Positions 1 through 64,000 of a stretch of DNA of 64,000 bases are shown one piece after another. This stretch comes from Nemertoderma westbladi (lineage: Eukaryota > Animalia > Xenacoelomorpha). How positions within the stretch are numbered: the stretch's first letter is position 1; the number at the start of each line of letters is the position of its first letter. The stretch covers positions 13,667 through 77,666 of the forward strand of contig JAUCBJ010008826.1 of NCBI GenBank assembly GCA_032718475.1, read 5' to 3'. The notes under the pieces were generated by a model. It saw nothing but the letters and a program-made list of their open reading frames with translations. It did no database searches and was not told where the DNA came from. The position numbers and the translations under genes were made by a program.

Positions 1-1499
1 CTGTCCCAACTAGGGATCGAACCAGGGCTCCCTAATTGAAAGCCCAGGAATGTCACCAAGTACTGTATATTCTAAAGTGCAACGTCATGTGAAATTACCA
101 CGAATGAATGACTGCATTATTGGATTCTTTCCCTCAAAGACCACAAGAAACACTGCTAAAGACTCCGGATTACGTCCAGTATAGCAGTATGCTTAATTAT
201 AGTTTGACAATAAACTGGCTAAATTTCAGGAAGGTTAACAATAACAGTACTAATGTAAAATAATTATTGTACCGGTACAAAAAAGTGTACATGCTTAATA
301 GTAAGCCTATAAAGTAACCTTTTTCATGATTGCAGATAACATTTCAGATTCTCCACTTTGTCTTTCCATTTCTCTTCCTTGTCTCTCCATTTTTTTATCT
401 GATTCTCTTCCTTGAGTCTCTTTTCCGTTATCCAAAATCCCTTCCTGTGTTTCCATTCCGTTTTCTGAAATAATTTCTTGTGTTTCAATTTTGTTTTCCG
501 ATTTACCAATTTGCTCAACATCACAAGTCTTACTCTCAAGCATTACTTCAACTGATGTAGTTGGATTTAGAGAAACGGCTTGTTCATAGATTGCACCTGA
601 TTGCTAAAATAAAATGCATAAATATAATTATAATATATATTAAACCGGCACAGCATTCTTAAAAATGCAGCTGCAATGCAGCATTCCGATCCCACTGTAG
701 TACAGTGGTATAATATATAATAAATAATAAACATATACCAGTACACTATACTCACTCACTATAGTATATCAAATTAGACACATGATTTTAGCACCGCCCA
801 TTAAACGAATCTGTTTGTAGGTGATCTCCATATTAAACAAGCTTATTAATTATTCAAAAACTCACCTATGGAATAATAACCCACTACAACACTAACAGTT
901 TGTACTTTGTAGGTTATATTAATAAATTATTTTTTCATAAGTTATTGTTCAAGATATAGAGGTAAAGGAATCAATTGATGATAACTATATTCAAGTCAAG
1001 GATTAATTTGGTAAACTAATTATATACATTCAGGAATGGCCTAGTCCTAGTACAGTATATTGTTCGGTACCTACTGTATATATTCCTGAATTAGAAATTG
1101 TGTACATTTTTGTATCTCCATCTGTTGCAGACACAAATATTGAGGAACCATTATACATTCATTTTGATTGCAGCTATTATAAGCCATTCTATAGAATGGT
1201 CTCCATGATACTTCTACCTTTTCGGAAACGTTGTTGTTGTTGGTGTATCCATGATTTTACTTTACCTACTGTATAACTATATATATTTATGCTTTGAGTA
1301 ATAAAGCCCGCGGGCGAGAATACCGGAAATAAAATGAATGAAATGAGTGCCATACAGCACAGGGCGTTTGTAACTTTATTCTGTCAAATAGCTTAGCTGC
1401 AATCGAAATCAGTTTGATCGCACAATATGAATCTACATAGAGTCATGATTTTCCTTTGACAGCAACCAGCTCGTGATGGATTTAAGAGTTGGATTATTT

Positions 1500-1990
1500 G
1501 TTAGAGAATGAAATGGATTATGATAAATAATTCATGGCCCTTGAATCCCTCAGGAGGTGCGCCATCAATACCACTGACTTTATTTGTCTTCATAGAAACT
1601 GCGGATTTTTCTACATCACAAATTGTGATATCACCTGTGGTAATCTCTTTGAGAACTGTGGGAGACACGTTGTAAAGTGAAGTTACCAGGAAGTACTAGA
1701 TCATCATTGAGAAGTTTCTCAAAGTGAGCCTTCAAAATAGCTAGGGATTCCACTGTTGTCTGTTACCCTGGAATTTGGTTTGCTCTTCCTTACAGTTTGC
1801 TTCATTAATTGCTTGCTATGCCGCAACAAATTTTCAACTTTCGATGGATTTCTTTATTGCAACAATCTGCTCACTGACTAGCAATGACTGATTGAAATTA
1901 AAGTCACGAAATTATTTTTTATCAATAGAGGTAAGTTTAACAGGGTAACATTCATGATAACAGGTAGTATCTCATTGTCACCTTTCGAGA
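1500..1990 (-). pseudogene. Degraded non-LTR (RTE-like) retrotransposon ORF2 fragment, linker upstream of RT
   Basis: Minus-strand translation gives LKAHFEKLLNDD...ITTGDITICDVEKSAVSMKTNKVSGIDGAPPEGFK. This resembles the HF..LL / EV..AI..MK..KA.G.DGIP.E motifs that precede LINE RT. Boundaries are approximate. Confidence 0.5.
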
Positions 1991-2188
1991 TTTCCAACTG
2001 GAGCTCGCCAGTTAGATCTCGCTTGGGGTGTCCGGATAATTGCAACCCGGGTCATTGGACCCATGATTTTAGATATACTGTATTTGTTGTATCGCAATTG
2101 TCCAGGTCGCAATTGTCCTACTGTAACTTCCACACCTGGACGTCAACGCCGACTTTGCTACGAATAATACGTAGTGTACAGTATTGAT

Positions 2189-3680
2189 AGTAGTAGAGTC
2201 TTGGGCGGCTCGGCGACAGTTAGACCCCACTCATGACACATCGCTTAGGAATGTGACACCTATGGGTGTCATTGGCGCCAGAATGTCTGGGTGACACCTC
2301 CTAATTAGGCTAATAAAACCCAAATTTACAGGTGTCATCAATTAATTAATACACTTAATCCCTAATAGGTGTCTTACGACTCCTAATTAGGGTTTAATTG
2401 ATTATACTAATTAATCAGACCGAATAGCGCCCTAACACCCAATGGCTCATGAGTGTTGTCTAACTGTCACCTAGAGGCCCAAGAGGGTGTCATAAGTGAC
2501 ACCGCGGCTTTTTTATTTATTAATACTTATTTATTTGTATTTAATTTTAATTTATTTAATTGTATTTATTTTTACTTTATTTATTTAATTTTAAATTAAT
2601 TATTTATTTGTACTTTATTTTAAATTAATTAATTGTATTACTTTTACTTTATATATTGATTTCTATTTTAATATTAATTAGTTTTTATATTACTTACCGC
2701 TACTAAATGAGATCACTATGACATAATATCTATATTTAGCTCTGTGGTATACAGCTCCTTACTGGCAACTATTTTGGAGTTAATGTTAGCAAAGGGCCTA
2801 AACTTAAGACAAGCTATCGCCTAGGTTACCAGTTATGCATGAATGAGAAATTTATCAGGGCCCCTCTTAAAATTCTTTGTGCTGCGTCAGCAGCACAAGG
2901 AAGCTTAAGGAAGCTGCATCCCTATCGATAATCTAATTATGGTATCGCTAATCATTTTCAGTATACTGTATAATTAAATAGGGCCCTCAATTAATACATA
3001 AGTTTATATATACAGTTTATCTTCAATTTAATTTGTTTTTATTTACAACCCTAATTGTTCTACTGTATTATAATTTATGTTTTATAATAACAAGCTATAT
3101 CCGGTTAATCTGTATTAATTTTCTTTGTACTGAGTTTATCGAGTGCGCTGTTTCCAATGGTCCTATTCTCAAAACGATCTAACCTACTGTATAATTAATT
3201 ACTTAAGACTGCGATGTATGCGTAATTAACTAATCTCGTTTACCAGTTTTCCTTAAAAACTTTGAAGCCATATTGCTTAAGAGTTCTAAGGGGCGAGTCA
3301 TGAGGCAAGATGTTTGAGACTTATTTAGATATATTATTACTTAATTTTGACCCCCCAGTCGGTATCTATTACAATATGGGCTATAACTTTTGTAGAGTCA
3401 CAGAGTAGTCTGAAGTTCCCCAGTCTGCCGCTAGAGGGCGAAATGTCTCAAACTAAAAACCATATAGTAGCCATGAATTGGTTACTAGGCAATAATACTG
3501 CATTTTGCAAAGTTAGGCCTATTGCTGACCGAATGAAAACTGCCCTGGTTCATGCGGGGATCGAACCCATGACATACGGGAGATGCGAATTCAACGTAAC
3601 CACTACACCAAGGTGGAACCGTAACCTTCGAATTTGTTCGTTGCCGTTCGAATTTGTAAGACTCTCATTTAAGACCTGAT
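2189..3680 (+). repeat. Left TIR (outer part) of the Polinton-like element
   Basis: Reverse complement of ~22740-24168, apart from small indels. Confidence 0.9.
3541..3620 (-). ncRNA. tRNA-derived/Pol III-type sequence inside the TIR (also at ~22205-22290 and ~22804-22890 on +)
   Basis: Minus strand reads GGTTCCACCTTGGTGTAGTGGTTACG...GGGTTCGATCCCCGCATGAACC, with A-box-like TGGTGTAGTGG and B-box GGTTCGATCC. No canonical cloverleaf. Confidence 0.4.
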
Positions 3681-3931
3681 ACAGACTATGCCTCACTGTG
3701 GCATAGACTATGCCTCACTGAGGTACAGAATATGTCTCACTGAGGCTCTGAGGCATAGTCTATGCCTCACTGGGGCACTGAGCCACAGACTATGCCTCAC
3801 TGAGCCGCAGACTATGCCTCACTGAGGCATAGACTATGCCTCACTGAGGTACTGAGGCATAGACTATACCTCACTGAGGCATCGACGACTATGCCTCACT
3901 ATGGCATAGACTATGACTCACTGAGGCATAG
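3680..3931. repeat. Quasi-palindromic ~22-bp minisatellite (left arm), interrupted by the solo LTR and resuming at 5118-5152
   Basis: Tandem units of CTGAGGCATAGACTATGCCTCA with variants. Confidence 0.9.
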
Positions 3932-5117
3932 TGTTCGCGCTTTCAGACCTTTAGCAGTTTAACCTGCCAAATTTGGATGTCTTCTAGATTATAAATCGAC
4001 TTTAGCCTATGACGAGTATTTGTTACACTACATTAGCCGAAGCCAGTCTATGCGCGACCATTCACCCGCTGGATACACCCGGGAGACTGGATTCGGAAGC
4101 TTTGACCTTATTGCGGTGTAGGCCTACTGTATTATTCGACTGATCGTTAATATATAATTTCTGACAAATATTATTCACTTTCGGGAAATATTAACAGTTC
4201 CTTTAGGACGTGGCGCTCTAAATATGTAAACAGAGTTATGACTTATACTAGACACAACGGGATAGCTATGGATTCACGTATAAAGCGCATTCTTTAGGAG
4301 ATGCTTTGTTATCAGTCACAATCATGCACACTACCGCACAATGCTGCACACCGATCTGCCGACCTTCACTAATTTTAGTCACATATAAAGAGAACAACAA
4401 CCGACTCATGTAGTGCCTATGAAATAGCATTAGATTCACTCCAAAACCACTTTAATGTAAGTCGCAATTATTGTATGTAACCGGTCTCTCACCTTCAGTA
4501 TATCAAGAAGATTGGCGGTTTTATGATTATTCACCGATATTATCCAAATATAATAATATTCCATCAACTGATATAATTAATAACCGACAGTAAATAGCAG
4601 TAAAAATGCGGTGTTTGTAGTTGACAATATGATTTGACACACTGACTTGTGATTAGTTTGTGTTGCGATAACAGTTATACGTTTCTATGACCAAAGCCTA
4701 CTAATGTTTGGCTAAAGCCTGAAAACACAGAAATTCCAAAGCCGGTCTTATGGGTGTGGACAAAATACACATACTGACTCAATTGCATGAGTTTCTGTAT
4801 ACAATCTCCAACACAGAGTGAAAACCGCTCTGATTGGTCGACCGAACAAAGAACGAACAAAGAACAAAGAAAATGTTACATGTGTACATATCAGCTGTTA
4901 GATGTCGTCATGGTAACTACACTGTATCAAGAGGATTTTGGCTTATTGCGACATAAGATCGCTAGTTATGTCCGCTAAAGTACACATACAGAAGAAATGG
5001 CTTTTTATGTCCACTAAAACACCGGTACAGTAAGGAAACGGCTTTTTATGTCCGTTAAAACACCTACAGAGCACTTTGCGGGAAAAATAACTAGCTAGAT
5101 CCGCAAAAGCCTTTACA
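3932..5117 (-). mobile_element. Solo LTR of the BEL/Pao family (subtype closer to the 36244-55130 copy)
   Basis: TG...CA ends (TGTTCGCGC at 3932, CTTTACA at 5117). 5-bp TSD CATAG at 3927-3931 and 5118-5122. Colinear with 53938-55130. Confidence 0.93.
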
Positions 5118-5679
5118 CATAGACTATGCCCCACTGAGCCACTGAGGCATAGTGATGCTGGGGGAATCTGGTTTGCGAGGGATATTTGAATGGTGAGTAT
5201 AACTATCCTTGAGAGTTAGTGTGATGTTATCTCACCATGGATGAGCTTTACCACAGTATTCGCATCTGCTCTTTCATTGGCTGCTCGATGCCTCAGATTA
5301 AGGGTCTAAGGCCTTCAAGCTGGTCACTTGCTTAGTTTTCTAATTAGAAGGTCATGAATTCGAACCCTAGAAGAACATTATTCTTTTTCCTAGCTCTTGG
5401 CTGACTCTAGTGTACACTAGCTTTGACTCTCCCAGCTATAGTGATAGTATGCAACCTTGGGAGTTAATGTGCGGTCTTATGAGTAAAGGCCAAGAGATTA
5501 GACTTCAGGTTGCCTCCATTGGTTCACTCTTCTTAACCTTATAAAATAACTCAACCCTTATTTAAAGTTTTAAAAATTATGACTTAGTCGACTAATTTTC
5601 CAAAGTATATTATAAAAACATATAATTGCTTGAATAAATAGACCTAATAGTAATAAATATTGTGGGGTAAATACATTTA

Positions 5680-5827
5680 TAATACTAATATAATTATTAT
5701 GGATAAATAGTCCCAATACTAATATAGGCTAATTGTTATGGATAAATAGTCCTAATACTAATATAATTGTTATGGATAAATAGTCCTAATACTAATATAA
5801 TTGTTATGGATAAATAGTCCTAATACT
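5680..5827. repeat. Tandem repeat, ~34-bp unit, ~4 copies
   Basis: AATACTAATATAATTGTTATGGATAAATAGTCCT repeated. Confidence 0.85.
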
Positions 5828-5828
5828 A

Positions 5829-6689
5829 TTATGAAAGGAACTCAAACAAACAAATGTCAATAGCGTCGTCCTGCGCGGGCATATACTGAACGAGAGTTTT
5901 TTTTATCATAGGTCTTCGAAAATAAGTAAAAGCTGGTTGATTTACTTTACTTTCATCTTCCTCATTACCCAACTGTTTCTTAATTTTATTCAATTGTTCA
6001 TTAATATTCAGTAATTTACTTTTATTTCCCAGAACCTGTCTTAATATCTCTTCTCTATTTTCTTCATTTTCTTCCATTTGTTTAATAAACTTCCGCATTT
6101 GATTTTTGTTTCCTAATATTTGTCTCAATATCTCTTCTTTATTTTCATCATTCTCTTCTAAATGTTTAATAAATTTCTGTAATTTAATTTTACTTCCTAG
6201 AACTTGGGTCAATGTCGCCTCTTTATTTTCTTCATTTTCCTTCAAATGTTTAATAATTTTCCGCAATTGATTCTTATTTCCAAGTAATTGTCTCTTTATT
6301 TCCTCATTATCATCATTTTCATCCTCTTCTCCACTTTCCTGATCTTCACTTTCTTCACCCTCTTTCTGACCTTCACTTTCTTCATCCTCTTTCCCACCTT
6401 CACTTTCTTCATCCTCTTCCCCACCTTCACTTTCTTCAGCCTCTTCCTGATCTTCATTTTCTTCACCCTCTTTCTGACCTTCACTTTCTTTATCCTCTTC
6501 CTCTTCTTCACTTCTTCATCCTCTACCTGTTCTTCACTTTCTTCATTCTCTTCCTGTCCTTCACTTTCTTCATCCTCTTCCTGATCTTCACTTTCTTCGT
6601 CCTCTTCCTGATCTTCACTTTCTTCGTTCTCAACTTCACTCTCTTTAACTTCATCCTGACCCTCACTATTTACATTCTCCATCTCATCG
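5829..6689 (-). pseudogene. 3' part of an acidic, repeat-rich coiled-coil protein gene carried by the Polinton-like element, frameshifted and split by the LTR element
   Basis: ORFs 6296-6682 (EEDEESEDQ repeats, then shifted frame) and 5829-6266 (three ~28-aa repeats such as RKFIKQMEENEENREEILRQVLGNK). Joins in frame with 20838-20949 when the LTR element and one TSD are removed. Confidence 0.6.
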
Positions 6690-7856
6690 TGTAAAAGCTT
6701 TTGCGGAATTAGCCGGTTATTTTCCCCGTAAAGTACTCTGTAGTTGGTTTAACAGGCATAAAAGGCCGTATCCTTACTGTACTGGTGTTTTAGTGGACAT
6801 AAAAAGCCATTTCTTCTGTATGTGTACTTTAGCGGACATAATTAGCAATTCTATGACGCAAGGCGCTAGATCCTCTTGAAACAGTGTAGTTACTATGACG
6901 ACAGCTAACAGCTGAGCTGTACACGTGTAGCTTTTTCCTTGTTCTCTGGTGTTTCTTTGTTCGGTCAACCAATCAGAGCGATTCTCCTGCTTTTTGTACA
7001 GAAACCTCCGGGAAATCGCGCAATGCATTATGGGTCAATGTTTACATTTTGTCCTGAGCCCAGAAGACCGGCTTTTGGAATCTCTGTGTTTTCAGTCTTT
7101 AGCCCAACATTAGTAGGCTTAATTATAGAACGTATATCTGTTATCTCACTCACCTAATCATATTGTCAACTACAAACACCGCATTTTTACTGCTATTTAC
7201 TGTCGGTTATTCATTATATCAGTTGATGGAATATTATTATATTTGGAATACCGATAAATAATTACAAAACCCTCAATCTTCTTGATATACTGAATGTAAG
7301 AGAGACCGGTTACATATAACGATTGCGACTTACATTAAAGTGGGTTTGAAGTGAATCTAATGCTATTTCATAGGCACTACATGTATTGGTTGTTGTTCTC
7401 TTTATATGTGACTAAAATTAGTGAAGGTCGGCAGATCGGTGTGCAGCATTGTGCAGTATTGTGTATGATTGTGACTGATAACAAAGCATCTCCTAAAGAA
7501 TGCGCCATATACGTGAATCTATAGCCATCCCGTTGTGTCTAGTTTAAGTCATAACTCTGTTTACATATTTAGAGCGCCACGTCCTAAAGGAACTGTTAAT
7601 ATTTCCCGAAAGTGAATAATATTTGTCAGAGATTATATATTACGATCAATTGAATAATACAGTAGGCCTACACCGCAATACGGTTAGGCTTCCGAATCCA
7701 GTCTCCCGGGTATATCCAGCGGGTGAATGGTCGTGCATAGACTGGCTTCGGCTAATGTAGTGTATCAAATACTCGTCATAGGCTAAAGACGATTCATTAT
7801 CTAGAAGACATCCCAATTTGGCAGGTTAAACTGCTAAAGGTCTAAAAGCGCGAACA
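6690..7856 (+). repeat. 5' LTR of copy A
   Basis: TGTAAAAGC...GCGAACA. Near-identical to 19672-20837, with roughly a dozen differences by eye. Confidence 0.95.
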
Positions 7857-7870
7857 ATAACAGATATACG
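7857..7870 (+). promoter_or_regulatory. Putative self-priming primer-binding site
   Basis: ATAACAGATATACG directly abuts the LTR end and is the exact reverse complement of CGTATATCTGTTAT at 7131-7144 inside the LTR. No TGG tRNA-type PBS. Confidence 0.7.
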
Positions 7871-8138
7871 CTTCTTTATTGCAACGTAGGCAATAAAGCT
7901 GAAGTACCGGCCAACCGGTACCCAATAGGCCTGACTACCTAACCACCCGGACCGGTACTTACAGCAGTACAGGTACAGCAGTATTATTTCGATTGTGATA
8001 TTGTATACCGGTAGGCTGTTTAAGAGATTAGGGACTGTACACCCCTTGTTTCTTTTGGAGCTTACTTATTTCTGTCAGGTTTTATTTATTTGTAGGTTAA
8101 TATTGAGCAGAAGACGTGTAAGCCTGCTCAGATTATAC

Positions 8139-8712
8139 AGATAATTTGTAGGCTGGACTGTTGTCTGACTGTTGTTAAGTCTGAAGGGACTGTAGTGTGT
8201 GTAGAGTGTATGTCCGATAAAGTGCCAGTTGGGAACGTAGGGGCTTCCAGTGCTGTGAGGTAAACCCCCTCGAAAGAATAAGTCGTACTACTCGGTTAGA
8301 ACGCATACTAACTAACCATTTTGGAGTCTGCATATACTGTAGTTTATTTAGGCTTGATAGTAGTCTGCCAGCGTTTGGTCTGTACTTTGTTTGTGTAGTC
8401 TGTACGGGTAGCGTAATATTTCTTATTTAGATAATTTGTAGGCTGGATTGTTGTCTGGCTGTTGTTAGGTCTGAAGAAATTTCGGTGTGTGTAGAGTGTA
8501 TGTCCGATAAAGTGCCAGTTGGGAACGTAGGGGCTTCCAGTGCTGTGAGGTAAACCCCCTCGAAAGAATAAGTCGTACTACTCGGTTAGAACGCATACTA
8601 ACTAACCATTTCGGAGTCTGCATATACCGTAGTTTGTTTAGGCTTGATAGTAGTCTGTCAGTATTTGGTCTGCATTTTGTTTGAGTAGTCTGTACGCGTA
8701 GCGTAATATTTA
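8139..8712 (+). repeat. ~290-bp tandem duplication in the 5' leader of copy A
   Basis: AGATAATTTGTAGGCTGGA...GCGTAATATTT occurs at ~8139 and ~8429. Copy B has a single unit. Confidence 0.85.
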
Positions 8713-10111
8713 TTATTCAGAGTTTATGCGATTATTCGCAACATTCATATCCCCAAGTTTATTCCTACAGTAATTGTGCTTGTTATATATACCGTTATAG
8801 TTAAACTAACCCCGGTACTACATCAGGGCTGCTTGGCGTAGGTAAAGACTGGTGATTTTGTGCCCCGGTCACTCCAGCAGATACCGTGGTTCTTTTAGCT
8901 GTACAAGTATTTCTAACTACTGATTATTTGTTGTATAAGTACTTGTACCTAATTTAGGGTTTAGTGTACAGTGCTTTCCGAGGGTAATTAGTGTGTAGGC
9001 AGTATAATTGTGTTGTAAAGTGGATAATAGGCACGTTGATTCTGGTAGACCGCGGTAATTAACTTCTAGGTAGGAACACTCCGTGATACATAACGTAGTA
9101 CTTATAGCGATACGGCTATAAGTCGTCAGACGGTGGTATTTTCCTATCTGGACAACGCAATATATTTACTACTGCTTGTTATTTTCAAATACCGTAGTAC
9201 CCTGTCCGTTGTAATAACCAGATATTCTAACCCTTTGTTAGGCTGGTTTGCAGACTTCTTGTAAAATTACCCTAAAAATTCATACGTGTAATTTTTGTGT
9301 TTATTTAGAGATTGTAATCTCACCCCGAATTGTATGTAATTTGTAGTATTAAGTAACTTAGGTAAATTAGAATTATTTGTTTTAGTGTCCAACAAGTAGC
9401 ACTTCACTGATAGCGCACAGCTTCTGTGTAGTGACTCCTTCCCAGAAATAATAACATTTATTTCAAATATTGACAAAACCCATTATACGGGTATATATAT
9501 ATTATAAATCAACTCAAACCGATTTATAAATAGTAGGCCTGCCATACAACAATTAGGTCTCAATATCAGTTGGACTACTGCTCAAATAACGGTAATAAAG
9601 TAAGTTAAAGTAACCAAGTAACCCCTAAAATTCAGAAATTCAATAATTCTAAAATAATTGATATACCGGTATTTATAATAGGCTTATTATATTTATTTCT
9701 ATAAATTTAGGCTGAAATTATACCGGTATTCTGTAATTAATTCTAGTCTGTAATTATACTTATATATATACATTATAAGTATAAGCTGTATACCGGTATT
9801 CACGATAGGCCTATTATATATATTTATATATTTGTGCTAAAATTATATACTGGTATTCTGTGACAAACCTAGTCTGTAATAATACTTATATATATACTAT
9901 AAGCATACCGGTATTCTAATATATTATATATATATATCACGCTACACTGAGTAGCAGTATCGGTAATTAATTACTAGGCTAACAGTTGATACTGAATTAC
10001 TAGACTTGCTTTAACTGTAATATAGCAGTAGGCATTCAACTGTACAAACAAACATGTCTGACACAAAGCAAAACCTGTCAGACAGCCTCCTAGATACAAC
10101 CATCTGTGACC

Positions 10112-11642
10112 AAGAGCGGACGTCCGAGAATGGCTTCAGTTTTGACCTTCTTGATAAATATTTCTTTCAAAATTGTGATATCAATCTAAACAACTTGAGA
10201 ATTCTAAGCATTTTGAGCTAAATAAATGAACTCTAAATATTCACTAGCACCAAATTGCCCACCCACCCTGTACAGCTGTAACAACGTTCTGGAACAAATA
10301 AATCATAATCTAAACATGTAGCCCCGGTGGTCTTCTAATCGTTCCTAAAAATAATTGGTAGATTCGAATTCGCATTGTACAATTAAACATTTCGGAAATA
10401 AACGTTTCGGATTATTTACTTAAATAGTTAAATTTATAAACTTTTTAATTATAAATAAATTAGTTATAAATAAAATCAAAATTTTATTCCACCGATGGGC
10501 TACGTGGATGATTATCTACAACTTTGAGTTTCATCATTTTCCCGTAGGACCTATAGTTTTCTTAAATAGCGAAATTTATTACCTTTTTAATTATAAATAT
10601 ATTAGTTATAAATAAAGTCAACATTTTATTCCCCCGATGGGCTACGCGGATGATTATCTACAACTTTGAATTTCATCATTTTCCCGTAGGACCTATAGTT
10701 TTCTTAAATAGCGAAATTTATTACCTTTTTAATTATAAATATATTAGTTATAAATAAAGTCAACATTTTATTCCCCCGATGGGCTATGCGGATGATTATC
10801 TACAACTTTGAATTTCATCATTTTCCCGTAGGACCTATAGTTTTCTTAAATAGCGAAATTTATTACCTTTTTAATTATAAATATATTAGTTATAAATAAA
10901 GTCAACATTTTATTCCCCCGATGGGCTACGCGGATGATTATCTACAACTTTGAATTTCATCACTTTCCCGTAGGACCTATAGTTTTCTTAAATAGCGAAA
11001 TTTATTACCTTTTTAATTATAATATTAGTAATAAATTGATCAATTTACTTGAAATTTGGTACACGTATTTCTGGTACCCCCCCTTCATATTGTGTGCAAA
11101 TTAAAAAAAAAATCGTATCTGCAGTTCCTGAGATCGACTGATTTTGGACTAGAGTGTACATATATACTGCTTTGCCACTACCATTATAATTCGCATCATT
11201 TACCCACTACTGATTAGCCCCATTCAATAGATTAACTGTAAACATTGTTCATATAGTGGATATGTGTATTGCTGGGCAGACTGGCTATAGTATAACATCC
11301 GTCATTAAACAACCCCAGTAGTCAGACACTGTGGTTATCATTAAATCAAATTGTCTATAAATAGTACACATTAGATGGCGGCCATATTACTACTGAGATA
11401 ACGGCATACTAGCAGCTCTACCTACCTACTGTGGTTGCCAAGCCAACTCTGAATTAATTCTACCAGCGAACTGCCTTGGTGCTCTTCCCAATCAGATATC
11501 GGCAAGATTTATTTCTAATAGTTTTAATTAATTTTTAATAACTTTAAAACATTCTCACTCGGCCCCTAATTTATGAATTTGGGACGGCGCTTTATCTTGG
11601 TAGCTACTGCGCCGGTTTTCTTGCAGGGAAAGGGCCCTCTCC
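10112..11642. mobile_element. 1.5-kb unclassified insertion in copy A gag
   Basis: Absent from copy B, where GTGACCCAGAC is contiguous. Flanked by ACC at 10109-10111 and 11643-11645. No convincing TIR. Confidence 0.8.
10440..11030. repeat. 142-bp tandem repeat, ~4 copies
   Basis: CCGATGGGC recurs at 10492, 10634, 10776 and 10918. Confidence 0.92.
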
Positions 11643-14600
11643 ACCCAGACAGGAGTGTGGAACGTGTGAGACCGAAGTTCAACTCACCTCCTACTGTAAG
11701 AAAGATCATCCCTCCAGTAGTAATATCAGACCCTAGGCTAGTCCAACATCGTAGGTCTATCATAGGCACTCGAGCTCAGGTCAAGCGAGACCAAGAAGCA
11801 GCGGAACAGCAGCAACACTCGAGCCGAGAACTTATTTCGCAGCGGCCCGACAGCTCCAGTAGTGAGGATACTGTAGAGCTGACACCCGAGCACGGAGCAA
11901 AGATGACAGATGCGGTTTATTCGGATCCCCTTCTCATCCTTCCTGCAGCCGTACTCACTAGGGTATTGATTGCGGTGGAGGAACACCAGATTGATTGGGC
12001 GAGAAGTAAGCGATCGACTAAGGATAGTTATGCGGGATACACAAGGGAAGAACTGAAGTCTATTGTCGAGTCGCAATGGAACTTCCCCGGACCCAGACTC
12101 CCGCTTGACTTATCGGAAGCTGCCTGGGAAGACATACACAGGATGGGAGTAACCAAGGAAACCATCGATCCAGCTGTGTGGAAGAGGTCCGCAGCAGGAT
12201 ACGTACAGGGATTCTTCAGCTCCATGGAGCGATTAGAGGAACAATTGTTTAGACAACCACAAGGACCTCAAGAGCAGGGAGAGCTGCTTTATCAAGTTCG
12301 AGAAAGAATTCTAAGAATCAGACTAATCCTATCGGCCTTTGAGGAGGCTTCGAAAAGAAAACAAGGCACGTCGTTGCAAGTTGCCGTAAAGACTTGGTTT
12401 CAGCGAGTGAGTCTCAAAGTTCAAGGAACTGCCCAGTGGAAATCTCAGCTGGCTGAGCGCTCAACTCATGGAGAATCAACAGACGCTACCTTTTCCCAAG
12501 TGGAAAGCGAAGCGACAGCAGAGAAACCGCATAAGAGGGATGCTATTGACATCTATCTGTCAGACTATCAACGCTTTGTAGGTGATGAAGAGTTGAGGAG
12601 AAGGCTGGAGGGACTTAGCCCTAATAGTGAAGGAGCCAAGCTTGTGTTGGACGCAATCGATGCGGATATGAGAGCTGCGAACCAAGCTAAATTTGATGAA
12701 CGCCTCCACATCACTAGAGTCCAAGAAGAACAAGTAAAGAAAAAACGTATAGAAGTCAGAAAGACAGCGGCAGTGGCAGCAGCAGTGGCAGCGGCAGAAG
12801 CGGAAAGAAAAGCGACAGCGGCAGCGGCAGAGGTAGAAGCGGAAAGAAAGGCGGTAGAAATGGAAAGAAAAGCGGCGGCGGCGGCAGCGGCAGCGGCAGA
12901 GGCAGAAGCGGAAAGAAAGGCGGTAGAAGTGGAAAGAAAAGCGGCAGTGGCAGCGGCCGAAGCGGAAAGAAAGGCGGCAGTGGCAGCGGCAGAGGCAGTG
13001 GCAGAAGCAGAAAGGAGAGCGTCTGAAGAAACCACCCAACTAGAATTGGAAAACATTCAGGAGAATCAAGACTGCATAAATAAACAGTTAACAGCTAGTC
13101 AAATGCAGATGATGGGTGGATCAACTCCCAAAAGACAGGGATATACATCATCTGAGGAAGGCGATACCACCGATCTTGAAGGCTGAGGAAATAGATCTCG
13201 TCTAAGCAGACGTAGAAGAATGTCCCACCGTCAGAAATTGCCTGATTTGCACCCAGCTGTTAGAAGGCAACTAACTAACACAAATTTAGGTAGTACAGAA
13301 CCCACAGACCAAATAATTAACATAGAAAGACATAGTAGATGAGCCCGAAATAATTAGGCCTGTTCTCGAAGCCACCCCTTCGGTGATAGAGACACCTGTA
13401 CTCCCTGAACCTATCTCTAAATTCCCCCTGCACAGCATTAAGCTACCTGTGCCCAGCAGAACAGCCCATGAGACAGTTCATGTCCTGGACTCCGAGCGAA
13501 ATATTAATGATTTGTCGCCCATTGTCCCTCGTCCGCCCGCTACAACGTTGGCGACTCCCGCTTCGGCGGTCGAGTGGGTGGATGAGAGACGGCGGGGGAT
13601 GGATCTCCTGCTCGGGCAGATGCAGGAGACTGTTAAGCAGTTCAAGGGCACAGTAAGGGAAAGTAGGTTAGAGTTGCAAGAAGTGCAGCAAAGTATCGCG
13701 TTAGAACGCGATAAATTAGTAAATACACAAAAGGGTATACCACCACCCCCTGTAACAATGTGTCAACCTGTTAGGTCTGAAGTATTTCATGCGCAAGGTG
13801 TGGAGCCTACATGCATCTATACTGCTAGCGAAGTGGAAACTCCTATAGTAAACCCTATTAAGGGTAATTATAAACCTGTTGACAATGATATTCCATATAG
13901 ACTTGATAATAATCCGAGAAATTTATATACCGATAACTCGATATTAAATAACACGATGGCCCAAGAAAGTTTTACGCGTCAAATGGCTAGAACCGAAGCC
14001 CGTCAAGCGGTAAAGATGGGAGAGATCGTCAAGTTCAATGGAGATGAGATGAAATGGTTACCTTTTAATGAATATTACAAAGATAACATACAGAACTCTG
14101 TGCTATCTAACGGAGAGAAACTTAGATTCCTCATCGAGTGCTTGGAAGGATCTCCCAAGTTAATGGCGTTAAAGTTTATTGGACATCCCGATGGATTAAG
14201 ACAAGTTTGGGATACCCTAAACATCAGGTATGGTAATAGGAATAACATAGCTAGGTATTTATATGCAAAATTGGTAGCGCCCCGAAAGTTCATTAGCAGC
14301 GGGATAATAGAGTTTTCCGATGAGATTCAAGAGATCTGTAGACAATTAGATTGGCTAGGTAAGTCTCATGAATATCAGAGTTCTATGGTTATTGGAGCTG
14401 TGGCTTCTACCTTACCGAAGGGTGGAGTAGGTACACGCTGGGATAAGAAAGTGTTATATATGATGGAACAGCAACGACGAGACCCTACCATGGCTGATCT
14501 CATGTCATTCTTAGATGGAGAAGTGAAATTACAGCTCCTAAAGCAGTCCAGAGAGAAGACACCGGAAAACAAGGTAAGTGAGAAACCCGTTTCTAGGAGA

Positions 14601-15329
14601 AAGGTAACCCCAGTGTGTTATACCGACGACGGCGAAAGCCAGGCTTCTCAAGGAGAGGACAGCGGGAAAGACACTGAAAGATCTTATTATGTCAATAAAA
14701 CGCCTAAAGAACAGGTAAGTAAATTCAAGTCTCGAACCAAAGACAGGAGAGAACAGGTAAGAAAAACTCCTCCTACTTCTCCTAAGAGAATTCAGGTAAG
14801 AAAGCCCGAAGAAAGAACGAGTGTGCACAATGTTATTCAAAATAAGGTAAGTAACATCAAACCGAAATGTGTGCTATGTGACGGGACCCATCGTTTGAAT
14901 ATGTGTGATGAATTCCTAAAGAAATCATTAACGGAGAGACGGGAAGTCATGTGGGATAAGCGGTTGTGTTATAATTGCCTCAGACAAGGACACCAACGGC
15001 GAACCTGTTACTCCGACACAAGGTGTGCAAAGTGCGGTGCGAAACATCATATCTTGTTGCACACTGAATTCGAACGAAACAGCCCGAGTCAGGTAAGTGA
15101 TTCCGAACTACATGTCCAATTCAGTGATGTGAACGACACTGACCAAAGTTCTGAGATGGAAGGATTCTATACGGATGAATTCTCCGACGAAGATGAATCC
15201 TGTTACATGATAAATACCGCAGTGTATCGAGCACTTACGTATGAAAAAGACACAGACAGCGAGCTCACCCTAACTACTTCTGATCGACAACCATCTTGGA
15301 AAGCACTAACTTCCAATGTAGGAATCTGA

Positions 15330-16607
15330 GAATTTCCTGTAGTACAGTTAAGGGTCCACGGACCTAAGAGGAGTTATATAGTGAACGCCCTCCTTGACTC
15401 CGGTAGCACAGGAACATTCATCGACAAAGAACTAGCCGAAGACATCTTTGCTGGACAACACAAGTTCCGAACTAAGCTAAACATGTCAGGAATTATGCAG
15501 GTTTGGAAATCTACAGTAATAGCGGATTATTATGTAGGTGCGTTGTCCACCCCCCAGGATGAACTAGGAGAACACAGCATAAGGTCAGTAAAAATGGTGG
15601 CGATAAAGAACTTCGCTACCAGCCAAGTAGAACCTTATAACTGGGATGAGGACGATTTCACCCAGCAGTTTGATATACCTAGATTCAACACCGATTACCC
15701 TGGAGTGCAAATACTCATCGGTCAAAATGCGCACGAGGCGCTCGAGACATTGGAGAAACGGCCTGCTCAACCGCAACCACTACAAGCTTATGCGGGAAGA
15801 ACTAGAGTGGGTTGGTACTTTACTGGCCCTTCCCGTAGAACTCTCATGGAAAGATTACCGAAAGATCAGGTATATCAAGTAAGAGAATGGGAAGCGGAGA
15901 GCAGTGAGGTAGACGACCCAACTGAGGGAACACCATACTCCTCAGATAATGACGATATTAACTCCAATGTAGATCAATGGAGACATTGCCCCAAGACGAT
16001 TAATCTGGCCGACATCGCTTCCAGAGGAGCAACTCCTCAAGAACTGACAGATACTCCAGACAGGTTAGGTGGACCCGATTTCCTAAGTAGAGAAGATGAA
16101 TGGCCTCCTCATCTTACCACGGCTGAGATTAGACAAGCCAAGGGAGCGGAGAAAGTCAAACCTAAAACCCGGACGAGTAAATCAAGGTTATTTAAACCCG
16201 TGATAGATCTGTCTGTACTACACATTGCCAGGGACGACGCTGTGGATCTAAACTCCCCCACCACGAACCGATCTGTTGTGGAGATCAGAGAGAGAGACTG
16301 GAGATCTGGAACACCAGACGTCTCGCCGGGACTCTCACCTCTCCTGCCGGGAGCGATGGACCACTATAGATCCTGGAATCGGCTTTGTAAGGCCGTCGTG
16401 TATTTGAAGCGATGTTTCTATCGTCACTATTCCAGGACGAAGAGGAAACCTGGAATTGTCTTCGAGATACAGCAGCTCAATCGCCCAGTTGGTCGTTTAT
16501 GTTTACTGGAAAGAGACCGAGAACTGTCCGGAAACTATGGAAGGCAAGATACTCTTCCCACGACCACCTCCCTAATCCAACAAACATCTAGGGACTCCCC
16601 AACGTAA
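15330..16607 (+). pseudogene. pol: Truncated Pol of copy A: aspartic protease fused in frame to an RNase H-distal segment and the Pol C-terminus; RT and IN deleted
   Basis: ALLDSGS protease motif. DQWRHCPKTINLADIASRG motif. Comparison with copy B shows jumps at ~15960 and ~16440. Confidence 0.88.
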
Positions 16608-18065
16608 CATCGTCTGGAGTGGGTGTGTGACTATATTATTTTATATTCTTATTATTTTATATTTATGTATGTATTATTATGTAATTTTATTATAATCATT
16701 TTCTTTAATTTTATTTAGTAGAATGTTATTTTAGCGATTATTTAGTAGATTAGTGCAATATATATTAGTGTTTATTACTTAATTACTTATATATTATATA
16801 TTTACAGCGACGGCGAGAAATAATTCTTTTTCTCTTTCCTTACTGTCCGTGTTACATTACAAATACGTAACTACAGTAAGATGAAATATCCGTACTTATT
16901 AAAGTACAATAAAGCCACTACTATATTCAAGTATTATTGGTAGGCAGAGTATTAGGAATGCAAAGTTCAGATCCTCGTGTCTCGGCTAAACCAAGCTCTG
17001 GGTAGACCTTGGAAACGACTTGCCTCTTCACACTGACATTGCTTCGTGCGATATTGCTCTTCTACTTTATATTAAATAATACATATAGTAGCGTGATGTC
17101 CCTCTAACAGTAGCGTGAAACGCAAATAAATCTGTTAAACCTTTTGACCATCTGTAATTCTAGTCGATTAAGATATCGCGGCACCCACCGATATACTTGA
17201 AAGACAAATTCTAGAATCAGTGGTTAACGTCCCCAGACAAGTTCTGGAATAAACTGGTGCCCATCCTAAATATTAATTATTAATATTTACAAAATCTGTC
17301 AAATTTTAGATCCTTTAAAATTCTAGTCTATTAAGATATCGTAGCACTTACCGATATTCTTAAAAAGACCAATTTCCTAGAATCAAGGATCCTAGTCCCC
17401 AGACATGTTCTGGAATAAAATTGTGTCTATTTAATATTAAATAATAAAATTTACGGGAATAAATTTAAATTCATATTTTAATGAATTTGATAAATTGTCA
17501 TTTTTATGCAATTTATAACATTCCCAAAATTCCATAAATTAATAGATCATGGGAGCGGAGATTCACCCTATTAAGTATATTAGTGTGCGAGAATCTCCAA
17601 TATGTAGTCAATAGCCGATAAAATTCATAAAATCATGTATAGAGAGGATATTGACCATTAAAGAATTACTATTAAATAGCATCCCAGATCTGTATGCATG
17701 AGAATTACCCTAATTCTACCGCTAGCTTTCCATAATGTCACCATGGCAACAACCACGCTAGAATTAGAAGTGAGTCCAAAGAACAATAAAGCTTGCCCAT
17801 TGAATAGCATAAGGAATAAAATAGCACACTACTAGTATCCCAGGATACCCAATAATAACGTGGCATTCTGGAAGGCACTGACTAATGGACAAATGGCCCG
17901 AATGTGTGCGATTTGTGACAGTTGTGTGGATTTTGTGCGTTTATAGGTGAATGTTACTACTAAAGTGTGTTTACAGTAGCGAGTCGCAATTGTGAAAGTA
18001 GCCCTAACTCTCCAGTAAGAACCTGAAGTAAATCTAAGCCTTTGGGACGGACGGTGGAGTGACTC

Positions 18066-18136
18066 GCGCTGGTTGTTGTAGTCGTTGTGCAGCTACGACG
18101 TTGGCGATAGGCACATCGGCGAAAGTACACCAGCGC
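18066..18136 (+). ncRNA. Conserved 71-nt RNA hairpin upstream of the accessory ORF (copy A)
   Basis: Outer stem GCGCTGGT/ACCAGCGC plus a 17-position inner stem. Compensatory changes relative to 41829-41899. Confidence 0.6.
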
Positions 18137-18236
18137 TGAGGATCTTGCGCTGTCCGGGGGCTGAGAGGGGTAGGCAGCGACGCTCGCTAGCCTAAATATA
18201 AACTCATTATAATATTGATAAACTCATATAGCAGAT

Positions 18237-19593
18237 ATGACTGAGTTGATAGAAGATGATCTTGGTATCAGGGAGCGATATACTCTACCTTTACAAACGT
18301 TTGTTGATAGCTTGATATGCGGCGACGCTGGTCCAACTACTACAGAGGACGATGGTCGTTATATCGAACCGCCAATGTCCCAGGAGCAACTTACGCGTGA
18401 ATTGGACTATAGAAACTTCACCGCTCGCTATACGCATCGTAATGGTATGCATATGGACTTCTTAACTACTGGTCATCCTATCGATTTACACGATATGGAC
18501 GATGTCGACACCGAAAGGGAAATGGTACTGTTTGAGTATCCTACCCAGCGGAGTCGGAATGATAAACTGAAAATCGAATGCGAAAATTCTATTCGAAATC
18601 GACTCGAAAGAGAAGACATTAAAGAACCGGATAAACGCGGTAACTCCAACGTATATTTGGAATTCTTGAGAGAAACATTGTAAAACCGAATAAATATCAC
18701 CCGCGTTTCCCCTACAAGATGTGCGTCTTTGGTATTATTGCAATGAATGCCCAAGACCCAACCAACAAACGGAAAGACATAAACATCCGTAGAGACGTTG
18801 CTTTAAACACGGTTACTCGCTATATTTACGGGAGTTTCGAGCGAAACTTGTTCGATGTATCACCTACGCTCGCTCGATTCAAACAATCCTTAAATAAACC
18901 TATGATCAGAGTTCCGGAATACTCGGTCAGACCTCCTCATTCCCTAGTTAGACCTCAGACTCTTGATCCTAATAGTATCATGGATCCTCCCGAACTGTAC
19001 TCACTGTTCAAAGATCTAGTGCTACCCGAACAGTTAGTCGGTGGCACTCCGGTTGTGGGCTCCCTAAATATTCGCCCATCTTACCTAGTCGGATTGGGAC
19101 GCGGACATCTAATATCGTCATTCAACCGTATCATCGTCCCTGTTTAACCCGATACAACCTGTCACCGAAGCGGAGGAAAGAGTTGTACGAAACGCGTTGG
19201 ACACTATTCGTCAAAAGATCGGAAAATGAACCTACAATTGTTTAGAGAAACGTAAATTGCAGCAGCAAGTCCAAGCAGTAAACGAATTAATTTTATCTCA
19301 GTTCGATCAGGAAATTCAGAATCTCTAAGAAGATATCGAACTTGGACGACCCTATTCTCTGCAAGAGTTTTGGACAAACGCATCCAACGATAAGCAGAGG
19401 AAAATCAGCTCGAGGAGAAGCATATCGAAATGGACGAGACATCGACCGTAACCCTAAACCTTCAGATGCAATTGTATTGCACCCTTTACCCAGGAGTTAT
19501 AGCCCTCCTAGTAAAGTGGCTCGCCCCAAAGAGAAAAGGACTCTTGCTAGCCTCAAAAAACTGCGTAAACGCCGTCCGCGTAAGAAAGACTAA
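18237..19593 (+). pseudogene. Deleted and frameshifted remnant of accessory ORF3 in copy A
   Basis: The start MTELIEDDLGIRERY... and the end ...KKLRKRRPRKKD both match copy B. There is a small deletion near 18680 and a ~2.7-kb deletion near 19440 that removes the exonuclease and knuckles. Confidence 0.88.
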
Positions 19594-19662
19594 CTGTTTA
19601 GAGTATTTTTATATTTTAGAAACTGTGATTTTTTATATTTTATAGACTTAAATCCCATTTTC

Positions 19663-19671
19663 TGGGAGCGG
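19663..19671 (+). promoter_or_regulatory. Short polypurine tract before the 3' LTR
   Basis: TGGGAGCGG immediately precedes the TGT of the 3' LTR. Same sequence in copy B at 37397-37405 on the minus strand. Confidence 0.65.
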
Positions 19672-20837
19672 TGTAAAAGCTTTTGCGGAATTAGCCAGTT
19701 ATTTTCCCCGTAAAGTACTCTGTAGTTGGTTTAACAGGCAAAAAAGGCCGTATCCTTACTGTACTGGTGTTTTAGTGGACATAAAAAGCCATTTATTCTG
19801 TATGTGTACTTTAGCGGACATAATTAGCAATTCTATGACGCAATGCGCTAGATCCTCTTGAAACAGTGTAGTTACTATGACGACAGCTAACAGCTGAGCT
19901 GTACACGTGTAGCTTTTTCCTTGTTCTCTGGTGTTTCTTTGTTCGGTCAACCAATCAGAGCGATTCTCCTGCTTTTTGTACAGAAACCTCCGGGAAATCG
20001 CGCAATGCATTATGGGTCAATGTTTACATTTTGTCCTGAGCCCAGAAGACCGGCTTTTGGAATCTCTGTGTTTTCAGTCTTTAGCCCAACATTAGTAGGC
20101 TTAATTATAGAACGTATATCTGTTATCTCACTCACCTAATCATATTGTCAACTACAAACACCGCATTTTTACTGCTATTTACTGTCGGTTATTCATTATA
20201 TCAGTGATGGAATATTATTATATTTGGAATACCGATAAATAATTACAAAACCCTCAATCTTCTTGATATACTGAAGGTAAGAGAGACCGGTTACATATAA
20301 CGATTGCGACTTACATTAAAGTGGTTTTGAAGTGAATCTAATGCTATTTCATAGGCACTACATGTATTGGTTGTTGTTCTCTTTATATGTGACTAAAATT
20401 AGTGAAGGTCGGCAGATCGGTGTGCAGCATTGTGCAGTATTGTGTGTGATTGTGACTGATAACAAAGCATCTCCTAAAGAATGCGCCATATACGTGAATC
20501 TATAGCCATCCCGTTGTGTCTAGTTTAAGTCATAACTCTGTTTACATATTTAGAGCGCCACGTCCTAAAGGAACTGTTAATATTTCCTGAAAGTGAATAA
20601 TATTTGTCAGAGATTATATATTACGATCAATCGAATAATACAGTAGGCCTACACCGCAATACGGTTAGGCTTCCGAATCCAGTCTCCCGGGTATATCCAG
20701 CGGGTGAATGGTCGCGCATAGACTGGCTTTGGCTAATGTAGTGTATGAAATACTCGTCATAGGCTAAAGACGATTCATTATCTAGGAGACATCCCAATTT
20801 GGCAGGTTAAACTGCTAAAGGTCTAAAAGCGCGAACA
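19672..20837 (+). repeat. 3' LTR of copy A
   Basis: Direct repeat of 6690-7856. Confidence 0.95.
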
Positions 20838-20949
20838 CATCGTCCTCTTCTTCTTCATCTTTTTCACTCAGATTTTCCTCATTTTCTAGAGGTAACTGTT
20901 TTTGTATCCCTTTCAAAATATTCATAACTTTATGAAATTTATTTTCCAT
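20838..20949 (-). pseudogene. 5' part of the acidic repeat protein gene split by copy A
   Basis: MENKFHKVMNILKGIQKQLPLENEENLSEKDEEEEDD continues in frame into EMENVNSEGQDE at 6684 downward. Confidence 0.55.
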
Positions 20950-21639
20950 TGTCTGTTTTACCTTATCTTTAATATATCAGGCTGCATCTCTCTTTTTCTT
21001 TTCATCTTCACTAAAAATATCTTCGGATTTTTTAAATTTTTTTGATAACGGATCCATTAGTTTTCCCTTCTATGTGTTTCCATATCACGAGATAGATTGC
21101 CTTGTCTCATTTCTTTATTACAAACCATACAACTTTCATGTCTATGCATTATATAGCAATGTCAATTGATAGTATTGAATTTTAGCTAAATGATTTTACA
21201 AAATTTTAAATAAATAAAGCTTTTGTGAAAATAAATAAATCTTTTTAAAATAAAAATTAGAGAATGAATGGGAATGCGGTGATGTCCGTATTATAGAGGG
21301 AGGCTAGAAAGGAATATCCAATCAGAGTGCGAGGGTGAGTTAGGCAGCCAATCAGGACTCGAGGGAGGAAAGTTAGGCAGCCAATGAGAGAGCAGATGCG
21401 AGTACAGTGGTAAAGCTCATCCATGGTGAGATAACGTCACACTAACTCTCAAGGATAGTTATACTCACCATTCAAATATCCCTCGCAAACCAGATTCCCC
21501 CAGCATCTAAAGTATTCCACTTCAAAGCAAAATATATAGAGCTTTAGTTGGATTTGAACCTGTGCTTGTAAACTCTTTTGTGCTCGTATATTGAAATTTA
21601 TTGTTCATATAATGCAATATAACTCGGCTATTTAGTCTG

Positions 21640-22740
21640 TGCTTCAGTGAGGCATAGTCTATGCCTCAGTGCCTCAGTGAGGCCTAGTCTATGCCTCAGT
21701 GCCTCAGTGAGGCATAGTCTATGCCTCAGTGAGGCATAGTCTGTGCCTCAGTGAGGCATAGTCTATGCCTCAGTGAGGCTTAGTCTCTGCCTCAGTGAGG
21801 CATAGTCTTTGCCTCAGTGAGGCATAGTCTGTGCCTCAGTGAGGCATAGTCTGTGCCTCAGTGAGGCATAGTCTATCCCTCAATGAGGCATGGACTATGC
21901 CACAGTGAGTCATAGTCTATGCCTCAGTGAGTCATAGTCTATGCCTCAGTGACTCAGTGAGGCATAGTCTATGCCTCAGTGCCTCAGTGAGGCATAGTCT
22001 ATGCCTCAGTGCCTCAGTGAGGCATAGTCTGTGCCTCAGTGCCTCAGTGAGGCATAGTCTGTGCCTCAGTGAGGCATAGTCTGTGCCTCAGTGCCTCAGT
22101 GAGGCATAGTCTGTGCCTCAGTGCCTCAGTGAGGCATAGTCTGTATCAGGTCTGAAATGAGAGTCTTACAAATTCGAATGGCAACGAACAAATTCGAAGG
22201 TTACTGTTCCACCTTGGTGTAGTGGTTGCGTTGAATTCACATCTCTCTCCCGTATGTCATGGGTTCGATCCCTGCATGAACCAGGGCAGTTTTCGTTCTC
22301 AGTGTCTCGTTCAGTGCCTCAGTGAGGCATAGTCTATGCCTCAGTGAGGCATAGTCTGTGCCTCAGTGAGGCATAGTCTATGCCTCAGTGAGGCTTAGTC
22401 TCTGCCTCAGTGAGGCATAGTCTTTGCCTCAGTGAGGCATAGTCTGTGCCTCAGTGAGGCATAGTCTGTGCCTCAGTGAGGCATAGTCTATCCCTCAATG
22501 AGGCATGGACTATGCCTCAGTGAGTCATAGTCTATGCCTCAGTGAGTCATAGTCTATGCCTCAGTGACTCAGTGAGGCATAGTCTATGCCTCAGTGCCTC
22601 AGTGAGGCATAGTCTATGCCTCAGTGAGGCATAGTCTGTGCCTCAGTGCCTCAGTGAGGCATAGTCTGTGCCTCAGTGAGGCATAGTCTGTGCCTCAGTG
22701 AGGCATAGTCTGTGCCTCAGTGCCTCAGTGAGGCATAGTC
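21640..22740. repeat. Expanded quasi-palindromic minisatellite in the right TIR, within a ~600-bp tandem duplication
   Basis: Units TGAGGCATAGTCTATGCCTCAG with optional TGCCTCAG 8-mers. The unique segment CTGTATCAGGTCTGAAATGAGAG occurs at 22141 and 22740. Confidence 0.9.
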
Positions 22741-24168
22741 TGTATCAGGTCTGAAATGAGAGTCTTACAAATTCGAATGGCAACGAACAAATTCGAAGGT
22801 TACTGTTCCACCTTGGTGTAGTGGTTGCGTTGAATTCACATCTCTCTCCCGTATGTCATGGGTTCGATCCCTGCATGAACCAGGGCAGTTTTCGTTCGGT
22901 CAGCAATAGGCCTAACTTTGCAAAATGCACTATTATTGCCTAGTAACCAATTCATGGCTACTATATGGTTTTCACTTTGAGACATTTCGCCCTCTAGCAG
23001 CAGACTGGGGAACTGGGGATAATATATCTAAATAAGTCTCAAACCTCTTGCCTCATGGCTCGCCCCTTAGAACTCTTACGCAATATGGCTTAAAGTTTTT
23101 AAGGAACACTGGTAAACGAGATTTGTTAATTACGTATACCTCGCAGTCTTAAGTAATTAATTATACAGTAGGTTAGATCGTTTTGAGAATAGGACCATTG
23201 GAAACAGCACCCTCGATAACCTCAGTACAAAGAAAATTAATACAGATTAACCGGATATAGCTTGTTATTATAAAACATAAATTATAATACAGAACAATTA
23301 GGGTTGTAAATAAAAACAAATTAAATTGAAGATAAACTGTATATATAAACTTATGTATTAATTGAGGGCCCTATTTAATTATACAGTATACTGAAAATGA
23401 TTAGCGATACCAAAATTAGATTATCGATAGGGATGTGGCTTCCTTAAATGAGGCAATGCTGACGCAGCACAAAGAATTTTAAGAGGGGCCCTGATAAATT
23501 GCTTTTCATGCGTAACTGGTAACCTAGGCGATAGCTTGTGTTAAGTTTAGGCCCTTTGCTAACATTAACTCCAAAATAGTTGCCAGTAAGGGAGCTGTAT
23601 ACCATAGAACTATATAGATATTGTGTCATGGTGATCTCATTTAGTAGCGGTAAGTAATATAAAAACTAATTAATATTAAAATAGAAATCAATATATAAAG
23701 TAAAAGTAATACATTTAATTAATTTACAATAAAGTACAAATAAATAATTAATTTAAAATTAAATAAATAAAGTAAAAATAAATACAATTAAATAAATTAA
23801 AATTAAATACAAATAAATAAGTATTAATAAATAAAAGAGCTGCGGTGTCACTTATGACACCCTCTTGAGCCTCTAGGTGACAGTTAGACAACACTCATGA
23901 CCCATTGGGTGTTAGGGCGCTATTCGGTCTGATTAATTAGGATATTCAATTAAACCCTAATTAGGAGTCGTAAGACACCTATTAGGGATTAAATGTATTA
24001 ATTAATTGATGACACCTGTCAAGTAGGGTCTTATTAGCCTAATTAGGAGGTGTCATCCAGACAGTCTGGTGCCAATGACACCCAATGATACCCATAGGTG
24101 TCACATTCCTAAGCGATGAGTCATGAGTGGGGACTAACTGTCGCCGAGCCGCCCAAGACCCTACTACT
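22740..24168 (-). repeat. Right TIR (outer part) of the Polinton-like element
   Basis: Reverse complement of 2189-3680. Confidence 0.9.
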
Positions 24169-24274
24169 ATTAATTTTGGTACCAGTACAATAAAATGAGA
24201 TCAAAATTGAAAGGGCAAAACTGGTCGATATAAATAACAGTTTTAGATGTAAAGTAAAAGAGATAATTACTTAC

Positions 24275-24541
24275 AGTGTTAAAATCGTCATAGTCTTTAG
24301 GTTTGATGAGAAAGCCTGTACTTTCTTCCATGCCAATTTCCTTGCGTCCATTTGATCCATGCACTGCACTATCTCCAATAGGCCAACCGATATCAGGAGG
24401 ATCTTCATTGATGTTAATGAAGGATTCTCCACCATCACTTTCACTACAACCTTCGATAGTAACATTTTCAGCAACACCAAGTTCTTTGTTATCACCAGAT
24501 TCTATATCTCCTCCTTTCGTAAAATTATCTGGATTATCCAT
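24275..24541 (-). other. Possible exon or decayed coding fragment of unknown identity
   Basis: Acidic ORF MDNPDNFTKGG...DYDDFNT followed by a GTAAGT donor-like site. No recognisable domain, and an in-frame TGA lies just upstream. Confidence 0.2.
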
Positions 24542-25200
24542 CTTGAGTCTGTCAATGCCTCACCTAAGTGTATCTAACTTTGCCACATCAGTTGTCGCTG
24601 AGGCTATAGGCCCCTAGTTGTTCTTGATATGCAATATAGTAGTGTTTTTCTTATCTTCGATAAGTTAGTAATACGGGTAATCTGATAATTTATTGATGTA
24701 GGAGAGACATTATATCTACAATGACATAAGACTTAGAAACTGCGTTGGTACTGTAGCCGTGATGTAGCGTATATTTCGTTCAGTTTTTAGTTTAGTTCGT
24801 AAAGGTCGGCTAATAAAAGAATAAAAATGTGCTTCCCCAGACAATGAGGGCGTAATTTAAGTGTATAATATACATATATATATATTATATATATATATAT
24901 CCTGTACCGAAATATAGAAATATCCAACATAATTACCGGATAATAAAATATTGCCAAACTAACATAAAGCACTTATTGGATTGTAAAGAAATTAACTGAG
25001 TTGACAATAAATTTACAGGATAGTGATAAATGTACCGGTACTGAACTGACAACGAAATTGACAGGAACCAAAAATGTATCCAACTGACAACATTTTGACG
25101 GACGGACAAAAATTATCCTAAAGTAGTTTACAAAAACGAAAGAAAATAAGTTTCTAAACTAAATATTAGCCTAAAAAGCAAGTCAGGTGACCTAGCCGGA

Positions 25201-25914
25201 TATATAGGGAACGCCCATTGCACCATTCTAACTCGAGTAAGTCGCAATTTTTTTCATATTTTATGAGTAAGTAGTGATTATTTTCTTATTGGCTAATAGT
25301 AAGTAGCGGTTTTTTCTTATTGGTCAAGACTAAGTAGTGATTTTTTCTTTTTGGCTAGAGTAAGTTGCGATTTTTTCTTATTGGTCAACAGTAAGTAAGT
25401 GATCTTTTCTTATTACTGGCTAGAGTAAGTAGCGATTTTTTCTTATTGATTAATAAATAAGTAGCAATTTTTGTCTTATTGGTCTAGAGTAAGTAATGAT
25501 TTTTTCTTATTGGCGATTAGTAAGTAGCGATTTTTTCTTATTGGTCAAGAGTAAGTAAGTGATTTTTTTTTATTGGCTAGAGTAAGTAGCGATTTTTTCT
25601 TATTGATTAATAAATAAGTAGCAATTTTTTTCTTATTGGTCTAGAGTAAGTAGTGATTTTTTCTTATTGGCTAGAGTAAGTAGTGATATTTTCTTATTGG
25701 TCAAGAGTAAGTAAGTGATTTTTTCTTATTGGCTAGAGTAAGTAGCGATTTTTTCTTATTGATTAATAAATAAGTAGCGATTTTTTTCTTATTGGCTAGA
25801 GTAAGTAGTGATTTTTTGCTTATTGGATAAGAGTAAGAAACGATTTTTTAAATTTCTCTGCACCAAGAGTAGATAGTAGTCGTGGAATGGCGCTAATGGC
25901 GTTCCATAGATATA
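25201..25914. mobile_element. MITE-like element with an internal ~30-33-bp minisatellite
   Basis: Imperfect TIRs TATATAGGGAACGCCCATTGCACCATTC / GAATGGCGCTAATGGCGTTCCATAGATATA. Interior is (TTTTTTCTTATTGGCTAGAGTAAGTAGCGA)n. Confidence 0.65.
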
Positions 25915-25944
25915 AACCAACTGTCCGAAGATAAGTGTTTTTTT

Positions 25945-26200
25945 ATGTGGGGCGAGTCACGTAAGTCCAGGACCCAGGTGAGCCTTTAGCGTAGGGGTAC
26001 AATTAGTGGACCCGTCTGTCGTCATCATTGTTGTCGTCATTGTCGAAAATGTTTGAACGCTAATAAGTTGGTCAATCAGGGATAAAATGAAACCAAACTT
26101 GGTACACATGTAGTCAATCAAAAGTTTAGAAACTATACACAGAGACAGACTTCTGTACTTCATCTGTTTGCCACTAAGGCAGTAGGGGGCGAATTGACAG
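25945..26200 (+). mobile_element. Helentron-associated (HINE/DINE/pearl-like) element 5' end; a related inverted copy lies at ~28030-28151
   Basis: T-run, then GTGGGGC...CACGTAAGTCCAG...GAGCCTTT, a (GTC)n-like microsatellite and an AAACTTGGTACACATG core. Family assignment is by architecture only. Confidence 0.45.
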
Positions 26201-26329
26201 AAACGTAGAAGTATTGAATTCTATTTCATTTATTAAGAATGAAATATAATATTTTAATTATTATATGTAAATCGCAAGGACGACCTTAACACAACAACAA
26301 TTAACAATCAATACATACATATTTGTACA

Positions 26330-27620
26330 TTTGCAGTTATTGGAGTTTATGACCCTGGCAAACCGGCACCATCGTCCATTCCGAGTCCAGAGCGCCACTT
26401 GATACGGGATCCACGAACGCAGGAGAAGCGCCTCGGATTATAGCGAACTGGATTCGCGTCTAACCCACCCCATTACCACGCTGTATGGCTGCGCCCATAC
26501 CTGACTCAGACGGCAAACAAAGACACGAAGCAGCTGGTTGCCGTTGAGGTGCAATAAGCCCATCACAAGATACTACAAATGGGGCAAAGTCACGTCATCG
26601 CATCTCCACTGCTGCTTAATAGAGTTGCCTTTTCACTTCATGTTTTCAGTTCTTTCTAGGAATGTCATTGGGGTGCGTCCCGTATATACGTATACTCATC
26701 AGCGAACCAGTTTTGGTACACTGAGGGGATCTTAGGAGTTGGATCAATGGGAGAACTCTGGCGGCATAAAACAGCATTGCCAAAGTATCTCCCTGCATCA
26801 CTCACTCCTCCCTAAATAACACAGTATTCGTTCCCCAAATTGTCAGGATACTGTAACCACGGTAGTAATTTAACAGGAATGTTGAGCACTGCGGCCACAA
26901 CCAACTCACATTCCAAAGTGTAGCGGTCCTATTGAATGCATTCGCCGCATCCACGAGCAGCACTCCCCCGCCGTACTCAGATCGGTTTTCAAACAAAGGG
27001 GTCATGGAGTGGACTGCGACCTCAACCCCAGCTGACATCCTGGCAGAGATTTGTTACTCACTACAGGTGGCAGTCATGTCAGTACCAAGTGGCAAGCACC
27101 ATCGCATGGCAGATAATTCGGTGCAGTATATCATCTATACCAATGGGTTGTACCCCTGGACACTTGTCCAGAGCAATTAGTCTACCATACATGAGGGCCC
27201 TCACTACTTACCATGGAGCTACCTTTTTGGCGAGCAATCTGGTGATGCTAGCAACTGCAGTGCACAGTACAATTGGCAATTCAGTGACAATTGTAACTCC
27301 ACTTCCATGAACCTTCCGTGCAACCATTGCTATATGTGCGGCTGTAATATCCACCTCAACGAACTATGGCATATCTTCAGCGATGGAGTAGGAGTAGGGC
27401 TCTTGGATAAGGGGTGGAAACTGTGAGATGTTTGGCCTTTAGTGAATCAACCAATCAAAAACGGATGCCTGATGTCCAGCTACTGTTGTAGACTCCCCTG
27501 GATCAAGTACTCCCCTGGTTTCTCTCCCTGTGACCCATCGAACCACACTCCTAACTTTACCCTTAAGCAGACGAAGGTAAACAAACACTCGAACAGTCTG
27601 TTCTTTCTCCGCGGCTGAAT
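26330..27620 (-). pseudogene. Decayed CRE-clade-like non-LTR retrotransposon (RT plus C-terminal remnant)
   Basis: SAGVEVAVHSM...VLLVDAANAFN...LWP..STFLLNYYRG, followed by QGDTLAMLFY. A FAIIRGAS-like C-terminal remnant lies near 26430. Confidence 0.7.
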
Positions 27621-29279
27621 TGGAGTTTCAGTGGCAAGGCAATGATTAACGCCAAAAACACAGACAGACAGACGAAAGGTTGGCAGTCAATGATAGGAGG
27701 ACTGGTGATAATTGGAAATTTATCTGGAATTACTAACTACCCCGCTCCGCGTATACTCTGCCTGTCTTACCGTGAGAAAAACTGCCGCCGTTGCCGATGA
27801 TCACATTGACGTGTGTGTGTATGTCGCCACTTGCTAACTTGAGTGTCCTGAAAACGGAAAAACCCCGCGGCTTTGCCGGGAGAACGTCCTCTCTGGTATC
27901 GAAGGGTCTAATTGATATGTAATATCTGAATATATCAGCTAGCAGTAGCGGTACAGCAGTATCAGACGTTTAGTAACCAGTGCAGTGTTCTCATTTTTAC
28001 ATTATTAAATTCTTAATTTCTTATTAAATTCTTAATAAATTTTACATTCCTCCGTCTGCCGCTAGCGCGCTAGGGGGAGAATGACTAGGTCCACTCATTG
28101 TACCTCTGCGCAAAGGCTCATCTGGACTTACGTGCTGCGCGAAGTCCCCACGTACATGTTTTTACAACTGAAATTAGGACATTTGCAAATTATGTAATAA
28201 CTTTGCTTTCGTCGGGATAACGGATAGAAGTTAATTCGATTAGTTTATGTAACTCGTGGGACAGATTGGTTAATGGTTCCCGTAGACCGTGAATTAATTA
28301 ATATATAATGTTTGCACGCCGAATATTCTGATTACACACAAACCCCAAAACCCCGAAGGATTTTATCTGAATTGGCCCCTGCAGGTAGGCTATACTCATA
28401 TACAGTGCAGTGGTGGCAATCCCATCAGGCAGTCAGGATAGTATAAATTCCTGTAATTTAAATATTAAATAGCACAATGGTTAATAAATATAATGGTGTA
28501 GGCTACAATATGGTAAGCTCTTAATGTTTGTAAACCTAAAATATATGGCTGCATGATATATTTTGAATTGACCTTTATATAAAGTAAACCGGATCAAAGC
28601 TATTTTTCAGTTTTCAATTTCCACTAAAATTCTATAGAAATTCCTAAAAGCTCCAACTTACTGCAGTGAATGATCCATTCCTGAGTAATAGGAGAGAGGG
28701 CTGTTGCGCTGTCAGTCAGAGAGGTAACAGCCTGTGGGGTAAGGATTTACCCCTGGGACCTGTATTAGGCAAAATAGCAGTAGCTGTGTAGGCCCACCAG
28801 TACTGTGCACGGTACAAGACCCGAAATTGAGCCTACATCTGTAAATAATACACGGTTTCGCGGTACAAGACCATATAAATTAGACCACCATCTGTAAAAT
28901 GCTCGCGTGAGTTCAGGAGTTGCACAGATGTCAGGATGTGCTGATTATATATCATGCATTAGGCCTAACGGATTCTGGTAGCCTGGAACTAGACCACCTG
29001 ACCACTACAAAAACTGATGCGACAGAGCGAGGTGCCGTTAGCCTAACATTTCTCGGAGGCTGGTCCGATAACACTCAACGGTCAACGCATTGTTTGGTTG
29101 GACATTGACATTACCGGTATTGCATTACCTGATTACAGTGTACATTACTGCATTATTACATACGGATTAGTATGGATTGAGAAATTGGATATATTTGACG
29201 TCAATGGAGGTTTGGTTTGAGAAATTAATACAGTAATATCACGTAGGCCTACCTAATCATATCTTTGCGTTAATTATTA

Positions 29280-29612
29280 CTAGATCCACTGGCCCCCAGC
29301 CACCTTCAACAAACCATCATTGCCGAGAGGCACTCAGCTAAGGGGGCGGAGCGCATTAAAAACTCTAAGTATCGCGACCAAATGGACCGGGGCCATTTAT
29401 TTCACCCCGTGGCCTTTGAGACCTTTGGCCGCCCTGGTCCAGAGACACCCACCTTCCTCCGGGAGATCGGGGCTCGTCTCCACAGTGCCACCCACGAACC
29501 GCGGTCACACCAGTTTCTGCTCCAACGCCTGGAGATGGCAATTTTGGTTGGTAATGCAGCCTCAGTCATGGGGACAGCAACCACGCCGACCATCGGTCTA
29601 TTCGGGGACTGA
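29280..29612 (+). pseudogene. 3' fragment of a CRE-like non-LTR element (restriction-like endonuclease C-terminus)
   Basis: AERIKNSKYRD...FHPVAFETFGRPG...FLREIG...EPRSHQFLLQRLEMAILVGNAASVMGT. Confidence 0.75.
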
Positions 29613-30789
29613 AGAGCCGAAACCAATCGAAACTGTCGAGACGGCCGAAGATATTCAATACTCTATCTTATGCATTATGCAATCTCAAATATTCAATGTT
29701 CGATCCCTAGATGGGGCAGTACTGTTTGGGCACAGTGCTTTAAATGCTGCAGCCTAGCCCAACCCCGGCTGTCATCCTTCAGTGGTCGATTGGGAACCAA
29801 GGCAACTTGGGAAACAGAGTGGAAGGGTTTACTGTGGAAGATCACCCATGGTGGTGAACAGGCATTCCTTGGCTTAACGAGCCTAAAAGATTCTCCCATT
29901 CAAATATTCAATTCGGTACTGTACCTTCAATTAAATATTCAATCTTAGTATTATTTCTGTGCTTCGTTATTTAATAATGTGATTAGATAAAAAAAATAAA
30001 TTAATGAAATATAATTCATCTGTTAATTACTACAAAAAAAAATCCAACATTATATTAACATTTATATAGTTTTGAATTAAATGTTTCGAAATCAACAGTC
30101 ATTCAATGAACTTATACAGCAGTGTCATATATCGTGTATCCCTTGGCTGCTTGGTTTAATCACTATTCTTTATTCAAGTATAACTGAATCCTGGCCCGGC
30201 GCCTTCACCCTCCACTGATAATTTAAAATCGTAACTTATTCAATCTTTGACTAAATTATACCAAACTTGGTAAACATGTAATCTTGTCTATCGGCTAAAA
30301 TAAACACAACTTGCTAAAGTTTCCCCTATAATGTTTTTTCCTATAGAACAGGATGCAGTTTTATTTTAGTAGTAAACAAGCTGTTATTTGCGTCGATTTT
30401 CACCTGGAGAGGGAAGAATATTGATTGCACCCCCCCCCCCCCCCCCCCCCTGCAGTTAAGTAAGTGAAAATATGGCACCATTTAATTTTATTATCACGGT
30501 CGCACATCAAGTAGTCTGTCAAAAGATACAATTCATTATAAACATAACAAAATTAATTATAATAATTCTAAAAATATAAGGCAGATCTTCCTAAAGTTAG
30601 CTCTTTAGTCTTTAGCAATCTTATCCATAAGATTAAAATATATTATTAGGAATTCGAAGAAAGCAAATTGTATTGAGTTAGTATTGGCAAGTTAATCTCA
30701 CAAACCAGTCTAGTCTAACCTTAGAGTAGCCTTGCTCGCATTGTTCCAGGTTTAGGCCTATAGATTCCACCGTCTTCGTTCCAGGTTTA

Positions 30790-31090
30790 ATTCTGTAATA
30801 GACTCCGTTATCCGTCTCGATCGCTTCGCTATGCACCATCTTACTGGGTTTAATAAACTCCATCGCCTTCCTGTCGTTCTCTGTTTTGTAGATTACTTCG
30901 CCATCGTCTGATCGCTTTGGTTGCGTGTTTAATACTGTAATAGACTCCGTTGTCCGTCTCGATCGCTTCGCTATGCACATCTTACTGGGTTTAATAAACT
31001 CCATCGCCTTCCTGTCGTTCTCTGTGTTGTAGATTACTTCGCCATCATCTGATCGCTTTGGTTGCGTGTTTAATACTGTAATAGACTCCA
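30790..31090. repeat. ~141-bp tandem repeat (2+ copies), giving the 47-aa repeat ORF 30678-31145 (-)
   Basis: TAATAGACTCC at 30796, 30938 and 31079. Confidence 0.8.
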
Positions 31091-31679
31091 CCGCCATCGT
31101 ATCGTTCTGGATACATTGAATAGACTCCATCAGTCCATTGTCCATCGCGATCGTTTCATTGTTACGTTTAATTGACTCCGTCGCCTCCTCGGATTAGGAA
31201 TCCGACCGGGTTTCGTAGATTCCGCCATCGTTCAGCAGTTCAGTGTTTTTAATCAAAGCCAGAATTCCGGCACCGGCACCACGATCAACGATTTCGGAAG
31301 TAACAGACTCCGTTAACAACACTCGGGGTTTAAAAAATACAACTATTGGGCAACTTGTAACTGGGCGATCATCAGATCATCTATCTGATAGTTGAAAAAG
31401 ACTCTCTGACAGTTGGTATCAGACTATCTGATAGTTAGCGCCCCATGGGTAAATCCTTACCCCATGGGCTGTTACCTCTCTGACTGACAGAGCAACAGCC
31501 CCTATAGAGTAATAGTGTATATTAGTCAGGTGATTGGTTCATTGGTTGCCAAGTAGCCTAGGCCCTACAGTAATTTTTACAGTAGAGTAGGTTAATGCTA
31601 CTGTATATGTTCGTAATATGACATATTAGCGTAGCCCTAATGAAATATACTCGATACTGTTATGAGAATTTTTAGAGAC

Positions 31680-32535
31680 TTCAGATACCATCAGTTCAAC
31701 AATCTCCCACTAGAGGGCTACATGTCTTAACATTAAATGTCCTCCAATTTCTTTGCTTTTAATTCGTTCAAGCTGAAACTTGGCAGATGTTTGCGAGGCC
31801 ATCATCTGTTTCATTCACAGTTATCTAGTCTGCCGCTAGAGAGTGAAATGTCTGAAAGTGAAATCCTTTACCCATTCTGTTATTTAGATTAAGATCCGTT
31901 CAAGATGAAACTTGTCAGATATGTGATAGAACACATCTTTTCTCTTTGTGGGGTCGGAAATCGGTATGCAGTTCTCCAGTCTGCCGCTAGTGGGCGACAT
32001 ATCTGAAAGTGAAAACCTTCCTCGTTTCCTTGATTTTAATCCGTTTAAGCTGAAACTTAGCATATGTACTACAGTAGAAAACTGGTGCTTCTTTGTGGGA
32101 TGGTACTCCATCTACACTTCTACAGTTTGCCGCTAGAGGTCGAAATGTCTGAAAGTGAAAGTCTTCTCTCATTTCGTTATTTGTTATCCGTTCAAGGTGA
32201 ACTTTGAGACCATACATACACCTTCCTGTGTCTTTGTTGGCACGGTAATCCCTCAGCAGTTCTCCAGTCTACCGCTAATGGGCTGAAATTAAAACATTTT
32301 AGAAATATGTTAAATAAAAACCTTCAGCCATTTCGTATTATTGTTAATAAACCTTTCCTTCTGATTGATATCTGGTATTGTGAGGTGTTAATCGAATGCA
32401 GTGTACATTCTGCCTCTTGTGTTACAGTGATTAGAGAGGACATATGCCTAGATTTTGCTAATAATTATTCTGAGTTGACACATAACATAAGTATATATTA
32501 CGTGCTGCGCGAAGGCCCCACTTCGTGTAGGAATA
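31680..32535 (+). mobile_element. HINE-like element: ~150-bp core repeats and 3' end, with the terminal hairpin split by a MITE
   Basis: Repeats of TTCAAGCTGAAACTT...CAGTCTGCCGCTAGAG..GAAATGTCTGAAAGTG. 3' TTACGTGCTGCGCGAAGGCCCCA. Hairpin arms AGGCCCCA/TGGGGCCT rejoin when 32536-34411 is removed. Confidence 0.5.
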
Positions 32536-34411
32536 CAGTCGGGGTCTCAAAGTGCATCTGTTCTTTGAGATTTTCTCAAAGAACTAAAAGTGTCTCAAAT
32601 TTCTAAAAGTGGTCCAAGAAAATGACAAAGTGTCCTCAAAGATTTCAAAGTAGTACTGTCAGTCATTTCACACAGTCCTGCCTGAAGCTGGCTATGGTAT
32701 GGGGTATATTGACTTTGACTACTATAGGGTAAAATATAAGTAATAAAAACCTCTATAAAACAATAAAGATGCCTCCAAAAAATACTGCAGTAATAAATAT
32801 TTGTTACTGAAAGTAAGAATTAAACTTACTGCAGTAATAAAAAATTGTCTTTTTCTGCAGTAACAAATAATTTGTTACTGCAGTAGAATTTTTTATTCAA
32901 TTATTTATTAATATTGATTACTGCAGTATAAATTTTTATTCAATTATTAAATTATTAATATTGATTATTGCAGTAATAAATATTTATTACTGCAGTAATA
33001 AATATTTGTTACTGCAATAATTGTTATATGTTACTGCAGTAACTAATATTTAATACAGCAGTATTTTTTGCAGGTATTTTTATTGTTTCATAGAGGATTT
33101 TATTAATTTATATTTTGACTCTTTAGAGACGCCATAATTGCGGGCTATCGGAATGTGTTGGTATTTGTGTAATAGACAGTTTGTCTGTTGCCCTATCTAT
33201 ATTAATGTATAGTGCTAAAACTGTACTGTTTAAATTTGTTTAGCCCACGTGAACGCCGAATACCTTTACCAATGCATTTCAATGGTCAACCAGCCATACC
33301 TTGCCGCACTGTAAATTGTGTTATACAAAGTAAAGAATAACGATAGAGGCAGGAATAAAGATAAATGATTCAAGCGCGCTAATTGGCTGTTCCCATAGAT
33401 GTTTTAGTTTTAGGCATTGTTGGTGCGCAATGCATATATGGTCAGAGCGACCGCCCAGTCTGCCAAAATCTATTATGTAATCAAATGGTACCACAAGCCA
33501 AGCAAAGCATGTGACAGTTCTTTCCGACTCTGCACCTGTTTGTTTGAAGGTCGCCGTCCGTGGGTCGCTACTCGCTAGCTGTGATTGATAGTTTAAACTT
33601 CCTTCTGGCAAAGCGGCATGCCAGAAGGCGGTACACATCAATTGAATATGAGGCAAACATTTAAAATATGCTCAAATATAAACGCCAGGGGCAGGGGATA
33701 TTTTAATATCTCTATTAAGCTAAAACAACACAAGATTGTAGCCGTTCTATCGTACTTGAAAGTCGAAAGCCTTTCTTAGTTTTTAAGAAGGAATTCTCGC
33801 GCTCTCGTCAACATAGTTATCATATTAATTAAACAGTTAAGGTAGTACGGTTTGACCTGAGGTGACTAATGAAATGAATAACAAATGTTATTACAAGCTT
33901 TCTCCCAACAGGGCTTCTTTAGGTCATTATAATGAAACTGCATATACACAGAGATACTACAGTGCAGTTTCTCTTAGGGTGACGTAAATTCAATTTGTAC
34001 TTGCGACCGAAAACCCATTCCGTAATGACCTCAGGAACCTCAATTTGATAAATTAATGGGAATATAGCTTCTATGCAACAACTGGCCAGCACACAAGTAT
34101 CACTTTGTTGCCCGCATAATATTGTTCCCCGAGAATGCCTCTGCCTCTCAGTTAACTTACCACGAGCTGTCAATCAGGAATACCTCAGAGTTTATTTTCT
34201 CAAAGAATTAAAAGTGCCGCAAACTACCTCAAAGTGACATTTCTCAAAGAATTCAAAGTGCCTAAAAGCAGGAAATCACTTTGAGATTCCCAACTAAAAG
34301 TGTCTACAAGAATTCAAAGCGACCGTTGGGAGTAATGTAATGACTTTTAGACACTTTTAGAAAAACTTTGAGAAAATCTCAAAGAACAGATGCACTTTGA
34401 GACCCCGACTG
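32536..34411. mobile_element. Tc1/mariner-type non-autonomous element (TA TSD)
   Basis: TIR CAGTCGGGGTCTCAAAGTGCATCTGTTCTTTGAGATTTTCTCAAAG at both ends, flanked by TA at 32534-32535 and 34412-34413. Confidence 0.85.
32725..33122. mobile_element. AT-rich foldback MITE nested in the previous element
   Basis: Imperfect TIRs AGGGTAAAATATAAG.../...TTATATTTTGACTCT with many TTACTGCAGTAA palindromes. Confidence 0.55.
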
Positions 34412-36243
34412 TATATGGGGCCTAATATTGATGGTAGAGAAACAAATTAGTTTGATTAGGGCATTTCCTATCGGTTGTTCGTGTGTAGTGATTGGATATC
34501 GTACTTGGCGCGGTTCTGTGTTACCGTATGAAGTATAGCTCTATAGTGAGACAGGGGGAAAACTGGACGCGAATCCCATCTTGGCGAATTAATATTCCGC
34601 TTCAATGTTGAATTCTCAATTTTGGGAAAGGAGCAGGTTACAGTGGCACGTTATTTTAACCAAAACTATAAACTAAACACAATAGAAGGATGAATTTTTA
34701 CTACGTTTACGTTTACTACGTTTATTATAGTATTAATAACGAACCTGTCTTTGGACTGAGTAGTTCTTGTCGAGAGTTGAGCCGTTCAAAAACACGGGGT
34801 GGTGGGGTGTGAGGGGGTGTTTGTAAAACCTCTACAGGTCTAACTACACAGCAGCTTTTTAGGCTAAAGTGCTAACTTTTTAAAGTGCTAACTTAAAGTG
34901 CTAACCAAACCTGTCAAATGAATTTTAAAGCCATGATTGGTCCAAATTTGCTTTCAGTTTGGCTGTTAGCACTTTAAAGTTTTAGCAAACTCGGACATGT
35001 GTATGTGTAAATTGCGATGCGCCCCCTAGCGTCTCATGTGTGCATTACTATATTGGCTGAATCCTCTGTAGTGCTAACTTTGTGTGTAAATGTTAGCAGT
35101 ATAACATTTTGATAGTAAAGTTAATATAGTGCTAACTGCGCTGTGTAAATGTTAGTAGTATAATATTTTAAAAGTAAATTGAATATACTGAAGTGCTAAC
35201 CTAGTATGAAAATGATGGCAGTCATAATGAACTAATTGATTGCTTTTTATAAGACGTTATTATTTCGTCGAGTTAGCACTTTATAATTTCTGCCATGGCA
35301 AAATATTTATCACAAACACACTTTCCAATGTTTTGCAAATCAGACAACATAAAGTAAGGCAATGCTTTTTTTATTAACAATAAAATGTCTGGAGTTAGGA
35401 CGGTGTTCGGACACTTCCCCCCCGTTCAAGTAGGACACTTCCCCCCCGGACACTTCCCCCCGGACACTTCCCCCCCAGACACTTCCCCCCGGACACTTCC
35501 CCCCCGACTGTTCTTAACTTTGCACATTCGTATTTTTCATTTTGTAAGGTAAACGGACCGCTTGTATCCAGATAAGTTGTATCCAATTTTCTTTTCGTAG
35601 CTCAGAAAGTGATCTTTTGCATCCCGATTTTACATTTTATATCCAAGTTTTATTTATGGGTTTTATCAATGCAATTACATCGTATTGTTGGCTAATCTTT
35701 AAACAATTAATTAGATGACCTATAAATTCCATCCCCCGAATGATATACTGTTTTTATTAACTATAGAATTATAATAATTAATTGTTTTAATTATAAGTAT
35801 TATTATCCCATATTAGTTAGCTTATTATTATCTTCCCACATTCCCATCTTCCCACATTCCCATCTTCCGACATTCCCACCTTCCCAACCACCTTCCCATC
35901 TCCCCACCTTCCCACCCTCCCACCTTCCTACCATCCCAGCTTCCCTCCGACCGACCGACCAACCCACCGTCCGACCAAGCCACCCACCCACCTACCCACC
36001 CCTTTAAACAAATGTTGACCCATTTTATTTCGACTTTCCTGGGCACTCTGGGAAAGTTCACACGGGCCGGGGTTTGGGGGTGGCAGCCCCCAACAAAAGA
36101 AACGGGGGTTTGGGGGCGGTAGCCCCCAATTAAAAGAAAAACAAATAAAATTTGAATATAAAAATATTTCTTTTATAATTTTGAAAAAACTTCTCTAGAT
36201 ACAACTTGTCCTGTAACCATCTTTAACTTTTGTTTATTGCTTT

Positions 36244-37396
36244 TGTTCGCGCTTTTAGACCTTTAGCAGTTTAACCTGCCAAATTTAGGTGTCTTTTAGG
36301 TTATAAATCGACTTTAGCCTATGACGAGTATTTGATACACTACATTAGCCGAAGCCAGTCTATGCGCGACCATTCACCCGCTGGATATACCCGGGAGACT
36401 GGATTCGGAAGCTCTGACCTTATTGCGGTGTAGGCCTACTGTATTATTCGACTGATCGTTAATATATAATCTCTGACAAATATTATTCACTTTCGGGAAA
36501 TATCAACAGTTCCTTTGGGACGTGGCGCTCTAAGTATGTAAACAGAGTTATGACTTACACTAAACACAACGGGATGGCTAATGATTCACGTATAAAGCGC
36601 ATTCTTTAGGAGATGCTTTGTTATCTGTCACAGTCATGCACACTACCGCACAATGCTGCACACCGATCTGCCGACCTTGACTAATTTTAGTCACATATAA
36701 AGAGAACAGCAACTGACACATGTAGTGCCTATGAAATAGCATTAGATTCATTCAAAACCAATATAATGTAAGTCGCAATTGCTATATGTAACCGGTCTCT
36801 TACCTTCAGTATATCAAGAAGATTGGGGTTTTATGATTATTTATCGATATTATCCAAATATAATAATATTCCATCAACTGATACAATTAATAACCGACAG
36901 TAAATAGCAGTAAATAATGCGGTGTTTGTAGGTGACAATATGATTTGAGCATGTACTGGTTTGATATGGTTTGATTTGCAGTGTGATAGGATAACAGTTA
37001 TACGTTTCTATGATCAAAGCCTACTAATGTTTGGCTAAAGCCTGAAACACAGAATAATTCTAAAGCCGGTCTTCTGGCATCAGGAAAAAAGGTAAACATA
37101 AACCGTAATGCATTGCGCGATTTCCCGGAGGTTTCTGTACAAAGAACATGAGAATCGCTCTGATTGGTTGACCGAACAAAGAAACAAAGGAAAAGTTACA
37201 CGTGTACATATCAGCTGATAGATGTCGTCATAGTAACTACACTGTATCAAGAGGATTTTGGCTTATTGCGACATAAAATCGCTAGTTATGTCCGCTAAAT
37301 TACACATACAGAAGAAATGGCTTTTTATGTCCGTTAAAACACCTACAGAGTACTTTGCGGGGAAAATAACCAGCTAATTCCGCAAAAGCCTTTACA
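36244..37396 (-). repeat. 3' LTR of copy B
   Basis: Direct repeat of 53938-55130, lacking one ~41-bp unit. Confidence 0.95.
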
Positions 37397-37474
37397 CCGC
37401 TCCCAGAAAATGGGATTTAATTCTATAAAATATAAAAAATCACAGTTTCTAAAATATAAAAATACTCTAAACAG

Positions 37475-40400
37475 TTAGTCTTTCTTGCGCGGACGGCGTT
37501 GACGCAGTTTTTTGAGGCTAGCAAGAGTCCTTTTCTCTTTGGGGCGAGCCACTTTACTAGGAGGGCTATAACTCCTGGGTGAAGGGTGCAATACAATTGC
37601 ATCAGAAGGTTTAGGATTACGGTCGGTGTATCCGCCGGTCGAGGTACCTGGTTGATCGATATCAACTTCAGAGGAGCGAGGTCTAACGGCCTTTAGGGCG
37701 TGTCTTAGGACAGCAGCTCCTACTGGTCCCTGACGAGTCATCTGGACGATAGTGGTAGGTGGACCGTGAGTGGTGAGAAACTTCCTCGGTTTAATGGTTC
37801 TTTCCAGCTCGCGTTCTCAGGCTCGATATTCGTAGGGCCATCGATGTACTTCCTGTAACTCAGGGTGCAAGTTGATAAATAAATCGCCATACTCAGGGTC
37901 TTGACGGATGAAATTGATCAAATGGTATGAATTAATATCGTTAGGATTGACGTTCCTGAGATATTTTCGAACAAATTTGGTGGAAATACACTCACCAACA
38001 CACTTCATTAGTTCGTAACTCGGTGTGCGTGTTTTTTGTTCAACAGACGCGAATAGATAAGGATGGAACGCGTAAACTCCTTCGTAGGCGCGTCCAGGGT
38101 AATAGCGATGGCGGGACTCACAATGTAAATCCGCATTCGCTTCCCAAGCTCGGATGTAGCGCAGGGTAATCATCTCATCTACGCTTTCCAGATCGCGGTT
38201 AAAAGGGCAATCATAACTGGCATGTCCTTTAAGTTGACAGTGGTGGCATTGAGTCATAAATTGGGGGCAGACTGCGAAAATGTGCGAGTTATTGAGTCTG
38301 CAATACGCACAATAGATCTCCATCATCGGTTGTTCATGGAAATAGGAGCAGGGTACGTCTGAGTCCATAGGGGTGAAATGATCTCTCTATGCGCATAATC
38401 GGCAACGTTTTCGAGAAACATAGTTGGCGTGCCGATAATCATATGCGGTGAGACATTGTGGACCTTGATACCATTCCAAGACGTAGTCGTTATCGCTGCT
38501 CCGGGGCGCTGTAGGCTGAATCTCCTCAGATTCTAAGCATATTGGTTCGTCTTCCAATTGCATAGCTGAGGTAGGTGCGGCTGTCTCCGCAAGCGAACCC
38601 ACTGTCTGAACTTCCACGACGGAATAACCCGTGGGTATTCGAGGTCTTTGTATAACAGATGAATGTAAGTTCTGTATACAAACGTCCTTGAAAAGGGCGA
38701 ATCCTGCGCTGTCTAACTTCTCTGCAGCTGAGTCTCTTAGGCTGAGTTTGGTCAGAGCGCGGTCCTTGAACTGACTATCAACGTTACGGAACGGAGTCAG
38801 AAAGCGCCTGAAACATTCGAAGCGGATGAATTTATTGTGTTCATCTAGCTTGGCGATTTTGGTTCCAAGTATTAAGGGATGGGCGCGTATGGTACGACTG
38901 CACACATCGGCTAGCCAACCAGCAAGTGCGGCATTTTCAAAGATCATGTATATAGCTAAGGAGGGACGAAGTGGAACGCTCATAAAGCTATACACGGCGC
39001 CAGGTGCGGTCAATGGTCTGTCAAAGTATAATCGAGAATAATGATCTCCATATACTTGTTGGTAGTTGATAGGATTTCCAACCTTGAAATTCCATCCGTA
39101 TTCTTGAAAGGCAAGATGTCCGATGGAGGTTCGTTGTACTTTAGTAATGCCGCTGGGTGTATTTGCATACATAGTGCAGAAGAAACCTCAGCCTTCTGCC
39201 CAGGGAGCAATCAGCTGAGTATCGACGAAAGGGTATGGAATGTTCTCCATGTTCCGAAAGTCGTTTTGGAGATCTCTGTAAACAGCTGAGCCGATTTTAA
39301 GGATTCTTTCTTTAAACAACATCTCGAGCACGGGCTGGGGTAACATCGATCCATCGATACCCATGGCCGATTTGCGCTCGGTGTCGGTGACGTAACGCTG
39401 CGCGATTTCGAATTGTCCATGTCGGAGTTTCTTTTGTATCTCGGTAAGGGTCTCAAAAGAATAATCAATCACATCGGAACACGCTCGAGTAAATACGTGG
39501 GTAGAACCAGGTAGTCCTCGTATATGTATCATGCGCGTAGTTCCCAGTTCTCCAACCGGAACGCTACCTTCGTTATCGTAAGTGACAACTCCATACATCT
39601 CGATAACGTTAAGAGTCTCATTCCACTCTTTAGAGGCGTTTTCTAGAGTCATTCCCACTGGATGCCACAAGGTAGTGCATTCGCTAGCATTAGGTAGATC
39701 TCTATACTTTAAATATTGTGTAGTATATGTTTCTACATCTCCATATCGTTGTATTCTTTCCTCCTCGGATAACACGTCGAGATTCCAGTGTACTAATCGA
39801 GTTTTGATGAATCCATCAAGATTATACGGAGGTATTGTCTCTTTCTCTATTCTGGAAACATTATAGGGTTTTCGAAATGAGTTTACTTTGACTAACTGAT
39901 CCAGATGTTTCTGCAGTTGTTCGACTTCGACAAGATCGAGAGGATTTATTAGTGGTAGAAACCTCAGACTATGTGTAGGATCTTCCGGTTTTACCATGTA
40001 ATATTGCATTAGATTGACATAATAAGGGTGATCTTTGATCCCATAAAACGAGTTCAGTAAAGGTCTAGCGCGTATGTTAACCTCGTGTACCATACGACGG
40101 ACAAGATCCGCTCTATTGTCCGGAGGTTCAACGAGTATACCATCGACACGAGCGGCCTCGATTGGCGGACGTTGCAACATGGGAGCGTCAGTGATAAGAT
40201 CTCGAGATCTTAGGTTGATATCAACCGGTTGAGGCTGTGCCGTGGCGAAGAGTTTGTCTCTGAAATGGGGAACCATCGAAGGATGGATGATGGTTTTAGA
40301 ATAGAGATCCGTCATAAGGATTTGAGCTTCTGGCTGGGCTAAAGCTGCTTCTTCTCTCTCATCCATTTCTATGTGTTTCTCCTCGAGCTGATTTTCCTCA

Positions 40401-41728
40401 GCTTGTTGTTGTAAACGCTCGTCTAGGAACTCTTGTAGAGAGTAGGTTCGTCCACGTTCGATGTCTTCCTCGAGATTCTGGATTTCTCTATCGAACTGAG
40501 GTAAAGCTAATTCTTTCACCGCTTGGACTTGTTGCTGCAATTTGCGTTTCTCTAAACAATCGTAAGTTCCTTTTCCGATCTTCTGCCGAATAGCGTCTAA
40601 CGCGTTTCGTACAACGCTCTCTTCGACTTCGGAAACGGGTTGTATCGGGGTTAAGCCTGGACGGTTGTACGGGTTAAACGGCGATATTAGATGACCGCGT
40701 CCTAATCCGGCTAGGTAGGGTTGGCGAATATCTAGAGAGCCCACTACCGGAGTGCCACCGATTAATTGTTCGGGTAACACAAGATCTTTAAATAGTGAGT
40801 ACAGTTCAGGGGGATCCGTTATACTATTAGGATCAAGCGTTTGAGGTCTCACTGAGGAATGAGGAGGTCTGACCGAGTATTCCGGAACTCTGATCATCGG
40901 TTTATTTAAGGATTGTTTGAGTCGAGCGAGCGTAGGTGATACGTCGAACAGGTTTCGCTCGAAACTCCCATAAGTATATCGTGTAAAACTGTGTTTAGCG
41001 CAACGTCTCCGCGGATGTTTATGTCTTTCCGTTTGCTGATTGGGTCTAGGGCATTCATCACAGTAATACCAAAGACGCACGTCCTGCAGGGGAAACGCGG
41101 GTGATCGTTCTCCAGTTTTACAATATTCCTCCATCTGCTCGAAGCTATCTGGGACGACAGGTAGCGGTCGATCGGCGGTAAGATACATCATAGTAAAATA
41201 GAGTCGTTTGAGTTCTATCATAGGGTCATGATGTATACCTTGAGGATATCGAGTTTCTAGATTTTGTTGACTGGCAATATTGAGATATGTTTCTCTCAGG
41301 AATTCCAGATAATCGTTGAAGTCGCTGCGTTTATCCGGCTCTTCAACGTCTTCCCTTTCGAGTCTGTTTCGAATAGAATTCTCGTGTTCTATTCTCGGTT
41401 TATCGTTCCGACTCCGCTGGGTATGATATTTAAATAAAACCATTTCCCTTTCGGTGTCTACATCGTCCGTATCGTGTAAATCGATAGGATGGCCAGTAGT
41501 TAAGAAGTCCATATACGTACCATTACGATGCGTATAGCGAGCGGTGAATTTTCTATAGTCCAATTCACACGTAAGTTGCTCCTGGGACATTGGCGGTTCG
41601 ATATAACGACCATCATCCTCTGTAGTAGTTGGACCAGCGTCGCCGCGTATCAAGCTATCAACAAACGCTTGTAAAGGTAGAGTATATCGCTCCCTGATAC
41701 CAAGATCATCTTCTATCAACTCAGTCAT
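37475..41728 (-). pseudogene. Accessory ORF3, ~1417 codons with three in-frame stops: putative DEDDy 3'-5' exonuclease plus zinc-knuckle protein
   Basis: ORFs 39188-41728, 38387-39172, 37817-38368 and 37475-37741 share one frame, and the gaps between them are open. Exo-like motifs GVVTYDNEG, LPQPVLEMLFKERILKIGSAVYRDL, FVDTQLIA, SIGHLAFQEYG and LAIYMIFENAA. Knuckles CRLCA*RDH, CAYCRLNNSHIFAVC and CHHCQLKGHASYDC. Confidence 0.8.
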
Positions 41729-41828
41729 ATCTGCTATATGAGTTTATCGATATTATAATGAGTTTATATTTAGGCTAGCGGGCGTCGCTGCCTACCCCTC
41801 TCTGCCCCCGGACAGTGCAAGATCCTCA

Positions 41829-41899
41829 GCGCCGATGTACCGTCGTCGCTGTGTTTTTCGCCAATGTAGTAGCTACACAACGACAACGATAACCGGCAC
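41829..41899 (-). ncRNA. Conserved 71-nt RNA hairpin upstream of ORF3 (copy B)
   Basis: GUGCCGGU/AUCGGCGC outer stem and a fully paired 17-bp inner stem UAUCGUUGUCGUUGUGU/ACACAGCGACGACGGUA with G-U pairs. Confidence 0.6.
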
Positions 41900-43366
41900 A
41901 AGTCACTCCACTGTCCGTCCCAAAGGCTTAGATTTACTTCAGGTTCTTGCTACAGAGTTAGGGCTACTTTCACAATTGCGACTCGCTACTGTAAACACAC
42001 TTTAGTAGTAACATTCACCTATAAACGCACAAATTCCACACAACTGTCACAAATTGTACACATCCGGGCCATTTGTCCGTTAGTCAGTGCCTTCCAGAAT
42101 GCCACGTTATTATTATGTATCCTTGGATACTAGCAGTGTGCTATTTACTCGATATGCTATTCAATGGGGCAAGCTTTCTATTGTTCTTTTAACTCACTTC
42201 TAATTCTAGCGTGGTTGTTGCTATGGTGACATTATGGAAAGCTAGCGGTAGAATTAGGGTAATTCTCATGCATACAGATCTGGGATGCTATTTAATAGTA
42301 ATTCTTTAATTGTCGATATCCCCTTTATACATGATTTTATGAATTTTATCGGCTATTGACTATATATTGGAGATTCTCGCACACTAATACACTTAATAGG
42401 GTGAATCTCCGCTCCCATGATCTATTAATTTATGGAATTTTGGGAATATTATAAATTGTATAAAAATAACAATTTATAAAATTCATTAAAAGATGAATTT
42501 AAATTTATTCCCGTAAATTTTATTATTTAATATTAAATAGACACAATTTTATTCCAGAACATGTCTGGGGACTAGGATCCTTGATTCTAGGAAATTGGTC
42601 TTTTTAAGAATATCGGTAAGTGCTACGATATCTTAATAGACTAGAATTTTAAAGGATCTAAAATTTGACAGATTTTATAAATATTAATAATTAATATTTA
42701 AGATGGGCACCGGTTTATTCCAGAACATGTCTGGGGACGTTAACCATTGATTCTAGAATTTTGTCTTTCAAGTATATCGGTGGGTGCCGCGATATCTTAA
42801 TCGAATAGAATTACAGATGGTCAAAGGGTTTAACAGATTTATTTTGCGTTTTACGCTACTGTTAAAGGGACATCACGCTACTATATGTATTATTTAATAT
42901 ACGGTATGAGAGCAATATCGTAAGAAGCAATGTCAGTGAGAAGAGGCAAGTCGTTTCCAAGGTCTACCCAGAGCTTGGTTTAGCCGAGACACGAGGATCT
43001 GAATTTTGCATTCCTAATACTCTACTTACCAATAATACTTGAATATAGTAGGAGCTTTATTGTACTTTAATAAGTACGGATATTTCATCTTACTGTAGTC
43101 ACGTATTTATAATGTAATACGAACAGTAAGGAAAGAGAAAAAGAATTATTTCTCGCCGTCGCACTAAATATATAATATATAAGTAATTAAGTAATAAACG
43201 CGAATATATATATGGCACTAATCTACTAAATAATCGCTAAAATAACATTCTACTAAATAAAATTAAAGAAAACGATTATAATAAAATTACATAATAATAC
43301 ATACATAAATATAAAATAATGAAACAAATATAAAATAGTATACTCATACACCCACTCCAGATGCTG

Positions 43367-46300
43367 TTATGTTGGGGAGTCCCTAGATGTTTGTTGGATT
43401 AGGGAGGTGGTCATGGGAAGAGTATCTTGCCTTCCATAGTTTCCGGAGAGTTCTCTGTCTCTTTCCAGTAAACATAAACGACCAACTGGGCGATTGAGCT
43501 GCTGTGTCTCGAAGACAATTCCCGGTTTCTTAAAGTTACGTCGCATGACGACGAGTTCTACCGATCGCACTAAACCATCATCCGAGATGTGAGTCTCGAT
43601 GATACGACCTGTCTGCCACCGCTTACGTGGAAGATCTGAATCCACAATAAGGACCATGTCTCCAGCGCTGACGTTTTCTTGCTGCTCAAACCACTTAGTT
43701 CGAAGTTGTAGATAATGTGTGTAATTTGCAGATAATGTTTTTCGAAATGGTCAGCGAAACGACGGGATAACAACTGCATAAGTTGCCAAGTTTGCCGGCA
43801 GTATTCGTCTCCGTCTGTGATTTCCGATCGTGGGAGCATGGCTACAGGTTTCTTCAGTAGGAAGTGCGCGGGTGTTAGCGCTTCCAGGGAATCGGGACTC
43901 GATGAGACTGGCATAAGCGGTCTCTCGTTGAGATAGGCGGCGATTTCCTCCATTAACGTCCGCAAAAGTTCGTCGGTGAGATACGCGCGGCACGGCACTA
44001 TGAAGTGAAATGCGGTCTTCACGCTCCTGATTAATCTCTCCCAACTTCCTCCCCACCAAGGGGCGTCGGCGGCGTTGAAGGTTCAGCTAGACGCTGTTAC
44101 CCTTAGCTGATCGTCCACCTGTCTTTGGTTCCAATCTTTGACGTAAGCCTTGATTTCATTGTTGGCACCAATGAAGTTCGTTCCCTTATCAGATCTCATC
44201 GTGTTACTAGTTCCAAAGCGAGCGATCTGTTGTCGTAAGCTCAATAGGAAGCTGTTGGTAGATAAATCGTTCACCATATCGAGATGGATAGCTCTACAAG
44301 TCATACAAACAAAGATGACACACCATCTCTTGACTATAGTCCTAGCACGATATACTTCAATAGGGCCAAATAAATCTACACCGGTATTAGTAAAAGGTGG
44401 TTCATAGAAGCTTACTCGTTCCCTAGGTAATTCTGCCTCTCGCTGTGTTAAAGGCCTACTGAATGCTTTCCTACAGGGTATGCAGTTCCTAAGAACTTGG
44501 TTCAGAGCTCTACGGGGTTTATAAAAATAATAGCGAGTTCGAATTTCGCTAAGAACTCGTTCTCTACCAGCATGATAAAGATTGCTGTGAACATCTACAA
44601 TCATCTTGATTTGTATTTCCAGATTTCTAATGAGTATGGGAAACTTAGTATCAAAGGATAATGGAGCATTAATTAATCTTCCTCCAACACGTATCAACCC
44701 ATCTATCATTGTGCTAGAGAAACGATCCCTTAAGCGCATCTGTGGATTTCTCAACAACAGGAAGTACTTATCGGAATCCTCATAGCATTGCAGGAGTCTC
44801 AGCATCTGCTTATTGGTTTCTTCATGCTCCTGATAACTGATCTTCTCCTTCAGAAACCTGTCGGATATCTTATATTTGGGAAGATCTTTAACAACATGAA
44901 CCTGCACAGATGTCAGTGGAGCGGTATCACTAGTGGTCTTCGTCCTGGAGTAGTGATGATGAAAACATCGCTTTAAATATGTAATGGCTTTACAGAGCCG
45001 ATTCCAGGAACTATAATGATGTATCGCTCTCTGCAGAAGAGGTGAGAGTCCTTGCGAGACGTCTGGTATTCCAGATTTCCAATCCCTCTCTCTGATTTCC
45101 ACAACAGACTTATTTGTAGCTGTGGGTTTTGGATCCAAAGCGTCGTCTCCGGAAGTGTGTAGTACAGACAGATCTACCACGGGTTTAAATAACTTCGATT
45201 TACTCGCCCGAGTTTTAGGTTTGACTTTCCCCGCTCCCTTGGCCTGTCTAATCTCCGCCGTAGTAAGATGAGGAGGCCATTCATCCACTTCTTTGCTTAG
45301 GAAGTCGGGTCCACCTAACCAGTATGGAGTATCTATCAGTTCTTGTGGAGTTGCTCCCCTGGATGCGATGTCTGCTGGATTAATCGTTCCGGGGCAATGT
45401 CTCCATTGATCCATCTTCGTGCGACTAAGTATAATGGCTACTCTGTTGGTAACGAAGACGCTGAACTGACAGACTTCATTGGTTATATACTCCAACACGA
45501 GTAAAGCATCGGTCCAATAGACAGTTTTCTCCAGTGGATATTCGATCTGTTCTGTTACATTCCGGCCGATGGCTGTAGCGTATAGAGCCGCTTTTAACTC
45601 CGCTCGAGGAACTTTCAACTTGTTGTTTATCAATGCCTTAGAGGTAACCAAGGCGACTTTGATTCCATCTGGAGTTTCCACTCTCAGGTAGGCTACTATA
45701 CCTATTCACATGTCGCTGGCGTCTCCAAACACATGGAGTTGATAGGAATACGTAGGGAGAACATGACCAAAATATGAACGGGAAATTATAAAGTTCTCGA
45801 TGGCTGGTAGAGAATCTTCCCATTTCATCCACTTCTTTAATAGTTCTCCCTTAAGTGGATCGTCCCATGAGTGGTTTTCAAGCCACATTTGTTGTACTAA
45901 ACTCCGAGCAATCAATATAACTGGGCTAATAAATCCCAATGGATCGAAATAAGTGCTCAGGATACTTAAACAAATCCGTTTAGTCCGAACTGGATTATCT
46001 CGCTGTTTGAGCTGGAAAAACAGGATATCTCTCTCTGTGTCCCATTTCAAACCAAGTGTTTTGGTTTCTGGAAGATCGTCTTTGATTAGGTCTAGATCTT
46101 TCGCTCCTCGATCTTCTACCGGAATCGATTCCAGAAACTCACGGGAGTTGCTGGTGAATTTAGTTAATCGAAATCCACCTCTTTTTAAGCACTCTACCGT
46201 TCCTTTGGCGACATCAATGGCTTCTTCCACCGATGGAAGGGACTTTAAATTGTCGTCCATGTATATATCCCGTTTGATGTTGTCGATCACCTCTTTAGAG

Positions 46301-49300
46301 AAGGCGTCCCGGTTGTCATCAGCAGTGGTGCGCACCACTGAGCAGGCGTTTGAAGGGCTTGAGATGATCCCAAAAGCCTGGATGGTCATCCAATACTCCA
46401 CCGGTTTCTGGTTGAGGTCTCCTTCAGGCCACCACAGAAATCGTAGGCTGTCTCGATCCCTATCCAGCGCCTTGACTTGTAAGAACATGCCTTCTATATC
46501 GGAGGCAGAAACGATTTAATATTGTCGTAATCTTAAGAATATTCCCAACAAGGATTGGAGTAAGTTGGGTCCTGATAACAACTCGGAATTAAGGGATTGG
46601 CCCATGTAGAGGGCGGAGCCGTCAAATACTACCCGTACTTCATGGGGTTTACCGGGTTTGGGAACGTAATGATGTGTTAGATAGTACGTTCTCTCAGTTA
46701 TGGTGTTTCTTCCGGTACTCGCTCCGCATATCCCTTGTTAATAAATTTCTTCAACTGAGTCTGGTACATTTCTTTAGCTGAAGCATTTGCCGTAAGGCAT
46801 CGATGTAGTTGAGCAATTCTTTTCTCCGCCAAGGGTCGGTTGTTTATGAATTTTGGTTCTTGCTTTCGGAATGGTAGACCGATTTCATATCTACCTTGAT
46901 CTTTAAGAAAACGTGTAGTTGTCTCCTGGATCTGCTTGGCTCTTTCTTCTTCTACCAATAGGGCCTTATCGTAGGAATTGGGCTCTACAGCCTCTTGAGT
47001 AAAGAATCGCACGGTGTGTTCATCCCGAGTCTTCACGTTATAGCGCTCTATTACGTCATTCAGTTCGTCGTTATAGTCGACTTGTCCTGATGGACGAATG
47101 TGTTGACATAGGTTCACTTGGTTTTGCCAAGTCTCGTTTTCCGTAAGGAGGTTGATGGTATTCTCCTCGTCGAAGAGTTGGTGGATATCGTCATTATCTG
47201 AGGAGTATGGTGTTCCCTCAGTTGGGTCGTCTACCTCACTGATCTCCGCTTCCCATTCACTTACTTGGTATACCCGTTCTTTTGGTAACCTTTCCATGAG
47301 AGTTCTACGGGAAGGGCCAGTAAATTACCAACCTACTCTAGTTCTTCCCGCATAGGCTTGTAGTGGTTGCGGTTGAGCAGGCCGTTTCTCCAATGTCTCA
47401 AGCGCCTCATGCGCATTTTGGCCGATGAGTATTTGCACTCCAGGGTAATATGTGTTGAATCTAGGTATATTAAGCTGCTGGGTGAAATCGTCCTCATCCC
47501 AGTTATAAGGTTCTACTTCGCTGGTAGCGAAGTTCTTTATCGCCACCATTTTTACTGACCTTATACTGTGTTCTCCTAGTTCATCCTGGGGGGTGGACAA
47601 CACACCTACATAATAATCCGCTATTACTGTAGATTTCCAAACCTGCATAATTCCTGACATGTTTAACTTAGTTCGGAACTTGGGTTGTCCAGCAAAGATG
47701 TCTTCGGCAGTTCTTTGTCGATGAATGTCCCTGTGCTACCGGAGTCAAGTAGGGCGTTCACTATATAACTCCTTTCAGGTCCGTGGACCCTCAACTGCAC
47801 TACGGGAAATTCTCGGATTCCTACATTGGAAGTTGGCGCATCTAGGTATATTAAGCTGCTGGGTGAAGTCGTCCTCATCCCAGTTATAAGGTTCTACTTC
47901 GCTGGTAGCGAAGTTCTTTATCGCCACCATTTTTACTGACCTTATACTGTGTTCTCCTAGTTCATCCTGGGGGGTGGACAACACACCTACATAATAATCC
48001 GCTATTACTGTAGATTTCCAAACCTGCATAATTCCTGACATGTTTAACTTAGTTCGGAACTTGGGTTGTCCAGCAAAGATGTCTTCGGCTAGTTCTTTGT
48101 CGATGAATGTCCCTGTGCTACCGGAGTCAAGTAGGGCGTTCACTATATAACTCCTTTCAGGTCCGTGGACCCTCAACTGCACTACGGGAAATTCTCGGAT
48201 TCCTACATTGGAAGTTGGTGCTTTCCAAGATGGTTGTCGGTCAGAAGTAGTTAGGGGGGGCTCGCTGTCGGTGTCCTTTTCGTACGTAAGTGCTTGATAC
48301 ACTGCGGTATTTATCAGGTAACAGGATTCGTTTTCGTCGGAGAATTCGTCCGTATAGAATCCTTCCATCTCAGAACTTTGGTCAGTGTCGTTCACATCAC
48401 TGAATTGGACATGTAGTTCGGACTCACTTACCTGACTCGGGCTGTTTCGTTCGAATTCAGTGTGCAACAAGATATGATGTTTTGCGCCGCACTTTGCACA
48501 CCTTGCGTCGGAGTAACAGGTTCGCCGTTGGTGTCCTTGTCTGAGGCAATTATAACACAACCGCTTATCCCACATGACTTCCCGTCTATCCTTTAATGAT
48601 TTCGTTAGGAATTCATCACACACATTCAAACGGTGGGGCCCGTCACACAGCGCACATTTCGATTTGATGTTACTTACCTTATTTTGAGTGACGTTGTGCA
48701 CACTCGTTCTTTCTTCGGGCTTTCTTACATGAATTCTCTTAGGAGACGTAGGAGGAGTTTTTCTTACCTGTTCTCTCCTGTCATTGGTTCGAGACTTGAA
48801 TTTACTTACGTCTTTAGGCGTTTTGTTGACATAATAAGATCTTTCAGTGTCTTTCCCGCTGTCCTCTTCTTGAGAAGCCTGGCTTTCACCGTCGTCGGTA
48901 TAACACACTGGTGTTACCTTTCTCCTAGAAACGGGTTTCTCACTTACCTTATTTTCCGGTGTCTTCTCTCTGGACTGCTTTAGGAGCTGTAATTTTACTT
49001 CTCCATCTAAGAATGACATGAGATCAGCCATGGTAGGGTCTCGTCGTTGTTGTTCCATCATATATAACACTTTCTTATCCCAGTGAGTACCTACTCCACC
49101 CTTCGGTAAAGTAGAGGCCACGGCTCCAATAACCATAGAACTCTGATATTCATGAGACTTACCTAGCCAATCTAATTGTCTACAGATCTCCTGAATCTCA
49201 TCAGAAAACTCTATAATCCCGCTGCTAATGAACTTTCGGGGGGCTACCAATTTTGCATAGAAATACCTAGCTATGTTATTCCTATTACCATACCTGATGT

Positions 49301-51802
49301 TTAGTGTATCCCAAACTTGTCTTAATCCATCTGGATGTCCAATAAACTTTAACGCCATTAACTTGGAGATCCTTCCAAGCACTCGATGAGGAATCTAAGT
49401 TTCTCTCCGTTAGATAGCACAGAGTTCTGTATGTTATCTTTGTAGTATTCATTAAAAGGTAACCATTTCATCTCATCTCCATTGAACTTGACGATCTCTC
49501 CCACCTTTACCGCTTGACGGGCTTCGGTTCTAGCCATTTGACGTGTAAAACTTTCTTGGGCCATCGTATTATTTAATATCGAGTTATCGGTATATAAATT
49601 TCTCGGATTATTATCAGGTCTATATGGAATATCATTGTCAACAGGTTTATAATTACCCTTAATAGGGTTTTCTATAGGAGTTTCTACTTCACTAGCAGTA
49701 TAGATGTGTGTAGGCTCCACACCTTGCACATGAAATACTTCAGACCTAACAGGTTGACACATTGTTACTGGGGTTGGTGGTATACCCCTTTGGGTATTTA
49801 CTAATTTATCTCTCTCTAATGCGATACTCTGCTGCACTTCTTGCAACTCTAACCTACTTTCCCTTACCGTGCCCTTGAACTGCTGAACAGTTCCTTCCAT
49901 CTCCCGGACCTGCTGAGAGGAGCACTTACGGTGTTCCATCAGCTGCCCGAGCAGGAGACCCATCTCCCGTCGTCCCTCAGCTACCCACTCGACCGCCGAA
50001 GCGGGAGTCGCCAACGTAGTAGCGGGCGAGCGAGAGACGACGGGCGATAAATTCTTGATATCTCGCTCAGCGTCCAGGACGGGTTCGGACTCGTGAACAG
50101 TCCTACTGGGCATAGGTAGTTTAGTACTGTGCAAAGGGAATTTAGAGGTAGGTTCTGGGAGTACAGGTGTCTCTATCACCGAAGGGGTGGCTTCGAGAAC
50201 AGGCCTAATTATTTCAGGCTCATCTACTATAGTAGGGAGTCTTTCTATTTTAATTATTTGGTCTATGGGTTCTGTACTACCTAAGTCTGTGCAAGCTAGT
50301 TGCCTTCTAACAGCTGGGGGCAAGTCAGGCAATTTCTGACTGTGAGGCATTCTTCTACGTCTGCTTAGACGAGATCTATTTCCTCCGCCTTCAGGATCGT
50401 TGGTATCGCCTTCATCAGATGATGTATATCCCTGTCTTTTAGGAGTAGATCGACTCATCATCTGCATTTGACTAGCTGTTAACTGTTTATTTATGCAGTC
50501 TTGATTCTCTTGGATATTTTCCAACTCTAGTTGGGTAGTCTCTTCAGACGCTCTTCGTTCTGCTTCTGCCACTGCTATCTTTCTTTCTGCTTCTACTGCT
50601 GCTGCTGCCGCTTTTGCCTCTGCCGCTGCCGCTTTTCTTTCCGCTTCTGCCGCTGCCATTGCCGCTGCTGCTGTCTTTCTGTCTTCTATACGTTTTTTCT
50701 TGACTTGTTCTTCTTGGACCCTAGCGATGCGGAGTCTTTCATCAAATTTAGCTTGGTTCGCAGCTAACATTTCCGCATCTATTGCGTCCAACACAAGCTT
50801 AGCTCCTTCACTATTAGGGCGAAGTCCAGACAACCGTCTCCTCAACTCTTTGTCACCTAGAAATCGTTGATAGTCTGACAGATAGATGTCAATAGCATCC
50901 CTCTTATGCGGTTTCTCTGCTGTCGCTTCACTTTCCACTTGGAAAAGGTAGCGTCTGTTGATTCTCCATGGGTTGAGCACTCAGCCAGCTGAGATTTCCA
51001 CTGGGCCGTTCCTTGAACTTTGAGACCCACCCGCTGAAACCAAGTCTTTACGGCAACTTGCAACGACGTGTCTTGTCTTCTTTTCGAAGCCTCCTCAAAG
51101 GCCGATAGGATTAGTCTGATTCTTAGAATTCTTTCTCGAACTTGATAAAGCAGCTCTCCCTGCTCTTGAGGTCCTTGGGGTTGTCGAACCAGTTGTTCCT
51201 CTAATCGCTCCAAAGAGCTGAAGAATCCCTGTACGTATCCTGCTGCCGACCTCTTCCACACAGCTGGATCGCTGGTGTCTTTTGACACTCCCATCCTGTA
51301 TATGTCTTCCCAGGCAGCTTCCGATAAGTCAAACGGGAGTCCGGGTCCGGGGAAGTTCCATTGCGACTCGACAATAGACTTCAGTTCTTCCCTTGTGTAT
51401 CCCGCATAACTATCCTTGGTCGATCGCTTACTTCTCGCCCAATCAATCTGGTGTTCCTCCACCGCAATCAATACCCTAATGAGTACGGCTGCAGGAAGGA
51501 TGAGAAGGGGATCCGAATAAACCGCATCTGCCATCTTTGGGCCGCTGAGAAATAAGTTCTCGGCTCGAGTGTTGCTGCTGTTCAACAGCTGCCTCTTGGT
51601 CCCGCTTGAACTGAGCTCGAGTGCCTATGATAGACCTACGGTGTTGGACTAGCCTAGGGTCTGATACTACTACTGGAGGGATGATCTTTCTTACAGTAGG
51701 AGGTGAGTTGAACTTCGGTCTCACACATTCCACACTCCTGTCTGGGTCACAGATGGTTGTATCTAGGAGACTGTCTGACAGGTTTTGCTTTGTGTCAGAC
51801 AT
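43367..51802 (-). pseudogene. gag-pol: BEL/Pao gag-pol polyprotein of copy B, broken by several frameshifts/stops and a duplication
   Basis: Gag knuckles CALCDGPH/CYNCLRQGH/CAKCGAKHHILLH. Protease ALLDSGS. RT IYMDD and FRLTKFTSNS. RNase H LHVFGDAS, PRAELKAA and YWTDA. Integrase H..H...CIPC, GVDLFGP, SDKGTNF and LTPAHFL. Confidence 0.95.
47461..48220. repeat. ~381-bp tandem duplication of the protease region in copy B
   Basis: CTAGGTATATTAAGCTGCTGGGTG at 47461 and 47842. The ALLDSGS motif appears twice. Confidence 0.9.
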
Positions 51803-51939
51803 GTTTGTTTGTACAGTTGAATGCCTACTGCTATATTACAGTTAAAGCAAGTCTAGTAATTCAGTATCAACTGTTAGCCTAGTAATTAATTACTGATACT
51901 GTTACTCAGTGTAACGTGATATATATATAATATATTAGA

Positions 51940-52435
51940 ATACCTGTATACACTTATAGTATATATATAAGTATTATTACAGACTAGATTTGTCACAGAA
52001 TACCGGTATATAATTTCAGCGCAAATATATAGCAATATATAATAAGCCTATCGTGAATACCGGTATACAGCTTACACTTATAGTATATATAAGTATTATT
52101 GCAGACTAGGTTTGTCACAGAATACCGGTATATAATTTCAGCACAAATATATAGAAGTATATAATAAGCCTATCATAAATACCGGTATGCAGCTTACACT
52201 TATAGTATATATAAGTATAATTATAGACTAGAATTAATTACAGAATACCGGTATATAATTTCAGCACAAATATATAGAAATATATAATAAGCCTATCATA
52301 AATACCGATATGCAGCTTACACTTATAGTATATATAAGTATAATTATAGACTAGAATTAATTACAGAATACCGGTATATAATTTCAGCACAAATATATAG
52401 AAATATATAATAAGCCTATCGTGAATACCGGTATG
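51940..52435. repeat. ~120-bp tandem repeats in the 5' leader of copy B (about 4 copies; fewer in copy A)
   Basis: Recurring CAGAATACCGGTATATAATTTCAGC...ATAATAAGCCTATC. Confidence 0.8.
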
Positions 52436-53925
52436 TCAATTATTTTAGAATAATTGAATTTCTGAATTTTAGGGTTACTTGGTTACTTTACTTTACTTTA
52501 TTACCGTTATTTAAGCAGTGGTCCAACTGATATTAAGACCTAATTGATGTATGACAGGCCTACTATTTTATAAATCGGTTTCAGTTGATTTATAATATAT
52601 ATACCCGTATAATGGGTTTTTGTCAATGTTTGAAATAAATGTTATTATTTCTGGGAAAGAGTCACCGCACAGAAGCTGTACGCTCTCAGTGAAGTGCTAC
52701 AAAACAAATAAAACAAATAATTCTAATTTGCCTAAGTTACTTATTACTACAAATTACGTACAATACGGGGTGAGATTACAATCTCTAAATAAACACAAAA
52801 ATTATACGTACAAATTTTTAGGGGTAATTTTACAAGAAGTCTACAAACCAGCCTAACAAAGGGTTAGAATATCTGGTTATTACAACGGACAGGATACTAC
52901 GGTATTTGAAGATAATAAGCAGTAGTAAATATATTGCGTTGTCCAGATAGAAAAAATACCACCGTCTGACGACTTATAGCCGTATCGCTATAAGTACTAC
53001 GTTATGTTTCACGGAGTGTTCCTACCTAGAAGTTAATTACCGCAGCCTACCAGAGCCAACGTGCCTATTAACCACACAAATATACTGCCTACACACTAAT
53101 TACCTTCGGAAAGCACTGTACACTAAACCCTCAATTAGGTACAAGCACTTATACAACAAATAACCAGCCGTTAAAAATACTTGTACAGCTAAAAGAACCA
53201 CGGTATCTGCCGGAGTGACCAAAGCATAAAATCTCCAGTCTTTACCTACGCCAAACAGCCCTGATGTAGTACCGGGGTTAATTTAACTATAACGGTATGT
53301 ATAACAAGCACAATTACTGTAGGAATAAACTTGGGGTATGAATGTTGCGAATAATCGCATAAACTCTGAATAATAAATATTACGCTACCCTTACAGACTA
53401 CACAAACAAAATACAGACCAAACGCTGGCAGACTACTATCAAGCCTAAATAAACCACAGTATATGCAGACTCCGAAATGGTTAGTTAGTATGCGTTCTAA
53501 CCGAGTAGTACGACTTATTCTTTCGGGGGGATTTACCTTACAGCTCTGGAAGCCCACCACGTTCCTAACTAGTACTTTATCGGACATACACTCTACACAC
53601 ACTGCAATCTCTTCAGACTTAACAACAGTCAGACAACAGTCCAGCCTACAAATTACCTGTACAATCTGAGCAGGCTTACACGTCTTCTGCTCAATATTAA
53701 CTTACAGATAAATAAAACTGACAGAAATAAATAAGCTACAAAAGAAACAAGGGGTGTACAGTCCCTAATCTCTTAAACAGCCTACCGGTATACAATATCA
53801 CAATCGAAATAATACTAGTACGTGTACTGCGGTAAGTTCCGGTTCGGGTGGTTAGGCAGTTAGGCCTACTAGTTACCGGTCGACCGGTACTTTAGTCTTT
53901 ATTGCCTACATCGCAATAAAGATCC

Positions 53926-53937
53926 TATAACTGTTAT
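53926..53937 (-). promoter_or_regulatory. Putative self-priming PBS of copy B
   Basis: Element-sense ATAACAGTTATA abuts the 5' LTR and is complementary to the LTR segment at 54684-54695. Confidence 0.7.
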
Positions 53938-55130
53938 TGCTCGCGCTTTTAGACCTTTAGCAGTTTAACCTGCCAAATTTAGGTGTCTTTTAGGTTATAA
54001 ATCGACTTTAGCCTATGACGAGTATTTGATACACTACATTAGCCGAAGCCAGTCTATGCGCGACCATTCACCCGCTGGATATACCCGGGAGACTGGATTC
54101 GGAAGCTCTGACCTTATTGCGGTGTAGGCCTACTGTATTATTCGACTGATCGTTAATATATAATCTCTGACAAATATTATTCACTTTCGGGAAATATCAA
54201 CAGTTCCTTTGGGACGTGGCGCTCTAAGTATGTAAACAGAGTTATGACTTACACTAAACACAACGGGATGGCTAATGATTCACGTATAAAGCGCATTCTT
54301 TAGGAGATGCTTTGTTATCTGTCACAGTCATGCACACTACCGCACAATGCTGCACACCGATCTGCCGACCTTCACTAATTTTAGTCATATAAAGAGAACA
54401 GCAACTGACACATGTAGTGCCTATGAAATAGAATTAGATTCATTCCAAAACCAATGTAATGTAAGTCGCAATTGCTATATGTAACCGGTCTCTTACCTTC
54501 AGTATATCAAGAAGATTGGGGTTTTATGATTATTTATCGATATTATCCAAATATAATAATATTCCATCAACTGATACAATTAATAACCGACAGTAAATAG
54601 CAGTAAATAATGCGGTGTTTGTAGGTGACAATATGATTTGAGCATGTACTGGTTTGATATGGTTTGATTTGCAGTGTGATAGGATAACAGTTATACGTTT
54701 CTATGATCAAAGCCTACTAATGTTTGGCTAAAGCCTGAAACACAGAATAATTCCAAAGCCGGTCTTCTGGCATCAGGAAAAAAGGTAAACATAAACCGTA
54801 ATGCATTGTGCGATTTCCCGGAGGTTTCTGTACAAAGAACATGAGAATCGCTCTGATTGGTTGACCGAACAAAGAAACAAAGGAAAAGTTACACGTGTAC
54901 ATATCAGCTGATAGATGTCGTCATAGTAACTACACTGTATCAACAGGATTTTGGCTTATTGCGACATAAAATCGCTAGTTATGTCCGCTAAAGTACACAT
55001 ACAGAAGAAATGGCTTTTTATGTCCACTAAAACACCGGTACAGTAAGGAAACGGTTATTTATGTCCGTTAAAACACCTACAGAGTACTTTGCGGGGAAAA
55101 TAACCAGCTAATTCCGCAAAAGCCTTTACA
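53938..55130 (-). repeat. 5' LTR of copy B
   Basis: TG...CA ends. Direct repeat of 36244-37396. Confidence 0.95.
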
Positions 55131-55579
55131 GCTTTGATGCACCCAGATTAATTTTAACACTTTAACTGGGGGGGGGGGGGGAGTGTCCGGGGGGCAAGTG
55201 TCCGGGGGGGAAGTGTCCGGGGGGGAAGTGTCCTACTTGGGTGGGGGGGAAGTGTCCGGGGGGAACTGTCCGGGGGGTGAAGTGTCCTAGATCCGTTAGG
55301 ACTTTATATGATTTCTGCGGTCGCAAAATATTAAAATCAAACACAAAATCCAATAATGGAATCATGAAAAAATGTAATATACAGTATATTTATATAGTTA
55401 CAAATATTATTATAGTTATAGAGGGCCTACATTTATATTATTATGGTTAGAGTTTACACTTTTGATAACTTATATACCAAATAATTATATTAATTCAGTA
55501 ATAGGACTTGTGTGCGATACTGTAGTAAGATCGTCGCGGCCTAAGTGATCTCTGCCGTAACGCCGTACACCGCGGACCA

Positions 55580-55990
55580 TTCCTCATTGATCTAGACTTT
55601 GCTGATGACTTAGGAGTACTCTCAGAATCACTAGAGGGAGCCCAAGGGCTCCTCAGTTCATTAGAACAAGCTGCTTCTAGTGTTGGTCTTTTTATTAACT
55701 CCAAAAATACCAAAATTTTGATAGTTAACTTTGAAAGTCGTCAGCAAGTCTCTGACCGGATGAGCATAAGCTCAAAGGATGGTATGCTTGAGCATGTGGA
55801 CGACTTCTGTTACCTGGGATCATGGCTTTCTTGATAAGGACTTAAAGGACACTGCCCTTGAAGATGCGGATGATCTAGCAAATGTCATGGGTGGTAGGGA
55901 GTTATGGCGGCGCAAATTTGTCAACAATCCGGCTCAGCATTCTTAAATGCAGCTGCAATGCAGCATGCGCATGCCGATCCTAGTATTAGT
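55580..55990 (+). pseudogene. RTE-like LINE RT fragment plus 3' tail
   Basis: LDFADDLGVLSESLEGAQGLLSSLEQAASSVGLFINSKNTK...LEHVDDFCYLGS. The tail CAGCATTCTTAAATGCAGCTGCAATGCAGCAT also occurs at ~650-690. Confidence 0.75.
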
Positions 55991-58900
55991 AGTTGTTTAT
56001 AGAGGAGGTCAATAGTAAGAATGCCGAGAGACTTATAGATAGGTTTAGAGGAGGCTTGGTAGTGAGAGAACAGCGTGGGAATTTGTTGACTTTACGTAAT
56101 GGCACATTTCGAAATTTCACACATCGTAGTAATTGTGATTATGATTTGTTTGCCTAGGCGAATGTGTATTACATTAGATGGGAGGCAGTTTCATGGTTGA
56201 TGCAAGTCATTCTTGGTTTGTATCTTCCATTCCCATCTGTTTCTTGGAGTCCGTGTAAGACAGGTTCGTTTAAAGCCGTCTAGATGGCGTTCTGTTACTA
56301 ATTGGTTTATTATAGGATTAAAGCATTTACAGCGTATTATAATTCGTATACTTGATTAGATTCAGCCCTTCTGTAGCTTCTGAGCATCCAGTCAAGACCA
56401 ATCGTGCAAGTGGAGTAGATGAAGTTCTCCGATGATGATGGAGATGATTCGAGAGTGTTTGGAGCTCATTCACCCCGTTATTGTGGACATGTAGGACAAT
56501 GAGTCACTCAAGAAATGAAAACAAATAAGTTATCCCTGTTCCCACGAAGGGCAACTTATCAAACAAACTACATAACTGTATTTCAAATTTTATGCAATCC
56601 AATTAAGAGTTGTGTTTGGAGAAGACTCCATATAATTTCTTGCAACTTGCATATAATTTATCTACCAATAGGCTGATATATTTAATAATTCCATAATATT
56701 AATATATCTTCATATTTATCATAATTTCATATACAGTAGTAACATAAAAGTGAAAAATCACAGTTTCTCAGAGCAACGGAAAAACTAGAAATATTAGAAT
56801 CTTAAAATTTTAAACCAGCTATAATAGTCCATGGGCCAGCCAGCATAGGGGATACTTTTTGGTAACCACCCGGAACTTATATTTTTGGGAAGACCTAGCT
56901 TCTGGCCATTCATTTTGATATGATAACAAATCTGAATCGGTAGCTGACTTGGTGTTATCACCGGTTGTCATGGAAATGGTAAAACAACAAACATGCTGTA
57001 GTATTCTAATAACTCAATATAAATTCATCGCATCTTTTGAAAAAGATAGCTACTGGTCTAACAATTCTAAATGTGACATAAAATTCTGGAATATAATTAT
57101 TGTTACCATGGGAATGCTGCTAAATGAAAACTGACATGTTTTAGAAAAATAGCTACCATTCTAGAACAATACCATTATTTTAAAAACAAATTGCCACATT
57201 TTATTGAATATTAGTTTTGGAAAATTTTGGTATACTGAGAGCTAAACCTGTTTTGTTATAACGGTGATATATGGTTCCAAAGATATACCCATGTTTGAAA
57301 TATTTTTATTTTTCATCATTTTAATCTCATTCCACTCTGTTTCAAAATAATGACTTTAACAAATATTTATGTCAATAAAAAACAATCAAGATGTGACTAC
57401 AAATCACTTTAAAATGACAAGTGACATCTAAATGGCATTTCAGACAACACTCCTTCACAGGTTACCATGACTACCACTACAGATGCAATTGAAGATGACT
57501 CAGATATGACACAAACTTAAATGACTTGACACCTACCACAAAAGAGAGGTTAGTTCTTTTAGTATATTCACTTCAATTTATATATTTATCATAATTTTTC
57601 CTAGATGATTTCTGCAAAGATGATTCCATCGATAATAACATTTTTGAATACTAAATCCTCTTTATTTAATAATAAATACATAATTATGTATGTACGTATT
57701 CTTAATTGGTATGCGATGATGTCATCCGAGCAAATAGAGTATTCTTAGTCGAGTAGGTAATATATGTGATACAATTACTGCTGTATAGAAATCACTTCAT
57801 CATCTGAGGTGTCAAGTGCATCAGTTCATTCCAATTCCGCCTCCTTCCATTTCGTGCATTACTTGAATTTGTACAACTCAATGCAATGAAGTTTATTTTG
57901 TAGGCAGATACGTTAGTGGTTTACATGACGTAGTACAATTTCAATACAGCAGAGAGAGATAGAGAGAGAGGATTGATGATGGAGCTGGAAGAACATGCAT
58001 CCAATCAGGTATTATCATATCCTCCTCATCTAACAGACAGACCTACAGTATAATGGGAGAAGGTACATTGATGATGGATACTAAACTTTTTTCCAAATAT
58101 ACGCTTGGTAGTTGGCTTTGGATATATAGGTGTATAAACAATACTTACAAGGTGGCAGCAAAGGTTGACTCGATTTCTCCACTTTTTGAGATTAAAAGAC
58201 GATACTGAAGCACGTTCACGTCATTAATATCTGACCACCTGAGATATAATTGGCATATAAAACTTTCTAAATCTCTAGATACGATTCTGATAGTTGCCAA
58301 TGTTCGCCAATGATGAATATTAACATGTGTTGGAAGGTTATGAATAATATAGACATCAGTGCAGAGGCAGGTTTCACTGAAAGGGGTGGTGGGGGGGGGG
58401 GGGGGGGGGGGGGTGTATCCAATAGCAAACGTCAAAGACTAGATCAAGTATGTGACATTCATATTCGAGATGATAATGAGGGTGTCGGCAATAAATGGAC
58501 ACAAACAATGCCATCATGACCTTCAACCAACTCAAATACATTACAAGGGATGAAAACGATGTCCTGAAATACCAGGTTTATCAAAAGTGTGGATCTCTAA
58601 GTAGAATAACGCATTGTAACATAAACACTATATCAGCTAATCTTGGACCTGACTTATGCATAATACTTATTGCTTTACATGAATGTCAGAAGTTAATGAC
58701 GTGAACGAGCTTCGGTATCGTCTTTTCTGTTCAAAACATGGAGAAATCGAGTCAACCTTGCTGCCACCTTGTAAATATTGTTTAAAGAGAGACACCTATC
58801 CCGAGCCAACTACCAATCGTATATAAGCTTAGTACCCATCATCAATGTATCTTCTCCCATAGGTCTGGGATGGCTGTTAGATGAGGAGGATATGGTAATA

Positions 58901-58993
58901 CCTGATTGGATGCATATTCTACCAGCTCCATAATCTATCCTCTCTCTCTATCTCTGCTGTATTGCAATTGTAAACCACCAACATGTATCTGCC

Positions 58994-59234
58994 GGTTGAG
59001 TACAAAACAAAGACCCAAGACTTTTCTGCCTGTTCTGTACAAAACAAAGAGGTGAAGTCGCGCTAGGTCCATAAGAGCGATAAGTCCCATTGCTATTTAA
59101 AGGAGCAGGTTAGTAAAGGAGCACGTTACTGAGGCGTGTTGGGGGAACCAAAACAATAAACGAAAGTTAACACATGTTAGATGATTATGCAGGTCTTTAT
59201 AATTGGGTGTTGAGTCTTTGTTTTGTACTCACTC
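58994..59234. mobile_element. Mutator-like MITE with 10-bp TSD
   Basis: TIRs TGAGTACAAAACAAAGAC/GTCTTTGTTTTGTACTCA. TGTATCTGCC at 58984-58993 and 59235-59244. The inverted paralogue near 57900 shows the empty site. Confidence 0.8.
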
Positions 59235-59700
59235 TGTATCTGCCTACAAAACAAACATCAACATCATTGCATTGAGTTGTGCAAATTCAAGTCATGTACC
59301 AACAGGAAGGAGGCGAAATTTGAATGAACTGAAGCTCTTGACGTGATTTTTGACTAACATATTTGCACTACTTGTTTTATTCTTACCCCAGGTGACACTT
59401 TAAAAATTACCAAAAAATTTCACGAATGTAATATTGCAGTTCTATAATCGCTTTCAGCATCCAAAAAAACCGCTATATATCGCAAATAAATTAATTTTAG
59501 TGAATTATGAAAACTATTGAAAATCTTAGTACGAAAGTACTGGAGATGGGTGCCAGAAAGGGAGCACAGCACGAAAACTAACATGACCATGTAAATGGCG
59601 TTTGCTCGTGTTGGATAACCCATTAAATTTTAGGAAAAGTCACGAAATCTCGGTTTTCCAAACAAACCTTACTCAAAGATACAGACTAATTACAAAATTA

Positions 59701-60560
59701 AGCCGGGCGCGTATTCCCAATCCTTACACTACTAGGAACACCTCTTGCATTAACACCTGGGATTGGTTAATGAGTTATTATTTGATTGGACGTTGAAATC
59801 ATGTAAGGAATGGAAAGAGGGGTCGAACTAGTGTCAGGTTTTTATAAAGTGCTCCAAACGCTCCAAATAAAATAAACTCTTAAAACCTCTAGATGTCTAG
59901 ATGGCGCGCTAGTGCAGTTCGATGCACACGAATAGCAGACGGACTATTCATAAGCAATTACTACTGTACAGTACTATAATCGGCCTGCTGCATTGAAACT
60001 GCACATTGAGATGCTATGCCAGTTTGGCAAAAGTATTTTGTCACCTCCATGCAATCCACAATTGGCAAGCCAAATGCAGCGTACATTAAGAATTCTATGC
60101 CGGCTTATCAACAAAGTTGCACCACCACAATTCCCTATCCCCCATAACTTTCGTGAGATTAGCTGCATCTTCAAGGCCAGTGTCCTTTAGGAGGCGTCTT
60201 AAGAAAGTCATGGGCTGTCCATCATGCTTATTTTCTCTATGGGGCTGCCAAAGCACAATATTGTGCGCAGTGTGGTCCTTATGTGTGGGGGCAGCTCATG
60301 CAGCCCTGTATAAACCATATCCCAATGTTCTACTGCCTAGAATAATATCAAATGTTAAGTCTACTCATCTAATACTGGTGGTGTTGCTGTAATAACCCTT
60401 ACATGATTTCACCCAATTTCTCCATTCCTTACAGCGTTTGGAACACTTTCTACTGTACCTGCAAACTGAGTATAAAACTCTTACACTAGTTCGACCCCTA
60501 TCTCCATTCCTTACATGATTTTTTCCTACTAGTGTAAGGTTTGGGAATATGCCCCCGGCC
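59701..60560. mobile_element. Harbinger-like MITE
   Basis: Imperfect TIRs GCCGGGCGCGTATTCCCAATCCTTACACTA.TAGG / CCTACTAGTGTAAGGTTTGGGAATATGCCCCCGGCC, plus an inner inverted ATGTAAGGAATGGA...GGGGTCGAACTAGTGT. Confidence 0.55.
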
Positions 60561-63049
60561 CAAGTAGGATTAAATAAAGAGGATTTAGTATTCAAAAATG
60601 TCATTATCGAAGGAATCATCTTTGCAGAAATCATCTAGGAACAATTATGATAAATATATAAATTGAAGTGAATATACTAAAAGAACTAACCTCTCTTTTG
60701 TGGTAGGTGTCAAGTCATTTGTTTGTGTCATATCTGAGTCATCTTCAATTGCATCTGTAGTGGTAGTCATGGTAACCTGTGAAGGAGTGTTGTCTGAAAT
60801 GCCATTTAGATGTCACTTGTCATTTTAAAGTGATTTGTAGTCACATCTTGATTGTTTTTTATTGGCATAAATATTTGTTATAAAGTCATTATTTTGAAAC
60901 AGAGTGGAATGAGATTAAAATGATGAAAAATAAAAATATTTCAAACATGGGTATATCTTTGGAACCATATATCACCGTTATAACAAAACAGGTTTAGCTC
61001 TCAGTATACCAAAATTTTCCAAAACTAATATTCAATAAAATGTGGCAATTTGTTTTTAAAATAATGGTATTGTTCTAGAATGGTAGCTATTTTTCTAAAA
61101 CATGTCAGTTTTCATTTAGCAGCGTTCCCATGGTAACAATAATTATATTCCAGAATTTTATGTCACATTTAGAATTGTTAGACCAGTAGCTATCTTTTTC
61201 AAAAGATGCGATGAATTTATATTGAGTTATTAGAATACTACAGCATGTTTGTTGTTTTACCATTTCCATGACAACCGGTGATAACACCAAGTCAGCTACC
61301 GATTCAGATTTGTTATCATATCAAAATGAATGGCCAGAAGCTAGGTCTTCCCAAAAATATAAGTTCCGGGTGGTTACCAAAAAGTATCCCCTATGCTGGC
61401 TGGCCCATGGACTATAACACGAAAATTACAAATGCTTCCAATTTGGAAGTAGGCGCCTTATAGTAATTTTGCTTTCCGATATTTTCTGGTTACCAAGGCA
61501 ACTCTGGGGTAAAAATATGTTTTTACATTCACAGAAAACTATAATTTATGTTGAATTGGCCTTCATATCTGCAAAAAGGACTCCTTACAGAGAATAGAGA
61601 GAAAATAGAGAGAAAATAATGTGCAATAATGCGCTCAACCTAGTAGTAGTATATCATTACAGTAGGGTAACGATTTTGAAAATTTCTTCGGCGATAATCG
61701 TGAAATTTTGTAAACGTCGCGATTTCCTCCAATTATATAATACTTCTATAAAATGTTCTAGAACAAAAATATTTCTTCAAGCACATTATTTAAATTGGTC
61801 CGGAAATTCAACTTTATAAATTTCATAAAGAAAATAGCAAATACTAGCTAGTATGAAAAAAATTGGAGGATGTGTAATTATGTATATGTGTAAGTATGTA
61901 TACTGCACTAGTACCTACCTACTTTAGGTGGAGCTTCGCAAACGTCGCGCTATGCGCGGAATTCACTTGTTAACATAAATTGGGAATAACATCGTTTACT
62001 ATTTTAGAAATTCCGGTCGCTTTAAACAGCTCCTTTCCCTCAATTTATAACGGCATCGTTTATTATTTTTTGTTACGAAAAGTCCATCTCTGTAACCTGT
62101 TCCTTTCCATAAATTGCTAATGACATCGTTTATTGTTGCCTTGCTTTAGAAAAGCCCCTGAAACATTCTCCTTTCCTTAAATCTGTAATGAAATCGTTTA
62201 TTGTTTTGTTTAGAAAAGCTTGCCTCTGTAACCCTCTCCCCCCCTTGTATTTATTCATTGCTTTGGTTACAAAAGCACACAGCAATAAAAAATACTGCCA
62301 AATATAATTAAAAAGAAAATTATATGAATTTTTGTGTCGCAAAACCAAGTAATTACAGGCACTAAACTATGAAGAGAACGAATGAATTATACTAGAAAGG
62401 CTTTTTCCTAAAGGAAATGCAACCACGAAGCTAAGGAAAATTAAACACACTTGTTACTCATCAGTTCATTTGTTTAGTTACTTAAAGGCATATGCCTTAA
62501 TTCAACTCCCATTACCATGGTAACTAGAACTGCTGAGTATATTAAGATCCCGTTAGTGGTTACAGGTGACACATGACTTCTAAGAAGTTTCATTGATTAG
62601 TTTATGTCCAAAATTAAGGATGCATTTTGGTAAAACGTCAGTTTGCAGTGGTTGTCATGGAAACTGAGAAATATAACAACCTAAATTGGATGCAGAATAA
62701 GTGATATAGTAGGGATAGGGGTTGATACCTTAACGTTATACATCAAATAATCACTTTATAAATTTGAGCATCTTTTTGCCCTCTGGTAACTCAATAGGCT
62801 TGACTATTGTCCTTATCATCGAGTTGAAAAAACCCCAAGTTTATATCTATTATAGTTTTGCTACAAATATAGTTATAAATATTAACTTGAAATAAATGCA
62901 ATTTTTTAAGTCCGTTGCTATGGAAAACAAAGTTTTCCCAGATGAGACCCAGCCCAAAAGTGAATTATAATTGATTATAATTTGTATAAAAATTTGCCCC
63001 GAGAGCTGACTCGGCAAAAAAGCACCCCCCAACCCCCACTATGGATTAC

Positions 63050-63500
63050 ATTAGTAATGCGGAGGTCCGACCACTAGAGGCCAGTTGAATTACCGGACAC
63101 AATCGACCTCACAGGCGTCAGTTATCTCCTGACCGGCTGCCAGTCTCACCCCCTACTGGAGAGAGAGCGTCCAACAATTCTTTGAGTCCCTTTCCTGATG
63201 ACCTTTCTGGCCCAAACCCTGGGTAACCAGGGAGGCCAGATTGTGAGGGGAAGAGGGATTATGGAGTTGGAGGCTACTCTCATGTTCCACCCCGACCAAC
63301 AAAGCCATTGGTGAATCTGAGGCAAGTCACTAGACTAGCCTCAGTTAACACCCTAACACTCGGGTCCCCAATGCGACAAGGTGAGCTGACTGCCTTGGCA
63401 GATAAGCTTTCTCTTAGCGCAGTGGGTGTTCAAGAGCACCGAATGCAGACTGGACTGACTGATGAGGTTGTGATTAAGGACATGGGGGGGCTTCAATATC
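63050..63500 (+). pseudogene. 5' end of an RTE-like LINE (UTR and start of AP endonuclease)
   Basis: RLASVNTLTL...RQGELTALADKLSLSAVGVQEHR resembles the APE N-terminal T.N.RTL...EL...GIQEHR motif. Confidence 0.6.
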
Positions 63501-64000
63501 ATTATCTGGTATCTTTACGGCCCACAGGAGGTCTATGAAATAAATGTTATACAATATTTAATATTTATATTATGACTGCTATGATATTTAATATTATATT
63601 ATACAATTTATTGTACAATGACCTACCCTGACACCAACAGCAACATTCACACTACCATACTGACAGTTATATCAAACTGTATAGAAACATAATCACAATC
63701 AGTCCAGTCACTGTCACTCCCATCCTCGTCAATCTTAACACTACACTGTCCTCAGACTACATATGTTCAGGAACCACCGCGACATCACTGCTCTTGGCCT
63801 CTCAGAAGCAGTGCTGCAGTTGACTCCAGGCAGCGATTGAATGAAATCACCATCAACTGGTTTACACGATGAGCGAAGAGCCGGTTCCGTGCCTTGGCTG
63901 CTTGGGGTGTATGAAGAGCTGGCGGCTGTTCAGTTCACCCGCTCAACTGAGAGATTAGGCCTATTACTGCAGTACTGTATTACTGTACTACATACAGTAG

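Follow-up and report, generated by a model that had tools for sequence, protein, structure and literature searches.

How does a BEL/Pao retrotransposon begin minus-strand DNA synthesis when the sequence adjoining its 5' LTR is an exact complement of a segment of that same LTR? BEL/Pao elements form the least studied superfamily of LTR retrotransposons, and their priming by tRNA has been assumed by analogy. The ICTV description of the Belpaoviridae gives an 18-nt primer-binding site (PBS) for tRNA-Arg or tRNA-Gly and a genome of 4.2-10 kb, and it describes belpaovirid replication as poorly understood (PMC8742986). For the family described here, sequence comparisons make it probable that minus-strand DNA is primed with a 12-nt stretch of the element's own RNA.

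A BEL/Pao family in three insertions

The window, meaning the whole 64-kb stretch of DNA that was analyzed, contains one LTR family with three insertions, which are element A, element B, and a solo LTR. Their parts are listed below in window coordinates.

6690-20837, plus strand: element A, a non-autonomous BEL/Pao copy of 14,148 nt with TSD CATCG
6690-7856, plus strand: 5' LTR of A, TG...CA, 1167 nt
19664-19671, plus strand: short purine-rich tract at the PPT position, preceding the 3' LTR of A and the same in B
19672-20837, plus strand: 3' LTR of A, with the primer motif at 20115-20126
55130-36244, minus strand: element B, a BEL/Pao copy of 18,887 nt with TSD AAAGC
55130-53938 and 37396-36244, minus strand: LTRs of B, placed by the LTR pair and the TSD
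5117-3932, minus strand: solo LTR of a third subtype, with TSD CTATG and the motif at 4668-4681

Because each insertion has TG...CA ends and its own 5-bp TSD, the LTR edges are set independently of the self-complementarity described below. Judged by the few mismatches within each LTR pair (13 of 1166 positions in A; in B, 8 among 1151 aligned positions, besides one gap of 41 nt), both A and B are recent insertions. Gag, protease, RT, RNase H, and integrase are all present in B, but stops and frameshifts interrupt them. Element A lacks the segments of B at 45412-47184 and 43530-44936, which correspond to RT, RNase H, and integrase, and could presumably have moved only with the enzymes of another copy, unless this loss postdates its insertion.

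The sequence-only reading had assigned these elements to BEL/Pao, and the DUF1759 gag, Peptidase_A17, and integrase domains bear this out. Pfam matches among the 18 ORFs scanned were to DUF1759, Peptidase_A17, and Integrase_H2C2, in a gypsy-like domain order. The closest proteins are BEL/Pao polyproteins (26-44% identity), and tblastn across the pol region of B agrees. These are BEL/Pao domains, and no chromodomain match was found among the 18 ORFs, unlike the chromodomain-bearing Ty3/gypsy chromovirus Pol that defines the Tf1/sushi group. Since the family assignment rests on Pol, a PBS that is not of the tRNA type leaves BEL/Pao membership intact.

Other features accompany these insertions. 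Element B carries a coding region of ~1300 codons 3' of pol (41743-37817, minus strand) that contains two stops, is partly present in A near 17100-19430, and has two CCHC-like knuckles close to its end. This ORF has no Pfam match and its first 851 aa have no homologue of similar length; on sequence grounds, the region is not recognizably env. The leader of A (7857-11570, plus strand) is ~3.7 kb long with tandem repeats of 290 nt and 142 nt; after it, and before the DUF1759 region, comes a 538-aa frame containing Ala/Glu-rich repeats. Perfect MAG/GTAAG donor-consensus sites occur in gag, with six in A within 520 nt (14574-15093, plus strand) and four in B (48947-48431, minus strand); the antisense strands of the two elements contain no such site. 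These clusters may reflect the production of spliced subgenomic RNAs. Elsewhere in the window, an 849-nt inverted repeat of 99% identity (56824-57670 and 60569-61415) surrounds a 2.9-kb stretch and probably marks either a foldback element or a DNA transposon of recent origin. Also, inverted copies with 96% identity (2263-3263 and 23092-24084) lie on either side of the region with the solo LTR and element A, where they adjoin 22-nt tandem arrays at 3682-3901 and 21608-22725.

The PBS, its complement in the LTR, and their surroundings

The sites on which the priming question turns are the following.

7131-7144 (core 7133-7144), plus strand: candidate self-primer of A, LTR nucleotides 442-455, exact complement of 7857-7870
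7857-7870 (core 7857-7868), plus strand: PBS of A, with no spacer from the LTR and no TGG
54695-54684, minus strand: candidate self-primer in the 5' LTR of B, where A replaces T at the covarying site
53937-53926, minus strand: PBS of B, 12 nt, with the matching change at position 8

Inspection of the letters alone had suggested that the 14 nt after the 5' LTR of A are the reverse complement of an LTR segment, that the PBS of B is complementary to its own LTR, that the TGG of a tRNA-type PBS is missing, and that the solo LTR retains the motif. All of these proposals withstood recalculation. Both matches are exact, the first TGG occurs 200 nt (A) or 295 nt (B) into the leader, and the solo LTR carries a motif of the B type. 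In both elements, the best LTR-complementary site is the first base after the LTR, among 11,775 positions in A and 16,501 in B. When the LTR was shuffled with dinucleotides preserved and offsets of 0-4 were permitted, the observed length was reached in 0 of 5000 shuffles for A (14 nt) and 4 of 5000 for B (12 nt).

The proposed A/T covariation at position 8 is real, and it is limited to a single site in two subfamilies. Crossed primer-PBS pairs between A and B match over only 7 nt, versus 14 nt (A) and 12 nt (B) within an element. By simple arithmetic, the chance of a matched change is ~1 in 36, given one change per side. As one event between two subfamilies, the covariation is suggestive, and the weight of the self-priming case rests on position, exactness, and relatives instead. 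The leaders of A and B are identical up to PBS position 12, except for the covarying position, and diverge from position 13. Because their agreement stops there, the functional PBS is probably the 12-nt core that the two copies have in common.

The 18-nt PBS expected of a BEL/Pao element, which would complement the 3' end of a tRNA, is absent from both A and B. Instead, each has a PBS that adjoins the LTR and is complementary to an LTR segment of about the 11 nt seen in the Tf1 type. An Rfam search of 6690-8100 gave no tRNA match and one chance match, and no tRNA genes were found in the 64-kb window.

Signals that might locate the start of transcription were sought in the LTR.

6969-6973, plus strand: CCAAT box in 5/5 LTRs, 164 nt upstream of the primer core
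7084-7095, plus strand: splice-acceptor-like site in 5/5 LTRs, 37 nt upstream of the primer core
7293-7300, plus strand: splice-donor-like site (7296), GTRAG in 5/5 LTRs, downstream of the primer
7634-7640, plus strand: the sole TATAWAW match in the LTR, in 5/5 copies, 500 nt downstream of the primer

No TATAWAW lies upstream of the primer in the LTR motif scan, no AATAAA is present in any of the five LTRs, and no promoter element in the scan points to the start at 7131-7133 that the sequence-only reading had predicted for a primer at the RNA 5' end. Between A and B, 55 of 430 positions differ upstream of the motif versus 55 of 707 downstream (Fisher p 0.007), and each of the three subtype pairs shows greater variability upstream (Fisher p ≤ 0.007). 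This pattern fits a U3 edge near the motif, without locating that edge. The strong-stop DNA implied by self-priming would be 712 nt long in A and 746 nt in B, ~3 times the longest value among eight relatives (65-251 nt), and this length is the main oddity of the self-priming reading.

Two other roles for these sites were considered and rejected. A primer assembled across a splice junction does not suit the window element, since the contiguous match is the best one and no GTRAG donor lies upstream of the acceptor-like site. Use of the motif mainly as a TATA box was dismissed because it departs from TATAWAW at position 6 and would leave the PBS change unexplained. One contig run (share 0.07) returned family-like contigs with 80-99% identity; they reveal no transcript starts or ends, and none covers the motif or the PBS among the matches listed (40 of 239).

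RNA folding predictions add the following features.

7666-7685, plus strand: U5 arm, predicted partner of the leader segment that immediately follows the PBS; strong in B, weak in A
7728-7744, plus strand: U5 arm, predicted partner of the last ~19 nt of the LTR, the same choice in 5/5 LTRs
7817-7838, plus strand: predicted 8-bp U5 hairpin, identical in 5/5 LTRs
7874-7898, plus strand: predicted leader hairpin, with a 9-bp stem common to A and B and loops that differ
53924-53904, minus strand: leader arm of B, with 54110-54129 as its predicted partner (-28.1 kcal/mol)

For RNAs begun at 7097-7133, the primer-PBS duplex of A is predicted with a probability of ~0.8-1.0 per pair, and that of B with 0.65-1.0 at matching starts. 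If the RNA is instead taken to begin at 7040 or 6690, A no longer forms the duplex and the probability for B drops to ~0.4. When the PBS of B is held unpaired, none of 300 shuffles yields a U5-leader helix as strong as its own, which ranks at the top of 505 leader windows. The LTR end of B (53955-53941) is predicted to pair with 54051-54063, and 3 of 300 shuffles match this result. Element A chooses the same partners, with shuffles reaching the two helices in 22 and 32 of 300 cases, and its leader favors the local hairpin at 7874-7898, which is predicted to compete with the U5-leader helix. Thus, B is predicted to form both flanking helices of the Tf1 'pretzel', and A to form them weakly. Among the eight self-complementary relatives described next, none has flanking helices that fewer than 5% of shuffles reach.

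Related families and rival explanations

Relatives were sought in metagenome contigs, where 80 loci were found; these fall into 57 clusters at 80% nucleotide identity, and all are distant from the window element. Scoring was confined to the 10 families whose 5' LTR end is fixed by a repeat pair, a rule under which the remaining 47 clusters were unscorable. Pfam was applied to eight of the scored families, and all eight carry Peptidase_A17 and DUF5641. With PBS pairing allowed across predicted GTRAG...YAG junctions inside the LTR, a first pass detected a 10-13 nt self-complement in 6 of 10 families. The final count of 8 of 10, at offsets of 0-4, was reached after the LTR ends of L002 and L021 were corrected by eye for BLAST overshoot and the offset was widened to 4; many of the loci might come from related hosts, and three of the eight (L007, L023, and L054) form one small clade. 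The PBS letters differ between families, and for each of the eight, 0 of 200 internal control sites match.

The self-complement is contiguous in L065, L002, and L021, and pairs only across a predicted LTR splice junction in L007, L023, L054, L037, and L060. In L007, L023, and L054, pairing is retained although the exon-1 letters differ. No self-complement is present in the other two scored families, L012 and L058, whose sites are of the TGG type. Seven more look-alike families, with ends that are not independently fixed, emerged from an open scan of another 35 loci: four contiguous cases (L040, L010, L057, and L053) and three spliced ones (L074, L076, and L038). In L002, L010, L023, and L038, the primer is preceded by a TATA match at a distance of 49-135 nt, which would place the primer an estimated 19-105 nt inside the RNA, assuming a start 30 nt after the TATA.

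A quick tree of 58 rows was made from one member of each cluster with a usable integrase match plus the window element, and holds no named BEL/Pao references. In it, the window element sits unplaced on a long branch, with identity no higher than 45%. The candidate junction-primed L038:557 groups with the TGG-type L012 and L077 (support 94), hinting at switches between priming modes. In L036:1-15296, head-to-tail copies of 100% identity share single LTRs with a period of 6138 nt, and represent either a tandem array or the assembly of a circle. A 26-nt LTR pattern had 0 matches in the metagenome contigs, and no relatives were found in viral contigs. Overall, the self-priming advanced in the sequence-only reading gains from the flanking helices predicted for B and from 8 of 10 related families. 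The trait is not peculiar to this element, being spread over its relatives.

These observations bear on three other accounts of the complementarity. The duplex might be structural, acting in packaging, in translation, or as a switch that hides the PBS, with priming left to a host RNA, for example an internal piece of a tRNA or some other small RNA that contains these 12 letters. In favor of this account, the motif resembles an Asn anticodon loop in its 3' half, and two alternative pairings are predicted for the leader arm. Half-tRNA priming is also reported in Copia lineages (PMC6317226). However, a host primer fails to explain why the LTR copy changes together with the PBS, or why the differing PBS letters of eight families are each matched by their own LTR, in five of them across a predicted splice junction, and we regard this account as improbable.

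We give somewhat less credence to a transcription start near 7664 under the TATA at 7634, which would leave the motif in U3 and require a primer supplied in trans, either by another RNA molecule through its 3' LTR or by a distinct transcript of an LTR. Its appeal is that this TATA is unique within the LTR and kept in every copy, and that R-U5 would measure ~190 nt, inside the range of the relatives. Yet a cut in U3 would presumably destroy that RNA as a template, conservation rises from the motif onward and not from 7664 onward, and the donor-like site at 7296 together with the CCAAT box at 6969 weakly suggests transcription from further upstream. It is very improbable that the match is due to chance or is a functionless relic of an old inversion or template switch. 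Although the match is short and AT-rich, is known from two full copies only, and is equaled by a few shuffles in B, such an origin is at odds with its exact position at the LTR edge, the empty shuffle result in A, the matched change, and the recurrence in relatives.

The proposed route and known systems

If the family is self-primed, transcription would start at or upstream of 7133, and the 12-nt segment would fold back onto a PBS that flanking U5 helices keep open. Cleavage of the RNA would follow immediately 3' of this segment, after 7144, and if Tf1 is a guide, the cutting enzyme would be the RNase H of the element. The new 3' OH would be positioned on the first base after the LTR, and its extension by RT would yield a strong-stop DNA of ~710 nt. 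During plus-strand synthesis, copying of the primer while still attached would restore the primer sequence in the PBS, which would explain how one changed letter comes to be present on both sides.

Two forms of this route can be distinguished. A primer that lies inside the RNA, as the relatives suggest, is quite possible, and the strict Tf1 form, with the primer at the RNA 5' end, is rather unlikely. The internal form is weighted slightly higher because the TATA matches of relatives place the primer inside the RNA and because a primer made at a splice junction must be internal. A broader proposal, also tentative, is that much of BEL/Pao diversity could normally rely on self-priming, with the primer cut from inside a capped RNA; the primer would then be contiguous in the window family, and in many relatives host splicing would assemble it.

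No self-primed BEL/Pao element was found in searches of the openly accessible literature. The main texts of three BEL/Pao surveys (PMC3118150, PMC554778, PMC6238403) make no mention of 'PBS' or 'tRNA', and BEL/Pao LTRs were not modelled in PMC3601003. The most likely interpretation of the sequences is a self-priming feature in a superfamily described as tRNA-primed, with precedents in two other superfamilies. If this is true, tRNA-free priming spans three superfamilies, and tools that require a tRNA PBS miss or misannotate such elements. Furthermore, silencing by 3' tRNA fragments would presumably not reach them. The reading predicts that strong-stop DNA carries a 12-nt RNA derived from the element and that the element's RNA is cut after 7144. 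Should self-priming be widespread, the textbook statement that BEL/Pao elements are tRNA-primed would be valid for only some lineages.

With the Belpaoviridae, the family shares the order of DUF1759 gag, protease, RT, Peptidase_A17 region, and integrase, a 5-bp TSD, and an LTR within 0.2-1.2 kb. It differs in that A and B lack a PBS for tRNA-Arg or tRNA-Gly, measure 14-19 kb, and carry a long extra coding region 3' of pol.

Published accounts describe self-priming in Tcn1 and the Tf1/sushi group, and TAR copia elements of plants are predicted to use it as well (PMC6317226, PMC4600332, PMC6934838). In Tf1, the first 11 bases are reported to pair with the PBS, and RNase H to cut between bases 11 and 12 (PMC7175516); about half of the cDNA is described as having a copied PBS at its 3' end (PMC11042837). 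The Tf1 'pretzel' is depicted as a central primer duplex plus two duplexes that join PBS-adjacent sequence with the LTR downstream of the primer (PMC10085805). In Tf1 and Tf2 of S. pombe, Tj1, Tosmo, Tcn1, and the Tf1/sushi elements, as in the window family, the PBS adjoins the LTR and complements an 11-12 nt LTR segment. Neither the Tf1 group nor the window family has a tRNA site, and the flanking helices predicted for B resemble the three-duplex arrangement as published (PMC10085805). The first five PBS letters are also the same as those given for Tf1 (PMC11042837), probably by coincidence. Unlike the Tf1 group, the window family belongs to the BEL/Pao superfamily, would form a loop of ~710 nt, and may have its primer inside the RNA instead of at the 5' end; the predicted 'pretzel' is weak in A and was not found in the BEL/Pao relatives. 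The window family most likely works like Tf1, yet lies outside Tf1/sushi. The TAR lineage of plant Ty1/copia (Houba, Osr-1) is a parallel in that its self-priming is likewise reported as a prediction from sequence outside Tf1/sushi (PMC6317226), although these are Copia elements of plants. Since TAR is a second origin already proposed, a BEL/Pao case would add a third superfamily.

What the first reader, a model, noticed from the sequence alone, without database searches (positions are those of the whole stretch)
36244..55130. System-level hypothesis: an element-encoded exonuclease makes the self-primer
Inference that links the two findings above. A self-annealed primer needs a free 3' OH exactly at the end of the 12-14-bp duplex. 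Tf1 uses RNase H cleavage aided by additional pairing into U5. Here I see no continuation of pairing between the bases after the primer and the LTR end. A single-strand-specific 3'-5' exonuclease with nucleocapsid-like knuckles could trim an LTR-derived RNA back to the duplex. That RNA could be a short 5' transcript or the 3' LTR end of a co-packaged genome. This would be a tRNA-independent, exonuclease-assisted priming system.
Basis: inference. Interest (0 to 1): 0.75.

Follow-up and report, generated by a model that had tools for sequence, protein, structure and literature searches.

The report
Self-priming giant BEL/Pao retrotransposon with exonuclease-like gene
This is an 18.9-kb BEL/Pao retrotransposon of an animal genome that likely starts its own reverse transcription with a piece of its own repeat RNA instead of a host tRNA, and carries a third gene with a likely exonuclease domain and zinc knuckles; that this gene would cut the primer remains an untested guess.

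Summary
The coordinates are exactly one LTR retrotransposon on the minus strand: 1.15-1.19-kb LTRs, TG..CA ends, 5-bp duplication AAAGC, BEL/Pao gag-pol. The 12 nt straight after the 5' LTR are the perfect complement of LTR nt 436-447. A second, diverged copy in the same window carries a compensatory double change and a 14-bp duplex. Self-priming is therefore well supported and appears undescribed for BEL/Pao. ORF3 (about 1,300-1,400 aa) has three CCHC knuckles. Its domain matches the 3'-5' exonuclease family PF01612 only by weak but concordant signals, and both structure predictions failed. ORF3 is a real gene of a very abundant family. Two of its three stops were laid and are private to this copy. 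Of 27 shown polymorphisms, 25 are synonymous. Tf1 makes its primer with RNase H and has no reported exonuclease. DEDDy-type ORF3s are known in rotifer retroelements, including ones with a different RT type. Relatives of ORF3 keep the knuckles but lose the exonuclease domain or its acidic residues. I rate the link at about 0.1, self-priming at about 0.85 and the exonuclease-like fold at about 0.75.

The parts
36244..55130 (-). Element A: complete BEL/Pao LTR retrotransposon, 18,887 bp, flanked by the 5-bp duplication AAAGC (55131-55135 and 36239-36243)
53938..55130 (-). 5' LTR, 1193 nt, TGT...GCA
36244..37396 (-). 3' LTR, 1153 nt (a 41-nt repeat unit is missing relative to the 5' LTR), TGT...ACA
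54684..54695 (-). Putative self-primer sequence TATAACTGTTAT, LTR nt 436-447. The same 12-mer lies in the 3' LTR at 36991-37002.
53926..53937 (-). Primer binding site ATAACAGTTATA, directly abutting the last base of the 5' LTR; perfect complement of LTR nt 436-447
53897..53921 (-). Hairpin with a 9-bp stem just 3' of the PBS (CTTTATTGC/GCAATAAAG). The stem is identical in copy B; the loop differs.
54638..54683 (-). Hypervariable block directly 3' of the primer sequence, with large indels between A, B and C. Coordinates are approximate.
   Evidence: low contig depth in bin 54618-54675
37397..37404 (-). Polypurine tract GGGAGCGG directly before the 3' LTR, identical in copy B
47778..51835 (-). 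gag region in several frames, with DUF1759 and two CCHC knuckles of its own at about 48557 and 48656. Contains a 381-nt tandem duplication.
43370..47735 (-). pol region (Peptidase_A17, Integrase_H2C2, DUF5641), broken by stops and a frame change. Residues 176-1180 of the L002 pol align to 46638-43556.
41744..43369 (-). AT-rich spacer between pol and ORF3, without a long frame; conserved in copy B
37478..41743 (-). ORF3, one frame of 1422 codons from the stop upstream to the stop downstream; the first ATG is at 41728. It is interrupted by three stops: TGA at 39188-39190, TAG at 38387-38389 and TGA at 37817-37819.
38927..39583 (-). Exonuclease-like domain of ORF3. By eye: Exo I D-N-E (39563-39583), Exo II ...YRDL... 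(39257-39298), DTQ (39215-39229) and Exo III Y-x3-E (38927-38953). Homologous to the N-terminal domain of P0001.
   Evidence: the motif names are recalled
38207..38404 (-). Three tandem CCHC-type knuckles of ORF3. The first holds the TAG stop.
38060..38146 (-). Conserved motif after the knuckles, shared with P0001, P0002, L002 and L004
6690..20837 (+). Element B: internally deleted copy of the same family, TSD CATCG. LTR site CGTATATCTGTTAT at 7131-7144 and 20113-20126; PBS ATAACAGATATACG at 7857-7870. It carries the compensatory change and a 14-bp duplex.
3932..5117 (-). Solo LTR C of the same family, TSD CTATG, with the A-type site TATAACTGTTAT

Best explanation
Window 36244-55130 is an 18.9-kb BEL/Pao LTR retrotransposon that likely primes its own reverse transcription in the manner of Tf1. 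A 12-14-nt stretch of its own LTR RNA (LTR nt 436-447, probably at or near the start of the transcript) would fold back onto the PBS that abuts the 5' LTR.

The 3' OH is most likely made by an endonucleolytic cut at the end of the duplex by the element's RNase H, as in Tf1. This step is inferred by analogy.

Because plus-strand strong-stop synthesis copies the primer, the PBS is re-written from the LTR site in each cycle. This would explain why the two sites change together.

ORF3 is a real third gene of the family, under selection. It is predicted to hold an RNase D/WRN-like 3'-5' exonuclease-like domain followed by three CCHC knuckles. Its role is not shown. I take it to be an accessory RNA-binding or RNA-end-processing factor, and its involvement in primer making is possible but unproven.
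For: Anatomy:
- LTR pair, TG..CA ends, TSD and PPT.
- Pfam Peptidase_A17, DUF1759, DUF5641 and Integrase_H2C2.

Self-priming:
- In A, an exact 12-nt complement at offset 0 from the LTR end. 5 of 5000 shuffles reached it, and 0 of 2338 interior control windows did.
- In B, an exact 14-nt complement; 0 of 5000 shuffles reached it.
- A and B differ at one position of the LTR site and at the paired position of the PBS, so pairing is kept. Both LTRs of B carry the change.
- The 12-mer occurs in the element only in the LTRs.
- The helix closes the minimum-energy and centroid folds of the stretch from the LTR site to the PBS in A and B.
- No tRNA-like TGG start is seen in the PBS.
- Tf1 precedent: the first 11 nt pair with the PBS and RNase H cuts between nt 11 and 12 (PMC7175516, passages).

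ORF3 is a gene:
- In 1881 nt laid on 4 runs there are thousands of contig pieces but only 2 indel rows. The LTR/leader stretch gave 95 indel rows.
- At one position of each of the two stops inside the stretch, 99% or more of the depth in 4 of 4 runs reads another letter.
- Of the 40 variant rows shown (456 not shown), 27 are polymorphic among copies, and 25 of those are synonymous. Of 13 private to this copy, 8 are non-synonymous, 2 are the stops and 3 are synonymous.
- A versus B in the N-terminal part: 82 synonymous and 62 non-synonymous differences, distributed 43/21/80 by codon position.

Exonuclease-like domain:
- phmmer over 1.84 billion representatives found two relatives.
- P0001 aligns over the domain and the knuckles; pairwise E is 4e-12.
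- P0001 residues 30-260 score 0.94 on the ESM Atlas, with 174-180 shared features, and all 30 named hits are PF01612 clusters.
- ORF3 residues 700-851 score 0.87-0.90 to PF01612 clusters.
- The only Pfam hit of the P0001 domain is PF01612, E 0.048.
- RNase D 1yt3 appears at co-linear positions, E 2.3.
Against: - The transcription start was not mapped. No run on record as RNA was listed, so it is unknown whether nt 436 is the 5' end of the RNA.
- The site TATAAC/TATATC also looks like a weak TATA box. If so, it would lie upstream of the start, and a Tf1-like cis model would fail.
- Only two full elements give the covariation, which amounts to one compensatory pair.
- Every exonuclease signal is below the usual thresholds. 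Pfam shows nothing for ORF3, the PDB sequence searches show nothing, and two AlphaFold models had pLDDT 31 and 35.
- The fourth acidic position reads E where the family, as I recall it, has D.
- RNase H as the cutting enzyme rests on analogy only.
Confidence: 0.7

Rival explanations
1. The ORF3 exonuclease, held on RNA by its knuckles, trims an LTR-derived RNA 3'-to-5' until it stalls at the primer-PBS duplex. The RNA could be a cut 5' leader, a short transcript, or the 3' end of a co-packaged genome. The trimming would create the primer 3' OH.
For: - The self-complementary PBS and the exonuclease-like ORF3 co-occur in one family.
- The duplex stops exactly at the LTR end, with no further pairing in A or B.
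- The 45 or so nt directly 3' of the primer are hypervariable with indels, as expected of a disposable tail (low-depth bin).
- ORF3 is under purifying selection.
- PMC5408684 (passages) itself suggests that such ORFs might process 3' ends of retrotransposon RNAs.
Against: - No result links the two features.
- Tf1 self-priming uses RNase H (PMC7175516, passages), and no exonuclease gene is reported for the self-priming lineages in the passages of PMC6317226.
- In cis, the primer is joined to the R-U5 stretch of the RNA, so an exonuclease has no entry point without a prior cut.
- DEDDy ORF3s occur in rotifer Juno/Vesta and in Penelope-like Athena/Terminons (PMC5408684, passages).
- L002 and L004 keep the knuckle module without the exonuclease domain. 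P0002 lacks three of the four acidic positions by alignment.
- Copy B keeps a perfect 14-bp duplex although its exonuclease region is deleted. It may, however, be mobilised in trans.
Confidence: 0.1
2. The exonuclease-like domain is mainly an RNA-binding module, active or not. ORF3 would act in packaging, transport or chaperoning of the element's RNA, as inactive DEDD derivatives do in host proteins (EXD1, Maelstrom, Egalitarian).
For: - The conserved core across relatives is the knuckle module plus the motif after it. The exonuclease domain is absent in L002 and L004 and has lost acidic positions in P0002.
- PMC5408684 (passages) notes inactive DEDD derivatives that retain RNA binding.
- The listing of 10.1101/2025.08.03.668247 describes Egalitarian as an RNA-binding adaptor (search listing only).
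Against: - In copy A and in P0001, all four acidic positions and the tyrosine appear to be present by eye.
- gag already has two knuckles of its own.
Confidence: 0.12
3. ORF3 is a counter-defence nuclease that would trim or destroy host small RNAs (piRNA/siRNA) aimed at the element, in the way of Nibbler/Mut-7/ERI-type enzymes.
For: - The family is extremely abundant in the host: 13,171 and 6,503 contig pieces laid in run X1 on 1.7- and 1.9-kb stretches.
- The nearest cellular relatives of this domain class include small-RNA enzymes; mut-7 is mentioned in PMC5408684 passages, and the rest is recalled.
Against: No small-RNA data were available. The knuckle-plus-exonuclease architecture is not that of known silencing suppressors.
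Confidence: 0.05
4. ORF3 would serve as a proofreading or cDNA-end-processing exonuclease that lets an unusually long retroelement genome be copied faithfully, in analogy to nidovirus ExoN.
For: - The element is 18.9 kb, against 4.2-10 kb given for the family (PMC8742986, passages).
- PF01612 is the proofreading domain family of A-type polymerases (Pfam description).
- ExoN and genome size (abstract listing of 10.1101/2021.02.01.429129).
Against: Much of the extra length is spacer, leader repeats and ORF3 itself. No link to RT is seen.
Confidence: 0.03

Closest known systems
Tf1/sushi-type self-priming LTR retrotransposons (Ty3/gypsy); also predicted for the plant Tcn1 and Ty1/copia TAR lineages
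   Same: The PBS next to the 5' LTR is complementary to a short stretch of the element's own LTR RNA (11 nt in Tf1; 12-14 nt here). There is no tRNA complement.
   Different: The pol here is BEL/Pao, not Ty3/gypsy or copia. It is not known whether the stretch is the first bases of the RNA. No extended pairing is seen. The cutting enzyme is unknown.
Canonical BEL/Pao elements (Belpaoviridae, ICTV profile PMC8742986)
   Same: LTRs up to 1.2 kb, gag-pol with Pao-type domains, sometimes a third gene, and a PPT.
   Different: The profile gives 4.2-10 kb, an 18-nt PBS for host tRNA-Arg or tRNA-Gly, and an env-like third gene. This element is 18.9 kb, has a self-complementary 12-14-nt PBS, and its third gene is exonuclease-like with knuckles.
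DEDDy-type ORF3 of bdelloid rotifer LTR retrotransposons Juno and Vesta, and of Athena/Terminon elements (PMC5408684)
   Same: A third ORF downstream of pol with an RNase D-like DEDDy-type domain and a changed acidic motif (DEED there). Cys/His zinc motifs are noted in some. The function is unknown, and 3'-end processing of element RNA has been suggested.
   Different: No sequence similarity to them was detectable in my searches; only P0001 and P0002 were found. The host element here is BEL/Pao. The protein is far longer and has three CCHC knuckles. Here there is a clear signal of purifying selection, whereas that paper reports no significant departure from neutrality (passage).
Cellular DEDDy exonucleases RNase D / WRN-exo / Mut-7 / Nibbler (PF01612)
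   Same: Order and spacing of the Exo I, II and III-like motifs and the DTQ motif. The language-model features of P0001 match PF01612 clusters.
   Different: All signals are below family thresholds. There is a roughly 40-aa insertion after Exo I. E stands where D is expected in Exo III. The domain is fused to knuckles inside a retroelement gene.

Membership tests
BEL/Pao (Belpaoviridae) LTR retrotransposon | Pao-type pol and gag domains between two LTRs | tested here: met
   Peptidase_A17 E 8e-22, DUF5641 E 3e-18, Integrase_H2C2, DUF1759. LTR pair 98.8% identical. 5-bp TSD.
BEL/Pao (Belpaoviridae) LTR retrotransposon | PBS of about 18 nt complementary to the 3' end of host tRNA-Arg or tRNA-Gly (ICTV profile) | tested here: not met
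   The PBS is complementary to the element's own LTR. No tRNA gene lies in the window. The host tRNA set could not be searched because no genome is held.
BEL/Pao (Belpaoviridae) LTR retrotransposon | Genome of 4.2-10 kb (ICTV profile) | tested here: not met
   18,887 bp.
Tf1-type self-priming | PBS adjoining the 5' LTR pairs with a short stretch of the element's own LTR RNA | tested here: met
   12 nt in A and 14 nt in B, with a compensatory change.
Tf1-type self-priming | The pairing stretch is the first bases of the transcript | not testable with these tools
   No run on record as RNA and no raw reads were available. Contigs cannot show starts.
Tf1-type self-priming | RNase H cuts at the end of the duplex | not testable with these tools
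   Needs biochemistry.
Tf1/sushi clade (Ty3/gypsy chromoviruses) | Ty3/gypsy-type pol | tested here: not met
   The pol is Pao-type.
DEDDy 3'-5' exonuclease (PF01612) | Profile match above the Pfam gathering score | tested here: not met
   ORF3 gives no hit up to E 10. The P0001 domain gives 13.9 bits against a cut-off of 23.6.
DEDDy 3'-5' exonuclease (PF01612) | Exo I D-x-E, Exo II D, Exo III Y-x3-D in order | tested here: inconclusive
   By eye, D-N-E...RDL... and Y-x3-E in ORF3, and D-V-E...ADL... and Y-x3-E in P0001. The Exo II/DTQ region aligns to RNase D at E 2.3. The motif definitions are recalled.
DEDDy 3'-5' exonuclease (PF01612) | DEDD (RNase H-like) fold | tested here: inconclusive
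   AlphaFold gave pLDDT 31.2 and 35.2, so no fold search was run. ESM Atlas features favour PF01612.
CCHC zinc knuckle | C-x2-C-x4-H-x4-C | tested here: met
   CHHCQLKGHASYDC fits exactly. CAYCRLNNSHIFAVC has x5. The first motif is interrupted by a stop. Pfam zf-CCHC_3 is only E 0.031.
Retroelement DEDDy ORF3 (rotifer Juno/Vesta type) | Sequence relatedness to those ORF3s | not tested
   Their sequences were not at hand. The library-wide phmmer run found only P0001 and P0002.

The most novel reading that the evidence does not exclude
A retrotransposon family makes its reverse-transcription primer without a tRNA and without relying on RNase H alone. Its own ORF3 protein, an exonuclease held on RNA by zinc knuckles, chews an LTR-derived RNA back to the 12-14-bp primer-PBS duplex and leaves the 3' OH there. 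This would be a new, element-encoded primer-maturation step.
Probability: 0.1. Interest if true: 0.85.

Novelty: new variant of a known kind. Interest (0 to 1): 0.6.

Why it matters
Self-priming is described for Tf1/sushi, Tcn1 and some copia lineages. The ICTV profile states that BEL/Pao elements are primed by host tRNA. My searches found no paper reporting self-priming in BEL/Pao.

This family would extend self-priming to the third superfamily of LTR retrotransposons. It offers a natural compensatory pair as evidence.

The family also combines three oddities in a very abundant element:
- about twice the stated maximal genome size;
- no tRNA PBS;
- a rare third gene under selection, with an exonuclease-like domain and knuckles, that has only two detectable relatives among 1.84 billion protein representatives.

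It is therefore a good system in which to ask what retroelement-borne DEDDy genes do. That question has been open since their description in rotifers.

Tried and rejected
- **Earlier findings:** none on record.
- **Pfam on ORF3 pieces:** nothing except a weak CCHC hit. PHROGs gave nothing useful.
- **PDB sequence searches:** ORF3 pieces and the P0001 domain gave no exonuclease. The profile search gave RNase D only at E 2.3.
- **AlphaFold:** the ORF3 domain alone and the two-row alignment A3 gave pLDDT 31 and 35. I ran no fold search on them.
- **The search for homologous proteins:** three searches found nothing beyond the queries themselves. Cluster look-up gave no names.
- **Viral-contig scan with the exonuclease alignment:** no relative found.
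- **Sequencing runs:** no RNA holder was listed. X4 is only guessed to be RNA and comes from another organism label. Its lack of cover over LTR nt 224-513 cannot be told from divergence.
- **PBS and primer-site variants:** they were not among the rows shown (313 rows were not shown), so copy-wide covariation could not be counted.
- **Poly(A) signal:** there is no AATAAA in any of the five LTRs, so R could not be delimited.
- **151-aa frame in the leader (53249-53701):** it has no family hit, and no frame of 150 aa or more is open at the matching place in B. I take it as chance.
- **Palindrome or protein-site reading of the PBS:** rejected, because B breaks the palindrome but keeps the pairing.
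- **tRNA or other fixed host primer:** rejected as the main reading, because PBS and LTR site changed together.
- **Gladyshev et al. 2007 (PMC1839950):** not held, so the PBS type of Juno and Vesta stays unknown to me.

Full report
**What is at the coordinates**

The span 36244-55130 is exactly one LTR retrotransposon on the minus strand.
- Two direct repeats, 53938-55130 and 36244-37396, are 98.8% identical over 1102 aligned nt. The 3' copy lacks a 41-nt repeat unit.
- They begin TGT and end (G/A)CA. The 5-bp duplication AAAGC flanks the element on both sides.
- A polypurine tract GGGAGCGG precedes the 3' LTR.
- The interior encodes, in broken frames, a gag with DUF1759 and two CCHC knuckles, and a Pao-type pol with Peptidase_A17, Integrase_H2C2 and DUF5641.
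- The intact pol of a metagenomic BEL/Pao contig (L002) aligns to 46638-43556.
- A 1.6-kb AT-rich spacer follows. After it comes a single long frame, ORF3, at 41743-37478 (1422 codons), interrupted by three stops.

At 18,887 bp the element is about twice the 4.2-10 kb that the ICTV profile gives for Belpaoviridae (PMC8742986, passages read).

**The self-complementary PBS is real**

The 12 nt that directly follow the last base of the 5' LTR (ATAACAGTTATA, 53937-53926) are the exact complement of LTR nt 436-447 (TATAACTGTTAT).
- With offsets of 0-6 nt allowed, 5 of 5000 shuffled LTRs gave a match of 12 nt or more.
- None of 2338 40-nt control windows from the element's interior did.
- Within the element the 12-mer occurs only in the two LTRs.

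**The strongest new evidence comes from the window itself**

The window holds a second, internally deleted copy of the same family (B, 6690-20837, plus strand, TSD CATCG). It also holds a solo LTR (C, 3932-5117, TSD CTATG).
- B is 86-95% identical to A.
- In both LTRs of B the site reads TATATCTGTTAT, and B's PBS reads ATAACAGATATACG.
- The one change in the site is therefore matched by the complementary change in the PBS. Pairing is kept and extends to 14 bp.
- 0 of 5000 shuffles reached 14 nt.
- Given one change in each 12-mer, the chance that they fall on the paired position with the complementary base is about 1 in 36 (my arithmetic).
- B breaks the near-palindrome of A's PBS but keeps the pairing. 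This argues for an RNA duplex and against a palindromic protein site.
- A fixed host RNA primer does not explain a PBS that changes together with the LTR.
- In folds of the RNA from the site to the PBS, the helix closes the whole stretch from the LTR site to the PBS in both the minimum-energy and the centroid structures of A and B.
- A 9-bp hairpin follows the PBS in both copies.

**How it most likely works**

The arrangement is that of Tf1. [quoted passage not shown] Self-priming is also predicted for the plant Tcn1 and TAR lineages (PMC6317226, passages). I infer the same for this family.

If the primer is copied during plus-strand strong-stop synthesis, as in retroviruses generally (established knowledge), the PBS is re-written from the LTR site in each cycle. 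That explains the compensatory pair without any need for selection.

Not shown:
- That nt 436 is the transcript start. No run on record as RNA was listed, and all runs were contigs, which cannot show starts.
- Where R ends. No LTR has an AATAAA.
- Which enzyme cuts.

The site also resembles a weak TATA box. If it acted as one, the start would lie downstream and a cis model would fail.

**ORF3 is a real gene of the family**

I laid the exonuclease/knuckle part (37820-39700) on four runs.
- Thousands of contig pieces were laid (6503 in X1). Only 2 indel rows appeared, each in a single contig of X5. The LTR/leader stretch gave 95 indel rows, 12 shown and 83 not shown.
- At one position of each of the two stops in this stretch, 99% or more of the depth in 4 of 4 runs reads another letter. 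These stops are therefore private to this copy.
- Of the 40 variant rows shown (456 were not), 27 are polymorphic among copies. Of these, 25 are synonymous, 24 at third codon positions.
- The 13 that are private to this copy are 8 non-synonymous, 2 stops and 3 synonymous.

This is the pattern of purifying selection during the family's spread, followed by neutral decay of this copy. The N-terminal part, compared between A and B, shows 82 synonymous and 62 non-synonymous differences, distributed 43/21/80 by codon position.

**What ORF3 encodes**

The C-terminal part has three tandem CCHC-type knuckles, followed by a conserved motif. The first knuckle holds the TAG stop.

A full HMMER pass over 1.84 billion representatives found only two relatives.
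- P0001 (648 aa, E 9.9e-6) aligns over the putative exonuclease region and the knuckles.
- P0002 (633 aa, E 2.1e-4) aligns over the knuckles and the motif after them.

Evidence that the N-terminal domain of P0001 and the matching ORF3 region belong to PF01612 is weak piece by piece, but concordant:
- ESM Atlas features of P0001 residues 30-260 put all 30 named hits in PF01612 clusters, with score 0.94 and 174-180 shared features.
- ORF3 residues 700-851 score 0.87-0.90 to PF01612 clusters (a lead only).
- The sole Pfam hit of the P0001 domain is PF01612 at E 0.048, below the cut-off.
- A two-row profile hits RNase D 1yt3 at E 2.3, at co-linear positions over the Exo II/DTQ region.

By eye, ORF3 and P0001 both show D-x-E, then ...(R/A)DL..., DTQ and Y-x3-E in the expected order (the motif definitions are recalled). 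E stands in the fourth acidic place.

Pfam finds nothing in ORF3 itself. Both AlphaFold jobs failed. I therefore call the domain likely (about 0.75), not shown.

**The wider family**

A scan of metagenome contigs returned the following:
- P0002's own contig (L001).
- An 8.2-kb contig (L002) with an intact BEL/Pao pol, a 1.7-kb gap, and then a 929-aa ORF. That ORF shares the knuckle module but not the exonuclease region.
- A similar 904-aa ORF (L004).

By alignment, P0002 has lost three of the four acidic positions. The module common to these ORF3s is therefore the knuckles, and the exonuclease domain is dispensable or degenerate in some of them.

**The proposed link**

Nothing here connects the exonuclease to the primer.

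Against it:
- Tf1, the studied self-priming element, makes its primer with RNase H (PMC7175516, passages), and no exonuclease is reported for the self-priming lineages in the passages I read of PMC6317226.
- DEDDy-type ORF3s are already described in rotifer Juno and Vesta LTR elements and in Penelope-like Athena/Terminons. The authors suggest a role in 3'-end processing of element RNAs, or other auxiliary roles. They do not mention primer binding sites: 0 occurrences of PBS, primer binding or tRNA (PMC5408684, passages).
- In cis, the primer is joined to the R-U5 stretch of the RNA, so an exonuclease would need a prior cut.

For it:
- The two features co-occur.
- The duplex ends bluntly.
- ORF3 is under selection.
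- The 45 or so nt directly 3' of the primer are a hypervariable indel block. That would fit a disposable tail, or imprecise first-strand transfer.

I put the link at about 0.1.

**Novelty**

Each component has precedent: self-priming in gypsy and copia lineages, and DEDDy ORF3s in rotifer elements. New here are their occurrence in BEL/Pao, their combination, the three-knuckle fusion, the size of the element, and the clear selection signal.

Searches for BEL/Pao self-priming found no report. Of the six papers holding Pao, self-priming and retrotransposon, I read the self-priming passages of two (PMC6317226, PMC3601003), and neither mentions self-priming in BEL/Pao. The other four I judged from titles and abstract openings only.

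Supplements of PMC6317226, which list PBS types, were not opened. They concern plants.

Noticed in passing
window 6690-20837 (+): A second copy (B) of the same family, internally deleted. It lacks most of pol and the C-terminal two thirds of ORF3 (element A nt 14775-17498), has TSD CATCG, and keeps the LTRs, PBS, leader, gag and spacer. It is possibly a non-autonomous derivative.
   Followed up: partly
window 3932-5117 (-): A solo LTR of the same family with TSD CTATG, about 90% identical to A's LTR. Three insertions of one family lie within 64 kb.
   Followed up: partly
window 54638-54683 (-): The block directly 3' of the primer sequence differs by large indels between A, B and C. It has the lowest contig depth of the LTR in the DNA runs. 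The cause is unknown; imprecise strand transfer is one idea.
   Followed up: partly
window 53897-53921 (-): A conserved hairpin with a 9-bp stem lies right after the PBS. Its 3' arm contains AATAAA. The stem is identical in A and B and the loop differs at three places.
   Followed up: partly
window 51995-52485: Four tandem copies of a 123-nt unit lie in the long leader between the PBS and gag.
   Followed up: no
window 47459-48221: A perfect 381-nt tandem duplication lies inside the gag region of copy A.
   Followed up: no
window 41744-43369 (-); L002 3728-5422: A spacer of 1.6-1.7 kb without a long frame lies between pol and ORF3, both here and in the unrelated BEL/Pao contig L002. It might hold an internal promoter or a splice acceptor for ORF3.
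   Followed up: no
L002 5423-8209; L004 615-3326: ORFs of about 900 aa share only the CCHC module with ORF3 and are 25% identical to each other over 778 aa. In L002 the ORF lies downstream of a BEL/Pao pol. This is a second type of knuckle-bearing third gene, with no family hit.
   Followed up: partly
window 55163-55176 (minus-strand reading): A run of about 14 C lies some 35 nt outside the 5' end of the element.
   Followed up: no
window 55029-55070 and LTR alignment columns 75-115: A repeat unit of about 41 nt (GGACATAAA...) near the 5' end of the LTR varies in copy number between the two LTRs of A and among contigs of the runs.
   Followed up: no

What the first reader, a model, noticed from the sequence alone, without database searches (positions are those of the whole stretch)
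37475..41728. BEL/Pao retrotransposon encoding a giant non-env ORF3 with a DEDDy 3'-5' exonuclease and zinc knuckles
Seen: after pol and a 1.6-kb spacer, copy B has one ~1417-codon frame that ends ~80 nt before the 3' LTR. Copy A keeps both its ends, so it belongs to the family. Inferred from motif recognition: ~39650-38900 reads like a WRN/EXD2/Mut-7/RNase D (DNA_pol_A_exo1) domain. Exo I is VVTYDNE, Exo II is LPQPVLEMLFKERILKIGSAVYRDL, then FVDTQ and SIGHLA, and Exo III is YMIFE (D to E). Three Cys/His knuckles and an NLS-like KKLRQRRPRKKD tail follow, and there is a CDEC..H..C..H motif in the N-terminal half. No signal peptide or clear TM helix, so it is not env. Established: DEDDy ORF3s have been reported in bdelloid rotifer retroelements. 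A ~1400-aa multi-knuckle version in a BEL/Pao element is not something I recognise. Possible roles are primer or RNA-end trimming, or antagonising piRNA/siRNA silencing.
Basis: partly seen in the sequence, partly recalled or inferred. Interest (0 to 1): 0.9.

Follow-up and report, generated by a model that had tools for sequence, protein, structure and literature searches.

The report
Giant exonuclease gene in BEL/Pao retrotransposon
A large, high-copy jumping gene carries an extra gene, kept by selection, whose protein is predicted to be an RNA-end-trimming enzyme with zinc-knuckle grips; the element also lacks the usual tRNA start site and likely primes its own copying, a step this enzyme might finish.

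Summary
The finding holds. An 18.9-kb BEL/Pao element carries a 1417-codon third gene whose three stops are private to this copy. Selection keeps it: dN/dS is 0.16 against copy A, and family variants are mostly silent.

Pfam misses the nuclease. One remote homologue (P0001) shares D-x-E/D/Y-x3-E motifs and three knuckles, and its model matches EXD2, RNase D and WRN (E 6e-7, Z 11.7). The exonuclease-plus-knuckle layout resembles trypanosome RNase D. The fold of the window protein is inferred through that homologue, and activity is untested.

Added here: there is no tRNA primer site. The bases right after the 5' LTR pair with an LTR site (14/14 and 12/12, with one compensatory change), as in self-priming Tf1.

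Best guess: an active RNA 3'-trimmer acting on the element's own RNA, possibly finishing the primer (0.35). Anti-silencing and binding-only roles remain open.

Rotifer gypsy-type elements have published DEDDy ORF3s. This scan noted exonuclease ORF3s in Gypsy elements, and self-primed BEL/Pao elements, separately on other DNA. The combination was not found. New variant; interest 0.62.

The parts
37475..41728 (-). ORF3 of element B, 1417 codons, broken by three in-frame stops private to this copy
38864..39673 (-). Predicted DEDDy-type 3'-5' exonuclease domain (residues ~686-955); acidic set D718, E720, D819, E931 with Y927; holds the stop at codon 847
   Evidence: fold through homologue P0001
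38207..38404 (-). Three tandem Cys/His knuckles (residues 1109-1174); the homologue P0001 also has three
40991..41062 (-). N-terminal Cys/His cluster (C223, C226, C243, H246), kept in copy A; no family match
39701..41728 (-). N-terminal 676 residues of ORF3; no known family; the first ~455 codons are under purifying selection
37475..37520 (-). Basic C-terminal tail (NLS-like by inspection only), kept in copy A
36244..55130 (-). Element B, 18,887 bp, BEL/Pao LTR retrotransposon with a 5-bp target-site duplication
53938..55130 (-). 5' LTR of B (1193 bp; 99.3% identical to the 3' LTR, gaps aside)
36244..37396 (-). 3' LTR of B (1153 bp)
53924..53937 (-). Primer-binding position of B: no tRNA site; the first 12 nt are complementary to a site in the LTR
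54684..54697 (-). LTR site complementary to the primer-binding position (candidate self-primer); its copy in the 3' LTR is 36991-37004
37397..37405 (-). Purine-rich tract abutting the 3' LTR (PPT position)
43367..51624 (-). gag-pro-pol, broken by stops and frameshifts: DUF1759, knuckle, protease, RT (YMDD), Pao peptidase A17/RNase H, integrase, DUF5641
41729..43366 (-). Non-coding spacer with a 9-nt copy of the PPT (42417), a duplicated ~160-nt unit and a TATA-like motif just upstream of the ORF3 ATG
6690..20837 (+). Element A, a deleted sister copy (LTRs 98.8% identical, 5-bp TSD)
18237..19593 (+). ORF3 remnant of copy A: both ends kept, exonuclease and knuckles deleted
7857..7870 (+). Primer-binding position of A, 14/14 complementary to LTR site 7131-7144
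3932..5117 (-). Solo LTR C of the same family with a 5-bp TSD; carries the B-type LTR site

Best explanation
ORF3 is a family-wide accessory gene of a BEL/Pao retrotransposon, kept by purifying selection, that is predicted to encode a DEDDy 3'-5' exonuclease with tandem zinc knuckles and likely trims RNA 3' ends, most probably the element's own RNA during its likely self-primed reverse transcription. Shown: the gene, its selection, the motifs, and the LTR-to-primer-site complementarity with covariation. Inferred through a homologue: the EXD2/RNase D fold. Inferred by analogy to trypanosome RNase D: the knuckles hold single-stranded RNA and feed it to the active site. Inferred and untested: the transcript starts near LTR position 434-442, its first ~14 nt pair with the primer site, the loop is nicked just downstream, and the exonuclease chews the single-stranded overhang back to the duplex, leaving a 3'-OH flush with the LTR end. 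The protein would act in trans, so deleted copies such as A could still move. Odds by step: real selected gene 0.95; DEDDy fold 0.85; catalytically active 0.7; self-priming 0.85; exonuclease acting on the element's own RNA or primer about 0.35 overall.
For: Selection: dN/dS 0.16 (CI 0.10-0.24, 344 codons, A vs B); shifted frames give 0.86 and 1.18; gag-pro gives 0.17. Among the 40 of 1212 variant rows shown from 4 runs, changes private to B are 19 replacement-or-stop to 2 silent, and variants among other copies are 4 to 15 (Fisher p 1.4e-5). All three stops are read as other letters in at least 99% of depth in run X1. Homologue: P0001 is the only hit, E 2.3e-4 among 1.84 billion proteins, pairwise E 4e-12. 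Its Exo I, II and III motifs align, including Glu in Exo III, and it also has three knuckles. Model of P0001's domain: 59 PDB chains at E<=0.001, and all 43 rows listed are DEDD-type nucleases or their homologues, led by EXD2 at 6e-7. VIA Z is 11.7 (rmsd 3.9, 120 aligned) for EXD2. The Atlas's 10 best family-bearing hits share a family or clan with DNA_pol_A_exo1, but the top score is 0.86, a lead only. TbRND's knuckles raise RNA binding and cleavage (PMC7797062, passages). Self-primer: a 14-nt match in A (0 of 10000 simulated LTRs) and a 12-nt match in B (3 of 10000). In each element it is the only such internal position (1 of 11785; 1 of 16472), one pair differs on both sides between A and B, and pair probability is 0.98 if the RNA starts at the site. 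An indel-rich 10-40-nt zone begins one base 3' of the site in all three LTR types, as an imprecise cut followed by trimming would allow.
Against: Pfam, NCBIfam and PDB sequence searches give no significant exonuclease hit (best are PF01612 at E 0.2 on P0001 and RNase D at E 2.2). The window domain folded alone gave pLDDT 33. The P0001 model has mean pLDDT 49, with residues 119-226 (including Exo III) under 50. Selection was measured mostly outside the nuclease, since copy A lacks it and no polymorphic silent row inside it is among the 40 shown. Exo III has Glu, not Asp, and RNA-binding homologues (Egalitarian, EXD1) also rank high. Tf1 makes its primer with RNase H alone (PMC7175516, passages). 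Earlier scan notes describe self-primed BEL/Pao elements without mention of an exonuclease, and exonuclease ORF3s in Gypsy elements (unchecked), so the two traits need not be coupled. The transcript start is unknown: pair probability falls to 0.0 (A) and 0.69 (B) if it lies 150 nt upstream. The genomic context of P0001 is unknown.
Confidence: 0.35

Rival explanations
1. The nuclease is active but is a counter-silencing factor: it trims or destroys host small RNAs (piRNA or siRNA) or their precursors, and self-priming is an independent trait done by RNase H.
For: Structural neighbours include small-RNA pathway enzymes (Nibbler, EXD1, RICE1, QIP; their roles are recalled). TbRND trims short guide RNAs. 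The family holds many diverged copies (28560 contigs laid in X1). 8 of 18 non-stop private changes are CpG-type transitions, which suggests host methylation of copies. ORF3 is separate from gag-pol, has a basic tail and 680 extra residues. Rodriguez et al. raise such a role.
Against: No direct link to small RNAs was found. piRNA 3' ends are usually 2'-O-methylated, which hinders such enzymes (recalled). The same structural neighbours fit any RNA-trimming role.
Confidence: 0.27
2. The domain is a weak or inactive nuclease used as an RNA-binding adaptor, like Egalitarian or EXD1, for export, transport or packaging of the long genomic RNA.
For: Exo III Asp is replaced by Glu in both homologues. 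Egalitarian-RNA complexes and EXD1 are among the top 20 Foldseek ranks. The element is 18.9 kb, well over the 4.2-10 kb of the family.
Against: All four acidic positions and the Tyr are kept in two proteins only 27-29% identical, which is hard to explain without metal binding. EXD2 ranks first.
Confidence: 0.18
3. The enzyme acts on DNA: it proofreads or polishes cDNA 3' ends (non-templated additions at strand transfer, ends before integration), helping to copy a ~17-kb RNA.
For: WRN, EXD2 and family-A polymerase exonucleases are among the structural matches. The genome is unusually long.
Against: The exonuclease-plus-CCHC layout has an RNA-trimming precedent. The indel hotspot in the LTR persists.
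Confidence: 0.12
4. ORF3 is a captured host gene or a decaying passenger with no role for the element, or the exonuclease resemblance is chance.
For: Three stops in this copy; deleted in copy A; only one remote homologue; no direct family hit.
Against: dN/dS equal to that of gag-pro; stops private to B and family variants mostly silent; same domain order in P0001.
Confidence: 0.05

Closest known systems
DEDDy ORF3 of bdelloid rotifer LTR retrotransposons Juno and Vesta, and of Terminons (PMC5408684: parts 1-4 of 5 of the text read; PMC6431247: passages)
   Same: RNase D-like exonuclease gene in the env position after pol; no TM segments; acidic residues kept; function untested.
   Different: The host element here is BEL/Pao, which the rotifer paper does not list among its clades (Juno, Vesta, TelKA, Mag). 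The motif is D-E-D-E here and DEED there. The text read mentions no knuckles in those ORF3s. Here the gene has 1417 codons and shows purifying selection.
Trypanosoma brucei RNase D (TbRND), exonuclease plus four CCHC fingers (PMC7797062: passages)
   Same: DEDDy domain followed by tandem CCHC knuckles. TbRND structures are among the Foldseek hits (E 1e-5), and the Atlas's first hit for P0001 is a mostly Euglenozoan exo+CCHC cluster.
   Different: TbRND is a cellular enzyme of under 400 residues with a short linker. ORF3 has three knuckles, a ~150-residue linker, Glu in Exo III and long unknown N- and C-terminal parts. EXD2 scores higher, so orthology is not shown.
Tf1/sushi-group self-priming (PMC7175516, PMC4600332, PMC6317226: passages)
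   Same: No tRNA site; the bases right after the 5' LTR pair with an LTR segment; a U5 hairpin lies just upstream of the LTR end.
   Different: Described there for Ty3/gypsy chromoviruses and some plant copia lineages, not BEL/Pao. The match is 12-14 nt here and 11 in Tf1. Tf1 uses RNase H alone. The transcript start is not mapped here.
Belpaoviridae / BEL-Pao elements (ICTV profile PMC8742986: whole text; PMC3118150: passages)
   Same: Domain set and order, LTR length near the upper limit, PPT position, TG...CA ends.
   Different: 18.9 kb against 4.2-10 kb; no tRNA-Arg/Gly primer site; third gene is not env-like; RNase H-integrase region at most 34% identical over its length to any relative.

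Membership tests
BEL/Pao (Belpaoviridae) | gag-pol with PR-RT-RH-IN order and Pao-type domains | tested here: met
   DUF1759, Asp protease, Peptidase_A17 (E 8e-22), Integrase_H2C2 and DUF5641 (E 3e-18) in that order; 640 pol relatives at E<=1e-20, and all 120 listed carry PF05380
BEL/Pao (Belpaoviridae) | LTRs of 0.2-1.2 kb and a PPT before the 3' LTR | tested here: met
   LTRs 1153-1193 bp, TG...CA, 5-bp TSDs, purine-rich tract
BEL/Pao (Belpaoviridae) | 18-nt PBS complementary to host tRNA-Arg or tRNA-Gly (ICTV profile) | tested here: not met
   The post-LTR sequence has no TGG start and pairs with the element's own LTR; host tRNA genes were not available. The element is therefore filed as a deviant of the BEL/Pao lineage by its proteins, not as a typical member.
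BEL/Pao (Belpaoviridae) | Genome of 4.2-10 kb | tested here: not met
   18,887 bp, including a 381-bp tandem duplication and leader repeats
DEDDy 3'-5' exonucleases (RNase D/EXD2/WRN group) | DnaQ-like RNase H fold | tested here: met
   Met for homologue P0001 modelled with ORF3 as second row; transferred to ORF3 by homology. The ORF3 domain folded alone was uninformative.
DEDDy 3'-5' exonucleases (RNase D/EXD2/WRN group) | Exo I D-x-E and Exo II Asp | tested here: met
   D718, E720 and D819 align with P0001's D-x-E and Asp
DEDDy 3'-5' exonucleases (RNase D/EXD2/WRN group) | Exo III Y-x3-D | tested here: inconclusive
   Y-x3-E in both proteins, a conservative change; this part of the model is below pLDDT 50
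DEDDy 3'-5' exonucleases (RNase D/EXD2/WRN group) | Pfam PF01612 match above cut-off | tested here: not met
   No hit on ORF3; E 0.2, 11.9 bits against a cut-off of 23.6 on P0001
DEDDy 3'-5' exonucleases (RNase D/EXD2/WRN group) | Two-metal 3'-5' exonuclease activity | not testable with these tools
   Needs a bench assay
ZFD-containing RNase D (TbRND type) | Tandem CCHC knuckles C-terminal to the exonuclease | tested here: met
   Three knuckles, one canonical and two variant; three in P0001
ZFD-containing RNase D (TbRND type) | Orthology to trypanosomatid RND | not tested
   No alignment or tree with TbRND was made; EXD2 ranks higher structurally
Rotifer-type DEDDy ORF3 | DEED motif and clustering with Juno/Vesta/Athena ORFs | tested here: inconclusive
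Tf1-type self-primed elements | PBS complementary to an LTR segment, flush with the LTR end | tested here: met
   14/14 and 12/12, with one compensatory pair and chance controls
Tf1-type self-primed elements | The LTR segment is the 5' end of the transcript | not testable with these tools
   No transcript data; PAS-like hexamers lie 110-290 nt downstream of the site and none lies beside it, which fits but does not show it
env-like ORF3 | Signal peptide and TM anchor | tested here: not met
   Maximum 19-residue hydropathy 1.33; 0.46 in the first 40 residues

The most novel reading that the evidence does not exclude
A BEL/Pao lineage has replaced tRNA priming by self-priming and captured a knuckle-armed 3'-5' exoribonuclease to finish its own primer, trimming a nicked RNA back to the primer duplex. 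This would be a new route to start reverse transcription and the first assigned job for a retrotransposon DEDDy ORF3.
Probability: 0.2. Interest if true: 0.87.

Novelty: new variant of a known kind. Interest (0 to 1): 0.62.

Why it matters
Why retrotransposons carry non-env third genes is open: the rotifer DEDDy ORF3s were described without a shown function and without a test of selection on them. This element shows such a gene in another superfamily, under selection as strong as gag-pro, in an architecture with a solved RNA-trimming precedent. It also sits in an element whose primer is defined to the base by its own sequence. That gives a concrete substrate (the 14-bp LTR-primer-site duplex with a 3' overhang) and an intact natural homologue to assay. 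If the enzyme instead attacks small RNAs, it would be a retrotransposon-encoded suppressor of animal silencing. The self-priming signature also departs from the ICTV description of the family as tRNA-primed.

Tried and rejected
No whole genome is held, so copies were studied through copy A and contigs of public runs.

Searches that found nothing: whole ORF3 against 5.8 billion proteins, 0 of 7988 candidates at E<=0.001; P0001 found only itself among 7989; the exonuclease alignment against viral contigs (0 of 54 pattern matches) and metagenome contigs (0 of 346); PDB by sequence; NCBIfam (0 of 2 proteins); the P0001 domain against the 120 pol relatives (0 of 120); Rfam and ARAGORN (6 sub-threshold matches, 0 tRNAs).

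The single-sequence fold of the window domain was useless. No RNA holder was listed, which is no evidence on expression. Contig depth was not used to rank parts or to count copies. The N-terminal 676 residues remain without an Atlas result. A per-codon variant table for the nuclease domain alone was not obtained, so selection inside it is unmeasured.

Rejected: env; an artefactual frame; a primer taken from the poly(A) end, since no PAS-like hexamer lies beside the site, though this is not excluded; a splice-built primer, since the site is contiguous in all five LTRs. An RT tree (39 of 118 eligible rows, chosen as named rows plus the 24 most similar) left copy B on a lone long branch with weak support and names no clade.

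Literature: ten searches listed no paper with a DEDDy ORF3 or self-priming in BEL/Pao; I saw listings and abstract starts, and opened 12 papers. I recall, unverified, that nematode Cer (BEL-group) elements were once said to carry an exonuclease-like accessory domain. Malik et al. 2000 was not held, and searches did not confirm it. Rodriguez et al., who cite that paper, state that DEDDy exonucleases had not been reported in retrotransposons. Levin 1996 and Gladyshev 2007 were not held. Repbase and GyDB entries and all supplements were unseen and could hold a prior description.
Full report
The observation. The minus-strand frame 41728-37475 has 1417 codons with internal stops at codons 847, 1114 and 1304. 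Shuffles of the same letters give 75 stops on average and never fewer than 49 in 2000 trials. The protein has no signal peptide or TM helix by hydropathy. Of the three knuckles, one is canonical, two are variants, and the first holds a stop.

The element. ORF3 lies in element B (36244-55130, 18,887 bp), between a 1.64-kb spacer and the 3' LTR. The LTRs end TG...CA, are 99.3% identical apart from gaps and are flanked by a 5-bp duplication. Pfam finds DUF1759, a protease, Peptidase_A17, an integrase zinc finger and DUF5641 in BEL/Pao order. The pol search found 640 relatives at E<=1e-20; the 120 listed all carry PF05380, those aligned over the full length are 26-34% identical, and the named ones come from aquatic invertebrates and fish. 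A tree of 39 of 118 eligible rows leaves B on a lone long branch. The window also holds a deleted sister copy A (6690-20837) and a solo LTR C (3932-5117), each with its own duplication. B's gag and pol are also broken.

The gene is real and selected. Copy A keeps both ends of ORF3 but has lost 2.7 kb, including the nuclease and knuckles. Over 344 codons, trimmed around indels, dN/dS is 0.16 (CI 0.10-0.24). Shifted frames give 0.86 and 1.18, antisense frames 0.34-1.60, the spacer 0.61-0.69 and gag-pro 0.17. Contigs of four runs (at most 3 samples, one possibly the window's source) cover all 30 bins. Of 1212 variant rows, 40 were shown, chosen by the tool as best supported. Using run X1, 21 are private to B (at least 99% of depth differs): 16 replacements, 3 stops and 2 silent. 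The other 19 vary among copies: 15 silent and 4 replacements (p 1.4e-5). So B's stops arose in this copy, and the family gene is under purifying selection. None of the 40 rows falls on a catalytic codon, but no polymorphic silent row falls inside the nuclease either, so selection there is not measured directly.

What the protein is. Sequence searches with ORF3 itself found no exonuclease family. A search of residues 477-1113 against 1.84 billion representatives gave one hit, P0001 (648 aa, E 2.3e-4; pairwise E 4e-12). P0001 has the same order, nuclease then three knuckles, although the knuckles were not in the query. The alignment matches D718-x-E720, D819 and Y927-x3-E931 with the same residues in P0001, including Glu in place of the Exo III Asp. 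A model of P0001's domain with ORF3 as second row has mean pLDDT 49; blocks over residues 1-118 score 54-82 and the rest is low. Foldseek gives 59 chains at E<=0.001, led by EXD2 (6e-7), then Egalitarian, TbRND, EXD1, RNase D, RICE1, NrnC, Nibbler, RRP6 and WRN. The independent aligner gives EXD2 Z 11.7, rmsd 3.9, 120 aligned. The Atlas ranks an exo+CCHC cluster first at 0.86, a lead only. I take the fold as likely (0.85), inferred through the homologue. The layout has a solved precedent: TbRND joins a DEDD domain to four CCHC fingers that raise RNA binding and cleavage (PMC7797062, passages). The N-terminal 676 residues have no match.

The ICTV profile gives BEL/Pao an 18-nt tRNA primer site. 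Here the bases directly after the 5' LTR are instead complementary to a site at LTR position ~434-455: 14 of 14 in A and the first 12 in B. Simulated LTRs reach this in 0 and 3 of 10000 trials, and no other internal position has such a match (1 of 11785; 1 of 16472). A and B differ at one position on both sides of the pair. The 3' end of the site would sit flush with the LTR end, which is the geometry of Tf1 self-priming (PMC7175516 and PMC4600332, passages). The pairing is predicted at 0.98 if the RNA starts at the site, and less if it starts further upstream. One base 3' of the site begins a 10-40-nt zone that differs in length among A, B and C, between conserved flanks. PAS-like hexamers lie downstream, not beside the site.

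Mechanism. I commit to an active, knuckle-assisted 3'-5' exoribonuclease acting in trans on the element's own RNA, most simply by trimming a nicked transcript back to the primer duplex (0.35). The gene, its selection, the motifs and the complementarity are shown; the fold is inferred; activity and substrate are untested. Against it, Tf1 needs only RNase H. The rivals are counter-silencing (0.27), an RNA-binding adaptor (0.18), cDNA polishing (0.12) and a passenger or chance match (0.05).

Comparison and novelty. DEDDy ORF3s are published for rotifer Juno and Vesta elements and for Terminons, with a DEED motif and no shown activity (PMC5408684, parts 1-4 of 5 read; PMC6431247, passages). Ten literature searches listed none for BEL/Pao and no self-primed BEL/Pao. 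No earlier scan note holds BEL/Pao with an exonuclease ORF3, and none matches ORF3 or P0001 by sequence. A recalled report of an exonuclease-like domain in nematode Cer elements could not be checked, and database entries and supplements were unseen. Other papers opened for passages only, without bearing on the verdict: PMC5718144, PMC11662393, PMC13524379, PMC6317226, PMC3118150, PMC3601003. The roles given for Nibbler, EXD1, RICE1, QIP and Egalitarian are recalled.

Verdict. A new variant of a known kind: a D-E-D-E exonuclease with three knuckles in a 1417-codon ORF3, under strong selection, in an oversized and probably self-primed BEL/Pao element. Interest 0.62. The most novel reading, an element-encoded exonuclease that finishes the self-primer, has probability 0.2 and would deserve 0.87.

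Noticed in passing
window 53924-53937 with 54684-54697 (B); 7857-7870 with 7131-7144 (A): Self-priming signature with one compensatory pair, in place of a tRNA primer site.
   Followed up: yes
window 42409-42417 (B) and 17550-17558 (A): A 9-nt exact copy of the 3' PPT in the pol-ORF3 spacer, kept in both copies; possibly a central plus-strand primer.
   Followed up: partly
window ~41729-41770 (-): TATA-like motif about 35 nt before the ORF3 ATG, conserved in A and B; ORF3 may have its own promoter.
   Followed up: partly
window 42513-42840: Duplicated ~160-nt unit in the spacer, each copy with a short perfect palindrome and predicted hairpins.
   Followed up: partly
window ~53890-53916 (-): A hairpin with a 9-bp perfect stem directly after the primer site, kept in A and B, and a U5 hairpin just before the LTR end.
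   Followed up: partly
window 37628-40366: The 2.7-kb deletion junction of copy A is also seen in contigs of runs X1, X2 and X3; it may be copy A itself or a spread non-autonomous derivative.
   Followed up: no
window 47459-48089: 381-bp tandem duplication in the protease-RT region of B.
   Followed up: no
window 51995-52485 and 10273-11124: Tandem repeats in the long (~2.1 kb in B) leader: 123-bp units in B, 142-bp units in A.
   Followed up: no
window 56824-61415: An unrelated element with ~850-bp terminal inverted repeats, 99% identical, of unknown kind.
   Followed up: no
window 2183-3931 and 21608-24174: Inverted duplication of ~1.7 kb with a 22-bp minisatellite; solo LTR C is inserted in that satellite.
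   Followed up: no
ORF3 of B: 8 of 18 non-stop changes private to B are CpG-type transitions, which suggests that the host methylates these elements.
   Followed up: partly

Follow-up and report, generated by a model that had tools for sequence, protein, structure and literature searches.

A long hairpin before the third open reading frame of a BEL/Pao retrotransposon, with an apical motif repeated before gag: a candidate cis-acting RNA signal

The Host Element and Its Two Copies

The window analysed here is a stretch of 64 kb of soft-masked eukaryotic DNA that contains two large repeats in opposite orientation. Each repeat is a copy of the same LTR element, designated copy A and copy B:

6690..20837, forward strand: copy A, 14.1 kb, a deletion derivative, with LTRs at 6690-7856 and 19672-20837 and the target duplication CATCG
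36244..55130, reverse strand: copy B, 18.9 kb, with LTRs at 55130-53938 and 37396-36244 and the 5-bp target duplication AAAGC

The ORFs of the element match the Pfam families Peptidase_A17 (E 7.7e-22), DUF1759 (Gag; E 1.3e-11), and Integrase_H2C2 (E 2.9e-07), and this set of Gag, Pao peptidase, and integrase zinc-binding matches assigns it, on sequence grounds, to the BEL/Pao LTR retrotransposons (Belpaoviridae). Its gag carries CCHC motifs, and the protein clusters closest to the integrase frame are mostly from arthropods. The LTRs of both copies measure approximately 1.15-1.19 kb and have TG...CA ends. BEL/Pao LTRs are described as 0.2-1.2 kb long, and the elements as 4.2-10 kb long, a range that both the 14.1-kb and the 18.9-kb copy exceed (PMC8742986). 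Members of the family are also expected to have an 18-nt primer-binding site for tRNA-Arg or tRNA-Gly after the 5' LTR; no obvious site starting with TGG is present directly 3' of the LTR end in either copy.

The gene order comprises a 3.7-kb leader, ORF0, a spacer, gag-pol, a second spacer of about 1.6 kb, ORF3, and the 3' LTR. Compared with copy B, copy A lacks approximately 1.8 kb and 1.4 kb of pol and 2.7 kb of ORF3, the greater part of both, and it retains gag, ORF0, the spacer, and both of the hairpins described below; its gag and ORF0 are open, while the gag of copy B is split. The two LTRs of each copy are 98.9% (A) and 99.4% (B) identical, from which both insertions are judged to be young. 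Nearly all the differences between copies A and B therefore predate insertion and arose in replicating lineages. These differences are unevenly distributed along the element.

Several other features of the window were noted. An LTR-like third copy lies alone at 3932-5117, in the orientation of copy B. Where it aligns with the copy B LTRs it is 95-96% identical to them, and it may represent a solo LTR or the terminus of another element. The 3.7-kb leader of copy A (7858-11572) contains tandem repeats of 290 bp (8133-8712) and 142 bp (10273-11124), and arrays of 27 bp and 84 bp are found just outside its 5' LTR (5992-6691). About 40 nt past the end of the 5' LTR, both copies hold a cluster of short palindromes (7895-7965 and 53845-53915), whose local fold is one of the strongest in the window and scores better on the antisense strand.

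ORF0 and ORF3

Besides gag-pol, the element carries two long reading frames:

11573-13186, forward strand: ORF0, 537 aa, upstream of gag, open in copy A, dN/dS 0.32 between copies
39188..41728, reverse strand: ORF3 of copy B, 846 aa, dN/dS 0.12-0.26 between copies

ORF0 belongs to no Pfam family and is an extra gene that has not been described for BEL/Pao elements. ORF3 starts at an ATG at 18238 in copy A and at 41728 in copy B, where its frame runs on to 37817 for about 450 more codons, past in-frame stops at 39188-39190 and 38387-38389. Two CCHC knuckles are located near the end of this extended frame (37817-41728, reverse strand). The initial annotation had proposed the hairpin upstream of ORF3 as a binding site for knuckles of the ORF3 product; the knuckles are thus present in the copy B frame, but only past the two in-frame stops and beyond the 846-aa ORF.

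No Pfam family was matched by ORF3 or by the knuckle frames. No relative of ORF3 was found in 5.8 billion clusters at near length, in 1.84 billion representatives, or in a protein-based scan of viral contigs, and none of these searches returned an env-like or any other match. A possible identity as a 3'-5' exonuclease was rejected, as its atlas score was only 0.80, a value that shuffled proteins reach one-third of the time.

Synonymous divergence (pS) between the copies is 0.11 for ORF0, 0.12 for gag, 0.19 for the first 146 codons of ORF3, and 0.39 further on. The dN/dS ratios of 0.12-0.32 across ORF0, gag, and ORF3 indicate that all three were under purifying selection while the lineages diverged.

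An Extended Hairpin Upstream of ORF3

The spacer between pol and ORF3 holds the hairpin that is the subject of this work (hp1), whose core and extended form have the following positions:

41829..41899, reverse strand: hp1 core of copy B, with an 8-bp outer stem, a 1-nt C bulge, a 17-bp inner stem, and a 20-nt apical part
18066..18136, forward strand: hp1 core of copy A, with 17 of 71 bases different from copy B and 22 of 25 pairs kept
41804..41927, reverse strand: extended hp1 rod of copy B, with 45 pairs in helices of 5, 12, and 28 bp, plus a 4-bp apical mini-helix
18038..18161, forward strand: extended hp1 rod of copy A, with 42 of 45 pairs kept

The core of copy B had been described as having an outer stem of 8 bp and a fully paired inner stem of 17 bp, about 100 nt before ORF3, and both parts of this description were borne out. 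The sense strand folds in this way at -39.4 kcal/mol (z -6.43), a value equalled by none of 200 shuffles, with the antisense strand reaching -18.9 kcal/mol (z -0.63), and the core ends 101 nt before the ORF3 ATG in both copies. The same 71 nt of copy A have a z of only -2.4 on the sense strand, no better than the -2.6 of the antisense strand. The hairpin is non-coding, since the only frame that runs across it is a stop-to-stop frame of 59 codons in copy B with no counterpart in copy A.

Folding 30 nt more on each side, a stretch of 131 nt, places the core within a longer rod, with basal helices of 5 bp and 12 bp, a 3 x 3 internal loop (UGA/GAU) that is identical in both copies, and a 28-bp upper stem that contains the reported hairpin. 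This stretch folds at -66.2 kcal/mol in copy B (z -8.37) and at -58.8 kcal/mol in copy A (z -3.52), the antisense strands are weaker than the sense strands by 19-31 kcal/mol in both copies, and the rod persists when folded within 401 nt of context. The minimum-free-energy fold of copy A by itself shifts the upper stem, so that adopting the structure shared with copy B (-52.8 instead of -58.8 kcal/mol) costs 6 kcal/mol. G-U pairs account for 9-10 of 49 pairs per copy (10 of 49 in copy B, apical mini-helix included), or roughly one in five. As a consequence, the palindrome is imperfect at the DNA level, and only the sense RNA pairs fully.

In a fold scan of the 64 kb with 71-nt windows on both strands, only palindromic tandem arrays were more stable, and hp1 is among the three strongest fold sites outside the two array stretches that were excluded. 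The most stable folds of the window belong to arrays of a 22-nt unit (21608-22900 and approximately 3731-3908), which form near-perfect long hairpins on both strands at -46 to -55 kcal/mol. Against Rfam 15, nothing in the window reached the gathering score, and the region 41600-42200 gave no match even with E values up to 10. A covariance model built from the two copies retrieved from the window only those two and generic palindromic arrays.

Divergence and Covariation Between the Copies

According to the initial annotation, copy A differs at many positions and still keeps its pairs, with swaps between C-G and U-A in both stems and G-U substitutions that work only on the sense strand. The comparison of the cores agrees with this account: 17 of 71 bases differ (12 of them by transitions), 8 of 8 outer and 14 of 17 inner pairs are kept, the C-G/U-A swaps affect pair 5/67 of the outer stem and pairs 12/59 and 25/46 of the inner stem, and four one-sided changes go through G-U. 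Differences in the core fall on both arms, six on one and seven on the other (13 of 50 paired positions), and its three broken pairs are all due to transversions. Over the 131 nt there are 21 differences, which correspond to three pairs changed on both sides, seven changes on one side only, passing through or away from G-U, that leave the pair intact, three breaks, and five differences outside pairs, four of these in the apical part and one in the 3' tail. The three extra differences that fall on basal pairs all keep pairing. All six U/C differences are opposite G in both copies, three of them inside two-sided swaps, and 9 of the 21 differences are A/G on the sense strand.

When the differences were placed at random positions, permutation of the 71-nt core gave p values of 0.057 for the pairs kept, 0.013 for at least three two-sided changes, and 0.004 for both together; for the 131 nt, the corresponding values were 0.013, 0.008, and 0.0007. 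With the changed positions held fixed over the 131 nt, the values rose to 0.24, 0.15, and 0.08, a weak result because two transitions across a pair always restore pairing. A shuffle control on the number of pairs was not significant (59 of 500), and in a sliding control 96.7% of cells were paired in register against 38-52% when slid. Because only two copies are available, the covariation between these sequences is suggestive rather than proven. It is probable that selection acted on the pairing of the sense RNA.

The flanks had also been reported to be more conserved in sequence than the hairpin, as is indeed the case, with 4-6% divergence against 24% in the core. The core value of 0.24 falls within the synonymous range of the neighbouring ORF3 (0.19-0.39). 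It can thus be accounted for without hypermutation, and the core does not qualify as a mutational hot spot; the spacer on either side, at 0.04-0.06, shows stronger conservation than synonymous sites do. The picture that emerges from these comparisons is of a stem apparently constrained only to pair, set within a spacer that is constrained in sequence.

Variation Across the Element Family

A view of the family was obtained from the contigs of four sequencing runs at a variant threshold of 10%, which does not provide linked haplotypes and does not replace an alignment. Three runs of one organism contain at least half of the sampled words of the stretch, and small shares are found in a fourth run of that organism and in one run of a second organism; the contigs come from four of these runs. 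Run X4, guessed to be RNA, contributed no more than 6-37 contigs, none of which formed a joint within the stretch. Thousands of short contigs cover the stretch, indicating that the element family is very abundant in the host, with contig depth at its lowest over the apical half of hp1.

Positions 1-24 of the core, which make up the 5' arm, and positions 58-71 have no variant at 10% or more. Of the five stem positions that do have such variants, four keep pairing. The change of U to C at position 25 (29-42%) and that of A to G at its partner, position 46 (40-60%), occur at matching frequencies, and positions 54, 56, and 57 vary with pairing kept. At position 50, C makes up about 60% of the family reads when these are weighted by depth, and it breaks the pair with U21. 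The stem states of copy A are mostly rare in the family. In the apical part, the blocks GCUAC and UUGGCG have no variant at 10% or more, while the bases between and after them vary. The initial claim that structure rather than sequence has been kept thus holds within the limits of two copies and of variant tables made at the level of reads, with the covariation itself only suggestive.

One family copy lacks the hairpin: in run X1, a DNA contig connects 41793 directly with 41901 and so omits all of it together with 35 nt of its 3' flank. A second joint, from 41795 to 41966, was seen in runs X1 and X3. Exact-pattern scans for further copies with two conserved flank stretches gave no match in metagenome, genome, and viral contigs.

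A Second Hairpin with the Same Apical Motif

A second strong hairpin (hp2) is found upstream of gag, and both hairpins present a closely similar 16-nt sequence at their tips:

13518..13596, forward strand: hp2 of copy A, -40.9 kcal/mol, z -2.95, ending just before the gag ATG at 13599
49966..50044, reverse strand: hp2 of copy B, -50.8 kcal/mol, z -5.17
41858..41873, reverse strand: hp1 apical motif of copy B, GCUACUACAUUGGCGA
18092..18107, forward strand: hp1 apical motif of copy A, GCUACGACGUUGGCGA
13539..13554, forward strand: hp2 apical motif of copy A, GCUACAACGUUGGCGA
50008..50023, reverse strand: hp2 apical motif of copy B, GCUACUACGUUGGCGA

In the fold scan, hp2 of copy A is among the three strongest sites outside the excluded arrays, and its counterpart in copy B also ranks high. 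The consensus of the four tips is GCUACNACRUUGGCGA, with GCUAC(G/U)AC(G/A)UUGGCGA in hp1 and GCUAC(A/U)ACGUUGGCGA in hp2, and its GCUA and UGGC can pair as the 4-bp apical helix. A pattern derived from hp1 alone also recovered hp2 from copies A and B, always on the sense strand and with no more than one mismatch, and it matched nothing besides hp1 and hp2 on either strand of the 64 kb, with 0.02 matches expected by chance. Beyond the 16-nt motif, hp1 and hp2 have no similarity. The motif is absent upstream of ORF0, the first ORF. Between copies A and B, hp2 shows one two-sided change, three one-sided changes that keep the pair, and three broken pairs.

A Candidate Docking Signal on the Full-Length RNA

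The explanation that best accommodates these features, although a tentative one, is that hp1 is the core of a sense rod of about 124 nt that serves as a cis-acting docking platform for an RNA-binding protein. A tip shared by two otherwise unrelated long stems points to a reader of that tip. Taken together with the CCHC knuckles in gag and in the ORF3 frame, and with the retention of both hairpins by copy A, such a reader suggests a docking signal for a zinc-knuckle protein, which would mark the full-length RNA; this more specific reading is put forward with the same caution. The long stem would act as a scaffold, constrained only to pair, that presents the conserved GCUAC...UUGGCG apical stem-loop. 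The most plausible reader would be a CCHC domain of the element itself, located in the Gag nucleocapsid or towards the C-terminal end of the ORF3 frame, and its binding would single out the full-length RNA to be selected or packaged. Of the features expected of a packaging signal, the element shows a structure on the sense RNA and a conserved, exposed motif that is repeated. Such a signal would further be expected in the leader, between the splice donor and gag; hp2 stops just short of the gag ATG, whereas the place of hp1 is between pol and ORF3.

Several observations count against a docking signal. Packaging signals usually sit in the leader, and hp1 is located outside it, approximately 10 kb from the 5' end of the RNA. 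Nucleocapsid sites are normally short stem-loops, for which stems of 25-45 bp would be unusual. Further points against it are the weak z of copy A, the availability of only two alignable copies, the break at position 50 in the family, and the three broken pairs against one two-sided change in hp2. Finally, both hairpins are situated just upstream of ORF starts, a position that control of translation fits equally well.

That last point makes control of the expression of the downstream ORFs nearly as likely as a docking signal. Under this alternative, hp1 would be an IRES-like entry site (the initial annotation had listed an IRES or translation element), a shunt structure, or a regulator of a nearby splice acceptor, giving ribosomes access to ORF3, with hp2 playing the same part for gag. 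The positions of hp2 and hp1 ahead of their respective ATGs agree with it, as do the 283-284 nt free of ATG between hp1 and the ORF3 start, the absence of the tip motif upstream of ORF0, the spacer down to the ATG that is more conserved than synonymous sites, and the presence of three long ORFs on the RNA. ATG-free runs as long as this one, however, occur at least seven times in the element, and no known IRES family was matched around the hairpin in Rfam at E up to 10. Moreover, the quality of the hairpins is unlinked to the integrity of the ORFs, with copy B having the better hairpins but a split gag, and copy A a weaker hp2 but an open gag, and a stem of -40 to -66 kcal/mol just before an ATG would block scanning. 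A role in the trafficking of the RNA is rather improbable. In this case a putative host protein would read the rod as a signal for nuclear export or localisation of unspliced RNA, as would suit a rod-like hairpin 3' of pol with invariant internal loops (UGA/GAU) and a motif repeated on one RNA. An element with a downstream ORF probably expressed from a spliced RNA would also require export of the unspliced RNA; in gypsy, the env mRNA is spliced (PMC4276936). No similarity to such elements was found in sequence or in Rfam. Less probable still is a small-RNA precursor, cleaved by Drosha/Dicer or by Dicer-2 into a miRNA- or siRNA-like RNA. Its size and shape broadly suit this role (an upper stem of 28 bp above a lower one of 12 bp, topped by 20 apical nucleotides), and in the family the 5' arm is free of common variants and the apical part is variable. 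The pre-miRNA-like precursor considered in the initial annotation is nonetheless disfavoured, because hp1 and hp2 share the tip and not the arms, the reverse of what is seen in miRNA paralogues. In addition, 13 of the 50 paired positions in the arms have changed between two active lineages, and no miRNA family was matched in Rfam at E up to 10.

It is also possible, although not likely, that the hairpin has no RNA function and is a palindrome made and kept solely by mutation, through template switching inside an inverted repeat, A-to-G editing of the ADAR type acting on double-stranded RNA prior to reverse transcription, or a recombination patch, with the conserved pairs as by-products. Hairpins with seemingly compensatory changes have been reported to arise and persist through template switching (PMC8794818). 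The large share of A/G differences on the sense strand fits editing, given that an A-to-G change in an A-U pair automatically leaves G-U. The divergence between the copies is patchy along the element, and transitions at both partners restore a pair automatically, as the fixed-position p values of 0.08-0.24 reflect. On the other hand, template switching or a DNA cruciform gives Watson-Crick pairs and not the G-U pairs that make up a fifth of each rod. G-U pairs and the bulge stand between the three two-sided changes, so that a single switch event does not account for them, and the core differences are spread over both arms. The six U/C differences are not of the ADAR type, and all are opposite G in both copies. 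The core divergence of 0.24 does not exceed that of the ORF3 synonymous sites, and a second hairpin with the same tip would be hard to obtain by chance.

Other candidates were tried and rejected. A central polypurine tract was set aside because the purine-rich run just 3' of hp1 is unlike the sequence before the 3' LTR. The ATG-free leader of 283-284 nt was considered as a signal in itself and found weak, with similar gaps being common in the element. Relaxation after gene loss was dropped, as hairpin quality does not track the integrity of the downstream ORF. A template-switch signature found no support, since the arm differences bring neither arm nearer to an exact complement and the pairs are rich in wobbles.

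Returning to the docking signal, a broader form of it can be envisaged, which we regard as improbable at present: a modular device, consisting of a stem that needs only to pair and an invariant tip, would stand before each internal cistron as an internal landing pad or switch putatively read by the element's own zinc-knuckle proteins. If so, three long ORFs could be expressed, and the RNA sorted between translation and packaging, from a single transcript.

Implications for BEL/Pao Elements

We know of nothing on cis-acting RNA signals of BEL/Pao elements. Their replication is called poorly understood in the ICTV profile (PMC8742986), and a literature search on the theme returned no description of such a hairpin. 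A hairpin constrained in structure, with a repeated tip, would offer a handle on the selection of the RNA and on the expression of genes downstream of gag-pol, in an element that is very abundant in its host and far larger than the described members of the family. It also holds a lesson on islands of apparent divergence of this kind, as here the core changes at the neutral rate and it is the surrounding spacer that is unusually constrained, so that the island is not a hot spot.

Comparison with Known Systems

The packaging signal Psi of gammaretroviruses contains paired hairpins with a common loop motif. Like these packaging stem-loops, hp1 and hp2 lie on the sense genomic RNA, repeat a loop motif on separate stem-loops, and have stems that are free to covary. 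Moreover, hp2 is just upstream of the start of gag, the element encodes CCHC knuckles, and the hairpins are kept in a deletion derivative. They depart from packaging stem-loops in the much greater length of their stems (25-45 bp), in the location of hp1, which precedes ORF3 some 10 kb along the RNA and is not in the leader, and in showing no similarity of sequence.

In MPMV and IAP, the constitutive transport element and the RNA transport element, respectively, are extended hairpins 3' of pol with conserved unpaired motifs that act in cis on unspliced RNA, and stem-loop localisation signals are known in the RNAs of insect retrotransposons. With the two transport elements, hp1 shares its form of an extended hairpin, its location 3' of pol in a retroelement, and its conserved unpaired motifs. 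It differs from them in having no similarity in sequence or loop layout, in carrying the motif on two hairpins rather than in two loops, and in belonging to another host group. Pre-miRNA hairpins borne by viruses and transposons are also known, and they resemble hp1 in being hairpins of about 70 nt with a variable apical part, here too inside a retroelement. However, hp1 and its paralogue have the tip in common but not the arms, divergence in the arms proceeds at the neutral rate, and no miRNA family is matched.

For control of downstream genes, the closest parallel considered is gypsy from Drosophila, which is described as having two IRES and a spliced env mRNA (PMC4276936). Gypsy is likewise an LTR retroelement with a third ORF that uses dedicated cis elements for its downstream cistrons, comparable to the structure found here upstream of ORF3. 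It belongs, however, to the Ty3/gypsy elements and not to BEL/Pao, and here ORF3 is not env-like and no IRES family is matched. Lastly, the hairpins attributed to template switching (PMC8794818) share with hp1 a cluster of differences in an inverted repeat and apparent compensatory changes. In contrast to them, hp1 has wobble-rich stems, changes on both arms, and an energy that strongly favours the sense strand, a combination that points to the RNA level.
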